In this document: positions 1 to 64,000 of the stretch, one piece after another
Layout: the number at the start of each line of letters is the position of its first letter
How positions within the stretch are numbered: position 1 is the first letter of the stretch
Assembly (NCBI GenBank): GCA_973895155.1
Contig: OZ316892.1
Span: 5,550,476 to 5,614,475, forward strand
Direction: 5' to 3'
Source of the DNA: Marsupella aquatica
Lineage: Eukaryota > Plantae > Marchantiophyta
Length of the DNA stretch: 64,000 nucleotides
Notes under the pieces: model-generated
What the model saw: only the letters and a program-made list of their open reading frames with translations
Databases searched by the model: none
Told to the model about the DNA's origin: nothing
Made by a program: the position numbers and the translations under genes

Positions 1-530
1 GACGGGGATGATGATGAAATCGAAGCATTACAGTATCTTCTTCCCCAGTTTGCTCCGTCCGGCCAGCTAGAGCTTCAGAGGAATAACATATACTTTGCTA
101 ACTTTGCTGGGATGGTTTCCGAGGCTAAGAACGGTTCATTCAGCTAGAATGGACGCAGAGATCTCAGTCAGTAGATCCGTTAATATTGAACCGAGTCCAC
201 CATAGACATACAGTGAGAGTGATTGCTGATTGAAATAATCTCAAGTCCTTGTAGAGCGAGAGAGCATTCTGTGAAATTTTGTATCGGAGGGAATCTACTC
301 CGGATGCAGTATATATGGACCGAGTTTGGAGGGGAGACGCAGTTGAAGGAATGTTTCTCCCTCGATCTAGAAACAATATTAATACCAAGAGTTCCAGAAC
401 GATGTAGGATTTAGCTCTGCATGCAGCTTTTCGGTAACTTAGCTCATTCAAGCACATGGGCTCCCTGGTTTCGGAGTCCGGAGTTCAAGTTCGGACTTCA
501 TAGTTATATCGGCTCCCTGGTTTCGGAGTT
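1..530 (+). repeat. Diverged copy of the IPT 3' flank (paralogous to ~5890-6660)
   Basis: Colinear shared blocks: ACTTTGCTG(G/A)GATGGTTTC (~101 vs ~5978), GGGAGACGCAGTTG..GGAATG...TCCCTCGATC.AGAAACAATATT (~332-380 vs ~6543-6590), CATGGGCTCCCTGG (~455 vs ~6640). Confidence 0.75.
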
Positions 531-1389
531 CTAGTAGCATAAAATTATAGTGAAGAATCGCATATTGAAAAACAACTTAACTCTTCCAATATAGTTTCTT
601 CATCTGGAAACTGTTTCGTGATGTTTAGGTTGGATCTAATTTATTTGTGACTGTTTCATCGTATTTGCTAAAATTGAGTGAATCAAATACAAGAGTAGAA
701 GTACAACTAATGCAAAGAAATTATATTTTACATAATGTTCAGAAAAAGTATCTACACACTCTGACTAATAAAGGATCCGACTCTTTTGTAAGCATCCTCT
801 TCAGTGTATTTGTTAAGGTTTTTAATTGGTTTTTTATATTTAGCCAGTGTGGCGATGTTTGTTTCTGTAAGGGAGGAGATTCTAAAAATATTCTCCTTCC
901 AACTCTACTCTTCTCCTTTAGCCAAATTCCACTTCCCCAAAAAACTTTAGCCACTTTTGGCTAATATTTGCTGCATTTTTTTTTACACCATTAGCCACTC
1001 TTCCACCAAATCATGGACCCCATTGTCCAGAATCTAACGGTTCTCCTTAAAACTATGGATATCATCACAATTTAATTCAGTAAAATCTGATAGAGAATAT
1101 TTTTAGAATCTCCTCCCTTAGAGAAATAAACATTTTTCAAAAAATTAAATCCCATACTAAGCCATATATTCCCATGTTTATGTGCAGTGGACCCTCTAAA
1201 ATTTTGCTAAAACAGATTTTTGTCCTTCCTCAGTTGGGCCCACAACATCTTTAAGGCTAGGACATCCTTTATGCAACTACTTATTTTCCACAACATCTAC
1301 TATGCAATGACATCATTCTTATGTGCAATTCATGGGTGCTAAACATGACTATATGGCCAGGATGATACATAACATACCCCAATAACTAC

Positions 1390-1750
1390 CTCATCAATGA
1401 AGTTTACATTTTTTTTCCTCGCCTTGACATATTTTCTCATTTTGACATATTTTTCTCTCCCCAACATCTTTTCATCACCTTGACATTTGTTTTTTTTGTC
1501 TCGAGGTCTTTTCCTCATCTCAACAGTCATCTTTTCTTGTCCCAAGATTGTTTTCTCTCCTTGACATCTCTTTCTCACATCACAAACATTTTTTCACATC
1601 ATTTGACATCTTTTCCCACCTCAACACGGGCCTCAACATTTTCTCACCTTGACATCTTTCTCACATCACAAACATTTTTTCACATTGACATCTTTTCCCA
1701 CCTCAACATTTTCTCACCTTGACATCTTCTGTGTAATGCATGGGCATGGG
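1390..1750. repeat. Degenerate tandem TTTTCTCACCTTGACAT-type array; member of a dispersed family
   Basis: Repeated ttttctcaccttgacat(c/a)ttt units; the same motif occurs in reverse orientation at ~52330-52790. Confidence 0.7.
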
Positions 1751-2888
1751 GCTCCTAAGTTTATGATATAACTGAGGTACAAAAGTGTTGTGCGCATAAA
1801 GTACAAATACTCATTTCCCTTAGGTAATGACACACATCAGTCAAAATCATGAGCTGAGGAAACAAAACCTCAAGGATAACTTAAAACACGATATGTCCAC
1901 CTTGACGTCATTTAGAATCATTGAATCCTTCATTTTGTTCTCTCAATGATGAGACCAGAGAGACTCTCTCTGGTAGTAGATATTCCTTGAGATTTGCTAG
2001 TTGGATGCAGACTATCAAAATCTAAAATCAGTGAAATAAGAGGTCTAGGATAACAAAGATTAAAAATTATAAGAGGGGTGCCAAAATTAATTTAGAACTT
2101 AAGTATACAATACAAATGATGCACTTAATGACAATAGGGGCCTGCAGTAGAAATGGTTACTTGTCAGTAAACTTTCAAGATTAACATGTGTTGTTCCATT
2201 TAGTTCGGGGAGGCCCTTCATAGGTTAGACCAAGCATTTGGCACCATGGTAGGTGCAACAGTTCATGAATATCCAAAAGTTGTTTCCAACCCTCGTGTAT
2301 ACCTTTCACAAGACATTTTTCTGATGTTCTGCCTCAACAGATAGGATGGACCATTAACGTCCTGTTTCCAAAATGTGATGAAATGTCCACATAAGAAACA
2401 CATGAGAAGTCCAAAAGCCTTCTTTGAAATTCCAGAACTAAGTTTCGAAAATTCAGGACTATAATTCCAAATACATGCTATGAAATTTCCAAGATGACCA
2501 GAGCATTCCAGCATTTTATAGTGAAACTATTAATCCATGTTGTCCACACCAACTAAGTGCATCATCCCTATCTGAATATCTTCACAAGGGCAGGCTCATC
2601 AAGTGGAATGGACTCGCCACAATCCATAGCTCCTCTGTGACAGGAGAAGTACAGGTGTTGACACTGACTGGTGGGAAGTTAAATCACTTTATTGTACCTC
2701 TTATCAAATTTGTCCTTAGAATGATTTCTGTCCCTCCCTATCTTCGAATTAATTGTTAAAAATATCTCTGAACAAAGGGTCATCCATGTCTGATGCTGCC
2801 CTAAAGCTGTACGAATTCTGGAGAGTCTACGGTAGCCCTCCAAGACCTTTTAGTAGAGTTTAGCTCACACCTGTGATCATAGCCATAT

Positions 2889-3214
2889 TTTATTTTGATT
2901 GAAAGGAAAGGAGTAAGAACGCTGAGTAGACTCTCCCCAGTTTAATAGTGACATACATTCTTTGCAAGGAACCCATTTCAGGGTGAGCTGTCCCCAGGGA
3001 GCCCCATGGATCAGACAGGGACCCGCACTAGGAGAGAGAGAAGATTAAATCAGGTCACAAAGTGAACAACTAGAGACGAACTCACATCCACTACCCACAA
3101 AACTAATCCCACCAGCACACTCATATACCCTCTACACCCCTATGTGTGGAGTGGAGATTGAACTTGGCACCTTTTAGTTCCAGGCTAATCCCCTAGTCAG
3201 TTAGCCAGTTGGTT
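2889..3214 (-). mobile_element. tRNA-derived SINE, ~326 bp
   Basis: Flanked by a 13-bp direct repeat ATCATAGCCATAT (2876-2888 and 3215-3227). The minus-strand 5' end has A-box-like TGGCTAACTGA and B-box-like AGTTCAATCTC at tRNA-like spacing, with an A-rich tail at the other end. Confidence 0.7.
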
Positions 3215-4728
3215 ATCATAGCCATATCTTAGTTTGGCTTGGTAAGTTGCAAAATAATAATCCTAAATGACACTCTCCTTTCCCTCTTTCTTCTTTGCGG
3301 ACTTGCTGCCAATGGCCTTCTAGTGTCCATTTGTGCAAAATAATACAGGAGAGCTGTTGCAAACCACCAATTGGATTTATGAAAACTGTAGCTAGGGGAG
3401 TATGGTGTGGAGGGGCATTTTCCTATTTGACCCCTATCAGTATATATAGCCGGGGCTCATCCTGAAACATGCTTAATATTTTGTCTTGTAGTGATATGTA
3501 AGTGGATAAAATATGAGATTAGAACTAGAATACATACAAGTGTGAGTGGGATAAATAATATAAATAGAGCACATGCAAAGAAAAGCATCTATTGACTGAC
3601 CAATGACAAGTACAGTAAAGTGCTATGACACAAAGGCAGTAGGATGTGTGAACTTATTTATTAAATGTGTTTTTATTAATGATACTCAATTCAATAAACC
3701 CATAAACTTAGTAAAGAAAGCCATGAGGGGAAATTAACCCACAATGTGTTCAGATTATTTATGTTCAGGTTATTTAGGATCATTTCTCTCTCTCTCACTA
3801 GAAGACTCTTTGTTCAAGTGGTAGATATTAAAATCATTTGTTAATCTAAGACATTAAAAAAATAAAAAATTGAGAGGGCTACCAAAATGGGTTCAAAATT
3901 CTCTGAGTTAACAAAAATTAAAGGGGTACATAAATTAATTAAAAATCTAGATGATGCAAAGGATGCCCCTTGATAAGGCACATTGAAATAAATATACATG
4001 ACACAAAAAGATAAATAACACAAACTTTGAAAGGTGTATTCACCATATATCAATAGCAACTCCAAACATTTCTATATATACTCCATTTTGGGTAATTTGT
4101 GTTTCTATTAAGTTACCTAAACCATTCCTACTACTTGACTACTCGACTCAATTAGGCCCATTGATTAGCGGACCCTCCCCTGGTTAATTTCTTCGTCGAG
4201 GAACGATGAGCATTTTGAGGATCGTCGAGAAGGAAGATAGTAGTGGGGGGGGGGGGGAGCGTCAGCTCACTAAAACTCGGAATTACCAACCTCAACAATT
4301 CCAGCTTTCGTGCCAGTCGACATTGCTGTGAGTGGTAGCAGAGAGAAAGCTCAAACTCTCACAAGAAACACAACGCGCGGATTGAAGGAGAAATTGGAGA
4401 GCTACCGGGCTGGACGCTTCGACATGCAGCTTTTAAGTAATTTGGAAAACGAAACGGTATTGTGATCGATATCCTCTCTCTCTCTCTTGCGTTCAGTGAA
4501 GATGGAGCTGGCTGAAAGTCCCTTGATGGAGTCTATGGCTGTCTGGAGAAATCTGAGGTTAATATTGCTTTAGACACCTTGGGCGTCAGGGTGATGCATT
4601 CCACTGGAAACGGAATCCGAACTATTTCCTAAGATTCTTGCCTCTCCCCTCTTGCGACACTGTTACTCCTGCATTTGTCTCTTCAGCAGCACGAGCAGCT
4701 CCAGTTCAGCTGAATTGGAGCTTCACTC

Positions 4729-5862
4729 ATGGCCGCCCGCAGGACTATCATTGCCATCGTCGGTCCTACCGGGACGGGCAAGACAGCGCTTGGCCTCGCA
4801 ATCGCTGCACACCTCGGCACCGAAGTCATCTCCGTCGACTCGCTGCAATGCTACGAGCACGCGAACATCATGACGGCTGCTCCCACAGCAGCCGAGACCG
4901 AGCAAGCAAAGCACCACATGGTAGGTTATTTGCAGCCAGACGAAGAGCCTGGAGACGAGTTTGTGCTGCGAGCGGTAACCGCGGCAGATGGGCTCCACGC
5001 GAAGGGCAAGATCCCCGTCCTGGTTGGCGGCAGCACGAGCCTGATGTTGCCGCTGCTGTTTGCTCCAGCTCGTTGTTCAAACAATGAGCACACTTTGAAA
5101 GGCTCGTCGAATGATGCAGCGGGAAAGAGCCCTGGACGGTTGCGGTGGCGAACGCTTCTAGTCGTTCTAAATGCCAAGACCCAGGAGTGCTTGGAAAAGA
5201 GATTGGACGCCCGGGTGGAGGACATGTTGGCAACGGGGTTGGTGAAAGAATTGCAGGACTTGTATTCGCTGCAAAAGAAGCTTTTGCCGGAGCAAAATGG
5301 GGCGAATCTGACGAAGGGTGTGTGGAAATGTATTGGGTATCAGGAGCTGTATCCCTTTTTGGTTGCGACAGACAACACTCTGAGAGTCGCTCCAAGCCCC
5401 GAGATTCCACCACTTGAAAACATTGAGAGTGGGAATGCTAATTATAAGCAAGTGGACGCGGTTGCGGATGGGGAGCGGTTGTTCAGGGAGGGAATTGAGC
5501 TGATGAAGGAGAACACATGGCGGTATGCAAAATGGCAGACCACGTGGGCGGAGACTGTGCTGGTGCCTGCGTTGAGGGCGGAGGAGATGCCAGTGCACCG
5601 GTTTGAGATCCCATCTGCGACCTGCGCGGAAGAGTCAGAAAGAGAGGGAGGATTCGAGAATAGGTGGATGGAGAGTGTAGAAGGTCCGGCCCTGAGGCTT
5701 TGTGAGACTTGGAGGGTGGCGGCGCAAGAAGATGATGCTGGTCCTGGTGCCGACGCGGCGGTGGGTGAGGTAATGAAGGAGAATAATATCCAGAAGTTTC
5801 AACAGTGCGGAGACTCAGATCGAGATGTTTCAACAATACGGGGTCTCAGATCGAGATGTTAG
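4729..5862 (+). CDS. IPT: Isopentenyltransferase (DMAPP transferase), adenylate-type architecture, fungal IPT-LOG-like; intronless, 377 aa
   Basis: P-loop GPTGTGKT, ISVDSLQCY, HHMVGYL, VLVGGSTSL, RLDARVEDMLATGL, KCIGYQE, T-x-RYAKWQ-x-TW. No tRNA-binding insertion after VGGS and no C-terminal Zn finger. Confidence 0.93.
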   Translation: MAARRTIIAIVGPTGTGKTALGLAIAAHLGTEVISVDSLQCYEHANIMTAAPTAAETEQAKHHMVGYLQPDEEPGDEFVLRAVTAADGLHAKGKIPVLVGGSTSLMLPLLFAPARCSNNEHTLKGSSNDAAGKSPGRLRWRTLLVVLNAKTQECLEKRLDARVEDMLATGLVKELQDLYSLQKKLLPEQNGANLTKGVWKCIGYQELYPFLVATDNTLRVAPSPEIPPLENIESGNANYKQVDAVADGERLFREGIELMKENTWRYAKWQTTWAETVLVPALRAEEMPVHRFEIPSATCAEESEREGGFENRWMESVEGPALRLCETWRVAAQEDDAGPGADAAVGEVMKENNIQKFQQCGDSDRDVSTIRGLRSRC

Positions 5863-7107
5863 TCGATCGATATTCAATAGATTCGACCGGGATGCGGGCC
5901 GGGATGGTGACGGAGTGCAAGCATATTACAGTGTCTAGCTGTCTTCTTCCTGGTCACTTTTCTGTGATATTTTGGTAACTTTGCTGAGATGGTTTCTGAC
6001 TTAATTATTAAACCACCGCTGTCACTCCGGCTGTCACTCGTCATGCTCTGGTGATATCCCGATCTCCATGATAAGTGACGTTTTATAATAAGATAAAGAA
6101 GCGGGGGAGAAGGGCTATATTATTGTCCTCCCACCCTTCGAGGACAGTGGCGCTTTATGAACGATTCATTCAAAATGGAAATAGTGGTTTCAGTGAGTCG
6201 ATCTGATCAGATCATACCGGGAGCACCCGTAGTTAGGGAGAGTGATTGCTGACGTGGGGATTCGTGTGAGTTGTGCATGTTCTTACCCGGGTTCCTATTG
6301 TAAACACGCAAACCCTGCGGTTCTTGATCTCGACCACCTAGAGCTAGAGTTCCGTTAAAATGCGTTTTCCACCTATTTCTACAAAATTGCCGTTCAGAGG
6401 ACTCCATCGATAACACGGTTGACATGTAGCCAAAGCATACTTCTACAAGTTAAAGGAGATCTGAAAATTCTTATCCAGCTAGAGTGTTCAGTGCACATTT
6501 GTATCGCAAGGAATTTATCCATACAGTATGGGAAGGCTTGAAGGGAGACGCAGTTGGCGGAATGCACTCCCTCGATCCAGAAACAATATTTTAGCTCTAC
6601 AGCTTATCGATTAGCTGAAGGCCTTTATGTCTGCGATTCCATGGGCTCCCTGGCGCCATAGTTGAACTCCTTAAGTTTTTGCATGAAAACTATTCAGGTT
6701 GTACACTAATTTGGTTTGAAAGTATATATGTCTAAACTTTGTCTAAGAATGTGCGGTCAATTTCGCGTGCCCTATATTGAAAACTTTCTTGCAAGCATAC
6801 ATGTCTTTTTAGTCCCCTAATCTTTGAACAAGCATATGGATTCGAAAAAATGGCCACGTACGCGATGATTTTTCATTTTCTCATTTAAACTGCAAGCCTA
6901 CAGATTCCTTACACAGATCTTCCTACACAGGTTCGAAATAGAAACGATTTATGTACTCTCAAGTACATCTGTACATAGTAATTAAACGCTTTCTAAATGT
7001 CAAAATTCTCAATTTCGTGAAATTGAGTTCAGTATTTTCTAGCAAACCTTTAGCCTTTGAAGAGTCCATACTATTCAAGAATTTCATCCTTCTTGACTGT
7101 TCTATTT

Positions 7108-10100
7108 CTACCCGGAGTAAACGTCAAGGGCCAAACGAGGTCTAGCAATCAGCGTAAGTGGTGTTTTGGGCCAAACGAAGCCCTTCACGAACTCAGTTGC
7201 GTCGATGTCGGCCGCAGTCTTACCATGAGGAGGACTCCAATCAAAGGCATGCAGTAGAGTCGTGAGATTCCTCTGAACCAACAGCTGCCCCATGTTTGCG
7301 CCTGGGCACTTCCTTCTCCCACTTCCAAAGGGGAACAAGGTGAAGATATTACCTTCTGCAGGATTCATCATCTTTGAGCTCAGAAACCTCTCCGGTTCAA
7401 ACTTCTCAGGGTTTTTCCAGTAGAGAGGGTCCCGATGGATGGCCTTCAAGTTCATCAGCACGGCAGTGTTTGCTGGGACGTAGAAGCCTTGTAAGGTGGT
7501 CTCTACCTCGGTGAAATGGGGCACCATCACAGGGGCGGGAGCGTGCAAGCGAAATGTTTCGTTAATGACTGCCTGGAGGTAGGGCAGGTTGGGGAAATCG
7601 GACTCCTCGACTCTCCTGTCTTTGCCCACTACGTCGTCGATCTCCTTTTGCAGCTTTGCAAGGGTGTCTGCGGACAGACCAGAAACAGTCAGGATACACA
7701 CTGGAGCTCTGAGGAGACCTTAATTCTATTCCATTGAACTACAAAAAAACCAAACGAATTCAGCAACTGATAATAATTCGCAGTGGATGTTGACTCCCCT
7801 GATTCGAACTTCAAGTTTAAATGAAAGACTAGATGATCAATCGACCGGAATGATTTCATTATCGAATCCACGCCCTCGGAATTAATGGGCACATTGCTTA
7901 AGGATCGATCGCATGTAACGCCTCGATCTCAGGTACCCATTCTGATTTTTCTGTGACGGTGAGCAGTTCTGGCAGTGCTTTCATTGTCTCGTTATCGTTC
8001 AGTTTTGTTCAAGATGAGAATACGGGAAATAGCCTTGAATCTTAAAAGGAAACTTTCAAATGTTTTCATTATGTCTCATTCTAGCTTTCTACCAATCGTG
8101 GGGTGTTATTATTATTAGACTACTTAAAATGCATCCAGAAGAAAAAGATGAACATCTCCGTGACTTACTTGGGTTCCTCAAGAGCTCTATGAGAGCCCAC
8201 TCTGTAGTGAGGGCATTGGTATCTGTTGCTCCCACAACCATGTCCAAAATGCAACCCATGAGTCCGTTTTCGGTAATTTTCCCTTGCTCATTAAAGGTCA
8301 GCAGAAGATCCACAAAATCTTGGTCGACGTGGTCCGTGCCTTTCCTCTTTATTTTGTGTTCCTGCAATTACAATTGAACCAACACGTTAGACTTCAATTG
8401 AACAAGATCTCCAGGACGGCAACCCAACATTTTTTGGGCCACAGGCTATTCTAATATTTCCTTTTTGGCCATAGTTGTCGGACACAACATATATATTGCG
8501 CCAATATAATGGACAGCTCTAAGACCTTAACATTCCGGTTTAAGTCTTCAATATCTGTTGTCTGTCAACTGAAACTGAAACGCTTTTCACATGCATGAGT
8601 TCGCATAAGCTTGAATGTTCTTCTTTCTCGCATGCCTGTAATTTACTGTACCTCGATAATCTCTCCAAATACTGTATAACAGAGTTGCTGGTAATCCTTG
8701 AACTCTTTCTGCAGTCCTTGAAAATCCGTCCATGCAAGCCATGGGAACAAGTCCCCTAAATTCAACTGCGAGAAGAGAGTAGTTGCGCCCCTGACGATTT
8801 GCTTGAATTGGTCGGTTTTGGAGGTAATCAAATCGGAGTACCGCTTCCCTACGACGATCGTGGAGATACTATTGAGTGCTGCTTCGATGACTGCAGCGCT
8901 GATTTCTATTGTGCCTCCAGAGTCGATCTTCCTTTGGATGTCTTTCACTAGAAGAGCCCCTGCAAGAATGCATGATCGAACAACTTAGACACTGAGACAT
9001 CCTGAGTAACGAAACAAGATCCATTAGCACGCCCAAACTGGGCGGGTTGCAACGCGTGTCCAGCCAAGCTCCCTTCCCTTCAAGAATCCTAATTAAACAG
9101 CTTGTGTGAGCCGCAACGCCACTCCTCAAAGTAATCATGGCTGGCGACAGAAATACTTCATGTGAAAGACTGGACATTGGGAGCGATGTTAGGCAGTTAG
9201 GCCTCATGCAACCAAACCTTAAGGAGCAATAGAGGAGACATGTACCGATGACCTCCACCACGTTTCCAATGCTAACTTGACGCTATGCCTTGTCCTTTTT
9301 GTGCCAGATACAGGTAGAAATTAACTAATCGAAGACGTAATGGAATTCCATTCTGAAAAATGTTACAATCAAAACACGATTTACGAAAAGTGATACATGT
9401 GTCAACGCGGTCGTCGGTTCCCGATGCGGTTTCTTATGCAAAGGCCAAAGATTTATGTCGATTAGGGAACATCACGTCTAAAGTAGTAAGAAATCAGTTT
9501 AAGCTATGAGGAACTTGGTTGAACAATTATGCGATGGAGTAGCCTGAATGACCATTCATTTCCAATACATTGAGAGCGACCCAATGAACCAAAACTTGGA
9601 GATTTTATGGAATCAGGTGACATTGAGCCCCTGATATGCGAGTTGCGTCAGTGACGTAAAAGAATCCAACAGTGCAATTACAGATAGACGTTCAGCAGTC
9701 CATACCTTCACGCCTCCTGAAGTCCTCATAATATGCAAGCTTAGATGCAGTGAAAAAATTTGAGATCAACAACTTCTTCAGGGTCCTAAAGCTCTCGTTG
9801 TAGCTTGAATACAGAAGATCTTCGCGGTCAAAACCGATGTACTGCGCAGCAGTTTTCATAAAACTCTTATTCGGTCTGTTTGCAAACAGAGCATCCTTGG
9901 TCTTCAGAACCTCCTCAGCTCCTTCCGCGGAACAAACAACGATCATACCGTGGGAACCCATGCGGAAGTAGAAGATCTTCCCAAACTCTTGGGCCATCTT
10001 CTCATACCATTGGCCTACATCTGCTACATCCACGGAGAAGAGAGCACCTACGATTGGCAAATTTCGGGGGCCTGGCGGTAGCTTGGGCCCCGAGGTGGAC

Positions 10101-10225
10101 CCTGACAAGAACTGCCAGAAGACCAGTGCAAGAACTCCCGCAGCCAAAATTATCGTCAACGTTCCATTTTCGAACGAAACATTTTTCGCCCAGTTGGCGA
10201 TTTGTGCAGTGGATCCCATACTCAT
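7108..10225 (-). CDS. Cytochrome P450, CYP71 clan (A-type), 4 exons: 10225-9706, 8959-8652, 8361-8169, 7667-7108 (~526 aa)
   Basis: TM anchor plus PPGP hinge, I-helix GATDT, ETFR, PERF and heme motif PFGSGRRKCPG. GT-AG junctions join in frame (1581 nt). Confidence 0.93.
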
Positions 10226-12249
10226 TGCGAAAATTGTACTGGAGCAATCTGATTGAAACTTGTTGACCACCTGATTCAAATTGATTTGCCGCAGTCTATG
10301 GTCGAACCCCAGAACATGGACATGAACGGATCCACTGTAATTGCAGATTGCAAGTCCATGAAGTTTACAGGGGCTGTACACAATCATAACAGGTCAAAAG
10401 AAAACTCCGAAAGAGGTGAAGCAGTCTGGTTTCCTTATATGACGAAATTTTCCAGGTCGGAATCTTTAGATTGCTTGTATGTCATCGAATTGTCCAGTAC
10501 GGCAGTTCAGCCGCGGGCGCTTCTCCGAGCGCCAGTCAAGGAAGGCCATTGATCGTAATATTTTTGTGTATACAACGGTCAACAGTGAATGCAAAAACAG
10601 ATACCAAACTTACATACAACGTCAGCAACTTCGTAATGAACCCAGATAATTTTGGTCAAAGGAATTCTTGTCCGATTCGTAGAATAGAAGCAAGAGCTCT
10701 GCTTCAGTCTAGGAACAGGATAGGGCGGCATCTTCGCAACATGCAACCCATTCTAGGCTTTGGAAGTAAGGAAATTTGTCATGACCTCGAATTTATTGAC
10801 ATGAACTTGAGGTCCTTTAAGATTCCTTCTTGGTTGGCGGTGCACCACGATTGTCATCCCCTAATTCTCCGGAAAGCAGAGGGCATACGGACAAAACCGT
10901 TCAGTAGCTGTATTGCGGGCGGGAGGTGTTTGCGCAGCATGGGATGGAGCTGGCTGATGAGAGGGAGGCCGAGGATAGCCTCCCTCACATTGTCTTAGGA
11001 AAATGATGTTTTGGCTCAAAAGAGAACAAAACTTCCAGAAAATCTTAGCCCCTTCCGAAGGTCACGGCCAGAATAAAAACAGAAGTCGACTATTGCAGCT
11101 GAGTTGTGAAATCACCAATCTGGTCACCAAGTGAAAATTCACAATTGTGCTTCGAAGTCTTCGACCCATTTCAAAGGGTAACAATGGAGAGCCGTTGACT
11201 GAGTGTGGATCGATCTTGCATGATCTTGCCTCGTCTCTTCTCTAGTGATAAACTCTTGCAGGTAGGATCCTGTGAATGGTAATAACTACAGTCGAAGGAT
11301 TAAATACCTGCCTGAAGCCTACTTTAAGTGACAGCCACACCGTCTAGACACTGAGGTTTGCGCACAGGGATCAAATCAGGAAAATCTTGATACTAACATT
11401 TCAACGTCTAAATTCCAGTAATCCAAATTGGCGACTCATGAATCCTACCTGATCGTTTAACTAAACGAGCTGGGGGTGCAAGCCGAAAATGGGGGTTGGG
11501 AAAGATGGGTCTTTGAAAACGAGTCAATGGGCTTGAATATACTAAACTCTATTAATATACCTCTTTACGCACTGAGGTAGATTTACAGCTAGGTACGCTA
11601 GTCTTACAATTTGAAGTCCATGAGGCGCAGAGTAATTTGCTGTAATCTGAGAAGTTACTTAAAAGGTTCATCTGCAACTAAGCAATCAATTGGAGCCATG
11701 CCATTTTGCTGTGACATCGTTTGTTGATTACCATTGTGGTCACCCATCCCCAAGAGGGAGTAATGGGCTGTAAACTCTGAGTGTGGTTAGTGCGAGCCCA
11801 TTACCCCCGAGCTAGGATGAGCTACCCAGTGCAAGCCCCAAGTGAACTTTTCAAACATTCAAATTTGGGATCTCAAGGCCAAGGTGGGTTCTCTGGTTAT
11901 GCCCCCCAACTTTAACCACGTAACGAAGAAAAATTCTCTTAGGGTAGTGGTTTTGGTTGCCATTGGAGTTCACTTGCTTCTCCTTTCTTCCCATGACTTG
12001 CTCTTGCTTCTTCTGTTCGTTTGCCACGCCTAACATAACACTGTGGTGAGGCATGGGAGAGTGTGATGGAATTACTCCAGCTCTGCCAATTGTATCGTAA
12101 TGCCGATAGGAAGATGAAATGAAGAGCGGTACTGTACTGTAGGTCTGGTCACGACGTGAGAGACCTTGAAACGAAAAGACCATAAGCGCAGGGAAGATCC
12201 CTCCCCACTTCCCCCAGGTACTTAACATCGCGAGTGACACTGTTGAAGT

Positions 12250-12446
12250 ATACCTTTCTCGGCCTTTTGGCTAAGATCAAGTGTAGTATCTGTTCTTATC
12301 AGTTTAATATCTGATACGAGGGTCATCGACCCTCACGATATTAATCTAATTTCTCTCGGGTGCAGGGCCAACAGAGTAGCTTGCTGCTTCGGTCCTGCCA
12401 GTGTCGCCTTGGTATTGCACTACCTTCAAGGCAGGCGCAGCCCACC
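12250..12446 (+). ncRNA. U2: U2 spliceosomal snRNA
   Basis: Starts ATACCTTTCTCGGCCTTTTGGCTAAGATCAAGTGTAGTATCTGTTCTTATCAGTTTAATATCTGATA (branch-point pairing GTAGTA). Stems IIb, III and IV can pair; loop IV ATTGCACT; TACTTAA at about -30. Confidence 0.95.
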
Positions 12447-12705
12447 TCCCTCACAGGAGACCAATCTAATTTAAAAAGGATGTCCACTGCCAATCTACAT
12501 TCCGAATGAACTCCATTGAAAGCCCACCTCTCTAACGGGAGACCAACCTAATTTAAAAAGGATGTCAAGGGTCAATCTACATTCCGCGTGAACTCCAGAG
12601 AACGCTCATCGAAAGCCCACCTCTCTAACGGGAGACCAATCTAATTTAAAAAGGATGTCTACTGTCAATCTACATTCCGCATGAACTCCAGAGAATGCTC
12701 TCGAA
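12439..12705 (+). repeat. Three tandem ~80-92-bp copies of the U2 3' end and downstream (3'-box-like) region
   Basis: AGCCCACCTC...GGAGACCAA.CTAATTTAAAA(A)GGATGTC...CAATCTACATTCCG..TGAACTCC begins at ~12439, ~12521 and ~12614. Confidence 0.85.
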
Positions 12706-13084
12706 ATCTGGATTGAGGAATCGATGTTTTAACGCCGCCTAGCGGAATTGAATGGGTCGGTTTCTGTGATGGAGCATCAAGTACTTCGGCACCTGAACAT
12801 TACACTCAGCCCAGTGCAATCGGAACCATACGATCCATGAGCGCAAGAGTTGCGTCCGGGCATGAGCACCAAAAGAAGCTGATGCAGTTCCTCCCTCGTG
12901 GATGCGTTTCTTGTCACCGTTGAATTGTGGCGTTGGCTTCCTGAGAAAGAGTATGTGGAGAGAGCAATCTAATCTGTAAAGGATGATCCCCGTTAGCACC
13001 CTTCTGCACATCGATTTCATTCCACCTGAGTGACAGAAGAAACTGTATGCTATTCCTTACTTGGAAGAGCAATGATTTTTTTCG

Positions 13085-13590
13085 TCGTCATGGAAATTGA
13101 ATCGGTCTATTCCTGGGAGTGAGTGTTATGTAGAGGATCGATGTTATTGTCTCTGGAATTGAATCAATTGATTTCTGGGGAGTCTCGATGTTATTGTTGC
13201 TGTGTGGAATTGAATCGATCGAATCCTGAGAAGGATTATCTAGTGAGGGGGTCGATGTTAATCGTAGCTGTGCGGAATTGAATCGATCGATTCTTGGGAA
13301 GGAGTATCAAGTAGATGGATCGATGTAATCGTCGCTGTGTGGAATTGAATAAATCGATTTGTGGGAAGCAGGGTCAAGTATCTTGGCACAGAAACCCTAA
13401 ATTCAGGCAATCGATTTGTCCGGTCTCTCCCAATGGAATGTGATCCATCAGCACGAGAAATGCATTCCGCACCAGTCCCAGATTGTCGCTGTGAAATTGA
13501 TTGACTTCTGCGGAGTATCGATGTCATTGTTGCTGTGTGGAATTGAATCGATCGATTCCTGTAAGGTGGATCAAGTATGTTGGCCCTGAA
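13085..13590. repeat. Degenerate ~50-68-bp tandem repeat (TCGATGT...GCTGTGTGGAATTGAATCGATCGATT)
   Basis: About 7 copies, plus an outlier near 12720-12795. Confidence 0.75.
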
Positions 13591-14937
13591 CTGTAAACTG
13601 GCCAACGGATTTGAGAGCTAGAAGAAATGTAGTAGTTCTTAAAGAAATTATTGGACCTTAGACTCACTGATTTTGGACTACGGCACCCAGCAGTTCCTCA
13701 TAAGTCCTCTTGCGTGGAATTGTAAACGGGGTCACTCTAATCGTCCGCTCTGATCAATAATAAGAATCAAGCGTTATTTGCATAATTCCATCGTGCACTT
13801 TGTCATAGCCTCAGAGCTGCTCAATATCATTGCTGGCTCTTTCTGGATTCAGGTGAGTTGTTTCTCGAAAACGTGTGTTTTAAAAGTGGATATTTAACTG
13901 CCTCCTATGACAGGCAGGCCTAAAGAAACGTGAATCGGCAGAGCTTGCACAGCCTTGTCGATCACTTACTTACCTCGTACTATTTTCTTCGTTTCAAAGA
14001 ATGAGAGGGCTGTTTACCCTGCTCCTATAGAGCCAGACATCATTGCTTCAGTCCTACTAGGATGCTGACCGGCAACTCTTCACATGCCCTAGTCCAGGCG
14101 TTGCCGACTCGTCACCACTATCACAGCAATGTACTTTTACATGATAAACTGCTCGTGCAAGAGATGTTCTCTCGACTGAAATATAGACTGACTGGAAAAG
14201 AATATCTTTGAAGCATACAGCTTCGTCGTCTTGCCGAATGTGTCACAAGTTATTCTTGTGTCAAAGGAGGTGCCGGCTTGGCACAGAAGCTGTCCCAACA
14301 CAAATTTCTTATCTCGGGAAAATCTTGTGAGCTGGCCGGGCCTCAATACTTATCTGATGGTCAACGCCAAGGTCTAATGATCAATCGGCAGAGAATGAGA
14401 AGGGAATTGAGCGTTCGTCGACGTCAGCAGCAGTCATCCTAATTCAGTGGAAAGAACTGCTGCAGTGACCACCATATTGTCCCGTCTTACATTATGTTCA
14501 CATGAAATATGACGGTGGGCTCCTTTCTTAGAGTTTGGAACAGTGATCAAACGCACTGTAGAAACACGCCCCACGTTCGAATTGCAGCAGGTGGGGAAAC
14601 ACTTCCTTGAATGCTTATATCCTCCTTTCGAACAGGTGGGTCCTGTCTCCTGATCTTTTGCATGTTAGAAACGAACACTTTAGACGAAAAGGTGCACGGA
14701 AAGGTTGAGAAAGTGCATGGAACCTGAGTCCAATTTACAACATTTTTTGAACACAGACCACCTTTCCTGCTCATTACTGACAGTGGGATCAAAGCTAACA
14801 TTACAAATGGTAAGCAGCATGATTACCGAGGGAAAAAAAAATTAAAAACATTCTAAGAGCAAGAGGATGGGCCCAAGCTCAACGCGAAGCCCTCACCCAT
14901 CAATGTGAGGCCATCACCGTTAAGAAGAGAAACACTA

Positions 14938-15105
14938 TCCCTCATAGAAATGAAATACAAACGATGGCGCGGATGTTAATACAGAGCAAAGTAATTGAAG
15001 CTGTTCAGTGAATACATAAATAATCCCTCACAGAATTGAACTACAAAACATGGCGCGGATGTTCAGTAGAGAGCAAAATAAGTGATGTTGTTCAACGAAT
15101 ACATC
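14938..15105. repeat. Two ~86-bp direct repeats
   Basis: TCCCTCA.AGAA.TGAA.TACAAA..ATGGCGCGGATGTT...AGAGCAAA...TGTTCA..GAATACA occurs twice. Confidence 0.7.
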
Positions 15106-15959
15106 CACAATACATATTTAGTAGATGATCTTTGAAACGTGAGTACATCTGAAGAATACCAAAGTTGCCGAAACTACAAGCACCCAGCATACTAAAATTC
15201 TGCTTGCCATCATTATCACCACTGCTTAAATTCTCCAATTCACGACATTGTGCCAATTCACACAATACGTGACAATCAAGAAAATGACAACTCCGTTGGC
15301 CAGTCCACCCAACCCATGAGATAAGCGACAGACAACGTCAAATGATGGAAATAACTTTAAGAGATTGCTGAATGGCTCCACCAAGGACCTTCGGGGCAGA
15401 TTTGTGAACGAAAGTTTATGACCACCAATTGCCGTGAACGGAAATAAGGGTACAACAACATCGGAGTTAGATGAATAATCTTCGGCAGCGCTGATAACAA
15501 GTTCTCCTTTCAGGGGACAAAAATAGAATGGGCTGATTTTGTATTGCAGGACGTAGTGAAATTACACATTCCACATTTATCATTACTCTCTTCGTGAAAT
15601 ATTTTGCAAGGCTACCCCGAAGACGCTCTTGCCCATCAATACTGAACTGATCTAGCCAAAAAGTACATGTGTCCGAGAAGAAGATTAGCTAAGGCCTGAT
15701 ATAAGACCGTCACGATATTGGACAAAGTAGAAGTGAGAGAATACTCCCGTGAATCTTTCAGTCTCAACTATCGAGCCAGAAATCTTAGGGCTAGGATTCA
15801 ATTTCGAGATTCCTGCTTACAAATGTCTCAAAGACGTCAAATTTCAATATTTCTAAACCACTCTCTGCAGCTAGCAATTGGTGACTCAGTTAAAATTGTG
15901 AGCTACTAGAAACTCATGATCTAATCAAGGGAGGTGAACTATCAGTCACTCCAGTCTTC

Positions 15960-17554
15960 TTACGCCGGCAGGGCATCCTCATTAACCTCATCTTCTTTCT
16001 TGGCTTCTTCAATTAAAGCCAAGAGTGTCCGCAAGACGTCCTTTCTATTTTCCTCACGCTGATCGAATCTGAAAGAATACCAACCAAACTTAATGTCAGT
16101 TCACTGCTCCTCCTTGAGATCAAGTCAACTACGAAGGTCTTCCCTGTTCCACAGCTATCAAGGAAGTCTAGAGCTTAGAAAAGGCATGCCGTCTACTACT
16201 TGTGTCCGCATGTTCTCTTCTATCTATTCCTTACGACCAAATTTGAGTGAGGAGTTATGGCAAATACCTCTCACTAATAATAGTCAATTCGTCTTTGTTT
16301 GGGTTGTAACGTTTCCCCACCATAAACAGCAGCCGCTCTTTTTGTACAGGTGTTAGCCCAAGCTCCTTCACGTAGACTGAAACTTTGACCTTGCGGTTCT
16401 TTGGGTGAAATGCATCTCCTCCGGGACTCAACACGACCCTCGTCTCCCACCTCAAAATCGGCCCCTCCCCAGGGGGCTCATCTTTTGGAGCACCCTTTTT
16501 GGGATATGCATCCGCTAAATTTCCATCGGCACAGGGAGACAAAAAAATCAAAACACGAAATTACACAACACGCACATGCCAATGATAGAAATAGTAGTGT
16601 TGCTCTTGGCAAAGAAGAACTGCTTTCCAATCTATTGCATAGCGTTTCAATTCATAATTTCGTTTCTTCTCTTTTTCTGTAATATACGTGTAACAGTGAA
16701 TTTTCGTGTGTTACAGCCACACGAATGTGTATGAGGTGCATCCAAACCTGAGATCATGTCATAGAATGTAGGGTGGCCCATCCATTCTTCAAAAATCGGC
16801 CGCGCATCATACAGATGTTCAATCGTTTCATCGACTGGAATCTGTGCCAACTCATCTTCAAAGTCTTGGTCATATCTACCGAAACGTTGTTTCTTGGTGA
16901 GCTTCTTCCGTCTCACTGGCTTCTCCTCTGCAGGCTTGTCCCCCTCTGCGGAAAATGATTGATTGAGATGATAAAAGAGAGATCTCTAACAGATTACGTC
17001 CACAGTGCACCCTAGGTGGAGCAGAGATGCTGAAACATTGAACACGTCTGTCGACCCATGGGTACATCATCATACAGCAAAGGCAACTAACAGCAGACTT
17101 TGATGCAATCCGTTTCTTTTCGACTACCTTTTCGACCTTAACATCCTCACAAATAATTCTAGGGTTTTTCGTCTCTCTCTGCCCCTCCTCTGTGAATCTC
17201 TCGTTAGCCGAGATTTCCTGCTTACATGCAACTTCTGTCTCTCTTCAAAACATAATCTAGTTTGAGGACCGGCATTTTGGAATCCCGTTTCCGCCGAACT
17301 CCACACTTGCTAGTGAAGAAACCCGAGGGTCAAATGGCAGCTACAGTACCTGCAGGCGGTGGAGAGCCGTCATCGGCCCCAGAGTACTGTCTCACAGCAG
17401 AACCCCAGCTATCGAAACACGAGGTGGGCTGCTGCTGCTGCTGTAACCCAAACAGGGACGATGAATTGGGAGCACGGCAAAGATTCAGACCCAAAACTCG
17501 CGACGACAGAGAACGAGAAGAGCGCCCCAGAATCGATGCGACTGCTTTCTGCAT
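15960..17554 (-). CDS. Mitochondrial small-subunit ribosomal protein mS35 (S24/S35 family), 4 exons: 17554-17350, 16945-16748, 16514-16268, 16068-15960
   Basis: Arg/Ser-rich presequence; LRWETRVVLSPGGDAFHPKNRKVKVSV..KELGL...RL..MVGKRY....DELTIISERFDQREENRKD; in-frame GT-AG junctions. Confidence 0.88.
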
Positions 17555-18568
17555 CTTTCTCGATCAATCTTCTCAAGTCTGCATTCCCAGGCTGCATGAC
17601 ACACGAGATGAGGTCTGCATTCTAAAAGTCTATACCACACTGAAATCAGTGATCCATGTCTGCATTCTAAAAGTCTATACCACACTGAGAGCAGTGATCC
17701 ATCGCTGAAATCTCTCGTTAGCCGAATCTGCGTGATCAGAAGTTGTAAGACCCAGGAGCCCGTCAAGCCATTGGCAGTGACACCCTTTACAGACCTTTAC
17801 ACCTTCAATCGCTCACACCAAAGTATTTTTTAACGATTTTCGTGTTTAGCCAGTGTGTATGTTTTAAGCCAGCCTCTCTAAGGAAGGAGATCTCTAAGGA
17901 AGGAGATCTCTAAGGAAGGAGATGCGAGGTACATTCTTTATCAGTTTGGGGGCCCTTGGCTTGTTTTTTCTTTGGGCCCTTTCCCCTCTTTTTCTCCCCT
18001 TTATTTGGGCTGCTTTGCCACTGGGACCTTGTCTCCCTGTTTGGCTTTTTTGCCCTTGGGCATTGTGATATATATATTTATCAGTTTCTCCTGAATTATT
18101 TCCTGAATTATTTCCCTACAGTCAGATATCCTTAGATTTACAGACTACCTTTAGATTTTGGTGAATGTGGTCCATGATTTGGTGGGAATGGAGAATAGAA
18201 TACAAAGAATCTAGCCAGTCTTTTGGCAAACACTTTTTGCGGAGTTTTGCAAAAATTTGCATCGAGAAAAAGGCTGGTGCACACCCTTCTCGTTACCCTT
18301 CTCGCATCCTTCTCGCATCTCCTTCAATTAGGGGGTCTTAAATTTCAAGATTTGATGCATCTTAGCTCAGTAGTTAAAGTGACCGGCTAGTGAAAAGAAT
18401 AACCAAAAAAACAGTTTTACATAACCTGTGCTAAAGCTATGTTCATTTGTTTATGACCAAAAGCCATCACCCCTAACTTTGAAGCTTTTAGCTGCCCTAA
18501 TCTAGTTTTCACATACATAAATGTTGTGTATGTCAAAATGTTATGTATCTCAAAATGCTATTGATGAT

Positions 18569-18630
18569 GTATGTTATGTATGTCAAATGATACATAACCT
18601 TTAAAATATCATTTGACATACATAACATAC
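18569..18630. repeat. Perfect 24-bp inverted repeat (14-nt loop) within a foldback-like AT-rich segment (~18520-18730)
   Basis: GTATGTTATGTATGTCAAATGATA (18569-18592) and TATCATTTGACATACATAACATAC (18607-18630). Confidence 0.8.
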
Positions 18631-19765
18631 TTAACATACATCATTTCAAAATGATACATTTGACATGCATAACATACATGATGACCTACATAAATGATGA
18701 GATGTTTTTTATGTCAAATTGATGATCATGCATGATGATTTGTCATCATTTTATTAAGGTTCATAGAATGGGCATTCAAGCTTAGGTGAAGACTGAGGAG
18801 ATGGAATTCACAGTGGAGTGCTCCTTGCTATCAACAAGGAGCTTGTATGCTGTCTGGATTTGCCATTTATTTCTCATTATCTTTGAAATGCTAGGTTAGC
18901 AATAATACCTTTTGTTCATATATTATTGCTAAGCTAGCTTAGTATCTATAAACGTCCATTTTAGATAGGATACATTCAGAGAGAATAAAGTTCCTAGTCA
19001 TACGTTTAGATGTGATCAACATACACCAAATCATATCTCCATTGATATTAGTCATCACAAACCATCGTATCTCCATATTAGTTATCAGAGGCCTTGGGAT
19101 GCAAGAAAATGCATTTTGCCATGAAAACAAAATGTTGAAACGTGTCCAATGGACATCTACCTATCCAATCGGGACATGTAACTATATAATCGAGATTGAA
19201 AGCTACACTTCACAGCTTGCGGTTTAGAGTGAGGCTTGTGGACTCTGCCTTTGGGGTGTAACTGAAGTTGGTGTGGAAAATGGGGATGGGGGCAGGGTGA
19301 GTCTCAAAAAATGGCTGTTAGGTTGGACTCACCCTGAACATAAGGCCCCCACCTCTATGGGCGTTCAAAGACCCAGCACTCAGGCTAGTATACAAAATCC
19401 TGGGCATATCATGAACTCAAAAATAGGCACTTTGGCCTGCTGATTCAGACCAGGTTTGCCATGGACTAGGCTTGGGGTTCAAACTTTCCTGTATTTTGGT
19501 TGTTCTCTTCCAGAAAACAAGTGGCATAGTGTTGTCACCGCTGTTTAAACCTGTTCCAAGGGTATTCACCTCATCTAGATAACGCAGTGTTATCTACGAA
19601 TACAGGTGCAAAGCTCCATCTCAGTACAATTGAAAGGAATGCTGAGCAATGGTGAAATCTTGCGGTGGGTTGTAGCATCACCGAACTAAACCCACCTATT
19701 TTTGGACTCTGCCAGTGGAAGTGCTGCAAAATTTTAATTTGAGGTAGACCAGTATATATATAATT

Positions 19766-22700
19766 TCATTTTCTCATGGTGTTCAAATCCAGTAAGTGGC
19801 GCATAGTTGGCCGACCATGTGGACAATTCCAAGGGGAATCCAGTTCTGCTAGATGAGACAGTATCTGCAAAGAGAGCAACATCCACCAAGTTGACACGAA
19901 TCAGGAGTGTTTTTCTTAAACCGTCATTCGCCATCTAAAAGGCGGAGGTGTCCAAGACTTCTCCCTTTTTCACATTCCACTCATTCTTCTCCTCTCCTAT
20001 GCTATTTTGTTCCACAATTTCAGAAAAAGGGTACAGTTTATGACGAAACCTGGTGGATCTAGGTTTTGTCATGCCTAGTGGGGGTTAAAGACAGACGATG
20101 GCTCAACTTCTCAATACACGCAGGAGGAAACCGTAGAAAATTTCTTACCCTTTCCATTTCTGCTTTGCTCAAAGGATCACCAATCATAACAGATGTCCTG
20201 CATGCTCGTGACGCTAACATAGCTCTGACTCGGGATGGGCGAGGCAACAAACTACAGGCCTTCTGAGTCGTTGATAACACAGCTTCGTTAGCAAGAAGCG
20301 AGATTAATTCCTGCACATCTGAGCAAGATGGAAGTATTTCAATAAATGTGAAGGACTTGTTCAAATTCGAACAGTGAGGATGACGTGATGTAATGACCTC
20401 AAATCAGTTAACTATCTTCACGCCAGAAGTCTCCAAAAGTGAGCCACCTATCCCCCAAAACGTCAACCTAGACACAAAATGCATTCCAATTGCATGCTAG
20501 ACCTCTACCGAAGCTCGCTGAAGAAAATGTACCTCCAATACCAAAGGTTACATTTTGGCTGAAAGGTACAGCCGATAACTGAAGTCTTTGACCTGCTAGT
20601 GCGTTTTCCTGTTCAACAAAATCAAAGCCATTTTGTCTGGTGGCATCACAAGGTCCACAATTCAAGTCAGTAAGAGGTTTCGACCGAGCAGGATCTACCC
20701 TCAACTGACAGTATCCACGCACCATAATAGAATCCCCACAAAGGGCTTCGCCTCTACTAAAGCATATTTAGTTATCCAACGAGCAGATTGCCTGTGGTAA
20801 GGATTTCAGACTTGTCTAAATCATTTTCGACAAAAATGATTTGTGTCTCAAGCCTCCATCCATTGGCTTCTTGTCCAAGGATGTACAAAGTTAGTTAGGT
20901 ACCTGAAGGTCTCTATGTGCGATATTACAGTCATCTCTTCAGCAGCAGTAAGCTCCAGCTGCGACGGCCTGCAGAACATCTTAACATTAAAAGAATCCAC
21001 GGCTTGCGAGAGAGTTACGACAACTTTTCAATTTCAGCAAAACTTGGACATAGAGAAAGGAAGTTGTAATTTATCTATTTTTCGAGTCCAACCTCCGACA
21101 AGATCCACTCTCAAAACTCAGTCAGGAACGATTTGGTTCTTCGTAAACTATTTGTACCTCAGGAGAGGTTGACGATTGAGCACAGTTGCCTTTGAAAGCC
21201 GTTCAAAATTGTATTTCTCATCTGAAGCATGCTGCCATTACAGTAACACCCGTCAAAATGGGAAGCTTGGAAGTGAGCGGTAGAAAAATGCAAAACAAGA
21301 AGCTCCCAAAGCTATTTGACATCAAGATAGTGGCACTGAGCGGAACGGATCTCCGACTTTCGGAATACAGGCTTATAGGAACCATGACTTGAACCTGATC
21401 AATGATAAAGACGTCGTCATCGATCTTGGCCATAATGAAGCCCAAGTTAAACTGACCCAAAACCTGCCCAACCACTACTTCAGGATCAGATATGCTTGCG
21501 GCATTAGGAAAAACGACCCATAAATTCCAACAACACGCTCGGATAGTATCCCAGAGAGAGCATTGAGCTTGGCTGCAACAGTGCATGCCGTAAAAACCAA
21601 CTCGAGATTTAGGAACTCTACCTACTTCATTCCTTTCAAACACCTAATTCGAAAGTACATTAGGACATGTCACAAAACGTTGCCAAAGGAAAAGAGGAAA
21701 TTATAGTGTAGATTGGGTGGATTTGAGAACCTGCATTCTCTTAAAATCACCCTTATTGAAGCTGCGCTCCAGCTCCGTAGCTGCAGCTTTCAAGACTGCT
21801 GCCTTCTCAGTATCATCTTTTCCAACAGCACCCAGCGTGGCCGCAGCATAACCACTGTTTTTCAGACCAAGCATTGCTGTTGATTACTATCAGATTTGGT
21901 TACCCTTGTACAGCAGTCTACCTGAGAAATCTGGACGTCAACATCTCCAACACTAAGAAAGCTAGTCAGAGTAGATACAAAATGCTGACTAGGTTCATTC
22001 GGCTTCATTCTCACCTTTTCCTCTTTGGCAAGTGTTTCCCACCCGAGGAGGTTTTGTAACTAGGCTGTAAAGAGAAATCTAGCTTCCTTTGTAGTTTTTC
22101 TTTATCCATTTGAATCACCGCCCTTTGCTGAGATGGTGACTTCGTCTCTTGCTCAGTGTGAGACACTGTCGTTTCAGAATCATATTTGCTTCTGCTTTCG
22201 ATCAAGACTTGTGTCCTTTCTTGCTGTACTTGGCTATCGTCTTCTACATTTCCCAGAATAGGCTCTTCAGATTGAGCAACTTTCCTCCTCCAGTTAGAAT
22301 CTTCTAGTCTTTGTCCCGGGACTTGGTTGACACTTTTACTGCTGGATTTAACAGACCCTGCACACATGTGAGGTTCTCGAGACTGACTTCCTTCTACCCC
22401 TTTACGTCTTAGCTGCACCGTTCCGGTATCGACTTTAGTTGCCGTTGATGACCTGAACAGCGAGCTTGTATCCAATTTGCCATTTGAACAGGGCACCATC
22501 GTTCTCAGTTTAACTGATGCTTTGCTTGCAGGAATGGCATCCAGGTCATTTTCTCCCAAGGGAGGAAGCACAGTCTCATCCTCGGCTGTACAGTTCCCAT
22601 TGTGAGACGCAGTCAATTTGTCCAATCCACATCCATCGGATGTATTAGATACCAGGTCATCCTCGTCATGCATATCATCAACATCTTCTTTCCCATCTTC

Positions 22701-25598
22701 GTCATCATCCTTTCTGGTAGAGCCCAACTGCCTCCACCGCTTTAAAAGTGGCACTTCACTTAGGACATCACGCGACTCTTCCACAGGCCTCTTGACTCGA
22801 GATCCACAAGGCACGAGGGTAGCTTGCATTTTTTTCTCAGGAAATGCATTCGCCCGACTCTTCGCTCGTGAAGCAGAGGTTTCAGTGGAATCATTTGTGG
22901 CTTTGAGTTGGAAGGATTCGAGAGACAATGGAGCCCTTCCAGAGACGCTCGTCTCAGTTTCAATAGCCCCTTCAGATGTGCAAACCACAAATTCTTCCTT
23001 TTCTACTTCTGCCTCGTCATAAGAGCATGCATCTATTGAAGCATCTAGTTGGAAAGGACTGTCAGAAATTGTCCTTCGTTTCCCCACTTTATTCTCTGAA
23101 GACGTCCCTTTTTGAGACAGGCGCCCACTTTCCAAGCTGTTGACTGCGTATGTATATTTTGTAGGGCTGTACGCTTTCTCAAGAGTCTCTCTAAGAGCTC
23201 CCAAAAGCTCATTTTCAGAATGTAGGAAAAGCTTTCGTTTGTCAGGTGTTACATTCACGTCATACGCTGAGGTTGGAAGGATGAAGTTGAGCACCGCCAT
23301 TGGGTACTGGACGGAGTTGAACGACCTATATAGCTCATTCAGTAACTTGGCAACTTTGGGCAGGTCTACAGGTCGGCCGTTAACATAGAAAAACTGACGA
23401 TCTCCTGAAGGACGACCAGAGCCTGCACCTGGCTTCGACACAAACCCTTCGACACTGCAAGTGTCGGATATCACGAGATCCAGCTTTTCCATGCAAGAAG
23501 CTGTCTTTGTTCCAAATACTGTAACAAGATTATCCCTCATTGATGTATTTCCCTGTGTTTGGACTACAACATTACGGCCTCCCTTCCCCGCTTGATGGCT
23601 ACATATGATCCGGACTCCATTTGCAACCAAAGCATATGCCTGAAAGCGCAAGCCGCATACTTCAGATGACCAGCAAGAAAGATTGAGATATAATCAACAG
23701 AGTTTTCGTGATAACTCAACTCCCAGACATGTAACATACAGCAAAGCTTGCAGGCTTCCCAAGTAAACAGGGTAGGCAAATTGCACCGGTCATGACTTCA
23801 AGATGCTCTGTTTGGGCGGGAATTGCTTTCCTAACAAGTAAGATCCCAGTTTCCTGCATTGGCACCTCCATCACTATCCTAGAATTTGGAGGGGGCATTG
23901 AAGGTCGGACGATATACAAGATAAGACTTGAACTTAATTTTCAAGAAGAATTAAGAAACCTGGATATTGAACTCGACGATGCCTCTGGTCATGGATATAT
24001 TGCAAATAACCAGGTGAGTCAAACCTAGACTCTGCCACCGCAACGAAGATCTAAGACTGAGAGATTGGGTGGAAGAGAGTGGATAGCAACAACGAATACC
24101 AACTGGTTAAAGGTCACAAAACCCAGAAAAACTGCAATGAAAGTCATTTCTATGCCAATGGACTTGACGAATGCAAGGTGGAAAGAGAGAATAATTACCT
24201 GAAGGACAGACAACAGCCGCCCATACTCCCGCCGAAGGTTATTCTCACGCCTGAACTCCTTGAAGCGAACCGGTAGTGGGGAGAAGAGCTTTGCAACCGA
24301 TACAGTGGTTCCAACCGACCGAGCAACATTTTCCTGAGAAACAATCTTTCCCGAGTGATCATACTCCAGACGCACAGCAATTGGGTCATCCTTAGTCCTT
24401 GTAATGATGCTCACCTTTGCCAAGGCACAGAGAGAGCTTAATGCCTCACCCCGAAATCCAAACGAATGGAGAGACTGCAAATCTGCGAACTTCGAAATTT
24501 TCGAGGTATGGTACTTCAGCGTCAATCCCTGGAACATAGCATTCAGGTCAAATGAATTACTTTGGAACTGTCATCTCATGAGCTTTGGACGCTAGGTCAT
24601 TGCTGAAGTAGCCGCTGTAAGATCAAAGTACAGAAATTGATTCAAGAATTGATTTGGGGATTCAAGAGCATTCTAAACAGATTACAGACTTGATTTGGAG
24701 ATTTGACTACATTTTAAGAGTCATGTCATTTCGATGTTGTAAACAGCTATTGTAAAGCATTGTAAACAGATTCATACTTGACTTCGAGATCCAGAAGAAT
24801 TCTAAAGAGAATGCTGCACGTGTATGTTATTCTTCGAATGAAATCTTTAAATCCCACATTGACTCTCACAACTCACAGATTCAACTTTGGCTCAAGGGGA
24901 TCTCGAACTGAGGGGATTCAGCCAACATGGTGCTCTTTCAAAAATTGTTGTTATCAGGATCCCTATTTCACCTACAAAAACTACTACGCCTATCAAGATT
25001 TTTTCCACGGCTCGTCACTCAGAATCCAGTTTCAATGAAGAGGCCTTGCCCTTCCAAATTCAACAAAAAAATTATTAAGACGGAGAGCAAACGCTCCTAT
25101 AGGTTCCAGTCTAACTACGTCTCGCTTTCCTTTGCCCTAGACTTACGTTATTCTATTACTTCTAGTGCTCTGACCTTGGACTGCTTTCTATCTCTGCCGC
25201 AATTGGGCATTTGTGGACTGTGGAATCAAATAACTGATACTGAGCATTACGAAACAAATTCATAAGCCTCAACTCTTAAGTCCATTCATTCATTCTGAAA
25301 GTTCTAAAAATTAGTCTGGGTTGGAAGGGTTTGTAGAAAGTAAAAACAGAAGGCAACTTGCCTCGTAATTGTCTGGGGAAACTCCGGTGCCGTTGTCGGC
25401 AACTTCGATGATCTCAGCTCCATGATCTTTGAGACGAATGTCAACATTGGTAGCCCCGGCGTCCAAGCTATTCTCCACCAGCTCCTTCACGGCAGTAGCG
25501 AGGTCCAGAACCACCTGCCCGGAACAAATTCTGTGAACGGCAGCTTTATCAATCGGCTTGATCTTCCCCTCGACACCGCTAGCAGCAGCAGCAGCCAT
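19766..25598 (-). CDS. PMS1: DNA mismatch repair protein PMS1 (PMS2 ortholog, MutL-alpha endonuclease), 10 exons: 25598-25362, 24528-24199, 23639-22015, 21854-21731, 21463-21395, 21231-21158, 20968-20903, 20636-20533, 20318-20149, 19864-19766
   Basis: [53 protein letters not shown], endonuclease motif [26 protein letters not shown]. The first intron is GC-AG. Confidence 0.96.
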
Positions 25599-25771
25599 GG
25601 TCTCTTACACCAAGGACGCTTGTGCCTCGAGCGGCACAATCTGTTCAAAGAACACTGCTCTCCATCCCTTCCTTCCACTGCATCCACACTACTACAACCT
25701 TCCCGAAACTGAACAGGGCAAAACAACGTGCGAAGACCCCTGAAAATCCACAATCTCGTTGACCCAACAAT

Positions 25772-26347
25772 ATGGAAACCCCCTAAGCCCTCGAGGTCCT
25801 TCAAATTCGAGAAATCTCATGAACCCACTTCACTGTTCATCTCAAAGAGAGGTCTGGCAGAGTGGAAACTTCGCTCCTGCGACCAATCAGACTCCATCGC
25901 GCATCATTCTCTTTGAAAATGGAAGGGCCCGCAAACCCTCGCGGTTCTTCAAATTCGAGAAATCTAATGAACCCAGTTCGTTGTTGATCTCAAGGACAGG
26001 TCTGGCAGAGTGGAAACTTCGCTCCATCGCTCATTATTTTCTTTGAAAATGGAAGGCCCGTAAGCCCTCGAGGTCCTTCAAATTCGAGAAATCTCATGAA
26101 CCCACTTCGCTGTTGATCTCAAAGAGAGGTCTGGCAGAGTGGAAACTTCGCTCCTGCGACCAATCAGACTCCATGGCTCATCATTCTCTTTGAAAAATGG
26201 AAGGCCCCTAAACTCTCGAGGTCCTTCAAATTTGAAAAATCTCATGAACCCAGTTCGCTGTTGATCTCATAGAGAAGTCTGGAAGAGTGGAAACTTCGCT
26301 CCTAGGACCAATCAGACAAACTCCCTCGCTCATCATTCCCTTTGAAA
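25772..26347. repeat. Four tandem ~130-147-bp units immediately upstream of PMS1
   Basis: CCCTCGAGGTCCTTCAAATTCGAGAAATCTCATGAACCCA...TCTGGCAGAGTGGAAACTTCGCTCC(TGCGACCAATCAGA)...CATCATTCTCTTTGAAAATGG repeated four times. Confidence 0.92.
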
Positions 26348-28564
26348 TATTTTGTGTGACATCATCAGAGCAGCACACTGATGACTGATCCCTGGTGCCC
26401 AGCTGGAGAAGGGATTTCAAACTCTCGCGGACTCTCGTGATTCCCTCGCAAAGCACTGGCCATTTTTCTTTTTCGAATTCTCACTGAAAATCTAGTTTAA
26501 AACATAGAGATATAGCATATTCATCGAATTTATTTTATGATAAAAAAAGGTAAATGTAAAGTATATGTATATAAATTAATATCTATTAATTAAAAGTGAA
26601 TCACACACAAACCATAAGTACATATGTAAAGAAAAACACATAATAATGACCAAGAAAGAGTATAAAAACCTGACCTAGAAAGTATATAGTTATTAAAGAA
26701 TTGTGCACATAAGGTACATATTTTTAATTGCTTCTAGGTAATCAAAATATATTCAGTTAAAATCATAAATTTTACAAAATAAATCACCAGTTGTGCACAT
26801 TGTTCAAATTCATTTCTCTCACTGCATGAGAAAAGAGAGAATTCACTAAGGAGTGACTGAAAAGAAAAGAATAAACATTTATGAAGGGAGCCAAATACAT
26901 TCAAAATACTTTAAGTTCACTAAATTAAAAGGGGTCCAAAACTTAATTCAAAATCAAATTAATAAAAATGATTCACCTTGTTAAGGTACATTAAAATCAA
27001 AATATTAGACACAAAATTTGAATAAGGCAAAACATGAAACTTAGATTCACCATATAGCAGTGTCAACATGATAAGGTGAAACATAGAGATATAAGTTTGA
27101 AACTGAAGCCACGATGGACCCACCATGGTGGACACACTGCCCCTTTTGGGGCACAGGTTGGCCCGGTTTGGACTTTCCCAGCAAATGAGGGGTCTGGACC
27201 CCCTCATCCATCATCCATTACACCTAGTCATCCCAACCCCACCCCAACCCCGACCCCACGCCGGACACGAACCTTAATCCCTGGCCCCTGCCCCGACCTG
27301 GGGGACCTGCTCGCTAAATTGGGGGAGCCCGGGACCGGGTGGGGAAGGGGTTCAGGAGAATTCAAGACCACCAGGGAATAAAGAGGATATGTGTCATTTG
27401 GCCCCTTATGGAGCCGTAATGTGATGAGTTTACATGTCAAGCAACAGGTAAACTTGTCCGTGAGCTCAAACCAGGCATGTTGGTGATCCATGGGAGTATG
27501 AGGTCCATACCTTCATGATGATGAGGACTAGAATGGTTTTTACATTTGGGCCTGCATGGGAACTAGAGAACGAGGAGACATGAAAGTTTACAAGCCCAAA
27601 TATTTCATGTTAACACAATGAAAGTTCATCCAATGAAATTCAATGTATGATGAAAATCTCACCAAAATGGTCAAACGTTCACTGTCACTTTGATGGACAC
27701 TTTCATGGAAGTGTGGCTTACCTACTTCTCTAGCATATCCTCAAAACAAACAATATTTGAGTTTATGAATATAAAGTTACTACAATCAAACTCAAATTTG
27801 CGAAATGTATCCTTGGTGGTTCAAAGACCAACCTTGTAGTCCATGGGGCTTCAAATTCTACAAGTTTGGATGGGGAAAACGAGCCCTGGTGGATCACATC
27901 ATTTGCCTTAGAGCTCAGGGATGGATCAGCCTGGTCCATCCAGCTTTGCAAGGTTCATGGGAGTGGTCCATGTGACCATTCATTATTTTTTGATTGGGGG
28001 ACAACTTTCAGAAAATTGAAGTCTTTGTGGGTACTGGATTTTTGCATTCATTATTATTCAAAAAATGCAAACAATGCTTGTAAGTTTGAAACTCACTAAC
28101 TTGAGATTGTTTATATGGTTGGTTTTCCCCATGGGTTTTTTGGAATGTGAAGACCATGTGGATGTCTGAGTTTGCTTGCTCATATGGGTTTGTTATGGAT
28201 GAGTTCAATATACTAGTTGTGAAGATGACAAGCTCCGAGTACCCATTGCCATTTAGAGTCAGCTCAAATGTAGCAGCCCTCAACATTGCTGCCCTCAGCA
28301 CTCACAAAACAATCATTCAGGAAAAAGTAGATCTGCTTCCCTGCAACGGGTCAAGTGCACACTAGGCTGGTGGAGTCTCTCCGTCATCATTGCCCCCTGA
28401 AGCTTACACAAGGCACACTTTGTTTGATTATGAAGTTTGATGTCAGGACCTCAAGGGCCAGAAAGTTTCCAACCCTTGCCCTTGGAACTCCAGAAATTTT
28501 GTCCTCAAGTGTGGCACAAAAGGGGGTTCATGCATGCAACTCTTGCTCACTTCCCTATTGGCAT

Positions 28565-28710
28565 GAGTAAGGTTCAGGGCCTCTCACATACTTGGCTCAT
28601 ACTATGTGACCGTAAGGTTCAGGGCCGCTCATATACATGTTGGCTCGTACTATGTGACCGTGAGGTTCACTGCCACTCACATACAAGTTGGCTCTTACTA
28701 TGTGACCTTC
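28565..28710. repeat. Three ~45-bp tandem repeats
   Basis: GTAAGGTTCAGGGCC.CTC..ATAC..TTGGCTC.TACTATGTGACC occurs three times. Confidence 0.75.
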
Positions 28711-29461
28711 AAAAGTTGCATGGTTCCTCTTCCTGGCCCAGGTGAATAAGCTCATTAAATTCCCTCAATCAAGCGATGGATTCATACTCCTTTGTGACTT
28801 TGAAGCATTCACTCCCGGGGATCACTATCACCTGTTATCTCTAGTGATTGGCGAGTGGAGCTACTTGTGATCCCCTGCTGGTGATCACACATCAAAATGT
28901 GGAATATAGGGTGTGCACTCATTGATTTAAAGAAAATAACAAGATTTACCATAGTAAGGAGTGATTCATACACCATACACTTGTGATCCCTACCAAATAC
29001 TGTACCTTTACTTTTTACCCTTGTAACTTTTTGCTGACTCGGAAGCAAAGGTATCAGATCTTCACTTGGTCTCATTTGTCCAACATAGCAAGATTGAGAG
29101 CTAGGATAAGAGCCTACTATCTAGAATAGGGCGTCTCAAACTTGGCGCCCCCGTGCTTGGCTGCGGGCACGGGAATCTGAATATTCGCGTCCGTAAATTA
29201 TGCCGGGACCGACTTTTCGGTCTTGCAGAAACAAGAGGGGGAGGTTTGACACAGGTCGCGGGCTGCAAAGAAGTTGGGTTTATCCTGAGTTAAGGATTGC
29301 CCGCCCGCTTCCGTTTGAACCCCTCCGCCGACTTTACTCTGCACCATTTTGTCTGGTGCAAATCCATGACATTTCAAAATGCAAGCTTCCCTCTCTCTGC
29401 GATACGAGAGTTCGAGCCTTCCTAATTTTCCGTGTCGAAGTCGGGTGTAGACAAAGGAGAT

Positions 29462-30924
29462 ATGGCTAATTCTATGTGGGGCGATGTTAGATTTCCAGAG
29501 TTGTGTGGGTCTGGACTGTCTTTGGATCCTGCACTAGTCGTAGATTCTCAGGTGAATCAAGGCGGAGCAGACATGGTGGCCTCCAATGCGCATCCTTTTG
29601 CTGGAAGCGATGTCAATCGGAAGCTCACAACTTATCACTTGGGTAAGATTGTGGATTGGCTCGAAGATGCCGACAATTTCACGATGCTCAATGGATCCTC
29701 TCGCAGGGTTCCTGTGGGGACAAGGCACCCCTCCAAGAAAATTGTGTTCAAGCTCATGCTGGTGCATCTTCATGCCAACGGTTTCCCAAAATTTGTAGGC
29801 ACGGGAGACAACTTGGGAAAAAGGTTCCAACGTTACGTGAAGAAATACAAGGAGGCTCTGGCCATCAAAAATGATTCAGGAGCTGGGTTATCAATGGCGG
29901 AGCTTCGGGCAGGAATAACGTTGGAGGACAAACTAGACAAGATCTGCCCTCACTTCGAGAGAATGCATGCGCTGTATGGAGAGAGGGCCAATGTCGCTCC
30001 TCCTGCCACAGCGTCTGTTGGGTTGCCTGGACACACTGAGCTCTTCGTGGATGCAGGATCAGAGGACGAAGATCAAGATGACTACGAAGGAGTTGCAGAG
30101 CAGGACTTGGTGACACAAGGTATGTATGAGGGATTTACATGATTTACCTGCTGGAATAAATGCATAGTCATTGCTCCCATATGAACGAGGTTTTGACTTA
30201 TCGTGTGTTCCACATATTTTGGCGAAGAGGGTGGGGACTCACAATTTCAAGGCCAGCCGACTTCCACAGACAACCCACACCCACAGACGGTGCCGACTGC
30301 CACACAACCAGAAGCGAACGATGTGCGAGGGGTAAGGCCGGAAGTAGACCCGACTGCTTGTGGAGATCCCACATTTTGTTACACCCAAGATGGGCAGGCT
30401 TCACGAGCCCCCACAGCTACGCCAAGTAATCCCTCTGCCGACTTATCAAATGTCAACAGGAGGAATATAAGGAAGCAGGGTCCTTCCCAAGCTACGTCCC
30501 GGCCGAATTTGGTAGAAGTTTACATGGAAAGCTAGCTGAGAAGAATGTTTTCAGACAACAACTGATAGAAAGTAAAGATATTAAATGGAAAACAATGGAA
30601 CTGGTTGACAGAAGGGAAGCACGACAGTTATCGGCAAAGGATGTTAGACAGAGGGATAGGCTGCAGAGAAAACATGAGGAGAAGAGGGCTAGAATTGATC
30701 TGGAGCTTCAATTGACTCTGTTGAGAGCTCAACAGACGGCAGCACTCTTCACCGAGCTTATCCGTTCAAACTGAACACCTGCGGAAATGCTGACCATAAT
30801 GCAGGTCATTCCTGGCTTGAATGAGGGCAATATTCCAGGCCTCCATACACCAAATCAGCCATTGAGTGCTCAGACCAATGCTACAACAGCCCCAACAGAA
30901 GATGAAGTTGTCGATTTGCATTAG
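29462..30924 (+). pseudogene. Harbinger ORF2 (Myb/SANT-like DNA-binding partner), decayed
   Basis: VDWLEDADNF...RFQRYVKKYKEA...SGAGL...KLDKICPHFERMHALYGERANV, an acidic tract and an intron from 30120. The coiled-coil tail continues after a frameshift near 30533 and an in-frame TGA at 30772. Confidence 0.75.
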
Positions 30925-31708
30925 TAGTACTTTTTTTGCAGCACTCTCAGGTTTTGTTATAGTTTAGTTTTGATTAGTTTTGATTAGTTATATAAGTGCC
31001 GAATGGTGTGTGCGTGCACCAACACTTTTTTGGCAATGCTCATTCTTTGTGTACCCGTTTGTTTACTAGATGTATAAATGCAACATTCGCCTATCAAACT
31101 TCATGAGATGTTTTTTGTATTCCATCGGTCTGAAATGTGATTTAATGTGCATCAAATATGAATTTAATGTGCGTCCATACAAATTAGTTTATCAAACTTC
31201 CATCTGCGGGATAAGTTCTCCACGTCAAATGCCCATCATCTCTTAGTTTATGTTCGGAAGTACTGTAACAAAGTCGTCTGGTTGACAGGTTTCATTTCAT
31301 TTCTAAGAAGACATTTCTAAGTTTAATTGACACACTACAAACTACGGGCAAAACGCAAACGACTGCACTCGACTACCGATTTAACTGGCACCTATGGGTA
31401 AGACGTAAAATACAGTTGACGACTTCACAAAAGGACCGAGGTTGGCCAACAGTGGCGGTCACTTCTCTACAGAGCGGCATCGTGAACTGAGCCAGTTTGC
31501 TTCATTCATGTCATTCATTGAAAGGGCAAAACAAAATGTTCATCATCCGAATAGGGCAAAACGCAAACGTCGTTACAAAAAGGGCAAAATGCAAACTTCT
31601 TTACAAAAAGGGCAGGCATTATACTTAGTCAATGCAAGGACAGTAGTGACCTTACGAAGGAACTACCGAAACTACAACTGCCAAAATTACGTGCTTAACT
31701 CCTGCACT

Positions 31709-31875
31709 CCCAAAAATCCCACGATTTCACTACCAAAAATCCCACGATTTTCACTACCAAAAATCCCACGATTTTCACTACCGAAAATCCCACGATTTCA
31801 CTACCGAAAATCCCACGATGTTACTACCGAAAATCCCACGATGTTACTACCCAAAATCCCCCGATGTTACTACCA
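31709..31875. repeat. Minisatellite of ~7 x 23-24-bp units inside the transposon
   Basis: CC(A/G)AAAATCCCACGAT(TTTC/GTT)ACTA repeated. Confidence 0.92.
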
Positions 31876-31980
31876 TCGGTCTATGGAGCTGTGGTCGCCC
31901 TTGGATGTTACTGAACAAAACCTCCAGAGCTCATTGGCCTACCATCATTTGCATATAGGCGGCCTCCATAAATGGGACAA

Positions 31981-32397
31981 TCATGGACTTGTGCCCTGCC
32001 AATTGTCATGAACTGAAGGGCCATCGACCGATCGTTGTGTCTTAACAGAAGCACTCAAGCTAGCGGTGGCCGAGTCTGCAGAACCTGTACCCCCATCACA
32101 ATCATCCGAAATGGAGCTGACCAGCGCAGTCATCGTGGAGGTAAAGCTGCATTCATCGTCATTGCTCTCATCTTCCAACACTTCATGTGCAAAGGGAAAG
32201 AACTTGTCCCATTCTATGCAAAGCACTTGCACAGAATGCCATGTCTTCTGGAAGTTGTAAACATCTCCAAAATACTCCTGAAACCGGTTCCGAACTTTAT
32301 GTGGCCAGGTGGGAAAATTCCATATGTCCAAGAAAAATTTGTCACTTGCAAAGTCCTCGGTGTCAATGAGCCACAATGGGGGACGTGGGTTCTCCAT
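31981..32397 (-). CDS. Orphan ORF inside the transposon (MENPRPPLWLIDTEDF..., aromatic-rich N-half, acidic/Ser-rich tail)
   Basis: Open frame of ~138 codons from an ATG, co-oriented with the transposase; no recognised family. Confidence 0.4.
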   Translation of the reverse strand: MENPRPPLWLIDTEDFASDKFFLDIWNFPTWPHKVRNRFQEYFGDVYNFQKTWHSVQVLCIEWDKFFPFAHEVLEDESNDDECSFTSTMTALVSSISDDCDGGTGSADSATASLSASVKTQRSVDGPSVHDNWQGTSP

Positions 32398-32674
32398 GGT
32401 AGGGCAGTTTGCAACGTAAGGGCAATGCTCCTTCTTCCTCTCCGAAACTAATGACGATAAAGCACGACAACCAGTAAGCAACGAATATGAGTGCCCTGAA
32501 ATCAGCTTTGCCTTCGACAACCATTAAGCTCAAAATACTCCTTCGCCTTTGACAACCAGTAAGCAGTCAACTCTTTCATAAGGCAGTCAAACTCCTTGGC
32601 CTTCGACTCATCATACCACATAATCATTGCAGTCAAACAAGTGTGTGATTGACTAGAGCGCAAATACAGTCCAA

Positions 32675-34200
32675 TCAGTGCCCTCCTGAGTTCATGAACC
32701 TTCCTGGTCTGCGATTGAACTCAAGGGCATGGTCCATGACCCTCACAAGTAGACTATTTCCTGCCTGTACAATTGCACGCCTTGACACTCGGCCAGAAGG
32801 ACGTTGTCCCACCTCATCTTCGTTGGGCAAGATGTCTGGGACGTTTAAAGCCTCATCTGCCTCAGTCCACAAATCATTTTGGGATATTACATAATTATGT
32901 AACTTCCCACATAGAGAGACCCATGTTACCAGCCAGGCACTATCTTTGGGCCTATTTAATTGTGTCCTAACCTCCTTAAGAGAATGCCACCATGATTTAA
33001 GCACTCCAATGCAATGTTCATTGGTGACACGGCACTTGGCCACACAGGTATTAAAATCCTCTTTATCAACAATCATGTCAGCCCTCTTGAAGGCACACAC
33101 AACATGAGGTAATGCCTGGTACCCACTGTCCCCTAAGATGTACTGCCCCTCTCCAAATAAGTTGTTACTGTTCACCTCTGTGCATAACTTCCATAGAGGC
33201 GATTTTCGTAAGCAAGTCAAGTCAGAGCATGACCCAGGCATTCCTGCAAAATGCACATCATTTCCATGTCATAAAAAGTAACCATAAGAATAGCAACAAG
33301 TATTTACAGCCTCAATAAGAATAAGCCAAGTACGCTATGAGGGGTACCAGTACCTGAGAACATATACAGAATTCTCCTTTTGTGGTCACACACCACCTGT
33401 ACATTCACAGAGTATCTGCTCTTTCGGTCATAGTAGCATTCCCCGTGCTTAAATGGACGTTGGGCTAGGGGAAGAAGAGAACCGTCTATAAGGCCAACAC
33501 ATCCTGGGAACCCATGTGCAGCAAACTCCTGGCTCAAAACAGCTCGCTCTTGTGATGTTGGCCACTGTATGTAATCGTTAAGCACATTCTCCAGAGCTCT
33601 GAAACACCTATTGGAAAAGTTGATGAGACTCCCATTGTTGACCCCCCATGTGGGGATCATGTGGTTCAAGCATGCCCCATTACCGTCATGGCCTAGACGA
33701 TCTAGGCAGACAGCCAACTGACAAACAATTGGTGCCTGTTCACAAAAGGAATCATTCTGAAACACAGGATGTGGGGTTATAAGGTCCACAAGATTAAAGA
33801 ATGAAGTTTTGGACATCCGAGTGAGCTGCCTAAATAATCTGTCTGGTAAATTATGGAAAAACTGAGTTGCAAATTCATTAGACTTAGGTGTTACATGCCG
33901 GGGCACCAAGTACCTTGAGTTGTACAGAACAAAGTACAACTCAAATAGGTCTGTTGGGTTTGCTTCCGAGTCCCCAACATTGTCCTCCCTTTCAGAGTCA
34001 AATGAGGAATCCGCGTTACAGGTGCCAGCATCATCTGATTCGCTGGAGACATAACCAGATGGGATATTCTCTAGAGAACCAATAGTCCCCTGGATGGAGT
34101 CCACATCAGAGTCGGATGTGGAATCCTGTAATGCAATACTGACCTCAAGCTTTTGCTTGACAAGTCTCAACTGATTTTGCCTCTCATAAACTCTTGGCAT
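32675..34200 (-). CDS. PIF/Harbinger DDE transposase (DDE_Tnp_4/HARBI1-like), 2 exons: 34200-33354, 33243-32675 (471 aa)
   Basis: FRQLTRMSKTSFFNLV, GFPGCVGLIDGS (D), YYDRKSRYSVNVQVVCD, PGSCSD, LGDSGY (D), RVTNEHCIGVLKSWW (E), LHNY. The GT-AG intron joins in frame with no stops. Confidence 0.92.
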
Positions 34201-34482
34201 GGTTTCTTGCAAGACAATTTGAAGGAATACATGTGCTAAGAAATATGGTAAATATTGCACAGAAATTGAGATGGATAAAATGACTTCAACACGCCAACAA
34301 ATGAACACACAGGAGTTTATTTCTCAAAAAACTTTTATTTCTCAAAAAAACAGAGTGTAGTAGTGCAGCAATAAAAGTCCCGTGCTTTTGATGTCCTTAA
34401 AACCCTATGACAACCAGCCTCAATTGTTGTTATCTCAATTAAGGGTAGAGTTCAGTCATCTAGATCAGCCAACTTCAACTGC

Positions 34483-35103
34483 TCAACGAGGTCTGCAAGT
34501 ATTTTTTTTGGCACTGCTACGCTTAATAGGAGTACTAGGGGAAGCGTTTTCTGGGTCCTTCTTGGGTGTCCTATAGTCAGGGCTCATGGTACTAGAAGAT
34601 CCAACAAATTGGGGACCTGTCACACAAACTGGGTCATCAACAATGACCAGCCGTTGGACGTGCAATTTGTGTCCCTTAACTTCAAATGAGACCTGAAGCT
34701 TGGGACATTTTTGTACAATAGACTGAACCAAGCGTAACTGGTCTAGTTCAGCCAGTCGACTGAACTCAAATGCAGAGCTGTTCAACAAAGTGCAGGCAGT
34801 ATCCCAAATTAATGCCTTCGCAGGTTTGCAAGGTCCATATGCTGCATCAAATAAAACAAGCTGGAATCTAAACTTTGCCTGCCCTGGTAATGTATGGCCA
34901 CAACGTGGTCCGAACTACTCAAGGGATTTCCCACAAATAAGTCCATTGTCACATACATGTGGACAAGCAGAGTATGTAAATTTCCGGGGATATGGATTTC
35001 GTGCCACATAGTTAGCGGCCCAGACCAGGGAGGGGGGGTATTTTTCGAATTTCCCAGCAACCCTGTCCTTCTCAACAGTTGAAATGGGTGTCCACTGAGC
35101 CAT
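34483..35103 (-). pseudogene. RPA1 C-terminal-like OB-fold/Zn-ribbon gene inside the transposon, one in-frame TAG at 34915-34917
   Basis: Read-through gives WTPISTV...FTYSACPHVCDNGLICGKSLE*FGPRCGH...KFRFQLVLFDAAYG...ALIWDTACTLLNSSAFEF, matching the RPA70 DBD-C pattern YxACP..C.K...C...YRY.L.L.D.....F.E.A..LLG.SA.E. Confidence 0.7.
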
Positions 35104-35610
35104 GGCCTGAGCAAGAGAAAAAGAAACGCCTGAAATCAGGTAATCCACGGGCATTGTCTCCACCTAAGCCTCATTGCAAAGAAAGCAATAGGAAATGTCA
35201 ATACTGAGATGAGCGACTCACCTCTGGCAAGTACTTCTTCTCAAAAACTCCCACGCGGCCTGCCGGTACTCCGCTCGCACACAATGTCTCGCTGCTTCAA
35301 ACCCCGCTTCAGATGTCGTCCTCGCCCTGACACTTATCTCACTGATAATCAATGGTCGCACGATATGCTCAGCTGGTGCTCACTGAAAATGTCGTAGAAA
35401 ACGAAAGTTCTAGTTGCGAGATGCGTTCGAGTTCGAAAATGTCCTGCTGTGCTGAACGACGATTCCTGAGCGAGAATCCTAAATGCGTGGCAACCCGGGC
35501 ACAAAAGTGCGGAAGCCAACTCGGACGGTCGCACACTTTCTGCCCGCGTCCCGCAACGCGGGCTCCTGGGTGTGGGAAAAGTCCGCGTTTCATAAAGTTT
35601 GAGACGCCCT

Positions 35611-35958
35611 AATGAAGCGCTAGGATAAGAGCCTACCATCTAGAATGAAGCCTGACTGGGAGCTAGGATATTAGAGCCTACTGTCTAGAATGAAGCCTGA
35701 CTACTGAGAGCTAGGATATTAGGAGTCTACTGTCTAGAATGAAGCCTGATTGAGAGCTACGATAAGAGCCTACTGTTTAGAATGAAGCCTATGATAAGAG
35801 CCTACTGTTTAGAATCAAGCCTGATTGAGAGCTAGGATGTTAAGAGCCTACTGTCTGGAATGAAGCCTGATTGAGAGCTAGGATATTAAGAACCTACTCT
35901 CTAGAATGAAGCCTGGTCAAGAGCTAGGATAAGAGCCCATTGTCTATAGAATGAAGAC
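35611..35958. repeat. ~45-bp satellite GAGAGCTAGGATA(TT)AGAGCCTACTGTCTAGAATGAAGCCTGATT; first unit at 29093-29127 split off by the transposon
   Basis: About 8 units visible. Confidence 0.92.
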
Positions 35959-38900
35959 TCTAGGAGTGACTAATGGGACACAACTACCGGTTGGGAAGTG
36001 AACTGGAAAGTCTATTAATTTGTCCCCTTCACTTGGGGTGGGCTGAGCCTCGAAAAAACCAGTGAATTCACCTTAAAGTTTTCATATACATGCTTAGCTT
36101 CTGCGTGACAAAAAAATCACTGCCCCGGCTATGTCTGATAGTCAACCGAAGCATTTTCGTGATAATAGGACACGGGTCCTTCTGAAATCCAATTTGAAAC
36201 AGAATCTTAGCCTAGTGGGTCTTATGAGTGTTTTGCAGGAATGGAATTGGACCTCATCCGCCATGATTAAGTCTGTAGCCTCAGTCTGTAAGACTATTAT
36301 TTTGTCCTGCAGCAGCTAAGCCAATGAGTTCTGTACACCAGGATTATTATGGTAGACAACATCCCAAGAGACATTTGTACCCAGGCTCCTAAACTGATGA
36401 ACTCCACTCAGTCACCTTTCTTTGGACATATGTTTCAGTCTGCATGAGTAAAATCACAACGCTAGGTAATACTCTCACCCACCTCGAGCGGGACCTCGAG
36501 GCAGTTTCGAAGGGACAGAGGTTCTTATGAAATCCAATTCCCAAGAGAATCTCAGCAATTGGCTCGTGGGAATGTGAGATTTGTTTGCACGTCTGGGGTT
36601 GGCCCTCATCGGCCACGATTACGTCTATCTCCTGTAAGTCTATTTGTCGTGCAGCTGCGCAAGTACTTGTAAGGACGCAAAAAGTACAAGACAACATCCA
36701 AATGACTACTGTACCGCAGCTAACCTTGTGTGCCCATGGTAGGGCATGAGCAGGCCCACAAAATCTCAAACAAGCTAGACCATACTCATGAAATTCATAC
36801 TAAGATCTGGCCAGTCATTCTGGAACTGGGCAGAGCAGAAACCGCACAATCCTGTTTACTACTTTAGTGGTGTAGCAATTTGACAATCATTCTAACGAGA
36901 CCGGACATTGTCCAGTATGGTCTGTACGCACTTGAACTCCAATCATTCGCTTCTGGATTGACTCTGCGACAAATTCCAGAAAACACGCATCTCAACAACG
37001 AAACGCTTTCTGTAAGGTCCTTGAATTGGCATTTTTAAAACTACGTTTTGGTACAACCTAGTCAGTTCAGACTGTCAAGGAAGGGGATATCAGCGTTCTC
37101 GATCATGACATAGGACCTAGGTGATTAGTGTTAGGGACTCGATAGTCAATATTATTCTTGGTAACCCTCCTGTGTACTTTACTCAGGAGCTATAGTAGGC
37201 TGTCAAGTTTGTTTCTTAATAGGGCTTTAGTTCTTTTGGCAGTGAGGACGCATGCGGTCTTGGTTATCCTGGGTTTTCTCTTGGCTTTCGGATCGATCCC
37301 GTCTTCCAATATGGAACTTTTCGCTCCTTGGCAGTGTTGTATACAGACGAGTAGCACATGAGCACGAAATTAGCTTCGGAAATTAGTAGTAGTTCCTCGA
37401 AATGAGCAGAGCATGAATCGGGAACGATTTCGCTGGACACAGTCCTGACTGGCAAGGACAGGAATTTCCGTTGCAAGGTACTTGAGTGTGGAGTGTTTCA
37501 AAAATAGCATCTATCTACAGCATTACTACGTGGAATTTGGGTACTCTTTAGGTCAGACGGGAAGAATAACGGCCCTGATTGACAAAATTCGTGTTGAACG
37601 TTCTCTTCCACGAAACAAGATCTGTAGTACAACTTAGTCAAAGCCAAACAGGGGAGCGAGGGAGAGCGAGAGACGCATCGCGGAAAAATGTTAGGTGGTA
37701 GCAGGCCACGGAATCTCAATGCATACCGCACGTCCACACTGGCATATCCATTTTCAACCTCTCTTTTCGACCATTGCTACCCTCAAGAACAGATTTTGAG
37801 ATTCTTTTAATAATCTTCAGTTCAGGGAAAATTCAGAGAATCAGAGTGACGGTGGTTCTTTCCTCCGGTTCAAATCTGAGTTCCGGATGTGAGAGACAGT
37901 TGGTTACGGTCTAGAGCTTGTGCATGTATAGAAACACACGTGCCAATTTATATATCTCCGTTCTCTTTCAGTGGAATCGTGTGGGAAACAGTAATTTCTA
38001 TCCAGGCATAGCTTTTTGAAGACGGGTATGCAGGGCAAGTGCAAAGTTTTGCTCCACATGAACAGTTCGCCTATCAAACTCAAAGACTGATGTAGCTGTG
38101 ACCGATCATCACAGGGTATGAAGTATTATTGCGATCGGTCAAAGATAGCTCTCTACACTTCGCAAAGGAATTCGCTGCTAATGCTAATTTGCTGTAGCGA
38201 AACTGGGGCATCCTGGTGTCAGGAGGTGATGGGCATTGCTTTAAGCCCGTGGGAGGGCGGTGGGCGTGCATTTGTTTCGGATCTACAGTAGTTCATAAGG
38301 CGGAAGATTCGAAGTGAACCACACATAAACACTAATCTTTATATATTATACATCAAGACCTTTCATTCGGCCTCAGTGAATGCATCTGTTTCATCAATTG
38401 TCATCCAATGAGGGATACTTTGAACCCGACAAATCATCTGAAGGCCACGTGACCTTCACAACATCGGGAAATCTTCCTTGACACTTGCCACATGACTGGA
38501 CTCAGCAACACTCTAAAAATCGCTGAAAATGGAAGAAATCTCCATATACTACGAATGCTTGCCTTATAATCAATTGATTGATTGAGAAAGGCGCCACGAT
38601 CATATGAATCCACGTCACTCTAGCACAGCCCCAGCTGACATGTACAACTAATCCACCGAGTAGCGGATTTAAGAGAGCCGTGTAAGACAACTGCACAAGG
38701 CCAAGGAGAGACTAATACTTCAAAACTGCACGAGACCCGTCTTTGTTTGCCAACAACGGTCAAATATGTACTCGAAGTCGTTGCACAGCCAAAAGGAGTC
38801 TACTGAAAGGATTGATAGAATGTAGTGCCCGCTTTATATATTGAATAAATTCAAGTCCTCTTCATCCTGACGCAAAAGACCTTTCGGTCCGCCGTTCGAG

Positions 38901-39066
38901 CTTGGCGAGCTGCCCATGCATTGCATGTCATCCGCATCATTAAACACAATCCGAGAGTTTTGGACATCGGTCTTCTGTCGGCAAGACTACCTTTCCATGA
39001 GAGTAGTACTCTTGAGAAAATCGTGGAAAGAATCATTGCTGGAAAGTTCCTATCTACGAGTTATCG

Positions 39067-42000
39067 TCACGGTAAACTGTTGTAGCCAAGATGATCCATC
39101 TCCTCGCGGTCGACGACAATCGGCTTGTCTGCCTCCCAGCTGGACCTTTTGCATATTTCTTCATGAGTTGGTTCGTATTCCTGGACAACAAACAATGACT
39201 CTTCCCAGTTAGCTTCACTCACACACCGCTAAAAGCACTGTCCACAGCAAACGATGTATTATACCGTTAACGTCCGAGCTATGTCACCTCCTGGCCCATC
39301 TTTGGCACCCGCCGGGCGTCCATGGGCACCGAACATAAGACGGAAGCCTAAACCGTGTACGACCATATGAGCCAATTCAGCAGAAATCACACGCTTACAG
39401 CGTACTAACACGAACTAAACCAGCCTGTGCAACAAGCATGCCAAATCCAATCGCGTCTCAGTCGAGTCGACTTTGGGAGTTGGGGGATCTCGAGTTAAAG
39501 AGCGAGGGTTGCGAGGACAATTTCACGCTTCTTTCCGGTCAGGTCAAGCAGAGAAAAATGCAGCCGTTAAAAGAAACGCTAGAGTCCATATGCTAGTCCC
39601 AGTAATTCGTCAAGCAATGGCTCGGTGGTGATGATGACGAAGACGACGCAGCAGACACAATGTTTAAACGCACCTCAAACTTGTCAAGAAGCTCACGAGC
39701 AGTCGGTGCAGAGAGCAAAATATTTCTGCTATTGACTTTAAGAAAGCCTTCCTCTACTGCCTTATCAAGTAAAGCCAACAGCAAATTGTAGTATCCATCG
39801 ACATTCAAGAGTCCCACCTGCACCACAGCCCCATCCCATTTCACTACTACTGTTAGAGTTGCCGATGAAAACAAGCATTCGTTCTTGAGGGTTCACGCTG
39901 CTATTCGTTTTCGTACATGATGCAAACCACGGTTGAAGGAAATACGAGATCACGAAATCTACGTGACTGTTTCGCTTAAAATGATGGTGGGCTTTACCGG
40001 CTTGTCATGAATTCCAAGTTGTACCCAAGTGATCATCTCGAGCAACTCCTCCAACGTTCCATATCCACCTGTGCAATAGGTTGCGGACGTAAGTAAAGAG
40101 CTGTACTGAAATCCAAAAGCGTCTAACGTAGGACCTGAGATCGTACTCTTCCGTTGTAGACAATCGATAATTTGGTAGGTGACTCGGTACCAAATGAGTG
40201 TGACACATGAACTTCCTAATTTCCGAGGGACAATTGTCTCGCCGAGGTATTCTGTCAGACGTACTAAATCGTCCGGCACATTGCCGTCGCTCGCACATGC
40301 AGGATGTTGTCATTGAACTTTGAGGGCGAAAATTCCAAACAGTACTCTTGCCAAGCTTGTCAGACTGACCAACATGCATCACCGGTAGAGGAGATGGCCA
40401 ATTGGCTGTTACCTGGCAGGGCAATGAAAGCATCAGCTTGGCGAGCCATTTCGGCCTTCCGCTCGTGCATGTCAGCCACAGACCTTAACTCCCCGACAGT
40501 TTGTCCGGAAATCTGGTGAAGGAGAGACACGGCAAATACGTTAGCGCTAAGAGGGGGTGAGGCACTTCCTTTCACACAATTCAACTCCATAGACACTCCA
40601 AAAATTCTCAAGGGGCCTATTCCCAACTAAGTACACCGAGACGTTCACTTCCGAAGTGCAATTGAAATACCCTACTCTTACGATGCGGAAACATTCTTAT
40701 CAGCCGGGTTCGTTTTGTTCTGTTGTCAACGACGCCCGATCAGTCTAAACTCGATTCCTGTTCTAAACTCTCTCGCACCGCTAGAACTGTCCATATATCT
40801 TGGGTTGATTTTTTGCAACTCCAGAATGCTCTTGGGAAACTGGGTTTCAGAGGCTATGACACGGGATTATACTCGGAGATAAGTTGGATGAACCGCCCAG
40901 TCCAGCTTTTCAATGACCTCTACTGAAAAATGAAGTACAAAGTCATAGCCGCAGTGTTAACAAGCGGGGAATCGGACCCGAATATTAAAACTTCCGAAAT
41001 TGGAAACCAACAATACAAAAGACGAGATGTGCAACGTACCGAATGAAGTGCTTTCGGGAGAACCCTGCGGAAACAGACAGAACAAACAAATCGAACAACA
41101 AGTTAGGCCAGATTGCACGTTGTGTTCATACTGAGCTTGTGAGGTAATTTGCTCATGCTAACGTAGCACTAGACCAGAAGTGTATGACGTTAGCTAGGAG
41201 ATCTGTACTGTAGCCAAAAGTTCGATGTTAGGGGATATAAAAGCTATCTTGAGACAATGGCCGTTCCTTATTCAAATATTATACACTGCAAAGTGTTCCG
41301 GTTCCTAATTACAGCCAATGAATCCAACCCCTACTAAGGACCAGGACGAAAGAACATAGCTACGCTTTGCATGAAAGCGGACGTGGGCAGGAATTCATGA
41401 GGACATCGGCTTCTCAACTATTCACTTCATCGGTAGACGAGACAATCTGGAATGCGCTCCCCGAGAGGAGTTCATTCCTCGTTCTGCTAGGGAGTGAAAT
41501 GGTACTGGAGCCCACATACTTACCCTATGACGTGACCTCCACCTTCATGAACAGTTTTTGAAATCTGCCCCATTAAACCCACACTTCCACCTCCATACAC
41601 CAAATCAATTTTCCGTCGCACCTGCCAGTATGACGCAGCCAAACAATCGTTAACAGAGACGACAGCGGCGAGCGTAATAAGATTGCAAGCAACAGTGAAA
41701 AACGCGGAAGACTGACAAAACCTAGTGAAGTTGGCGTAGCTTAGAAAAAAGAACGATTTAAGGCATCTGCTTATGAGCTAAGAAGATGAAACGTGTGCAC
41801 CAGACGCACCCTGGAACTGGAAAATCCAGTTCAGAGCTACGAAGGAGAGGAGAAACGTTACTTCGAGTAAACCAAGCAAAAGATGTGATTTACACGACAA
41901 GACAGGCTGCAAAATTGCACAAACTATCATCGACTGGGGGTCCACGCTGGTAACACTTGACGAGACATGCTGAGTCGAAATTCGGGTGCACCTTAAGTCC

Positions 42001-42912
42001 CATTCTTTGAAACCTAAGTTCGGGACCAAGCTTATCACGTATCACCAAAAATCCAAGACGTTCCGACTGGCTAGGAAAATTGCTGTCACTACTGTGCAGC
42101 GCGCAGACGTTGGAAGGAAATCGCTTCCCTCCCGAATATAATCATCCGCAGAACTATGAAATGAGATGATCGCCGGCAACGCATGGCGTAATCCCTCACA
42201 ACATAAGAGCTGTCTGGCTGCACTGTATTCTTTCCCGTTTGACCTTGCTGAATCCTACATTGTTAGCCCATCCGACGGACAGACAGATAGGCAACCATAC
42301 CAACGGTAACATCTACTGTGACAAGCGCTATGCGGAGATACGATACGGCAGCGACAACTAGTGGATTAGTTGGTTTCAAGTCTTCGAACTGAACGGGGTA
42401 ATAAACGGTGGCAGAATAGATGACGGGTACAACCAAAACACCGCCGCCATATCTTCAAATTTTGGCCGCCACAATTCTCCCTTCGAAGCAGGAGGCTCAG
42501 AAACGAATTTGCCACGAAAAGTCGCTCAGATTCTTCCTCTCAAACCCCATACAATAACCACGAATTCATTTGAATGTCGCAGAAAAGGACATTCAAGAAG
42601 AAGACCAGTAAACCATTCGAGGGTGAGAATGGATGAGAAGAGAGGAGACCAAAAGAAAGGAAGGAGGGTATACGTCGCCCTTCACTTCCTTCTTTCGACG
42701 TGGCTAACATGAACAAGAAGACCAGCCAGCGAAAAGGGAGACGGGAACGTGTCACATACCATTTCGTTTCCTAATTCGAGGGCTACATTGCTGTAGAGCG
42801 TCTTCTTTCCCGCACTGGCGCCACAGAAGACACAGATTCGCTTGAATCGTGACGCTTTAACGTTACTAGTCTCCATCTTGGGCCCCGACTGGTATTCCTC
42901 CTCGACAACCAT
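39067..42912 (-). CDS. LOG: Cytokinin riboside 5'-monophosphate phosphoribohydrolase LONELY GUY, 7 exons: 42912-42760, 41621-41524, 41064-41040, 40512-40413, 40068-39998, 39817-39674, 39180-39067 (234 aa)
   Basis: [74 protein letters not shown]. All junctions are GT-AG and in frame (705 nt). Confidence 0.96.
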
Positions 42913-44969
42913 TGATGTAAGAGAACAACACTAAAGGCCGAAGAGTCTCTCTGTGTCTTCAATAACCAAACGAAATTTGTCTGATTATGAATGACATCCG
43001 CAACCACTCCCTGAGGGATGTGGATCAATTACTCCAAGTGAGGAGTGCGGCAATCTGCCACTCCACTCCACTCCACTCCACTCCAATAGGTCTGCAGGGC
43101 AGGCAACGCAGAAGGCAGGCAGGGAGGACGCCGCAGGCAGACAAGGCCTGACTTAAGCTACGACTCGTTCTTTTTTCTCCACACCTACAGTTTCGATGGA
43201 CAGCCGGCAGACCGACTACTTAGAGAAAGCCTTCGGCTGATGCAGCGCAGCAGCAGCGTGAGGATATCGTCCAGAAGGAGTCCTGAGGACCAGGCGGTGG
43301 TGGTAGTAGTAGTAGTACAGGGATGGAGCCAGACACTCTGCCAACAGCAACTCTGATTGATCGTTGATTGATTGTTCTTCAAGCGTCGGAGCAGGGCGCT
43401 CTACTTATCCTCCCACTAGAAGCCACCATGACAATGCGCTCCCTTTCCTCTTATTATACTTCCCATGATTCTCCTGTCCGGCTCACTGTTCAATTGTCCG
43501 GCTCTCTCCCACTGTTCAATCCTCAAGCGAGCTGTTCTTGCTCAAGCCCCCTTTTCTGGGTGCCGGAGTGCCTCTGTCCATTCTACATATCGCCAGCCAG
43601 CCACGACTCTCTCTGCCTGCCAAGGACAGCAGGATTCCCAAATCAATCCTCGAATCTATGCGCGCTGCACTGCTGCCTCTGCTGCTGCTTTGCCTTCTCG
43701 GCAGATCCAATTCATTCCCATGTCCCACTCGCGCCCAATCGCCCATAACCCTCTGGCTGTCTCTTCCTTTGCAATCTGGCCTCACTCGTGCCTGCCTCCG
43801 AGTGGATAGAGGTCCCCTCTCCCCTCCCCAACAGTACCAAACCTACTTGCTTCAAGTACAGTAGCGAATCTGACGCCCATATCGCCCCTGGCTGCTGCGA
43901 TCCTTCAATCGGATCAATTCAAGCCCGCCTGGTCGGTCGCAATGCTCATCAATCAAATGCTGCCTGCCTGCCTGAACGCCTGAATGCCTGCCTGAATTTC
44001 CTGAATGCCTGAATGCCTGCCGTGCAGCAGCAGCAGCAGCAGGAGCAGCAATCAGCAGCGGCAGGGGGCGGATAGATGAATGCCGATGGACTTTGCCGAT
44101 GGTCAAATCACCCCGAAATGTGCGCGAGCAAATTTATTGCCACCAGGGTGAGAAACTACAAAGCGATCCATCTGCCGGCCGTGCCTCTCATACCGTAACG
44201 TTCTCGTTCGGATGGCTGGCTATCTGGCTTGCTGCGCTGCCCGCCCTCCTTCGTTCCCCCCCTCGCCCCACCCCCCTGCCCGCCAGCGAGGACGTGGCTC
44301 ATCATTACCTCGCCCACTTGCCGTGCTGCCCGACCTGCCCGGCGCTCCTTTTGTTCCAACTTCCAACTGACCCCCCCACCAGAAATTTCCATCGCGCTCC
44401 ACCCGCCACTGTACAGTGCCCGCTATCTGTTCAGGATATAGTGTACAGTAGGGCCGTCTCAAATCTGAAATATTTTTTGGCCTCACAGGTGGGCCCACGA
44501 AGCTATTGGGCGCACTGAGACTGGGTATAAACCTGCCAATATTTGCTAGGGTAGTTAACATTGAGTGGTGTCGCGGCACTGTGCATGAAGTGGCTTCCTG
44601 CATAACCACCGTTAACTTGAGGTGGATGACTACTCTCATAACGGAACCTTGCCAATTCCCCCTGGATTTTCCAAACTTGCCGTAATATGTTGGGAAGTCA
44701 GTGAATGCTTTGCTCAATTCTTTCAACATTTCAAATCAAAATTCCCTCGCTCAATGCCACCCGTTGCCCCAACCTGCGATGCTCCCGGGCGTCATACCGC
44801 GGAAAAGTCTCATACTTGAGACTCCCTAGTGGAGTGAGACTTACTATTCTGAATCAAATGCCGAGGGAGTTGGTTTTGGGGTCTACACTGATTCTCCTTT
44901 GTGACCCTTCCTATGGGGAGTTCTTCAGAGTTTTACCAGGCTTGTCAGTTTCCTCCTAGTAGCGTGTTA

Positions 44970-45245
44970 GTCTCCTTTGATATTTAGAGGATTTATTGGT
45001 TTTTGTTCCTGGTTTTTGGTTTTTGTTCCTTTGTTGTTGTTGGAGTCTCCATTGATACTAATAGTAGTTTGTTTTTGTTCCTTTGTTGTTGTTGGAGTCT
45101 CCTTTGATATTTAGAGGATTTTTTGGTTTCTGTTCCCTTGTTGTTGTTGGAGTCTCCTTTGATACTAATAGTAGTTTGTTTTTGTTCCTTTGCGGTTGTT
45201 GGAGTCTCCTTTGATACTTAGTTTGTTTTTTGTTTTTTGTTCCTC
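44970..45245. repeat. T/G-rich tandem repeats (TTGTTCCTTTGTTGTTGTTGGAGTCTCCTTTGATA), ~4-5 units
   Basis: Directly visible repeated GGAGTCTCC(T/A)TTGATA cores. Confidence 0.85.
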
Positions 45246-45794
45246 TATAGAGTTGTTGTGGATTCCCTGGGTTGTTGGGCCTCTTTGGTCTTTTGGGGGT
45301 CTTTTCCCTTCCCTTGTCCCTCCAAATTGGTTGCCCTTGGGATCACATCATTCTCCTGTTTGGCAGTGATATATACAGTGTAAGTTATTATTTTGAATTA
45401 AATTAGATAAAAAGCAAATGAACACAATGGCGGGAATACAGGTCCACCACTGTCCTCTGGCCAGCACAATTGGGAGTAGCTATATTTCAGATTTTAGAAG
45501 CCAGACCCCAGTACAAGTATCTGAAATCTGAAATATCTCCAGATATTGAGAAGTATATTGAGACTCCATACCCTAGTACAAGTATGTATAAAACCGGAAA
45601 AAACTGGGGGTACTTGCAATGTGGCACATTTGGAACTCATAGTCACACTCCCGGGCAAGGCCCTCCCTACCATTGCATGCCCAATTACAATGAAAAATTT
45701 CCTCTATGACCCCCAAAATAGTAAAAAGTTAATTTATCCCGACTCAACCATGGGGTGTCCTTATTGGCTGTCCCACTAACCCTAAACTCAACTA

Positions 45795-45890
45795 CCTAAG
45801 CCCTACTAACTTGCACCACCTGAGCCCTTCTAACTTGCACCACCTGAGCCCTTCTAACTTGCAGTTGCACGCCATCCCAAGCCCCACTAA
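45795..45890. repeat. Short tandem repeat CACCTGAGCCCTTCTAACTTGCAC (24-bp unit, ~3-4 copies)
   Basis: Directly visible. Confidence 0.75.
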
Positions 45891-47919
45891 GTCGCAGCCA
45901 GGAGAGTCGCACAACAAGCACCCCACTTTCCCTAAGTTGCCCATTTTTTGCCCTGCTTGATTGCAAAGCAGCAAGCAGTACAGTGAGAGGGGAACAGGGT
46001 GCTTGACTGACCTCAACCCAGCTTGCAGCTGTGCAATGCAAAAAGGAGAGACAAGATTATCCAAACCAAGCCCAACTTCCACCATAACGTTACCCTCATA
46101 CCAATATTAGATCAATTATTCTTCCAATTTTAAACGCTGTCATTTCAGACATTAATGTCAGGATGGACCACTCATATGAACTTGCAACCTGGATGAACCA
46201 GGTGACTGTTTGGCAAAAAACCCATATGAGTAGTAGGAAAGAGTCACTAGCTTGTGGTAGTTGTAAGAATTATATAAATGTTAAATATACAAAAATATAA
46301 ACCAAGGGTTTTGCGTAAGCTAGTTGCCCACCTTGTCCAAAGGTAGTTCACGTTTCACTTCAGAACACATAATAATGGGATCTCACTATCTACAATTGGG
46401 GAGAGCAGGGTAGCCATGGGAGGGTATTTTTGGTGGTAGACAACATGAGTGGGAGACTATTTATTGAGTCTTAGTGTGACCAAAGAGCTGACCACCTTTG
46501 CCCTTTGCCCGTCCTTGCCAATGTGATTGGAGTTAACATAGTCCTTTTATAATTTTCAAACCCCAGTTAACCCCGGCCAACTAGTGTAAGGACAACATCC
46601 CTCTAGGTCTCTTTGCAGCAAGTGAGCCTATATCTTGGTAGATATGTTGGTATCATTCTGTTTTGAGAACATCATGAATTTCATTACTTTTTGGTTCCCA
46701 TTTGGTAGGTAACTGTATAATTACCTTCAGATTGTTAACCCCAATACATCAGGAAGAAAGATTGAGACAGGATGTAGACCATCCAAGAAGGAAGGAGGTT
46801 GGATCCCCAGTTGGATCTGTCCATTCAAGTACAATGTAGACACGTACTATGTGGGTACTAAAAATGAAAGATTTGACGTTCTCAAAGCAAATCCCAAAAT
46901 GTGTACAAAGATAGAAACTCCCAGGTTGGAAAGAGAAAGGGTTGTTGCCATTGGGCTAGTTGGGGTCTAACAACTTTAGTACTACATAAACCCCAAATAC
47001 ATCAAAGCTGGAAGACAGAGTGATAAAGTATCCTCACCATCAACAGGGGTGGAGGTCAAATCTGCCTGTGTACTTGATGGTTACGTATAGGGTAATGGTC
47101 CTGGGATGGACCATTACTGCATCCAAAGATCGACCATATGTCAACATGCATATGCGGGGAGGCATATGGGAAACCGTATATGCATATTAATGGTCCACCA
47201 CAAGCCCATTGGCCAACGTTAAGGGCATGCTTGCCACAAACAGGCCAGAAATGTTCTGGCACAGACAATAGACAGGACCCATACCATTTGACACACACCA
47301 TGACTATACCTTCTTTGCATATTCTAGAGAATTATGACATACGAATACCTCAAAACCGTATATAGTCACATTATGAGACATCAAGTGATGATGTGGCATT
47401 GGTTGACTATAAGAGCATAAGGACAAAATGAAGAATTGCAAAGGTTCAGCTCGATTTTGGTTTTCTCGAAGTCAATTTTGTCAGCTTAGTTAAAGTAGGC
47501 TTAGCGTAAGATTTGTTTAAATAAGCTAAATTTGGATTTATGTCATTTTATTTACGGACTCCCAATGAGAGGTCTCTTGCAAATTCCCTGCCACGAGGTT
47601 GCGCCACATCACCACAACCAACCACAAACAGGAATGATCATATTTTTAACAATAATGAACGTGGACATTCCTGTTTGTGGCAAAAGCACATAATCTTTGG
47701 GGCGCCATACCGTAAATATTAAACTTATAAAAGCCAAAATACAAAGGAAGAGATGTCATTTAGTAAAATAAAGTTATCATTCTAATGTTTGTCAAAGATA
47801 TATCAATATTTTATATCAAAATGCTTGTATTTTTTAATTGTTTGCAAGTTTGAAAAGACCAATTGATAGAAATGTACATAGTTAGAACCCCTTTGGCTTC
47901 ACATTGTAAAACTAAATAA

Positions 47920-48410
47920 TCAATCTCCTTAGTATTTGATAAAATCTGTCAATGTTTGCTTCATTGGAAAACTCAAGATCAAGATTTAGAAACTTGTGAC
48001 CTCTTTAGTATTGTCTTGATAAAATCTTTCAATGTCATACTCATTGGGAAGCTAGAGTAAAATTAGAAACTCATCATCTCCTTAGTACTTGACAAAATCT
48101 ATCAATGTTAGGTTCATTGGAAAGCTAGAGAAATTCAGATACTCATGATCTCTCTAAGTCTTGACTAATAATCTCAATGTCACACATTAGAAAGCTAGAG
48201 AGATTGAAAACCTCATGATCTCTTTAGTACCATGACAAAATCTAACATTAAATTTGTCAATGTCTGACTCAATGTTGGAAAGCTAAAAGAATTCATGTTC
48301 AACTCATGATCAAAATTTCTTATACTCACACTCATTGGAAAGGCAAAGAAATTCAAAAACTCATTTGGAACTTGACAAAATTTGTCAATCTGAGGCTCAT
48401 TGGAAACCCT
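47920..48410 (+). pseudogene. Decayed leucine-rich-repeat-like coding remnant (~70-bp period)
   Basis: About 7 units of CTCATTGGAAAGCTAGAGAAATT.GAAACTC.TGATCTC, whose consensus reads IGKLEKLETLDL; many stops and indels. Confidence 0.45.
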
Positions 48411-50547
48411 TTCTCGATTAAGAAATATCAGAATCTCGTCACAGTCACAAACTTAGCCGCTGCAAATTGATTTCTTTGATTACATTGTCATTGCTTGTCC
48501 ACAATGCTTGCTTCCTGGCTTGAATTTTTTGCATCCCTCCAGTCTTCAACTGAAGCTCACTTTGAACACAAGTTGACACCAAATGCAGCCTCTATGTCAA
48601 AGAAACAATTGTTGGTCTCCCCCTCTCACCATGGCTTTCTTAAATAAAAATAACTACAAATCCTTCATGTGAAGTGATGACTCGTTCATTTTGTGTGTTC
48701 TTCCCACCAAATTGACAAGCGCTCTTTTGCCAATAGCTGAGTGTTGTCCTCCAGTTTGTCTTGTGGCTGTAATGCTCAATGTAACTCATATTAAACGATC
48801 AATCAGGAATGGTAGAAACACGATTTCTCCAATGTGTAAGCAAAAATCATCAAAAAACTCAATTCCTCCACATTCAACCTTCCGTTTGATAAATCTCCTC
48901 TATCTTTTGAGTGTTCTCTTTTGTACGAGCATACACCAAGACCATCGGGAGACTCAAAACTATCGGTTATCGCCTTGCTAAAAATTGATTTCACTTCATC
49001 ACACGCATATTGGATGAACATGGGGTCCACGAATTAATTTTAAGTCACAATTTGGAACCCAGTTTGAGCTCAAACTTTAATTATAAATTCCCTTAGCTTT
49101 CCTCTATCTTGTAGAGAATTTTTGGCCCTGTATGTTGGGACGGTTGATTAAAACAAAAATGAAAAATGTAGGGATTCAGGCTGATTTTGGCTTCAATTTA
49201 CTTGACCTGCACTACTGGCCCATATTCAATTATTTGTTACCGGGATTCTTTACCAGACAAGTAGCCGAGATGTGACATGCACTATGTACGATTCTCGCAT
49301 GTCTTTTCATGTTCGCAATCCTTACATGAGTGAGTTCATCGTGCACCAACCCGGGTTTCATGATTCTCACCATTGATCAATAAGTATCAATGGCTATGAA
49401 TGAATTGTTGTCTAATTTATTGCTTCAAGTACTATCCAAGTTTCCATTTGAATGAACAAGGCATTTTCTTCATGCTTGCCACACAAGTGTTCCCAACTGG
49501 CACATTGGACAATTTCCACCATTGATAAGTAAAATCTGATGGATATGAATGAATTGATGAAGTGAAATTTTCTCTGAATTTACAAATTTGCAAGAGTCTC
49601 TAACTTGACCCCTAAAGACCATGATGTTCTTCCACAAATTTTCTTAAGCCTTCCTTTAGTAAGTTGAACCAATAAAATAACCCTATGTTCATTGCACTGA
49701 AAGACAATCATGAAGTTCTAAAACACATATACCAACTTGTGTGCAAAGATAAATGCTCACAGGTTGCAAAGATATTGAGGGGGATGTTGTCATTGGGCCA
49801 GTTAGGGTTTCACTGGGACTTAGACAAATACCCTATAGTGTAATCCTCAATAAGATTGATAGAGATCTAGATCATGCTAAAGGGGAACGTATGTTTTGAG
49901 TTATGGCAGACAGTCGAGCGGGGCCATTTACAAGGGTGTTTATGGTCGGATTATGGTTAGTACTAACTGGACTTTGATGAACCCATTTAGAATTACGGCT
50001 AAGTATTTAGGGTTTAGGTATGATACATATCTTGACTTTAGGGTATTAGAAAGTCCTTACAAGATATGGGATCACCAAAACTATCGACTCAACTGCCAAA
50101 AGGGCCAAAAGTCCAAAAATAATGAATATCCTGGGAACTCAAGCCAAAGCTACAGGCTACTAACTACTGGAATTAAATTTACCCCTAGTACAAGTTCTCA
50201 CAAATTGTTTGGCCTATCAGAAGGTGCCCAGTGCCCCTTGTTTTTACAAAAAATTGCAGAGCCAAACACTTTACTTGCTAAAAGAGTAAAGCAATAGATC
50301 AATGCCCACAAAGCAATGACTATGGGCTTGTGCTCCCTTTCAAATAAAACACTCATTGAGCCAATCTGAATGAAATCGACAAATAGATAGATTTTGTGCA
50401 CTAAGCAGCCACCTTTGCTTGAGTTGCCGTGTGTCCTGACCAGTAGGGCAGTGGCAAGGGCCACTTACATGCAAGCATATGCACACATCCTTGAGCAGCA
50501 AAAGGTGACACTGTGTAGAATGTCCCTTGCTTCTCATGAAACCCCTA

Positions 50548-50772
50548 CACTGTTCACTGTAATTAGTGCTATGCAAGAATTACTGTTAGTACAAAATTAG
50601 TGTTACTAACACTAATTTTGGTGAAAATGATTTTGAGTCCAAGTAACACTAATTCATGTGCGCGAAAATAGTGTTAGCACAAAATTAGTGTGACTAACAC
50701 TAATTCGCGAGCAGACCCTGAAAATGAGCACTCTCAAATTAGTGTTAGTCACACTAATTATGGTGAACAGTG
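50548..50772. mobile_element. Tc1/mariner-type MITE (TA TSD) with internal palindromes
   Basis: TA|CACTGTTCACTGTAATTAGTG ... CACTAATTATGGTGAACAGTG|TA; several internal AATTAGTGT(N)ACACTAATT palindromes. Confidence 0.8.
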
Positions 50773-51584
50773 TACTTTTATCAGTGTCTCTCTTTCACTT
50801 ACAAAAGAACATGATCTAGTGTAGACAGTGCACAAGTTTTATTTACTGTCAAACAGTGTCAGTGGGATGTTGGAGTAAGGAACTCTCATCAAAGATATAT
50901 GTTACACTTAGCCTGAATGTCAAGCCTTGCTCACAAACAGATGGTGAGTCTGTACCATCATGCCAGTTTACAATTTTGCCCAAATTCAATGTTAAGTCTA
51001 CCCCAGCCAGTCACTGTCTACTGTAGAGGTTTCAATGTAGATTATAGATCTTTACCCTAGCCTTGGTGCACACTTTATTATATAGATGAGGCTGACCCTA
51101 AGAATAGAAGGAGTATTTAGAACCCTTCGATAAAAATTGGCAACTCTCCTTTATGGGTTCTTCTGCAGTTGGGATATTGTCTCCCCAATTTGGTGCTTTC
51201 TCTCCTTTGGCAATGTGCTATGTATGTACTTGTAGGGGTGAGAACAATTCCTCCAGACATTTTTATTGACAAATACTACCAGAATTCTACAGACATGAAA
51301 ACCACTGGCTACTTTTGGAAGAAGATAGCTAAAGTAGATTTGTTTGGTCTTCCATGAGCAAGTTTTCCACCTAGCCATGACCCTATTGGCCAGAATCTGA
51401 TGATTATCCTCAGATCTAGGGATCTGTGACGTGTCACAAATAAGTCGTAATATTTGATAAGGAAAATTCATAGCACTTTATTTTTCACATGAGGTGACAT
51501 TCACCACCTTGGCCAAAAATATTAAAATATATTAAATCTATGTTGATCCCATCTCCTGGTTCTGAGCTTTATTTATTTACGAGC

Positions 51585-52790
51585 TCAATACCCGTGCGTT
51601 GCACAAAAGAAGTCGTGTCGGCCAAGATGTCGTTGAGAAAAAAAAGTTGCCATGTCAGCCAAGAGGTTGTGGAGAGAAAAAATGCCGTGTCGGCCAAGAG
51701 GTGGTTGAGAGAAAAAAAGTCGTTGAGAAAAAAGATGTCATGTTGGCCAAGAGGTCGTTGAAAAAAAAGTTGTCATGTCAGCCAAGATGTCGTTGAAGAA
51801 AAGATGTTGTGTCGGCCAAGACATCGTTGACAGAAATTACCCATGTATTGCACAAAAGATGTCGTTAAGAAAAAAAATATTGTGTCGCCCAAAATATCAT
51901 TAAAATAAAGAGATCATGGCGCCCAAGATATTGTTAAGAAAACAGATGTTTGTGGCGCCCAAGATGTAGTGTCCCCCAAGATGTCGCTAAGAGGAAAGTG
52001 TTGTGGCACCCAAAATGCCCTTAAGAGAATTATATGTTGTGTTTCCCAAAAATGATGTTCTTATGTGAAAAATGTCATGAAGTAAAAAGATGTTGTTAAG
52101 AAAAAGAAGTCATTTTGCCAAAGATGGCATGTTGCCCAAAAGGTCATCAAGTAAAAAATTGTGTCAAGTAAGTAGATGTCATGTTGCCAATGATGTCATT
52201 ATGCCAAAGATGTCGTTAAGTATTAAGATGTTGTTAAGTATAAAATGGTCAATAGATAAAGTATGTCATTACTAAAAGATGTTGTGAAGTAAAAGATGTT
52301 GGTAAGTACATATCGGGCCTGATACCTGTGCATTGCACAAAAGATGCATGTTGAGGTGAGAAAATATATCAAGGTGAGAAAAGATGTCATATTAGAGAAA
52401 AACATTTTGAGCTGAGAAAAATATGTTAAGGAAAGAAAATATAGCAAGGTGAGAAAAAGATGTCATATTAGAGAAAAACATTCAAAGGTGAGAAAAATAT
52501 GTCAAGGAAAGAAAATATAGCAAGGTGAGAAAAATATGTCATATTAGAGAAAAACATTCGGCGGTGAGAAAAATAAGTCAAGAGAAAAGATGGTGAGATG
52601 AGAAAAAGATGTCAATATGAGGAAAAAATGTTGTGGGTGAAGAAAATTGTTGTGGTGAGATAAAGATGACCAGGTGAGAAAAATATGGCAAAATGAAACA
52701 AATATAATATATATGTTGAGGTGAGAAAAGATATCGAGGTGAGGAAAATATGTCAAGATGAGAAAAGATCTAGAGGTGAGAAAATATTTT
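51585..52790. repeat. Long degenerate AAAAGATGTC/GCCAAGATG and AAGGTGAGAAAA tandem arrays; same family as 1390-1750
   Basis: Sub-arrays each start after ATACC(C/T)GTGC.TTGCACAAAAG-like motifs (51588, ~51838, 52322). Confidence 0.75.
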
Positions 52791-53767
52791 ATCTATATTT
52801 TATTTATATTTGAAATTATTTCAAAAAATAGAATTATTTATATATGAAGAAATTTAATTAAAATTTGATTAATTTTTTCAATTGTGACAGGTATGGGAAG
52901 GTTAAAGGGTAGCTTGGGCAGGAACTTATTTTTAGAAGGGGTGTATGGATAGATCTTAAAGTGTGAAAAAAATTATGTTTTGATGAACTTTCAAGATCGA
53001 TTGTCATTTTTTTTAGTTTGTAAAGGGACCGGATCAGGATTATAGTGGTACATGGTAAAGGGAGGTCTCCTTGATACTCTTGCATTGCTAGAGACCCTTC
53101 TTATTTTCTTTGTACTATTAAATTCATTTTTTGCTTGGAAACATTGCTCTCCATTTTCATTCACAAAAGAAATCATTCTTTCATGTTTTTCATTTTGGGG
53201 ATATTGTAAATTTGAATGATTACTATAATAAAGAAAGTAACATTTTATTATAGATTTTGATATTGTCTTTGTAATCTAATTTATTTTTTAATTAATCTAT
53301 TTTAATTAAATTACTATCATTATTATATTTTGCAATATTGTAATACTTGCAATAATATATAATATCATATATATTATGTATTTTTGTATTTCATGTGTAT
53401 AACTCTTTGATACTCATACATGTACATTCACTCTCTTGTTTTGTGTGCCCCATTGGTTGAGCATTGGCTCCCTACTTTAGTGTCTCCCATTTGATTCCTT
53501 GCTTGTTTGGAATGTATTTACTATTTTTTTGGTGCACACTAAATTTATATATAACCTTTATTCCTTCTCTTTGACATGATTAATGTCTTTTGGACACTAC
53601 AAATTTGAATGACGATCACTTCATAAAAAGGCGCAACCTTGTATTATAGTTTAGGATTTATAAATTTGATATCGTAACCTGAGTGCCCGTCCTACATTAG
53701 AGACATTACTCACCCTGCCTATAGTCTTCATTTTTGGCGCCAATCCAAACTTCTTTTACCTCCCAGG

Positions 53768-55490
53768 CCAGTGTTTTTTTTAGTGGCCAAAATTCACCAA
53801 ATTTCACCTCCCCAAAAATATTTGGCAGCTTTTGGCAAAAATTGACTTACTATTTTTCTGTCTCAGTAGCCAGTGTCCCACCTAATTGCAGGCCCAGTTA
53901 GCCAGAATCTAATGGTCAGCCTTAAATCTAAGGAGATCTGACTGTCAGTAAAATAATTGAATAAGGTATCTGTTGAGCATCTTCTCCTTCACACACTATA
54001 CATTGGCCATACACTTGCCACTCTCGGCAAAAAGTAAAATCCTGTAAGAAATAAGCTTCCAGTCCCATAGGCTTCACTCTAAAAGGCAAGCCAAGCCCCG
54101 GAGTCAAGGTTCTGGTTGCCTTGGTGAGTCATTACCTCACCAACCAGCTAATTTCCTCCGTTTCCGCCTCCTTCGCTTTAGACCAGAAGCCCCCAAAAAT
54201 GAAAATAAGGGAAAGACAAATTAGCCAGTTTAGACCAGACGCCACCAAAAGTAGCTTTCAATGGCAATTCTATAGTCCGGCATTCCTGTCGGGGGTGAGA
54301 ACAATCGCTTCTATTTAGGGGTGAGAAGAGTCGACTTTGGAAACGGGCGTATAGTTTTTACTGGTAGCGGTGAGAACAATTCCTTCTATTTAGGGGGTGA
54401 GAAATCCGCTTCGAGAACAAGCGAGAGCTGCCCGCCCCACTGCGTTTGTCGAAGTGTCTCCTTGCCGGTACGGCGCCATACAGCCGGTTCTTTCACGGTA
54501 CCTCTGTCCCTAGTTCCGGTGGACGGTACCTCCCCGGCTCCCCTGCCCTTTGGGCCACAGGCCTGCCGCCCCTTTCCCCAAGGTACGGGGGCGTCCGGGA
54601 ATCCCGGGCCTCGCTGCTCCCCCAAGTTGGCGCTCCAGCTCGGCGAGTCCTTCCCAAGGACCGGTCTATTCTCAACACGGCAATGCCAGCGATAAGCGGC
54701 TTAGGTGGCGACAGGAAGTGAGTTTCCGAATGAATGAAACTGGCGCTTCAGATTAGTCTCTCGCTCCAAGGGGGGCTTTACAAGAGGGTGGGGGCGGTTT
54801 AGTGTCTCTCCATCCAAAGCAAACCTAATGTCGTTTCCTTACACTTTTCTTTAATCAATGCAATTCACTAAAAATAAATGACCATTTTCTCCAAGTTTTT
54901 AGACCACCTAAATTGAGAGGATAAGGATTGTTTTTGTATACAGCAAAGTTTTGTTTAGAGGGCAAAATGGGATATAAGGCCCCCCAAAATGAGAGCTTTG
55001 GCTCTAGAATTGAGAGGCTACTGTTGCCCATACTGCTCCCTAAATAGGAAATTATTATACTTAAAGTCATGAGAGATTATTGGTATTTCTAAAATCTAAT
55101 AAAAAGTAGTGGATAATGTTTCTACAGAGGTGATCAGAGGAGCATAATGCTCCAGGATGCCCTAAAATATACAAAGGGAGAAATCTTGAAGGACTTTAAG
55201 TTCTGACAAGGGAGACTGTAGGGATTTCGCAGCCCTAAATCCCTCCTGTATTTGTGTGTTTCTAGTTTTAGATATGGTTATGATACATTACCAATTGCAT
55301 TCCTAGAGATATTTATGGAGCACTACATGTACAAGAGGTCCATTGAAATTAAAAACTATCTGAGATCTGGAGAAACTAACTGCAAGATCCTGAATAGAAA
55401 TGCAGGGTGAATTGGAGATGATTTTTTGCCAAAAGTGCCTGACTTTTGAGGGACGTAGAATTTGGTGAATCTTTGCCACTAAAAAATATG
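53768..55490. mobile_element. Possible degenerate TIR element (hAT-like CAGTG end) enclosing a GC-rich insert
   Basis: Left CCAGTGTTTTTTTTAGTGGCCAAAATTCACCAAATT...TTTTGGCAAAA versus right TTTTGCCAAAA...AATTTGGTGAATCTTTGCCACTAAAAAATATGG (imperfect inverted pair); TSD not identified. Confidence 0.45.
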
Positions 55491-55790
55491 GTATTTATGA
55501 GTCAGGCTGGCTGTGGAGGCAACAGCGTTGTGCTCCCCCATATATAGAAGCTAAACAATTATAACATTCTTGAGCTATCCCCTTTGTATTGTGCCTTTCC
55601 TGTGGGTTGTCACTTTCCATTATTGATTAAAACATAGGGGACTCTGCATTAATCAATACACCACCCCTCAAAATATGAAGATCCCTCCAGTTCAAGGACC
55701 TCTCATGGGGGTCCGTAAATTAAGAAGTTAAAATTTGCCAAAAGAACTAGTGGAAGAACTGGAAGGACCAAAATATGTTTTGCAAGGCAT

Positions 55791-56906
55791 GAGCTAAGTT
55801 GGTACGTGGGGTAATCAAGTTTTACTCGTGTTGTTCCAGAAGGTCCTTGGAACCGTTTTGCTCCTGCACTAAGCTCCCAGCTAAGGACCTAATCCTAAAC
55901 ATAGGAAAGCCCTACTCTTCATCTTCTTTATTCTGCTTACTTTGACCATATTTTGAGACGAATAATAGATAATTGTGGATGAAGTGAAACTACACTACTA
56001 CTGTAGGTGCTGCCAGTTTATGCGTAGACACTAGTCGTTTTTTAAACTATGCACGTTTTACACAAGTCTGCGTATATGCTATCATGACATCATGGCAACT
56101 TTTTTATATGACACTACCATATCACCGTTCTAAAAATAAAAAGGGAAACCCACAAGAGCAAGCCGCCATCATAGCAACTTTCCATATTCAAGGTTGCTAG
56201 TATCTTAGGGCCCAAATGTTCTGTAAGATTTGGGGATGAAATTGAAGGCATACTATGTATCCAGAATTCATCGACATTTTTGTACCTTCACAGTGTTCTA
56301 TATGCATGCCAAACTGTAACAGTACAGAAATGACATGGAAGAACAAGAAAACGGTAGGAAAAGTCTCCCATCTGGATCTCACCCACTCAATTTCTTGGCA
56401 CTTCTCCCCATACATGCAGCTATGGTATCTGACCTGCATGAGAATGATGATACTATTGTTGTTGCTTCACTGTCTTACATAATGATCTTATCCTAGTGTC
56501 TCTTTGAGTTACATATTTGACTAATGGAAGTGGAATCCACTAGGGTCCTTTTCCAACGGTAGGGTAGTCATGGTACTACATTTCAGCACTAAACAAGTAT
56601 ACTTTAACAATGTGGGAGGACATCTGGTCAGACTTGTGAGACCAAAGAGCCCTTTGGCCACGCTTCTTTAGTTGCCCCCCACCATGCACTTGATTTGGCA
56701 TATTGTCTTTTCCTCCAAAATAAAATAATAATAACATTAACAGAACTTTGCGAGACAATCACGTTGTTCTCATTTTGAACCCATGCTTCACTTGTGGGGG
56801 GAGTCTAAAAAATGTCTTCCTAAGAACATTCCTAAGAACCCAAGTTTCAACGAGCTAAGTTGGTACGTGGTAATCAAGTTTTACTCGTGTTGTTCCAGAA
56901 GGTCCG
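55791..56906. repeat. Pair of ~55-bp near-identical direct repeats about 1.06 kb apart
   Basis: GAGCTAAGTTGGTACGTGG(GG)TAATCAAGTTTTACTCGTGTTGTTCCAGAAGGTCC at ~55791 and ~56852. Confidence 0.85.
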
Positions 56907-59900
56907 TCTAAAAAGTTTGCATGATAAGCATGATAATTTGAGGTTCCATGGAGTTAGGTTTGGTATTAATGCCTACTGCATTCCTCACTTGTAGAGCCTG
57001 CAGAAATATTCCATCTACTCCTGCCAAAATCTGTGCAAGAATGGTTGCGTGACCGCGATGACTGACAGATACCCATTTTGGGCAATTTTGGGATTTGGGG
57101 ACGACTGAAAAGGTTCCACGCTGGAACGCTTGAAAGGTGCCACGATGGACATTTGCAGACGGATCAGAGAAGTCTTGCAAAGGGGAGTGGATCGTGTACC
57201 CATTTTGGAGTACAGAAGGGTTCTCACAAATCTCAAGACCTTTGGCGCTCGGTGATTCTTTAGTCGACGAATTCAGGCCAGTGGAGAAGCATTTTTACCT
57301 CCTGTAGCGAGTGGAGAAGATGCAGTGGCGAATGATAGTGCCGAAAGATACAGAGATACATACATCAAGGGATAAAACAAGCAAAACTAGCCAAAATCTG
57401 GCTGTAGTCGGAGGAGGATTCACCCTACTCATACAGCAAAAAATCGAGTGAATAATTTTGCAAAATTAGCAAAAATTTGTCTCTAGCAGCAGTTAGATTC
57501 ACCAGATTTTCTATAGTGATATAAGGAAAATTGAGGGGGGAAAAGAACAGCAAATTTCAATATTTGGCTTTGTTTGTCAGCTGGACTCAGATTCAATGAA
57601 ACAATGAATGAAAAATGAGAGGAAAAAAATAAAAATTTCCAGTAAAACTCTCCAGGTCTATGACAATCTGACGGGTATCTCTAAATTCAGGCAAAATCTA
57701 ACGGTTTTCAATAATTTTAGTAATATATATAGCTACGTAGTAGAGTAGGGGCGCCCCTCCTAGTTTCCTTCATACACCCTCGAGGTATACTTCAGTTTCA
57801 TCACAAAATACAAGAAAATTACTCTGGGAGAATTGAAGGAGAATAATGGAATTGTGCGAGATGAGATCATGTGCAATGAAGTGCAGAGAGACCGGCGCTG
57901 TCAGCAACTAGCGTATGGACATTCAATGCAAAGCCTGCAGCTTTATGTCTGCATCCAAGGGTGCCTTGGACTTTGAATCGTCCAGTCTTTTGTTTCCCTG
58001 CTCCCTCAGGCCCTACAGCCTCATCATACGTGCAAAATAAGTTGTCTTCCTGCAGGTTTCCACAGAACCAATCTCCTTACCACTGTCACAGAGGAGCTGC
58101 CAACTCCAGGTTACGATGCACTTAATATAATCACCCTTTTGACCTGGGTGGACTGTGCATGACAGCTCGAATAGATCGTCATAATAGCATTGAGGCAAGT
58201 GTGAGAATGACCTTGAGAGTTGAGACGCTTCAGTCCAAGGTCAGAAGTTCGTCCACTACTACTACAAACTTTTCCCAGCTCCCTCGTGTGGGAATGGCTC
58301 CCCAGCGGTCTCGGTCTGTTTCCCGATTCTTCTGCTTCATCCGCTTCTTCCGCTTCTAAGCTCAGTCCACGACTGTATAGTTCACTTGTGTGCATTTCTA
58401 AACACCCGAGGGAGAAAAACTGAACGTGTCGTTTAAATCCTCTGATAGTCTGATGACCACCACGATGCATGGTAATTATTACAGCGTTGCTTTAGTGGTG
58501 AGATCCTAACTTCTCATTCCTCTCCCACCGGAACAGTGAACGAAACGTTTTGGCGACACGTGAGGTGCCGAAATGAGTAAATTATAATAACCCGGGCCCC
58601 GAGGGCCTGTCTAGGTAGGTCTCTGGGCTGCAGTACCCGAGTCAAAGGGGGCATTAGGCCCTGAATGATGGAGGGGACACTTACAATATGGATACATCCT
58701 GTCAGAGAATTCAGTTCAGATTCCAATACGGCAATACTGTATTGCCTTTCGGTACGTGACTAGATAAGTTGTCCATAAAGCGAGACGCCATGGAAGAAGC
58801 CAAGACAGTGCTTGGTAATAACGGGTTGATGCCTAGTATAATTATACTTACAGAAATTGTGGGTAGTTTCTAGACAGGGCTGGACGTTCCTAGATCCAAC
58901 GCAATAGGGTATATTCTCCGCACAGGTCGGCAATGGTCACAAGTAAATAACTCATGAATATAAAATTCAAGATCCTGCCATGCTTCTTATTCCAGCAGCT
59001 TCCTCCAGCCCATAGCTTTCCATGTACATTGTATGAGAAGTAAACTAACTAACGTACCGCCCCACCAATTCAAGCGTCATCCCAGCTTCCCTTGGTAAAA
59101 CGAATCCCCAATTTCCGAATAGGTAGCTTTCGTATATAACATAATTGCATGTTGAACTCCAACCATGGATATTTCTGCGGGTATTTCTGTAAAACTCTAT
59201 TTGTGTCCCTGCTTAGATCAAGGCCACTCCAGCTAGACGAGGGATTAGAAATTCTCCATAGAGATATAACTAGTGACCTCCGCGCTCACCTTGCTCCCTG
59301 CCGCTTCCAGACTGTTAGCCATATATGCCTACAGTGTCCCTTCCTACATTTGGCATGTTTCACAAAGGGACTTTGGTACCCGGTTAAATCTTTTTGTCGC
59401 ATGACGGTATGATTGGCCTTCGCAGCCTTTTGTTGACCTCGGCTTAAATCCTGTCTTTCCATGTAGCGTTGCACATCTCATGGGTTCCACTGAAGAAAAG
59501 GTAAATACTTCCTCACGTAAAGAATCCCCGACCACAATCAAAAGGGAAGATCACAATACAGGTTATCGTGATGTTCTCTCTTTGCCTCTATTTACTGATT
59601 CAACTAGGTGCTAGTGGAGTATCTGAAAAGCCAGGATTTTGCTCTATTCCTTCAGGAGTTTTTCGGGAGTTTTTCTATGTACACCTCGACCTCATGGCAG
59701 TGCGTACGACTTCCAATAGAATGGCACGATACCACAGTCCAAGAAGTTACGCTGGACGTGATGTTGCTTGTGGACTTCGAGGCTGACTTCTCCGGACATC
59801 AACAAATTTAGTATCTGCGGGGTGAGAACGCTATATGCGAAGCTCGAAGCGATAAAGTACTGACTGCAGCTTGTTGTATTTAATCTGTTGGGGTTTTCAT

Positions 59901-62749
59901 CGTTCCCCAAAATAATAGGACACACCTTGAGGGATCGAAGCCCGCACTGAAAGGCGTACAAGATTCTGAGTATCAAAGGCCAATGCTAGAGAATGAACAC
60001 TAGGGATCATCGCCTCCAACCCACTAGAGACAATTTAATGGCTGCCTAACGTACAATCCTGTCAGCTCGTTAGCTGCTACAGTAAAACTGAATGCTGCGA
60101 AGCTGAGGGAGGGATTTCTAGAGGTAGTTTGGATCACAAGGTATCCTTCAAACTCTTCAAGTCTAGATATATGAGCTGGAGACGAAAACTGTTCAGCGGG
60201 ACGACAACGAAAACATGTCAAGAAAAAATGTAGAGCATGAAGACCAGACACTTTCAAAATAGACTGTAGGTATCACGACATGCGGGTCGACTGAGACAAA
60301 CGATCAGGACAAGTGGACGAGTACATTATATTATTCTGAGATGCCAATGACGTTGTTATTTGATCCGATTAGCAAGTCACAAATTGATATGATTGGAACA
60401 GAGTGTGCTACGCCAGTAGATATATTCCTTGAGGCTACTGTGATCTGAAGTATTACCTCATGCAACACCTAACGAAGGAACGATAGAAGCACACAAACGA
60501 ACTGAAGAGATACCAAGCATGTTTCCATTGTATCGTCTGAGCTAGTTTTGTACGGTTCGATCTTATTCGACTTCATTCCCCCACAGCTATACTTTGTGAG
60601 GAAAAGCTGTGGAGCAGACGATTTGTTCCAACCGTTCACACTCACGGATGAAATCTTTTCTGAAGCTTAGCGTAGTAATTCAAACATGCAGAGACGCAGG
60701 CCACGACGCAGGCCATGGAGGTTATATTGATTGATGGGACCAGTAAGGTAGGGATCGAGGAAAGCATGCGAATCTACACTGGTCATCCAGGTAAGAGCCA
60801 ACTTGCATATGGACAGACCTTCTTGCATGTGGGCAGACCTTCCTTTTCCAGCCCGCAACTAAACGGATGGCATTCACTGAAGATTATATGCCTCAACCTC
60901 CTCGTCTGGCAGATATACTGGAGAACCAAGGGCAGTAAATTCCTGAACTGTGAAATTGAAACAAGAGAAAGGGCCACTAAAGCTGGGTCCAGTGACACCT
61001 ATCCGCATCAAATTATGGAGAACTCAGGGACTCAAAAAGAAATGACCCCTTACATGCAAGATGGCCCTCGCCTTAATTGGTCAGGCTTGACGGTGCTAGA
61101 TTCAGCCTCACCCATCATTCTAATTAATTAACGAGACTGGAAAGAATATAGACACAGTAATGTGGCACGGCGACTGTAACGGCTTTTCTCAGAGCTTGAG
61201 ACGGCCACACCTTTCCCTCCTCAGTCTGTCTCTCTTTCACTTACAATATTATTAATTTTCTCTCTCTCTCTCTGTCATCTCTCTTCCGCGCTCTGATTCA
61301 TGGCTTATGCATGGCCTGTCCCTCTTAAAAAGCGTCTTTTAGAATCTCAGCAGCTCTCAACGGACTGCTGGCTCGATCACTCGGAGATCTTTCGGAACTC
61401 TTGTTAATTGGTTGGCAGGAATGGAAGAAAGCCACCCAGCTGCTTCTCGTATGGAGATCATGATCATGCCGGTTTGTGGCACCTCAGCTGACGATTCGAA
61501 CCATGCATTTTGACCGTCAGCAAATGAAACTCTATGAGCTTCCCAATCTATGTGCTCCCCATCCAGTCTTGTGCAACGACATCATGGAGAGCTGGAGACG
61601 CCAAAGCTTTGGTACAATCGGGTTTGTTCAAAGCACGCTGGGAGTGACTGATCCAGTCCTCCATCAAATGTGTGCATTAGACGTTGTTTGAGCATCACTT
61701 AGTGTCAAAGTTTTTTTTCCTTAATTTTTTTTGTTTGTTGACGACCGCCACATATCCATGCTTATATTTAGTTGAAGTGGATATATTTAGTTTTTATCCA
61801 CTTCAACTAAATATATTTAAATAATATTTCCACTTTATATTTAGTTGACGACCGCCACATATCCATGTACCACACCTTGGCTTTTCCGACTAAGTTTTCA
61901 TATTAATTTAGTTCCAAACCAGCCACATGTTTATTTATAAAAGCTAAGTAACCGTTTCACTTTCCCAAAATCTCCATAAGTATTCTCCTTAACTTAATCT
62001 GTTGTGTTGAAGCTAGCTTTTCCCCTAGGTTTGCCTTTGTTTCCAAAGGTTGGATTTATCTTTAGTCTTCCATTTAAGCTAAGTGTTCACAATCAAATGA
62101 ATCGTCCTCTTCAATGTCCACACTTTCGGGTCTGCATTCTTCAAATTGGAAATCATTGCTTTCCAAGTTAGAAAACCTCTACTAATATACTCATCTCCAT
62201 ACTTCTAAAGTGAAAAACAAAATTAAATCGTTTCCCATAATTCCAATTTATCTGTATAACATGCATGCTGCCAAAAAATGAAAGGCTTCCAACTGAGAGA
62301 CACTACCTCACAGGCGAGAGACTCAATCAAGGGGAGGCAACCAAAGAGCCAAAAACCCAAGGGACCTGGCTGAATCTAGGGGGCTAATTGTTGAGATACC
62401 CAGGGCCCACACGTTTGGTTCAAACCCAGAACATTTAGTATCTAGCTCTTGTTAGTTGCCCTGATCAGCAGGCTAAATTCTTTCTATTAGAAAATCCAAG
62501 AAGGGCATAATCTGTTTAGACATCTTCATGACCAACATCTCTTTTGACAGACAGAGACAAGGATTGCAAAGTAATTTGACTGGGTGAGTGTGACATTAAA
62601 AGAGTGTTAATTGATAATTATGGGCATAGTTACTTTCTGATATTGATCCCCGAATAGATCACACAGTCAAGTTCTGGCTGACACGAGTGCCATGCATTGA
62701 AATACCTGTATTTAGATAATTGCATATCCAAATGTGACAATATATTATG

Positions 62750-63830
62750 GACTATGAATAACCATTTAAAAAGATTCAACCATGTCACTATGAAATGTAC
62801 TATGAATAACCATTAAAAAATTCAACCATGTCACTCGAGATGTCACTATGAAACTACGGAAGTGGGACCACTTGCACTAGACTGCATTCTTATCTTAATT
62901 ATCTCTTTAGTAATAACAACTAGTGACCTCCTTTCTCACTTCAAGCGGACTGACACAAAGATAAAAAAAGACGTAGTTAGTAAACCACACCTGTGTAATA
63001 TATAGTTACTCTAGTTTGTGGTAACCTGTAGTACTAATTTCAGGTGAACATGCTATATCTATATGGAGAATCCACCTTTTAGATTTTGTCTTATTCATAT
63101 TTTCAGTCATATATTTTTATTTTTATTTTGATGTACCATTACTAGGTGTATCATTTGTGTTTGGGTTTGTGTTATCTAGATTAGGAATGAATTTTTGTAT
63201 CCCTTTTAATTTTTGCTGTCCTAGAGTTCATTTTGACACGACTCTTTGCTACTCTCCGCATATACTTTACCCCCGACTTTACCACCAATTTTAAACTTCT
63301 ACCAGTTGAGAGAAGAAGTTTTAACTGTTCTCATGAGCGAGATAAATGAATTTGAGCAATATATGTTGACAACTAGTGTCTTAGGTTCCCCCCATGGTTA
63401 GGTTTCCTAAACTTATGGTTTTGATTGAAGTGATTGTCATTACCTCATGCAAGTGAATATGTGTACCTTATGTGCACAACTATTCAATATCTTTATTTCA
63501 TATCCACAAGACTTGTAATGGGCACAACTATTCATATCTTTATTTCATATCCACAAGACTTGTACTTTTCCTGATCATTATGCATATTTATTTGCTTGTG
63601 CCCTATTTCTAGGTTTGTATCCCACTCAAGATACTCTTTTCTTTGCATATACTATACTTCTACTATTGTATTTTATTGTAAAAAAATTAAATGTCTTACA
63701 CATATCACTACAAGACAAAAAAAACAAAGCATGTACATATCACTACAAGACAAAAAAAACAAAACATGTTCTAGGATGAACATGCTATAATTGTAACCTG
63801 CAGTACTAATTTCAGGTGAAGTGGAATTGT
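62750..63830. repeat. AT-rich region with several short local duplications
   Basis: ACTATGAATAACCATT...TTCAACCATGTCACT x2; GCACAACTATTCA.TATCTTTATTTCATATCCACAAGACTTGTA x2; TACATATCACTACAAGACAAAAAAAAC x2; GTAACCTG.AGTACTAATTTCAGGTGAA x2. Confidence 0.75.
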
Positions 63831-64000
63831 GTATACTAAAGAGCATATTTTATTTTTGGATATTTTTGAGTATGGGTGTCATCTCATTAGTTCACCCTAG
63901 GGGGTGGTCTCACTGAGATCTACGTCCCACAAAATACTGCATCTAAATTTACTTAAATTTTTTTTAAGTAGTCACCAAAAGTGGGTTAAGGGTACAAAGA

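What the first reader, a model, noticed from the sequence alone, without database searches (positions are those of the whole stretch)
4729..5862. Intronless adenylate-type IPT resembling the IPT domain of fungal IPT-LOG fusions: candidate fungus-plant horizontal transfer
Seen: after VGGSTSLMLPLL the protein passes via a short linker to LVVL...RLDARVEDML, with no anticodon-binding insertion (DP..A..IHPN..RR..RALE) and no Zn finger. It has no introns and is visibly GC-richer than its flanks, while the neighbouring genes are plant-type and intron-rich. Established: tRNA-IPTs carry that insertion; ATP/ADP-IPTs are considered seed-plant innovations; Claviceps purpurea and Fusarium species have IPT-LOG fusions that make cytokinin de novo. 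From memory, the motifs ISVDSLQCY, HHM.GYL..DEEP..F, VGGSTSL.LPLL, KGVWK.IGYQELYP.L, MKENT..Y and W...VE.PA.R match those fungal IPT domains rather than plant IPTs. Inference: a standalone, horizontally shared adenylate IPT that gives this plant a tRNA-independent cytokinin route.
Basis: partly seen in the sequence, partly recalled or inferred. Interest (0 to 1): 0.9.

Follow-up and report, generated by a model that had tools for sequence, protein, structure and literature searches.

The report
Fungal-type cytokinin enzyme in leafy liverworts
A leafy liverwort genome carries an intact gene of the enzyme family that fungi use to make the plant hormone cytokinin from scratch, likely acquired from a fungus long ago and lying near the plant's own hormone-activating LOG gene in two liverwort species, which would give these plants a hormone route that bryophytes are reported to lack.

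Summary
Confirmed and extended. ORF 4729-5862 (+, 377 aa) is an isopentenyltransferase (IPT) without the tRNA-binding insertion or zinc finger. Its nearest named relative is from the leafy liverwort Calypogeia fissa (57%); next come ascomycete stand-alone IPTs and IPT-LOG fusions (31-40%). Trees join liverwort and fungal 'short' IPTs at 99.8/100 and reject grouping with plant class II tRNA-IPTs (AU p=1e-5). They do not fix the direction of transfer (p=0.39). No plant ATP/ADP-IPT could be put in the tree.

Contamination is very unlikely. One contig joins the IPT 3' end to the intron-bearing P450 at equal depth. New here: a native 7-exon LOG gene lies 33 kb away, and in C. fissa IPT and LOG are 6-8 accession numbers apart at both loci. 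A second copy exists elsewhere.

Active-site residues fit an adenylate IPT, likely using AMP like Claviceps IPT-LOG rather than ATP/ADP. The GC argument fails: neighbouring plant exons have the same GC3. Activity and expression are untested. I found no report of this in 9 answered literature searches.

The parts
4729..5862 (+). Fungal-type adenylate isopentenyltransferase gene, 377 aa, coding sequence without introns, no N-terminal extension
4762..4785 (+). P-loop, residues 12-19 (Thr14, Lys18), the DMAPP diphosphate site by analogy to hop AIPT
   Evidence: PMC2836551
5026..5040 (+). GGSTS motif: Ser102 and Ser104 match hop Ser129 and Ser131; eukaryotic tRNA-IPTs have Thr and Tyr here
5074..5133 (+). 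Short disordered linker (residues 116-135) where tRNA-IPTs carry the anticodon-binding domain
7108..10225 (-). Neighbouring plant A-type (CYP71-clan-like) cytochrome P450, 4 exons (boundaries approximate), tail to tail with the IPT; no role in the pathway is shown
   Evidence: joined to the IPT 3' end by one contig
39067..42912 (-). Native plant LONELY GUY (LOG) cytokinin-activating gene, 7 exons, 33 kb from the IPT; the linkage is also inferred in Calypogeia fissa
   Evidence: 6 of 6 checked donors begin GT

Best explanation
This is an intact, chromosomal isopentenyltransferase gene of the fungal short-IPT / IPT-LOG family in a leafy liverwort, likely acquired from an ascomycete by an old horizontal transfer, and its product is predicted to join DMAPP to AMP to give iPRMP, which the native LOG enzyme would convert to the active cytokinin isopentenyladenine without any tRNA step. 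Shown: family membership, loss of the tRNA-binding parts, intact catalytic residues, physical link to plant DNA, homologues in Calypogeia fissa, a second copy, and a LOG gene nearby. Inferred: direction of transfer (from taxonomic spread), AMP as acceptor (from residues and from the Claviceps enzyme), cytosolic location (no transit peptide), expression, and a role in the plant's hormone pool.
For: (1) Best hits are liverwort-type proteins at 54-80%, then fungal IPTs at 31-40% (124-206 bits); bacterial MiaA scores 98 bits or less. (2) An exhaustive profile search of 1.84 billion representatives puts the short family first and eukaryotic tRNA-IPTs at 218 bits or less. (3) IQ-TREE on 70 rows x 258 columns: short clade 99.8/100, liverwort clade 100/100; 100/100 for both under LG+C20 on 42 rows. 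The AU test rejects liverwort + plant class II (p=1e-5) and liverwort + bacteria (p=0.025). (4) Asp37, Arg162, Ile202 and Gln270 are kept. Ser102, Ser104 and Lys200 occur in 5 of 5 liverwort and 24-25 of 25 fungal-type rows, against Thr, Tyr and Gln in 29, 29 and 24 of 30 tRNA-IPTs; hop AIPT has these same substitutions. (5) The hop lysines that grip the beta and gamma phosphates (K63, K275) are Ser38 and Trp273 here. A review states that Claviceps IPT-LOG does not use ADP or ATP and prefers DMAPP. Fusarium IPTLOG overexpression raises iP. (6) The model's top structural match is hop AIPT (Z 29.2, rmsd 2.7, 279 of 289 aligned), close to Mod5 (Z 27.9, rmsd 2.4, 268 of 402). (7) A 6,283-nt contig with 0 differences covers the last 140 nt of the ORF and the whole P450 at depth 18; the IPT pieces are at 18-20. 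(8) In C. fissa, IPT CAM6083353 and LOG CAM6083347 lie on a 66.6-Mb contig, and IPT CAM6116173/175 and LOG CAM6116181 on an 8.3-Mb contig. (9) A second copy in the same run is 87-89% alike, and 19 of the 33 listed differences fall on third codon positions (p=0.004; the tool listed only a subset).
Against: Nesting inside the fungi is weak (liverwort + Cenococcum group 52/87 and 54/80). Fungal monophyly with liverworts as sister is not rejected (AU p=0.39). A sister relation of the whole short family to plant class II IPTs is not rejected either (p=0.31). No plant ATP/ADP-IPT sequence could be fetched for the tree; only 2 plant class II rows stood in. The ESM Atlas's nearest clusters are plant adenylate IPTs (0.95-0.96), which may reflect shared architecture and the absence of small fungal clusters. 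Only 9 of the 25 'fungal' rows carry a fungal name; 15 are unnamed and 1 is labelled Carpinus fangiana. Published whole-plant profiles of four Jungermanniales show iP types of 3.8-6.7 pmol/g, like Pellia (5.6), so no obvious surplus; whether those species have the gene is unknown. No activity data exist.
Confidence: 0.66

Rival explanations
1. Same gene and same chemistry, but a different history: the family is older in plants (a relic lost from most lineages, or passed from bryophytes to fungi), or both groups received it from an unsampled third source.
For: The AU test does not reject fungal monophyly (p=0.39) or the short family as sister to plant class II (p=0.31). The family branches beside all sampled eukaryotic tRNA-IPTs rather than inside Pezizomycotina Mod5 (that grouping p=0.066).
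Against: Named fungal members span Cenococcum, Botryosphaeria, Cladosporium, Elsinoe, Penicillium, Fusarium and Ustilaginoidea, while liverwort members form one narrow clade on a long stem. No Marchantia or Riccia protein is among the 95 hits, although their LOGs are in the same database. Tyr266 and Trp273 are the fungal/animal state; plant class II has Leu and Arg (2 of 2) and hop AIPT has Leu268 and Lys275.
Confidence: 0.13
2. The gene is of fungal origin but does not feed the hormone pool as proposed: it uses ADP/ATP or another acceptor, supplies a specialised prenyl-purine for defence or fungal interaction (possibly with the adjacent P450), or is barely expressed.
For: Lys200 matches hop Lys220, a phosphate-binding residue. 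Fungal IPT-LOG genes cluster with a P450, and a P450 is adjacent here. There is no iP surplus in published leafy-liverwort profiles.
Against: All catalytic positions match the tested fungal family. The P450's best solved relatives are plant CYP71-clan enzymes (4 of 4 hits); that these are not CYP735A-type is from recall. The reading frame is conserved between copies and species.
Confidence: 0.15
3. It is a degenerate tRNA-IPT that still modifies tRNA A37.
For: Its best PDB sequence hit is yeast Mod5 (95 bits against 64 for hop AIPT). It keeps Ser38 and Trp273, as tRNA-IPTs do.
Against: It lacks the anticodon-binding domain and the zinc finger. The A36-stacking Tyr is replaced by Ser and Gln by Lys, as in adenylate IPTs.
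Confidence: 0.03
4. Fungal contamination or a chimeric assembly.
For: The gene has no introns and is fungal-like. No single contig spans the whole ORF, because the second copy breaks the assembly graph.
Against: A contig bridges the ORF and the P450 at equal depth; overlapping identical pieces cover the 5' flank into the ORF; 4 runs from 2 studies hold the stretch (one run may be the window's own source). The same IPT-LOG neighbourhood is inferred in the independent C. fissa assembly. The protein is only 38-40% identical to its nearest fungal relatives.
Confidence: 0.02

Closest known systems
Fungal de novo cytokinin IPT-LOG (Claviceps purpurea CpIPT-LOG; Fusarium IPTLOG1/2 with P450)
   Same: Same short IPT clade (99.8/100), the same motifs and active-site residues, no tRNA-binding domain; 31-38% identity to the Fusarium fusions.
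   Different: Stand-alone gene in a plant. No LOG domain and no detectable LOG remnant in the tail. The LOG nearby is native, has introns and is 33 kb away. The adjacent P450 is plant-type.
Stand-alone ascomycete short IPTs (Cenococcum geophilum, Botryosphaeria dothidea, Penicillium, Cladosporium, Elsinoe)
   Same: Nearest non-liverwort relatives (38-40% for the Cenococcum group); single-domain.
   Different: Liverwort proteins have three extra loops and a variable tail. I found no functional test of these fungal proteins.
Seed-plant ATP/ADP-IPTs (hop HlAIPT, PDB 3A8T)
   Same: Same fold and size (Z 29.2), loss of the anticodon domain, Ser-x-Ser motif and Lys220 equivalent.
   Different: Lacks the Lys63 and Lys275 equivalents and Leu268; lower sequence score (139 bits against 203 for Mod5 on the family profile); no transit peptide. 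Probably convergent.
Eukaryotic tRNA-IPT (Mod5/TRIT1, plant class II) and bacterial MiaA / plant class I
   Same: Common IPPT core and catalytic Asp, Arg and Thr; likely ancestral pool.
   Different: They carry the anticodon-binding insertion, usually a zinc finger in eukaryotes, and GGT-x-Y in place of GGS-x-S.
Agrobacterium Tzs/Tmr AMP-IPT
   Same: Adenylate acceptor, with conserved Asp and two Ser.
   Different: Very distant: 29 bits on the family profile, Z 17; none among the 25 plasmid hits listed of 62. Tzs has Asp173 for HMBDP, where this protein has Ile202.
Fungus-to-bryophyte horizontal transfers (for example KP4 and fungal fruit-body lectin; PMC12513842)
   Same: Same kind of event; few introns; vascular-plant orthologues not found.
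   Different: Here the gene is the rate-limiting step of a hormone the host itself uses.

Membership tests
Fungal short IPT / IPT-LOG IPT-domain family | Forms a clade with the fungal IPT domains, apart from tRNA-IPTs | tested here: met
   99.8/100, 100/100
Fungal short IPT / IPT-LOG IPT-domain family | No anticodon-binding insertion or zinc finger; SxDSLQ and GGS-x-S motifs | tested here: met
Fungal IPT-LOG fusion proteins | C-terminal LOG domain in the same protein | tested here: not met
   no LOG Pfam hit; tails score within the shuffle range against a fungal LOG profile
Fungal IPT-LOG clusters | Clustered with a fungal-type P450 | tested here: inconclusive
   a P450 is adjacent, but its solved relatives are plant enzymes; no fungal cluster P450 was on hand for a direct comparison; Atlas rows were mixed
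Adenylate IPT (AMP-type) | Forms iPRMP from DMAPP and AMP | not testable with these tools
   residues are compatible; needs an assay
Seed-plant ATP/ADP-IPT | Lys cluster (hop K63, K220, K275) for the beta and gamma phosphates | tested here: not met
   1 of 3 kept: Ser38, Lys200, Trp273
Seed-plant ATP/ADP-IPT | Derived from plant class II tRNA-IPT | tested here: inconclusive
   liverwort + class II rejected (p=1e-5), whole short family + class II not rejected (p=0.31); no ATP/ADP-IPT row in the tree
tRNA-IPT (MiaA, Mod5, plant class I and II) | Anticodon-binding insertion and the A36-stacking Tyr | tested here: not met
   below the MiaA cut-off
Horizontally acquired plant gene | Integrated among native genes and present in a related species | tested here: met
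Horizontally acquired plant gene | Nested within the donor clade with support | tested here: inconclusive
   52/87 and 54/80; AU p=0.39
Horizontally acquired plant gene | Expressed in the plant | not testable with these tools
   no RNA holder listed

The most novel reading that the evidence does not exclude
Leafy liverworts rebuilt the fungal IPT-LOG module from mixed parts: a captured fungal AMP-IPT has been kept by selection beside the plant's single native LOG, forming a co-regulated cytokinin-synthesis neighbourhood. It would be a tRNA-independent cytokinin pathway in a bryophyte, independent in origin from that of seed plants, and possibly tied to leafy-shoot development or to the fungal symbioses of Jungermanniales.
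Probability: 0.22. Interest if true: 0.92.

Novelty: new variant of a known kind. Interest (0 to 1): 0.77.

Why it matters
Bryophytes are reported to lack adenylate IPTs, and how they make cytokinin is stated to be unknown (bioRxiv 10.1101/2024.09.02.610783, passages). Moss knock-outs point to an unexplained tRNA-independent route (PMC4036517, abstract). This gene is a concrete, assayable candidate for such a route in one liverwort lineage. It would also be a case of a plant taking the rate-limiting enzyme of its own hormone from fungi that use the same enzyme family to manipulate plants. It does not explain Marchantia or Physcomitrium, where no member was found. The stand-alone members in Cenococcum and other ascomycetes widen the known fungal family as well.

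Tried and rejected
No whole genome is held, so copy number and the host's own tRNA-IPTs could not be counted.

GC content as evidence of transfer: rejected.

A decayed LOG domain in the IPT tail or downstream DNA: rejected. Tails scored -0.6 to -3.5 bits, within the range of 200 shuffles each, and the only significant six-frame hits were the native LOG exons.

A second IPT copy inside the window: none.

Metagenome locus scan: 80 loci of low identity (24-46%) from 2 of 64 parts of the collection; not examined further.

Plasmid search: 62 weak hits; the 25 listed were annotated miaA or unannotated.

No RNA holder was listed; this says nothing about expression.

The attempt to fetch plant ATP/ADP-IPTs returned only two class II proteins.

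Earlier-findings look-ups by sequence, words and place were empty; one search gave three partial matches.

Literature: 9 answered searches showed no report of a fungal-type IPT in liverworts. The main text of PMC12513842 has no cytokinin or isopentenyl mention. Its HGT gene tables were not among the files held (1 file searched) and could list this family. Most subscription papers are not searched.

PMC12066119 had none of the six bryophyte or fungal terms searched.

No complex prediction was run, since no binding is claimed.

Full report
OBSERVATION. The ORF at 4729-5862 (+) encodes 377 aa. It hits Pfam IPPT at E=3.8e-31 and IPT at 3.7e-10 and misses the MiaA cut-off. Against a profile of the family, yeast Mod5 carries about 71 extra residues, its anticodon-binding domain, where this protein has a short loop. 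The loop is predicted disordered. No zinc finger was found. The GC contrast is real (0.556 against 0.41 and 0.44), but the GC3 of 0.62 equals that of the neighbouring P450 exons (0.56-0.63), so it is no evidence of foreign origin.

HOST AND INTEGRATION. The neighbours are plant genes: a 4-exon P450 whose 4 solved relatives are all plant enzymes, a mitochondrial ribosomal protein, a PMS/MutL gene and a DDE_Tnp_4 transposon. One LOG exon is 96% identical to Calypogeia fissa, 85% to Marchantia and 78-81% to Riccia. The host is therefore a leafy liverwort near Calypogeia (Jungermanniales), and the LOG is native. In run X1, a 6,283-nt contig with no differences covers the last 140 nt of the IPT and the whole P450 at depth 18, and the other IPT pieces lie at depth 18-20. 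X1 may be the window's own source, so it confirms the assembly and is not an independent sample. Four runs from two studies hold half or more of the sampled words.

Independent support comes from C. fissa. Its IPT (CAM6083353) and LOG (CAM6083347) are on a contig of the same length, 66,576,599 nt. A second pair (CAM6116173/175 and CAM6116181) is on one of 8,285,957 nt. That close accession numbers mean close genes is my inference; I did not see coordinates. The two C. fissa loci are 93.5% (IPT) and 99.2% (LOG) alike and count as one lineage. The same runs show a second IPT copy, 87-89% alike over the coding region with unrelated flanks and at equal depth. Its 3' end reads like P0002, by eye, so P0002 is probably this paralogue type and not a separate taxon. 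Of the 33 differences listed for X1, 19 are at third codon positions (p=0.004; 144 further rows were not shown).

RELATIVES. Of 95 hits among 8,000 candidates, the best are P0002 (80%, unnamed), C. fissa (57%) and P0004 (54%, unnamed), then single-domain proteins and IPT-LOG fusions at 31-40%. Bacterial MiaA scores 98 bits or less. A profile search of 1.84 billion representatives ranks the short family first and eukaryotic tRNA-IPTs at 218 bits or less; only the best 150 were listed. Of the 25 non-liverwort short rows in my tree, 9 carry fungal names directly or through a cluster member: Cenococcum, Botryosphaeria, Cladosporium, Elsinoe, Penicillium, three Fusarium and Ustilaginoidea. Fifteen are unnamed, and one is labelled Carpinus fangiana but sits beside Cladosporium. 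No Marchantia or Riccia member appeared, although their LOGs are in that database; this absence is of moderate weight because the search is word-based.

TREES. A FastTree run on 169 rows gave the short clade and the liverwort clade full support. For IQ-TREE I chose 70 rows by hand: 30 short, 2 plant class II, 30 other eukaryotic tRNA-IPTs and 8 bacterial or class I-like, over 258 shared columns. Near-duplicates and most of the unnamed tRNA-IPT and MiaA rows were left out, and several tRNA-IPT labels are my guesses from tree position. The short clade scores 99.8/100, the liverwort clade 100/100, and liverworts with the Cenococcum group only 52/87. A site-mixture run on 42 rows gave 100/100, 100/100 and 54/80. 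AU tests used short constrained searches. Liverwort + plant class II was rejected (p=1e-5), and so was liverwort + bacteria (p=0.025). Fungal monophyly (p=0.39), short family + Pezizomycotina Mod5 (p=0.066) and short family + plant class II (p=0.31) were not rejected. Kinship with the fungal family is therefore firm. Direction rests on spread: several ascomycete classes (class assignment from recall) against one liverwort clade. The family's deeper origin is open. No plant ATP/ADP-IPT could be fetched. Indirectly, hop AIPT scores 139 bits on the family profile against 203 for Mod5, and the protein has Tyr266 and Trp273 where plant class II has Leu and Arg and hop has Leu268 and Lys275. Against my reading, the ESM Atlas lists plant adenylate IPT clusters as nearest; it holds only clusters of 50 or more members.

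MECHANISM. The model (mean pLDDT 74.9) matches hop AIPT best (Z 29.2, 279 of 289 residues), then Mod5 (Z 27.9, 268 of 402) (Foldseek gives the same order). I mapped residues from PMC2836551 (results sections read). Kept: the P-loop, Asp37 (N6-binding Asp62), Arg162 (the catalytic role is from recall), Ile202 (DMAPP rather than HMBDP) and Gln270. Ser102, Ser104 and Lys200 are the substitutions that distinguish adenylate IPTs from tRNA-IPTs. They are in 5 of 5 liverwort rows and 24-25 of 25 fungal-type rows, against Thr, Tyr and Gln in 29, 29 and 24 of 30 tRNA-IPT rows. Two of the three hop lysines for the beta and gamma phosphates are missing. This fits the review statement that Claviceps IPT-LOG does not use ADP or ATP and prefers DMAPP (PMC7913349, passages; primary paper not seen). 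Fusarium IPTLOG overexpression raises iP (PMC5203792, passages). The likely reaction is DMAPP + AMP to iPRMP, the direct substrate of LOG. The ORF cannot extend upstream, and the homologues start at the same place apart from one longer C. fissa gene model, so a cytosolic enzyme using mevalonate-derived DMAPP is predicted. None of this chemistry was tested.

THE LOG LINK. LOG is the fourth recognised host gene from the IPT. With about 28,000 genes (bryophyte average), one insertion lands within four genes of a single LOG about 3 times in 10,000. Allowing two copies and about ten cytokinin genes, this becomes roughly 0.6%. It is one event, noticed after the fact, and housekeeping genes lie between the two, so ordinary synteny after a lucky insertion remains the likelier account. 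No LOG remnant exists in the IPT tail.

WHAT IS KNOWN. PMC6071968 (passages) lists adenylate IPTs for angiosperms and only class I tRNA-IPTs for Marchantia. PMC10338860 (passages) notes independent origins of adenylate IPTs. The Marchantia LOG preprint (passages) states that the bryophyte pathway is unknown and that LOG is single-copy there. PMC4036517 (abstract) points to a tRNA-independent route in moss. PMC12513842 (passages) shows that fungus-to-bryophyte transfer is common; its filter needed more than 50 donor species, and its gene tables were not visible. PMC4431756 (passages and tables) shows no iP surplus in four Jungermanniales. PMC13164970 (passages) does not mention the family. Nine answered searches showed no report of a fungal-type IPT in liverworts.

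VERDICT. Real, integrated, conserved and of the fungal family; transfer from fungus to liverwort about 80% likely; AMP-type cytokinin synthesis likely but untested. New variant of a known kind; interest 0.77.

Noticed in passing
window 39067-42912 (-): Native 7-exon LOG gene 33 kb from the IPT; the pairing is also inferred at both Calypogeia fissa loci from accession numbers.
   Followed up: yes
window 4660-5827, second copy in runs X1, X2, X4, X5: A paralogous IPT, 87-89% alike with its own flanks, probably the P0002 type; its location is unknown. In X4 and X5 a 90-nt stretch (5383-5472, a variable loop) is skipped or replaced.
   Followed up: partly
protein P0022 (KAB8343006.1): A short IPT labelled Carpinus fangiana nests beside Cladosporium: either fungal contamination of that assembly (my recollection, untested) or a second plant transfer.
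   Followed up: no
proteins P0108, P0132, P0155, P0162, P0164: Stand-alone short IPTs in Cenococcum geophilum, Botryosphaeria, Penicillium, Cladosporium and Elsinoe suggest de novo cytokinin synthesis is wider among ascomycetes than the described fusions. Some may be first exons of split gene calls (the cluster of P0015 also holds LOG-named pieces).
   Followed up: partly
window 29426-34323 (-/+): Harbinger-like transposon: two DDE_Tnp_4 pieces on the minus strand and an unassigned 238-aa ORF on the plus strand, between the PMS gene and LOG.
   Followed up: partly
window 20059-25604 (-) and 16255-16985 (-): PMS/MutL mismatch-repair gene and a mitochondrial ribosomal protein (Pfam MRP-S28) gene between the IPT and LOG; useful synteny markers.
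   Followed up: partly
window 2944-4050: High-copy repeat just upstream of the IPT (summed depth up to about 100 times the single-copy level in X1); a 639-nt part is absent in runs X3 and X4.
   Followed up: no
window 31600-32000: Short tandem repeat, seen as repeated peptide units in two ORFs, inside the transposon region.
   Followed up: no
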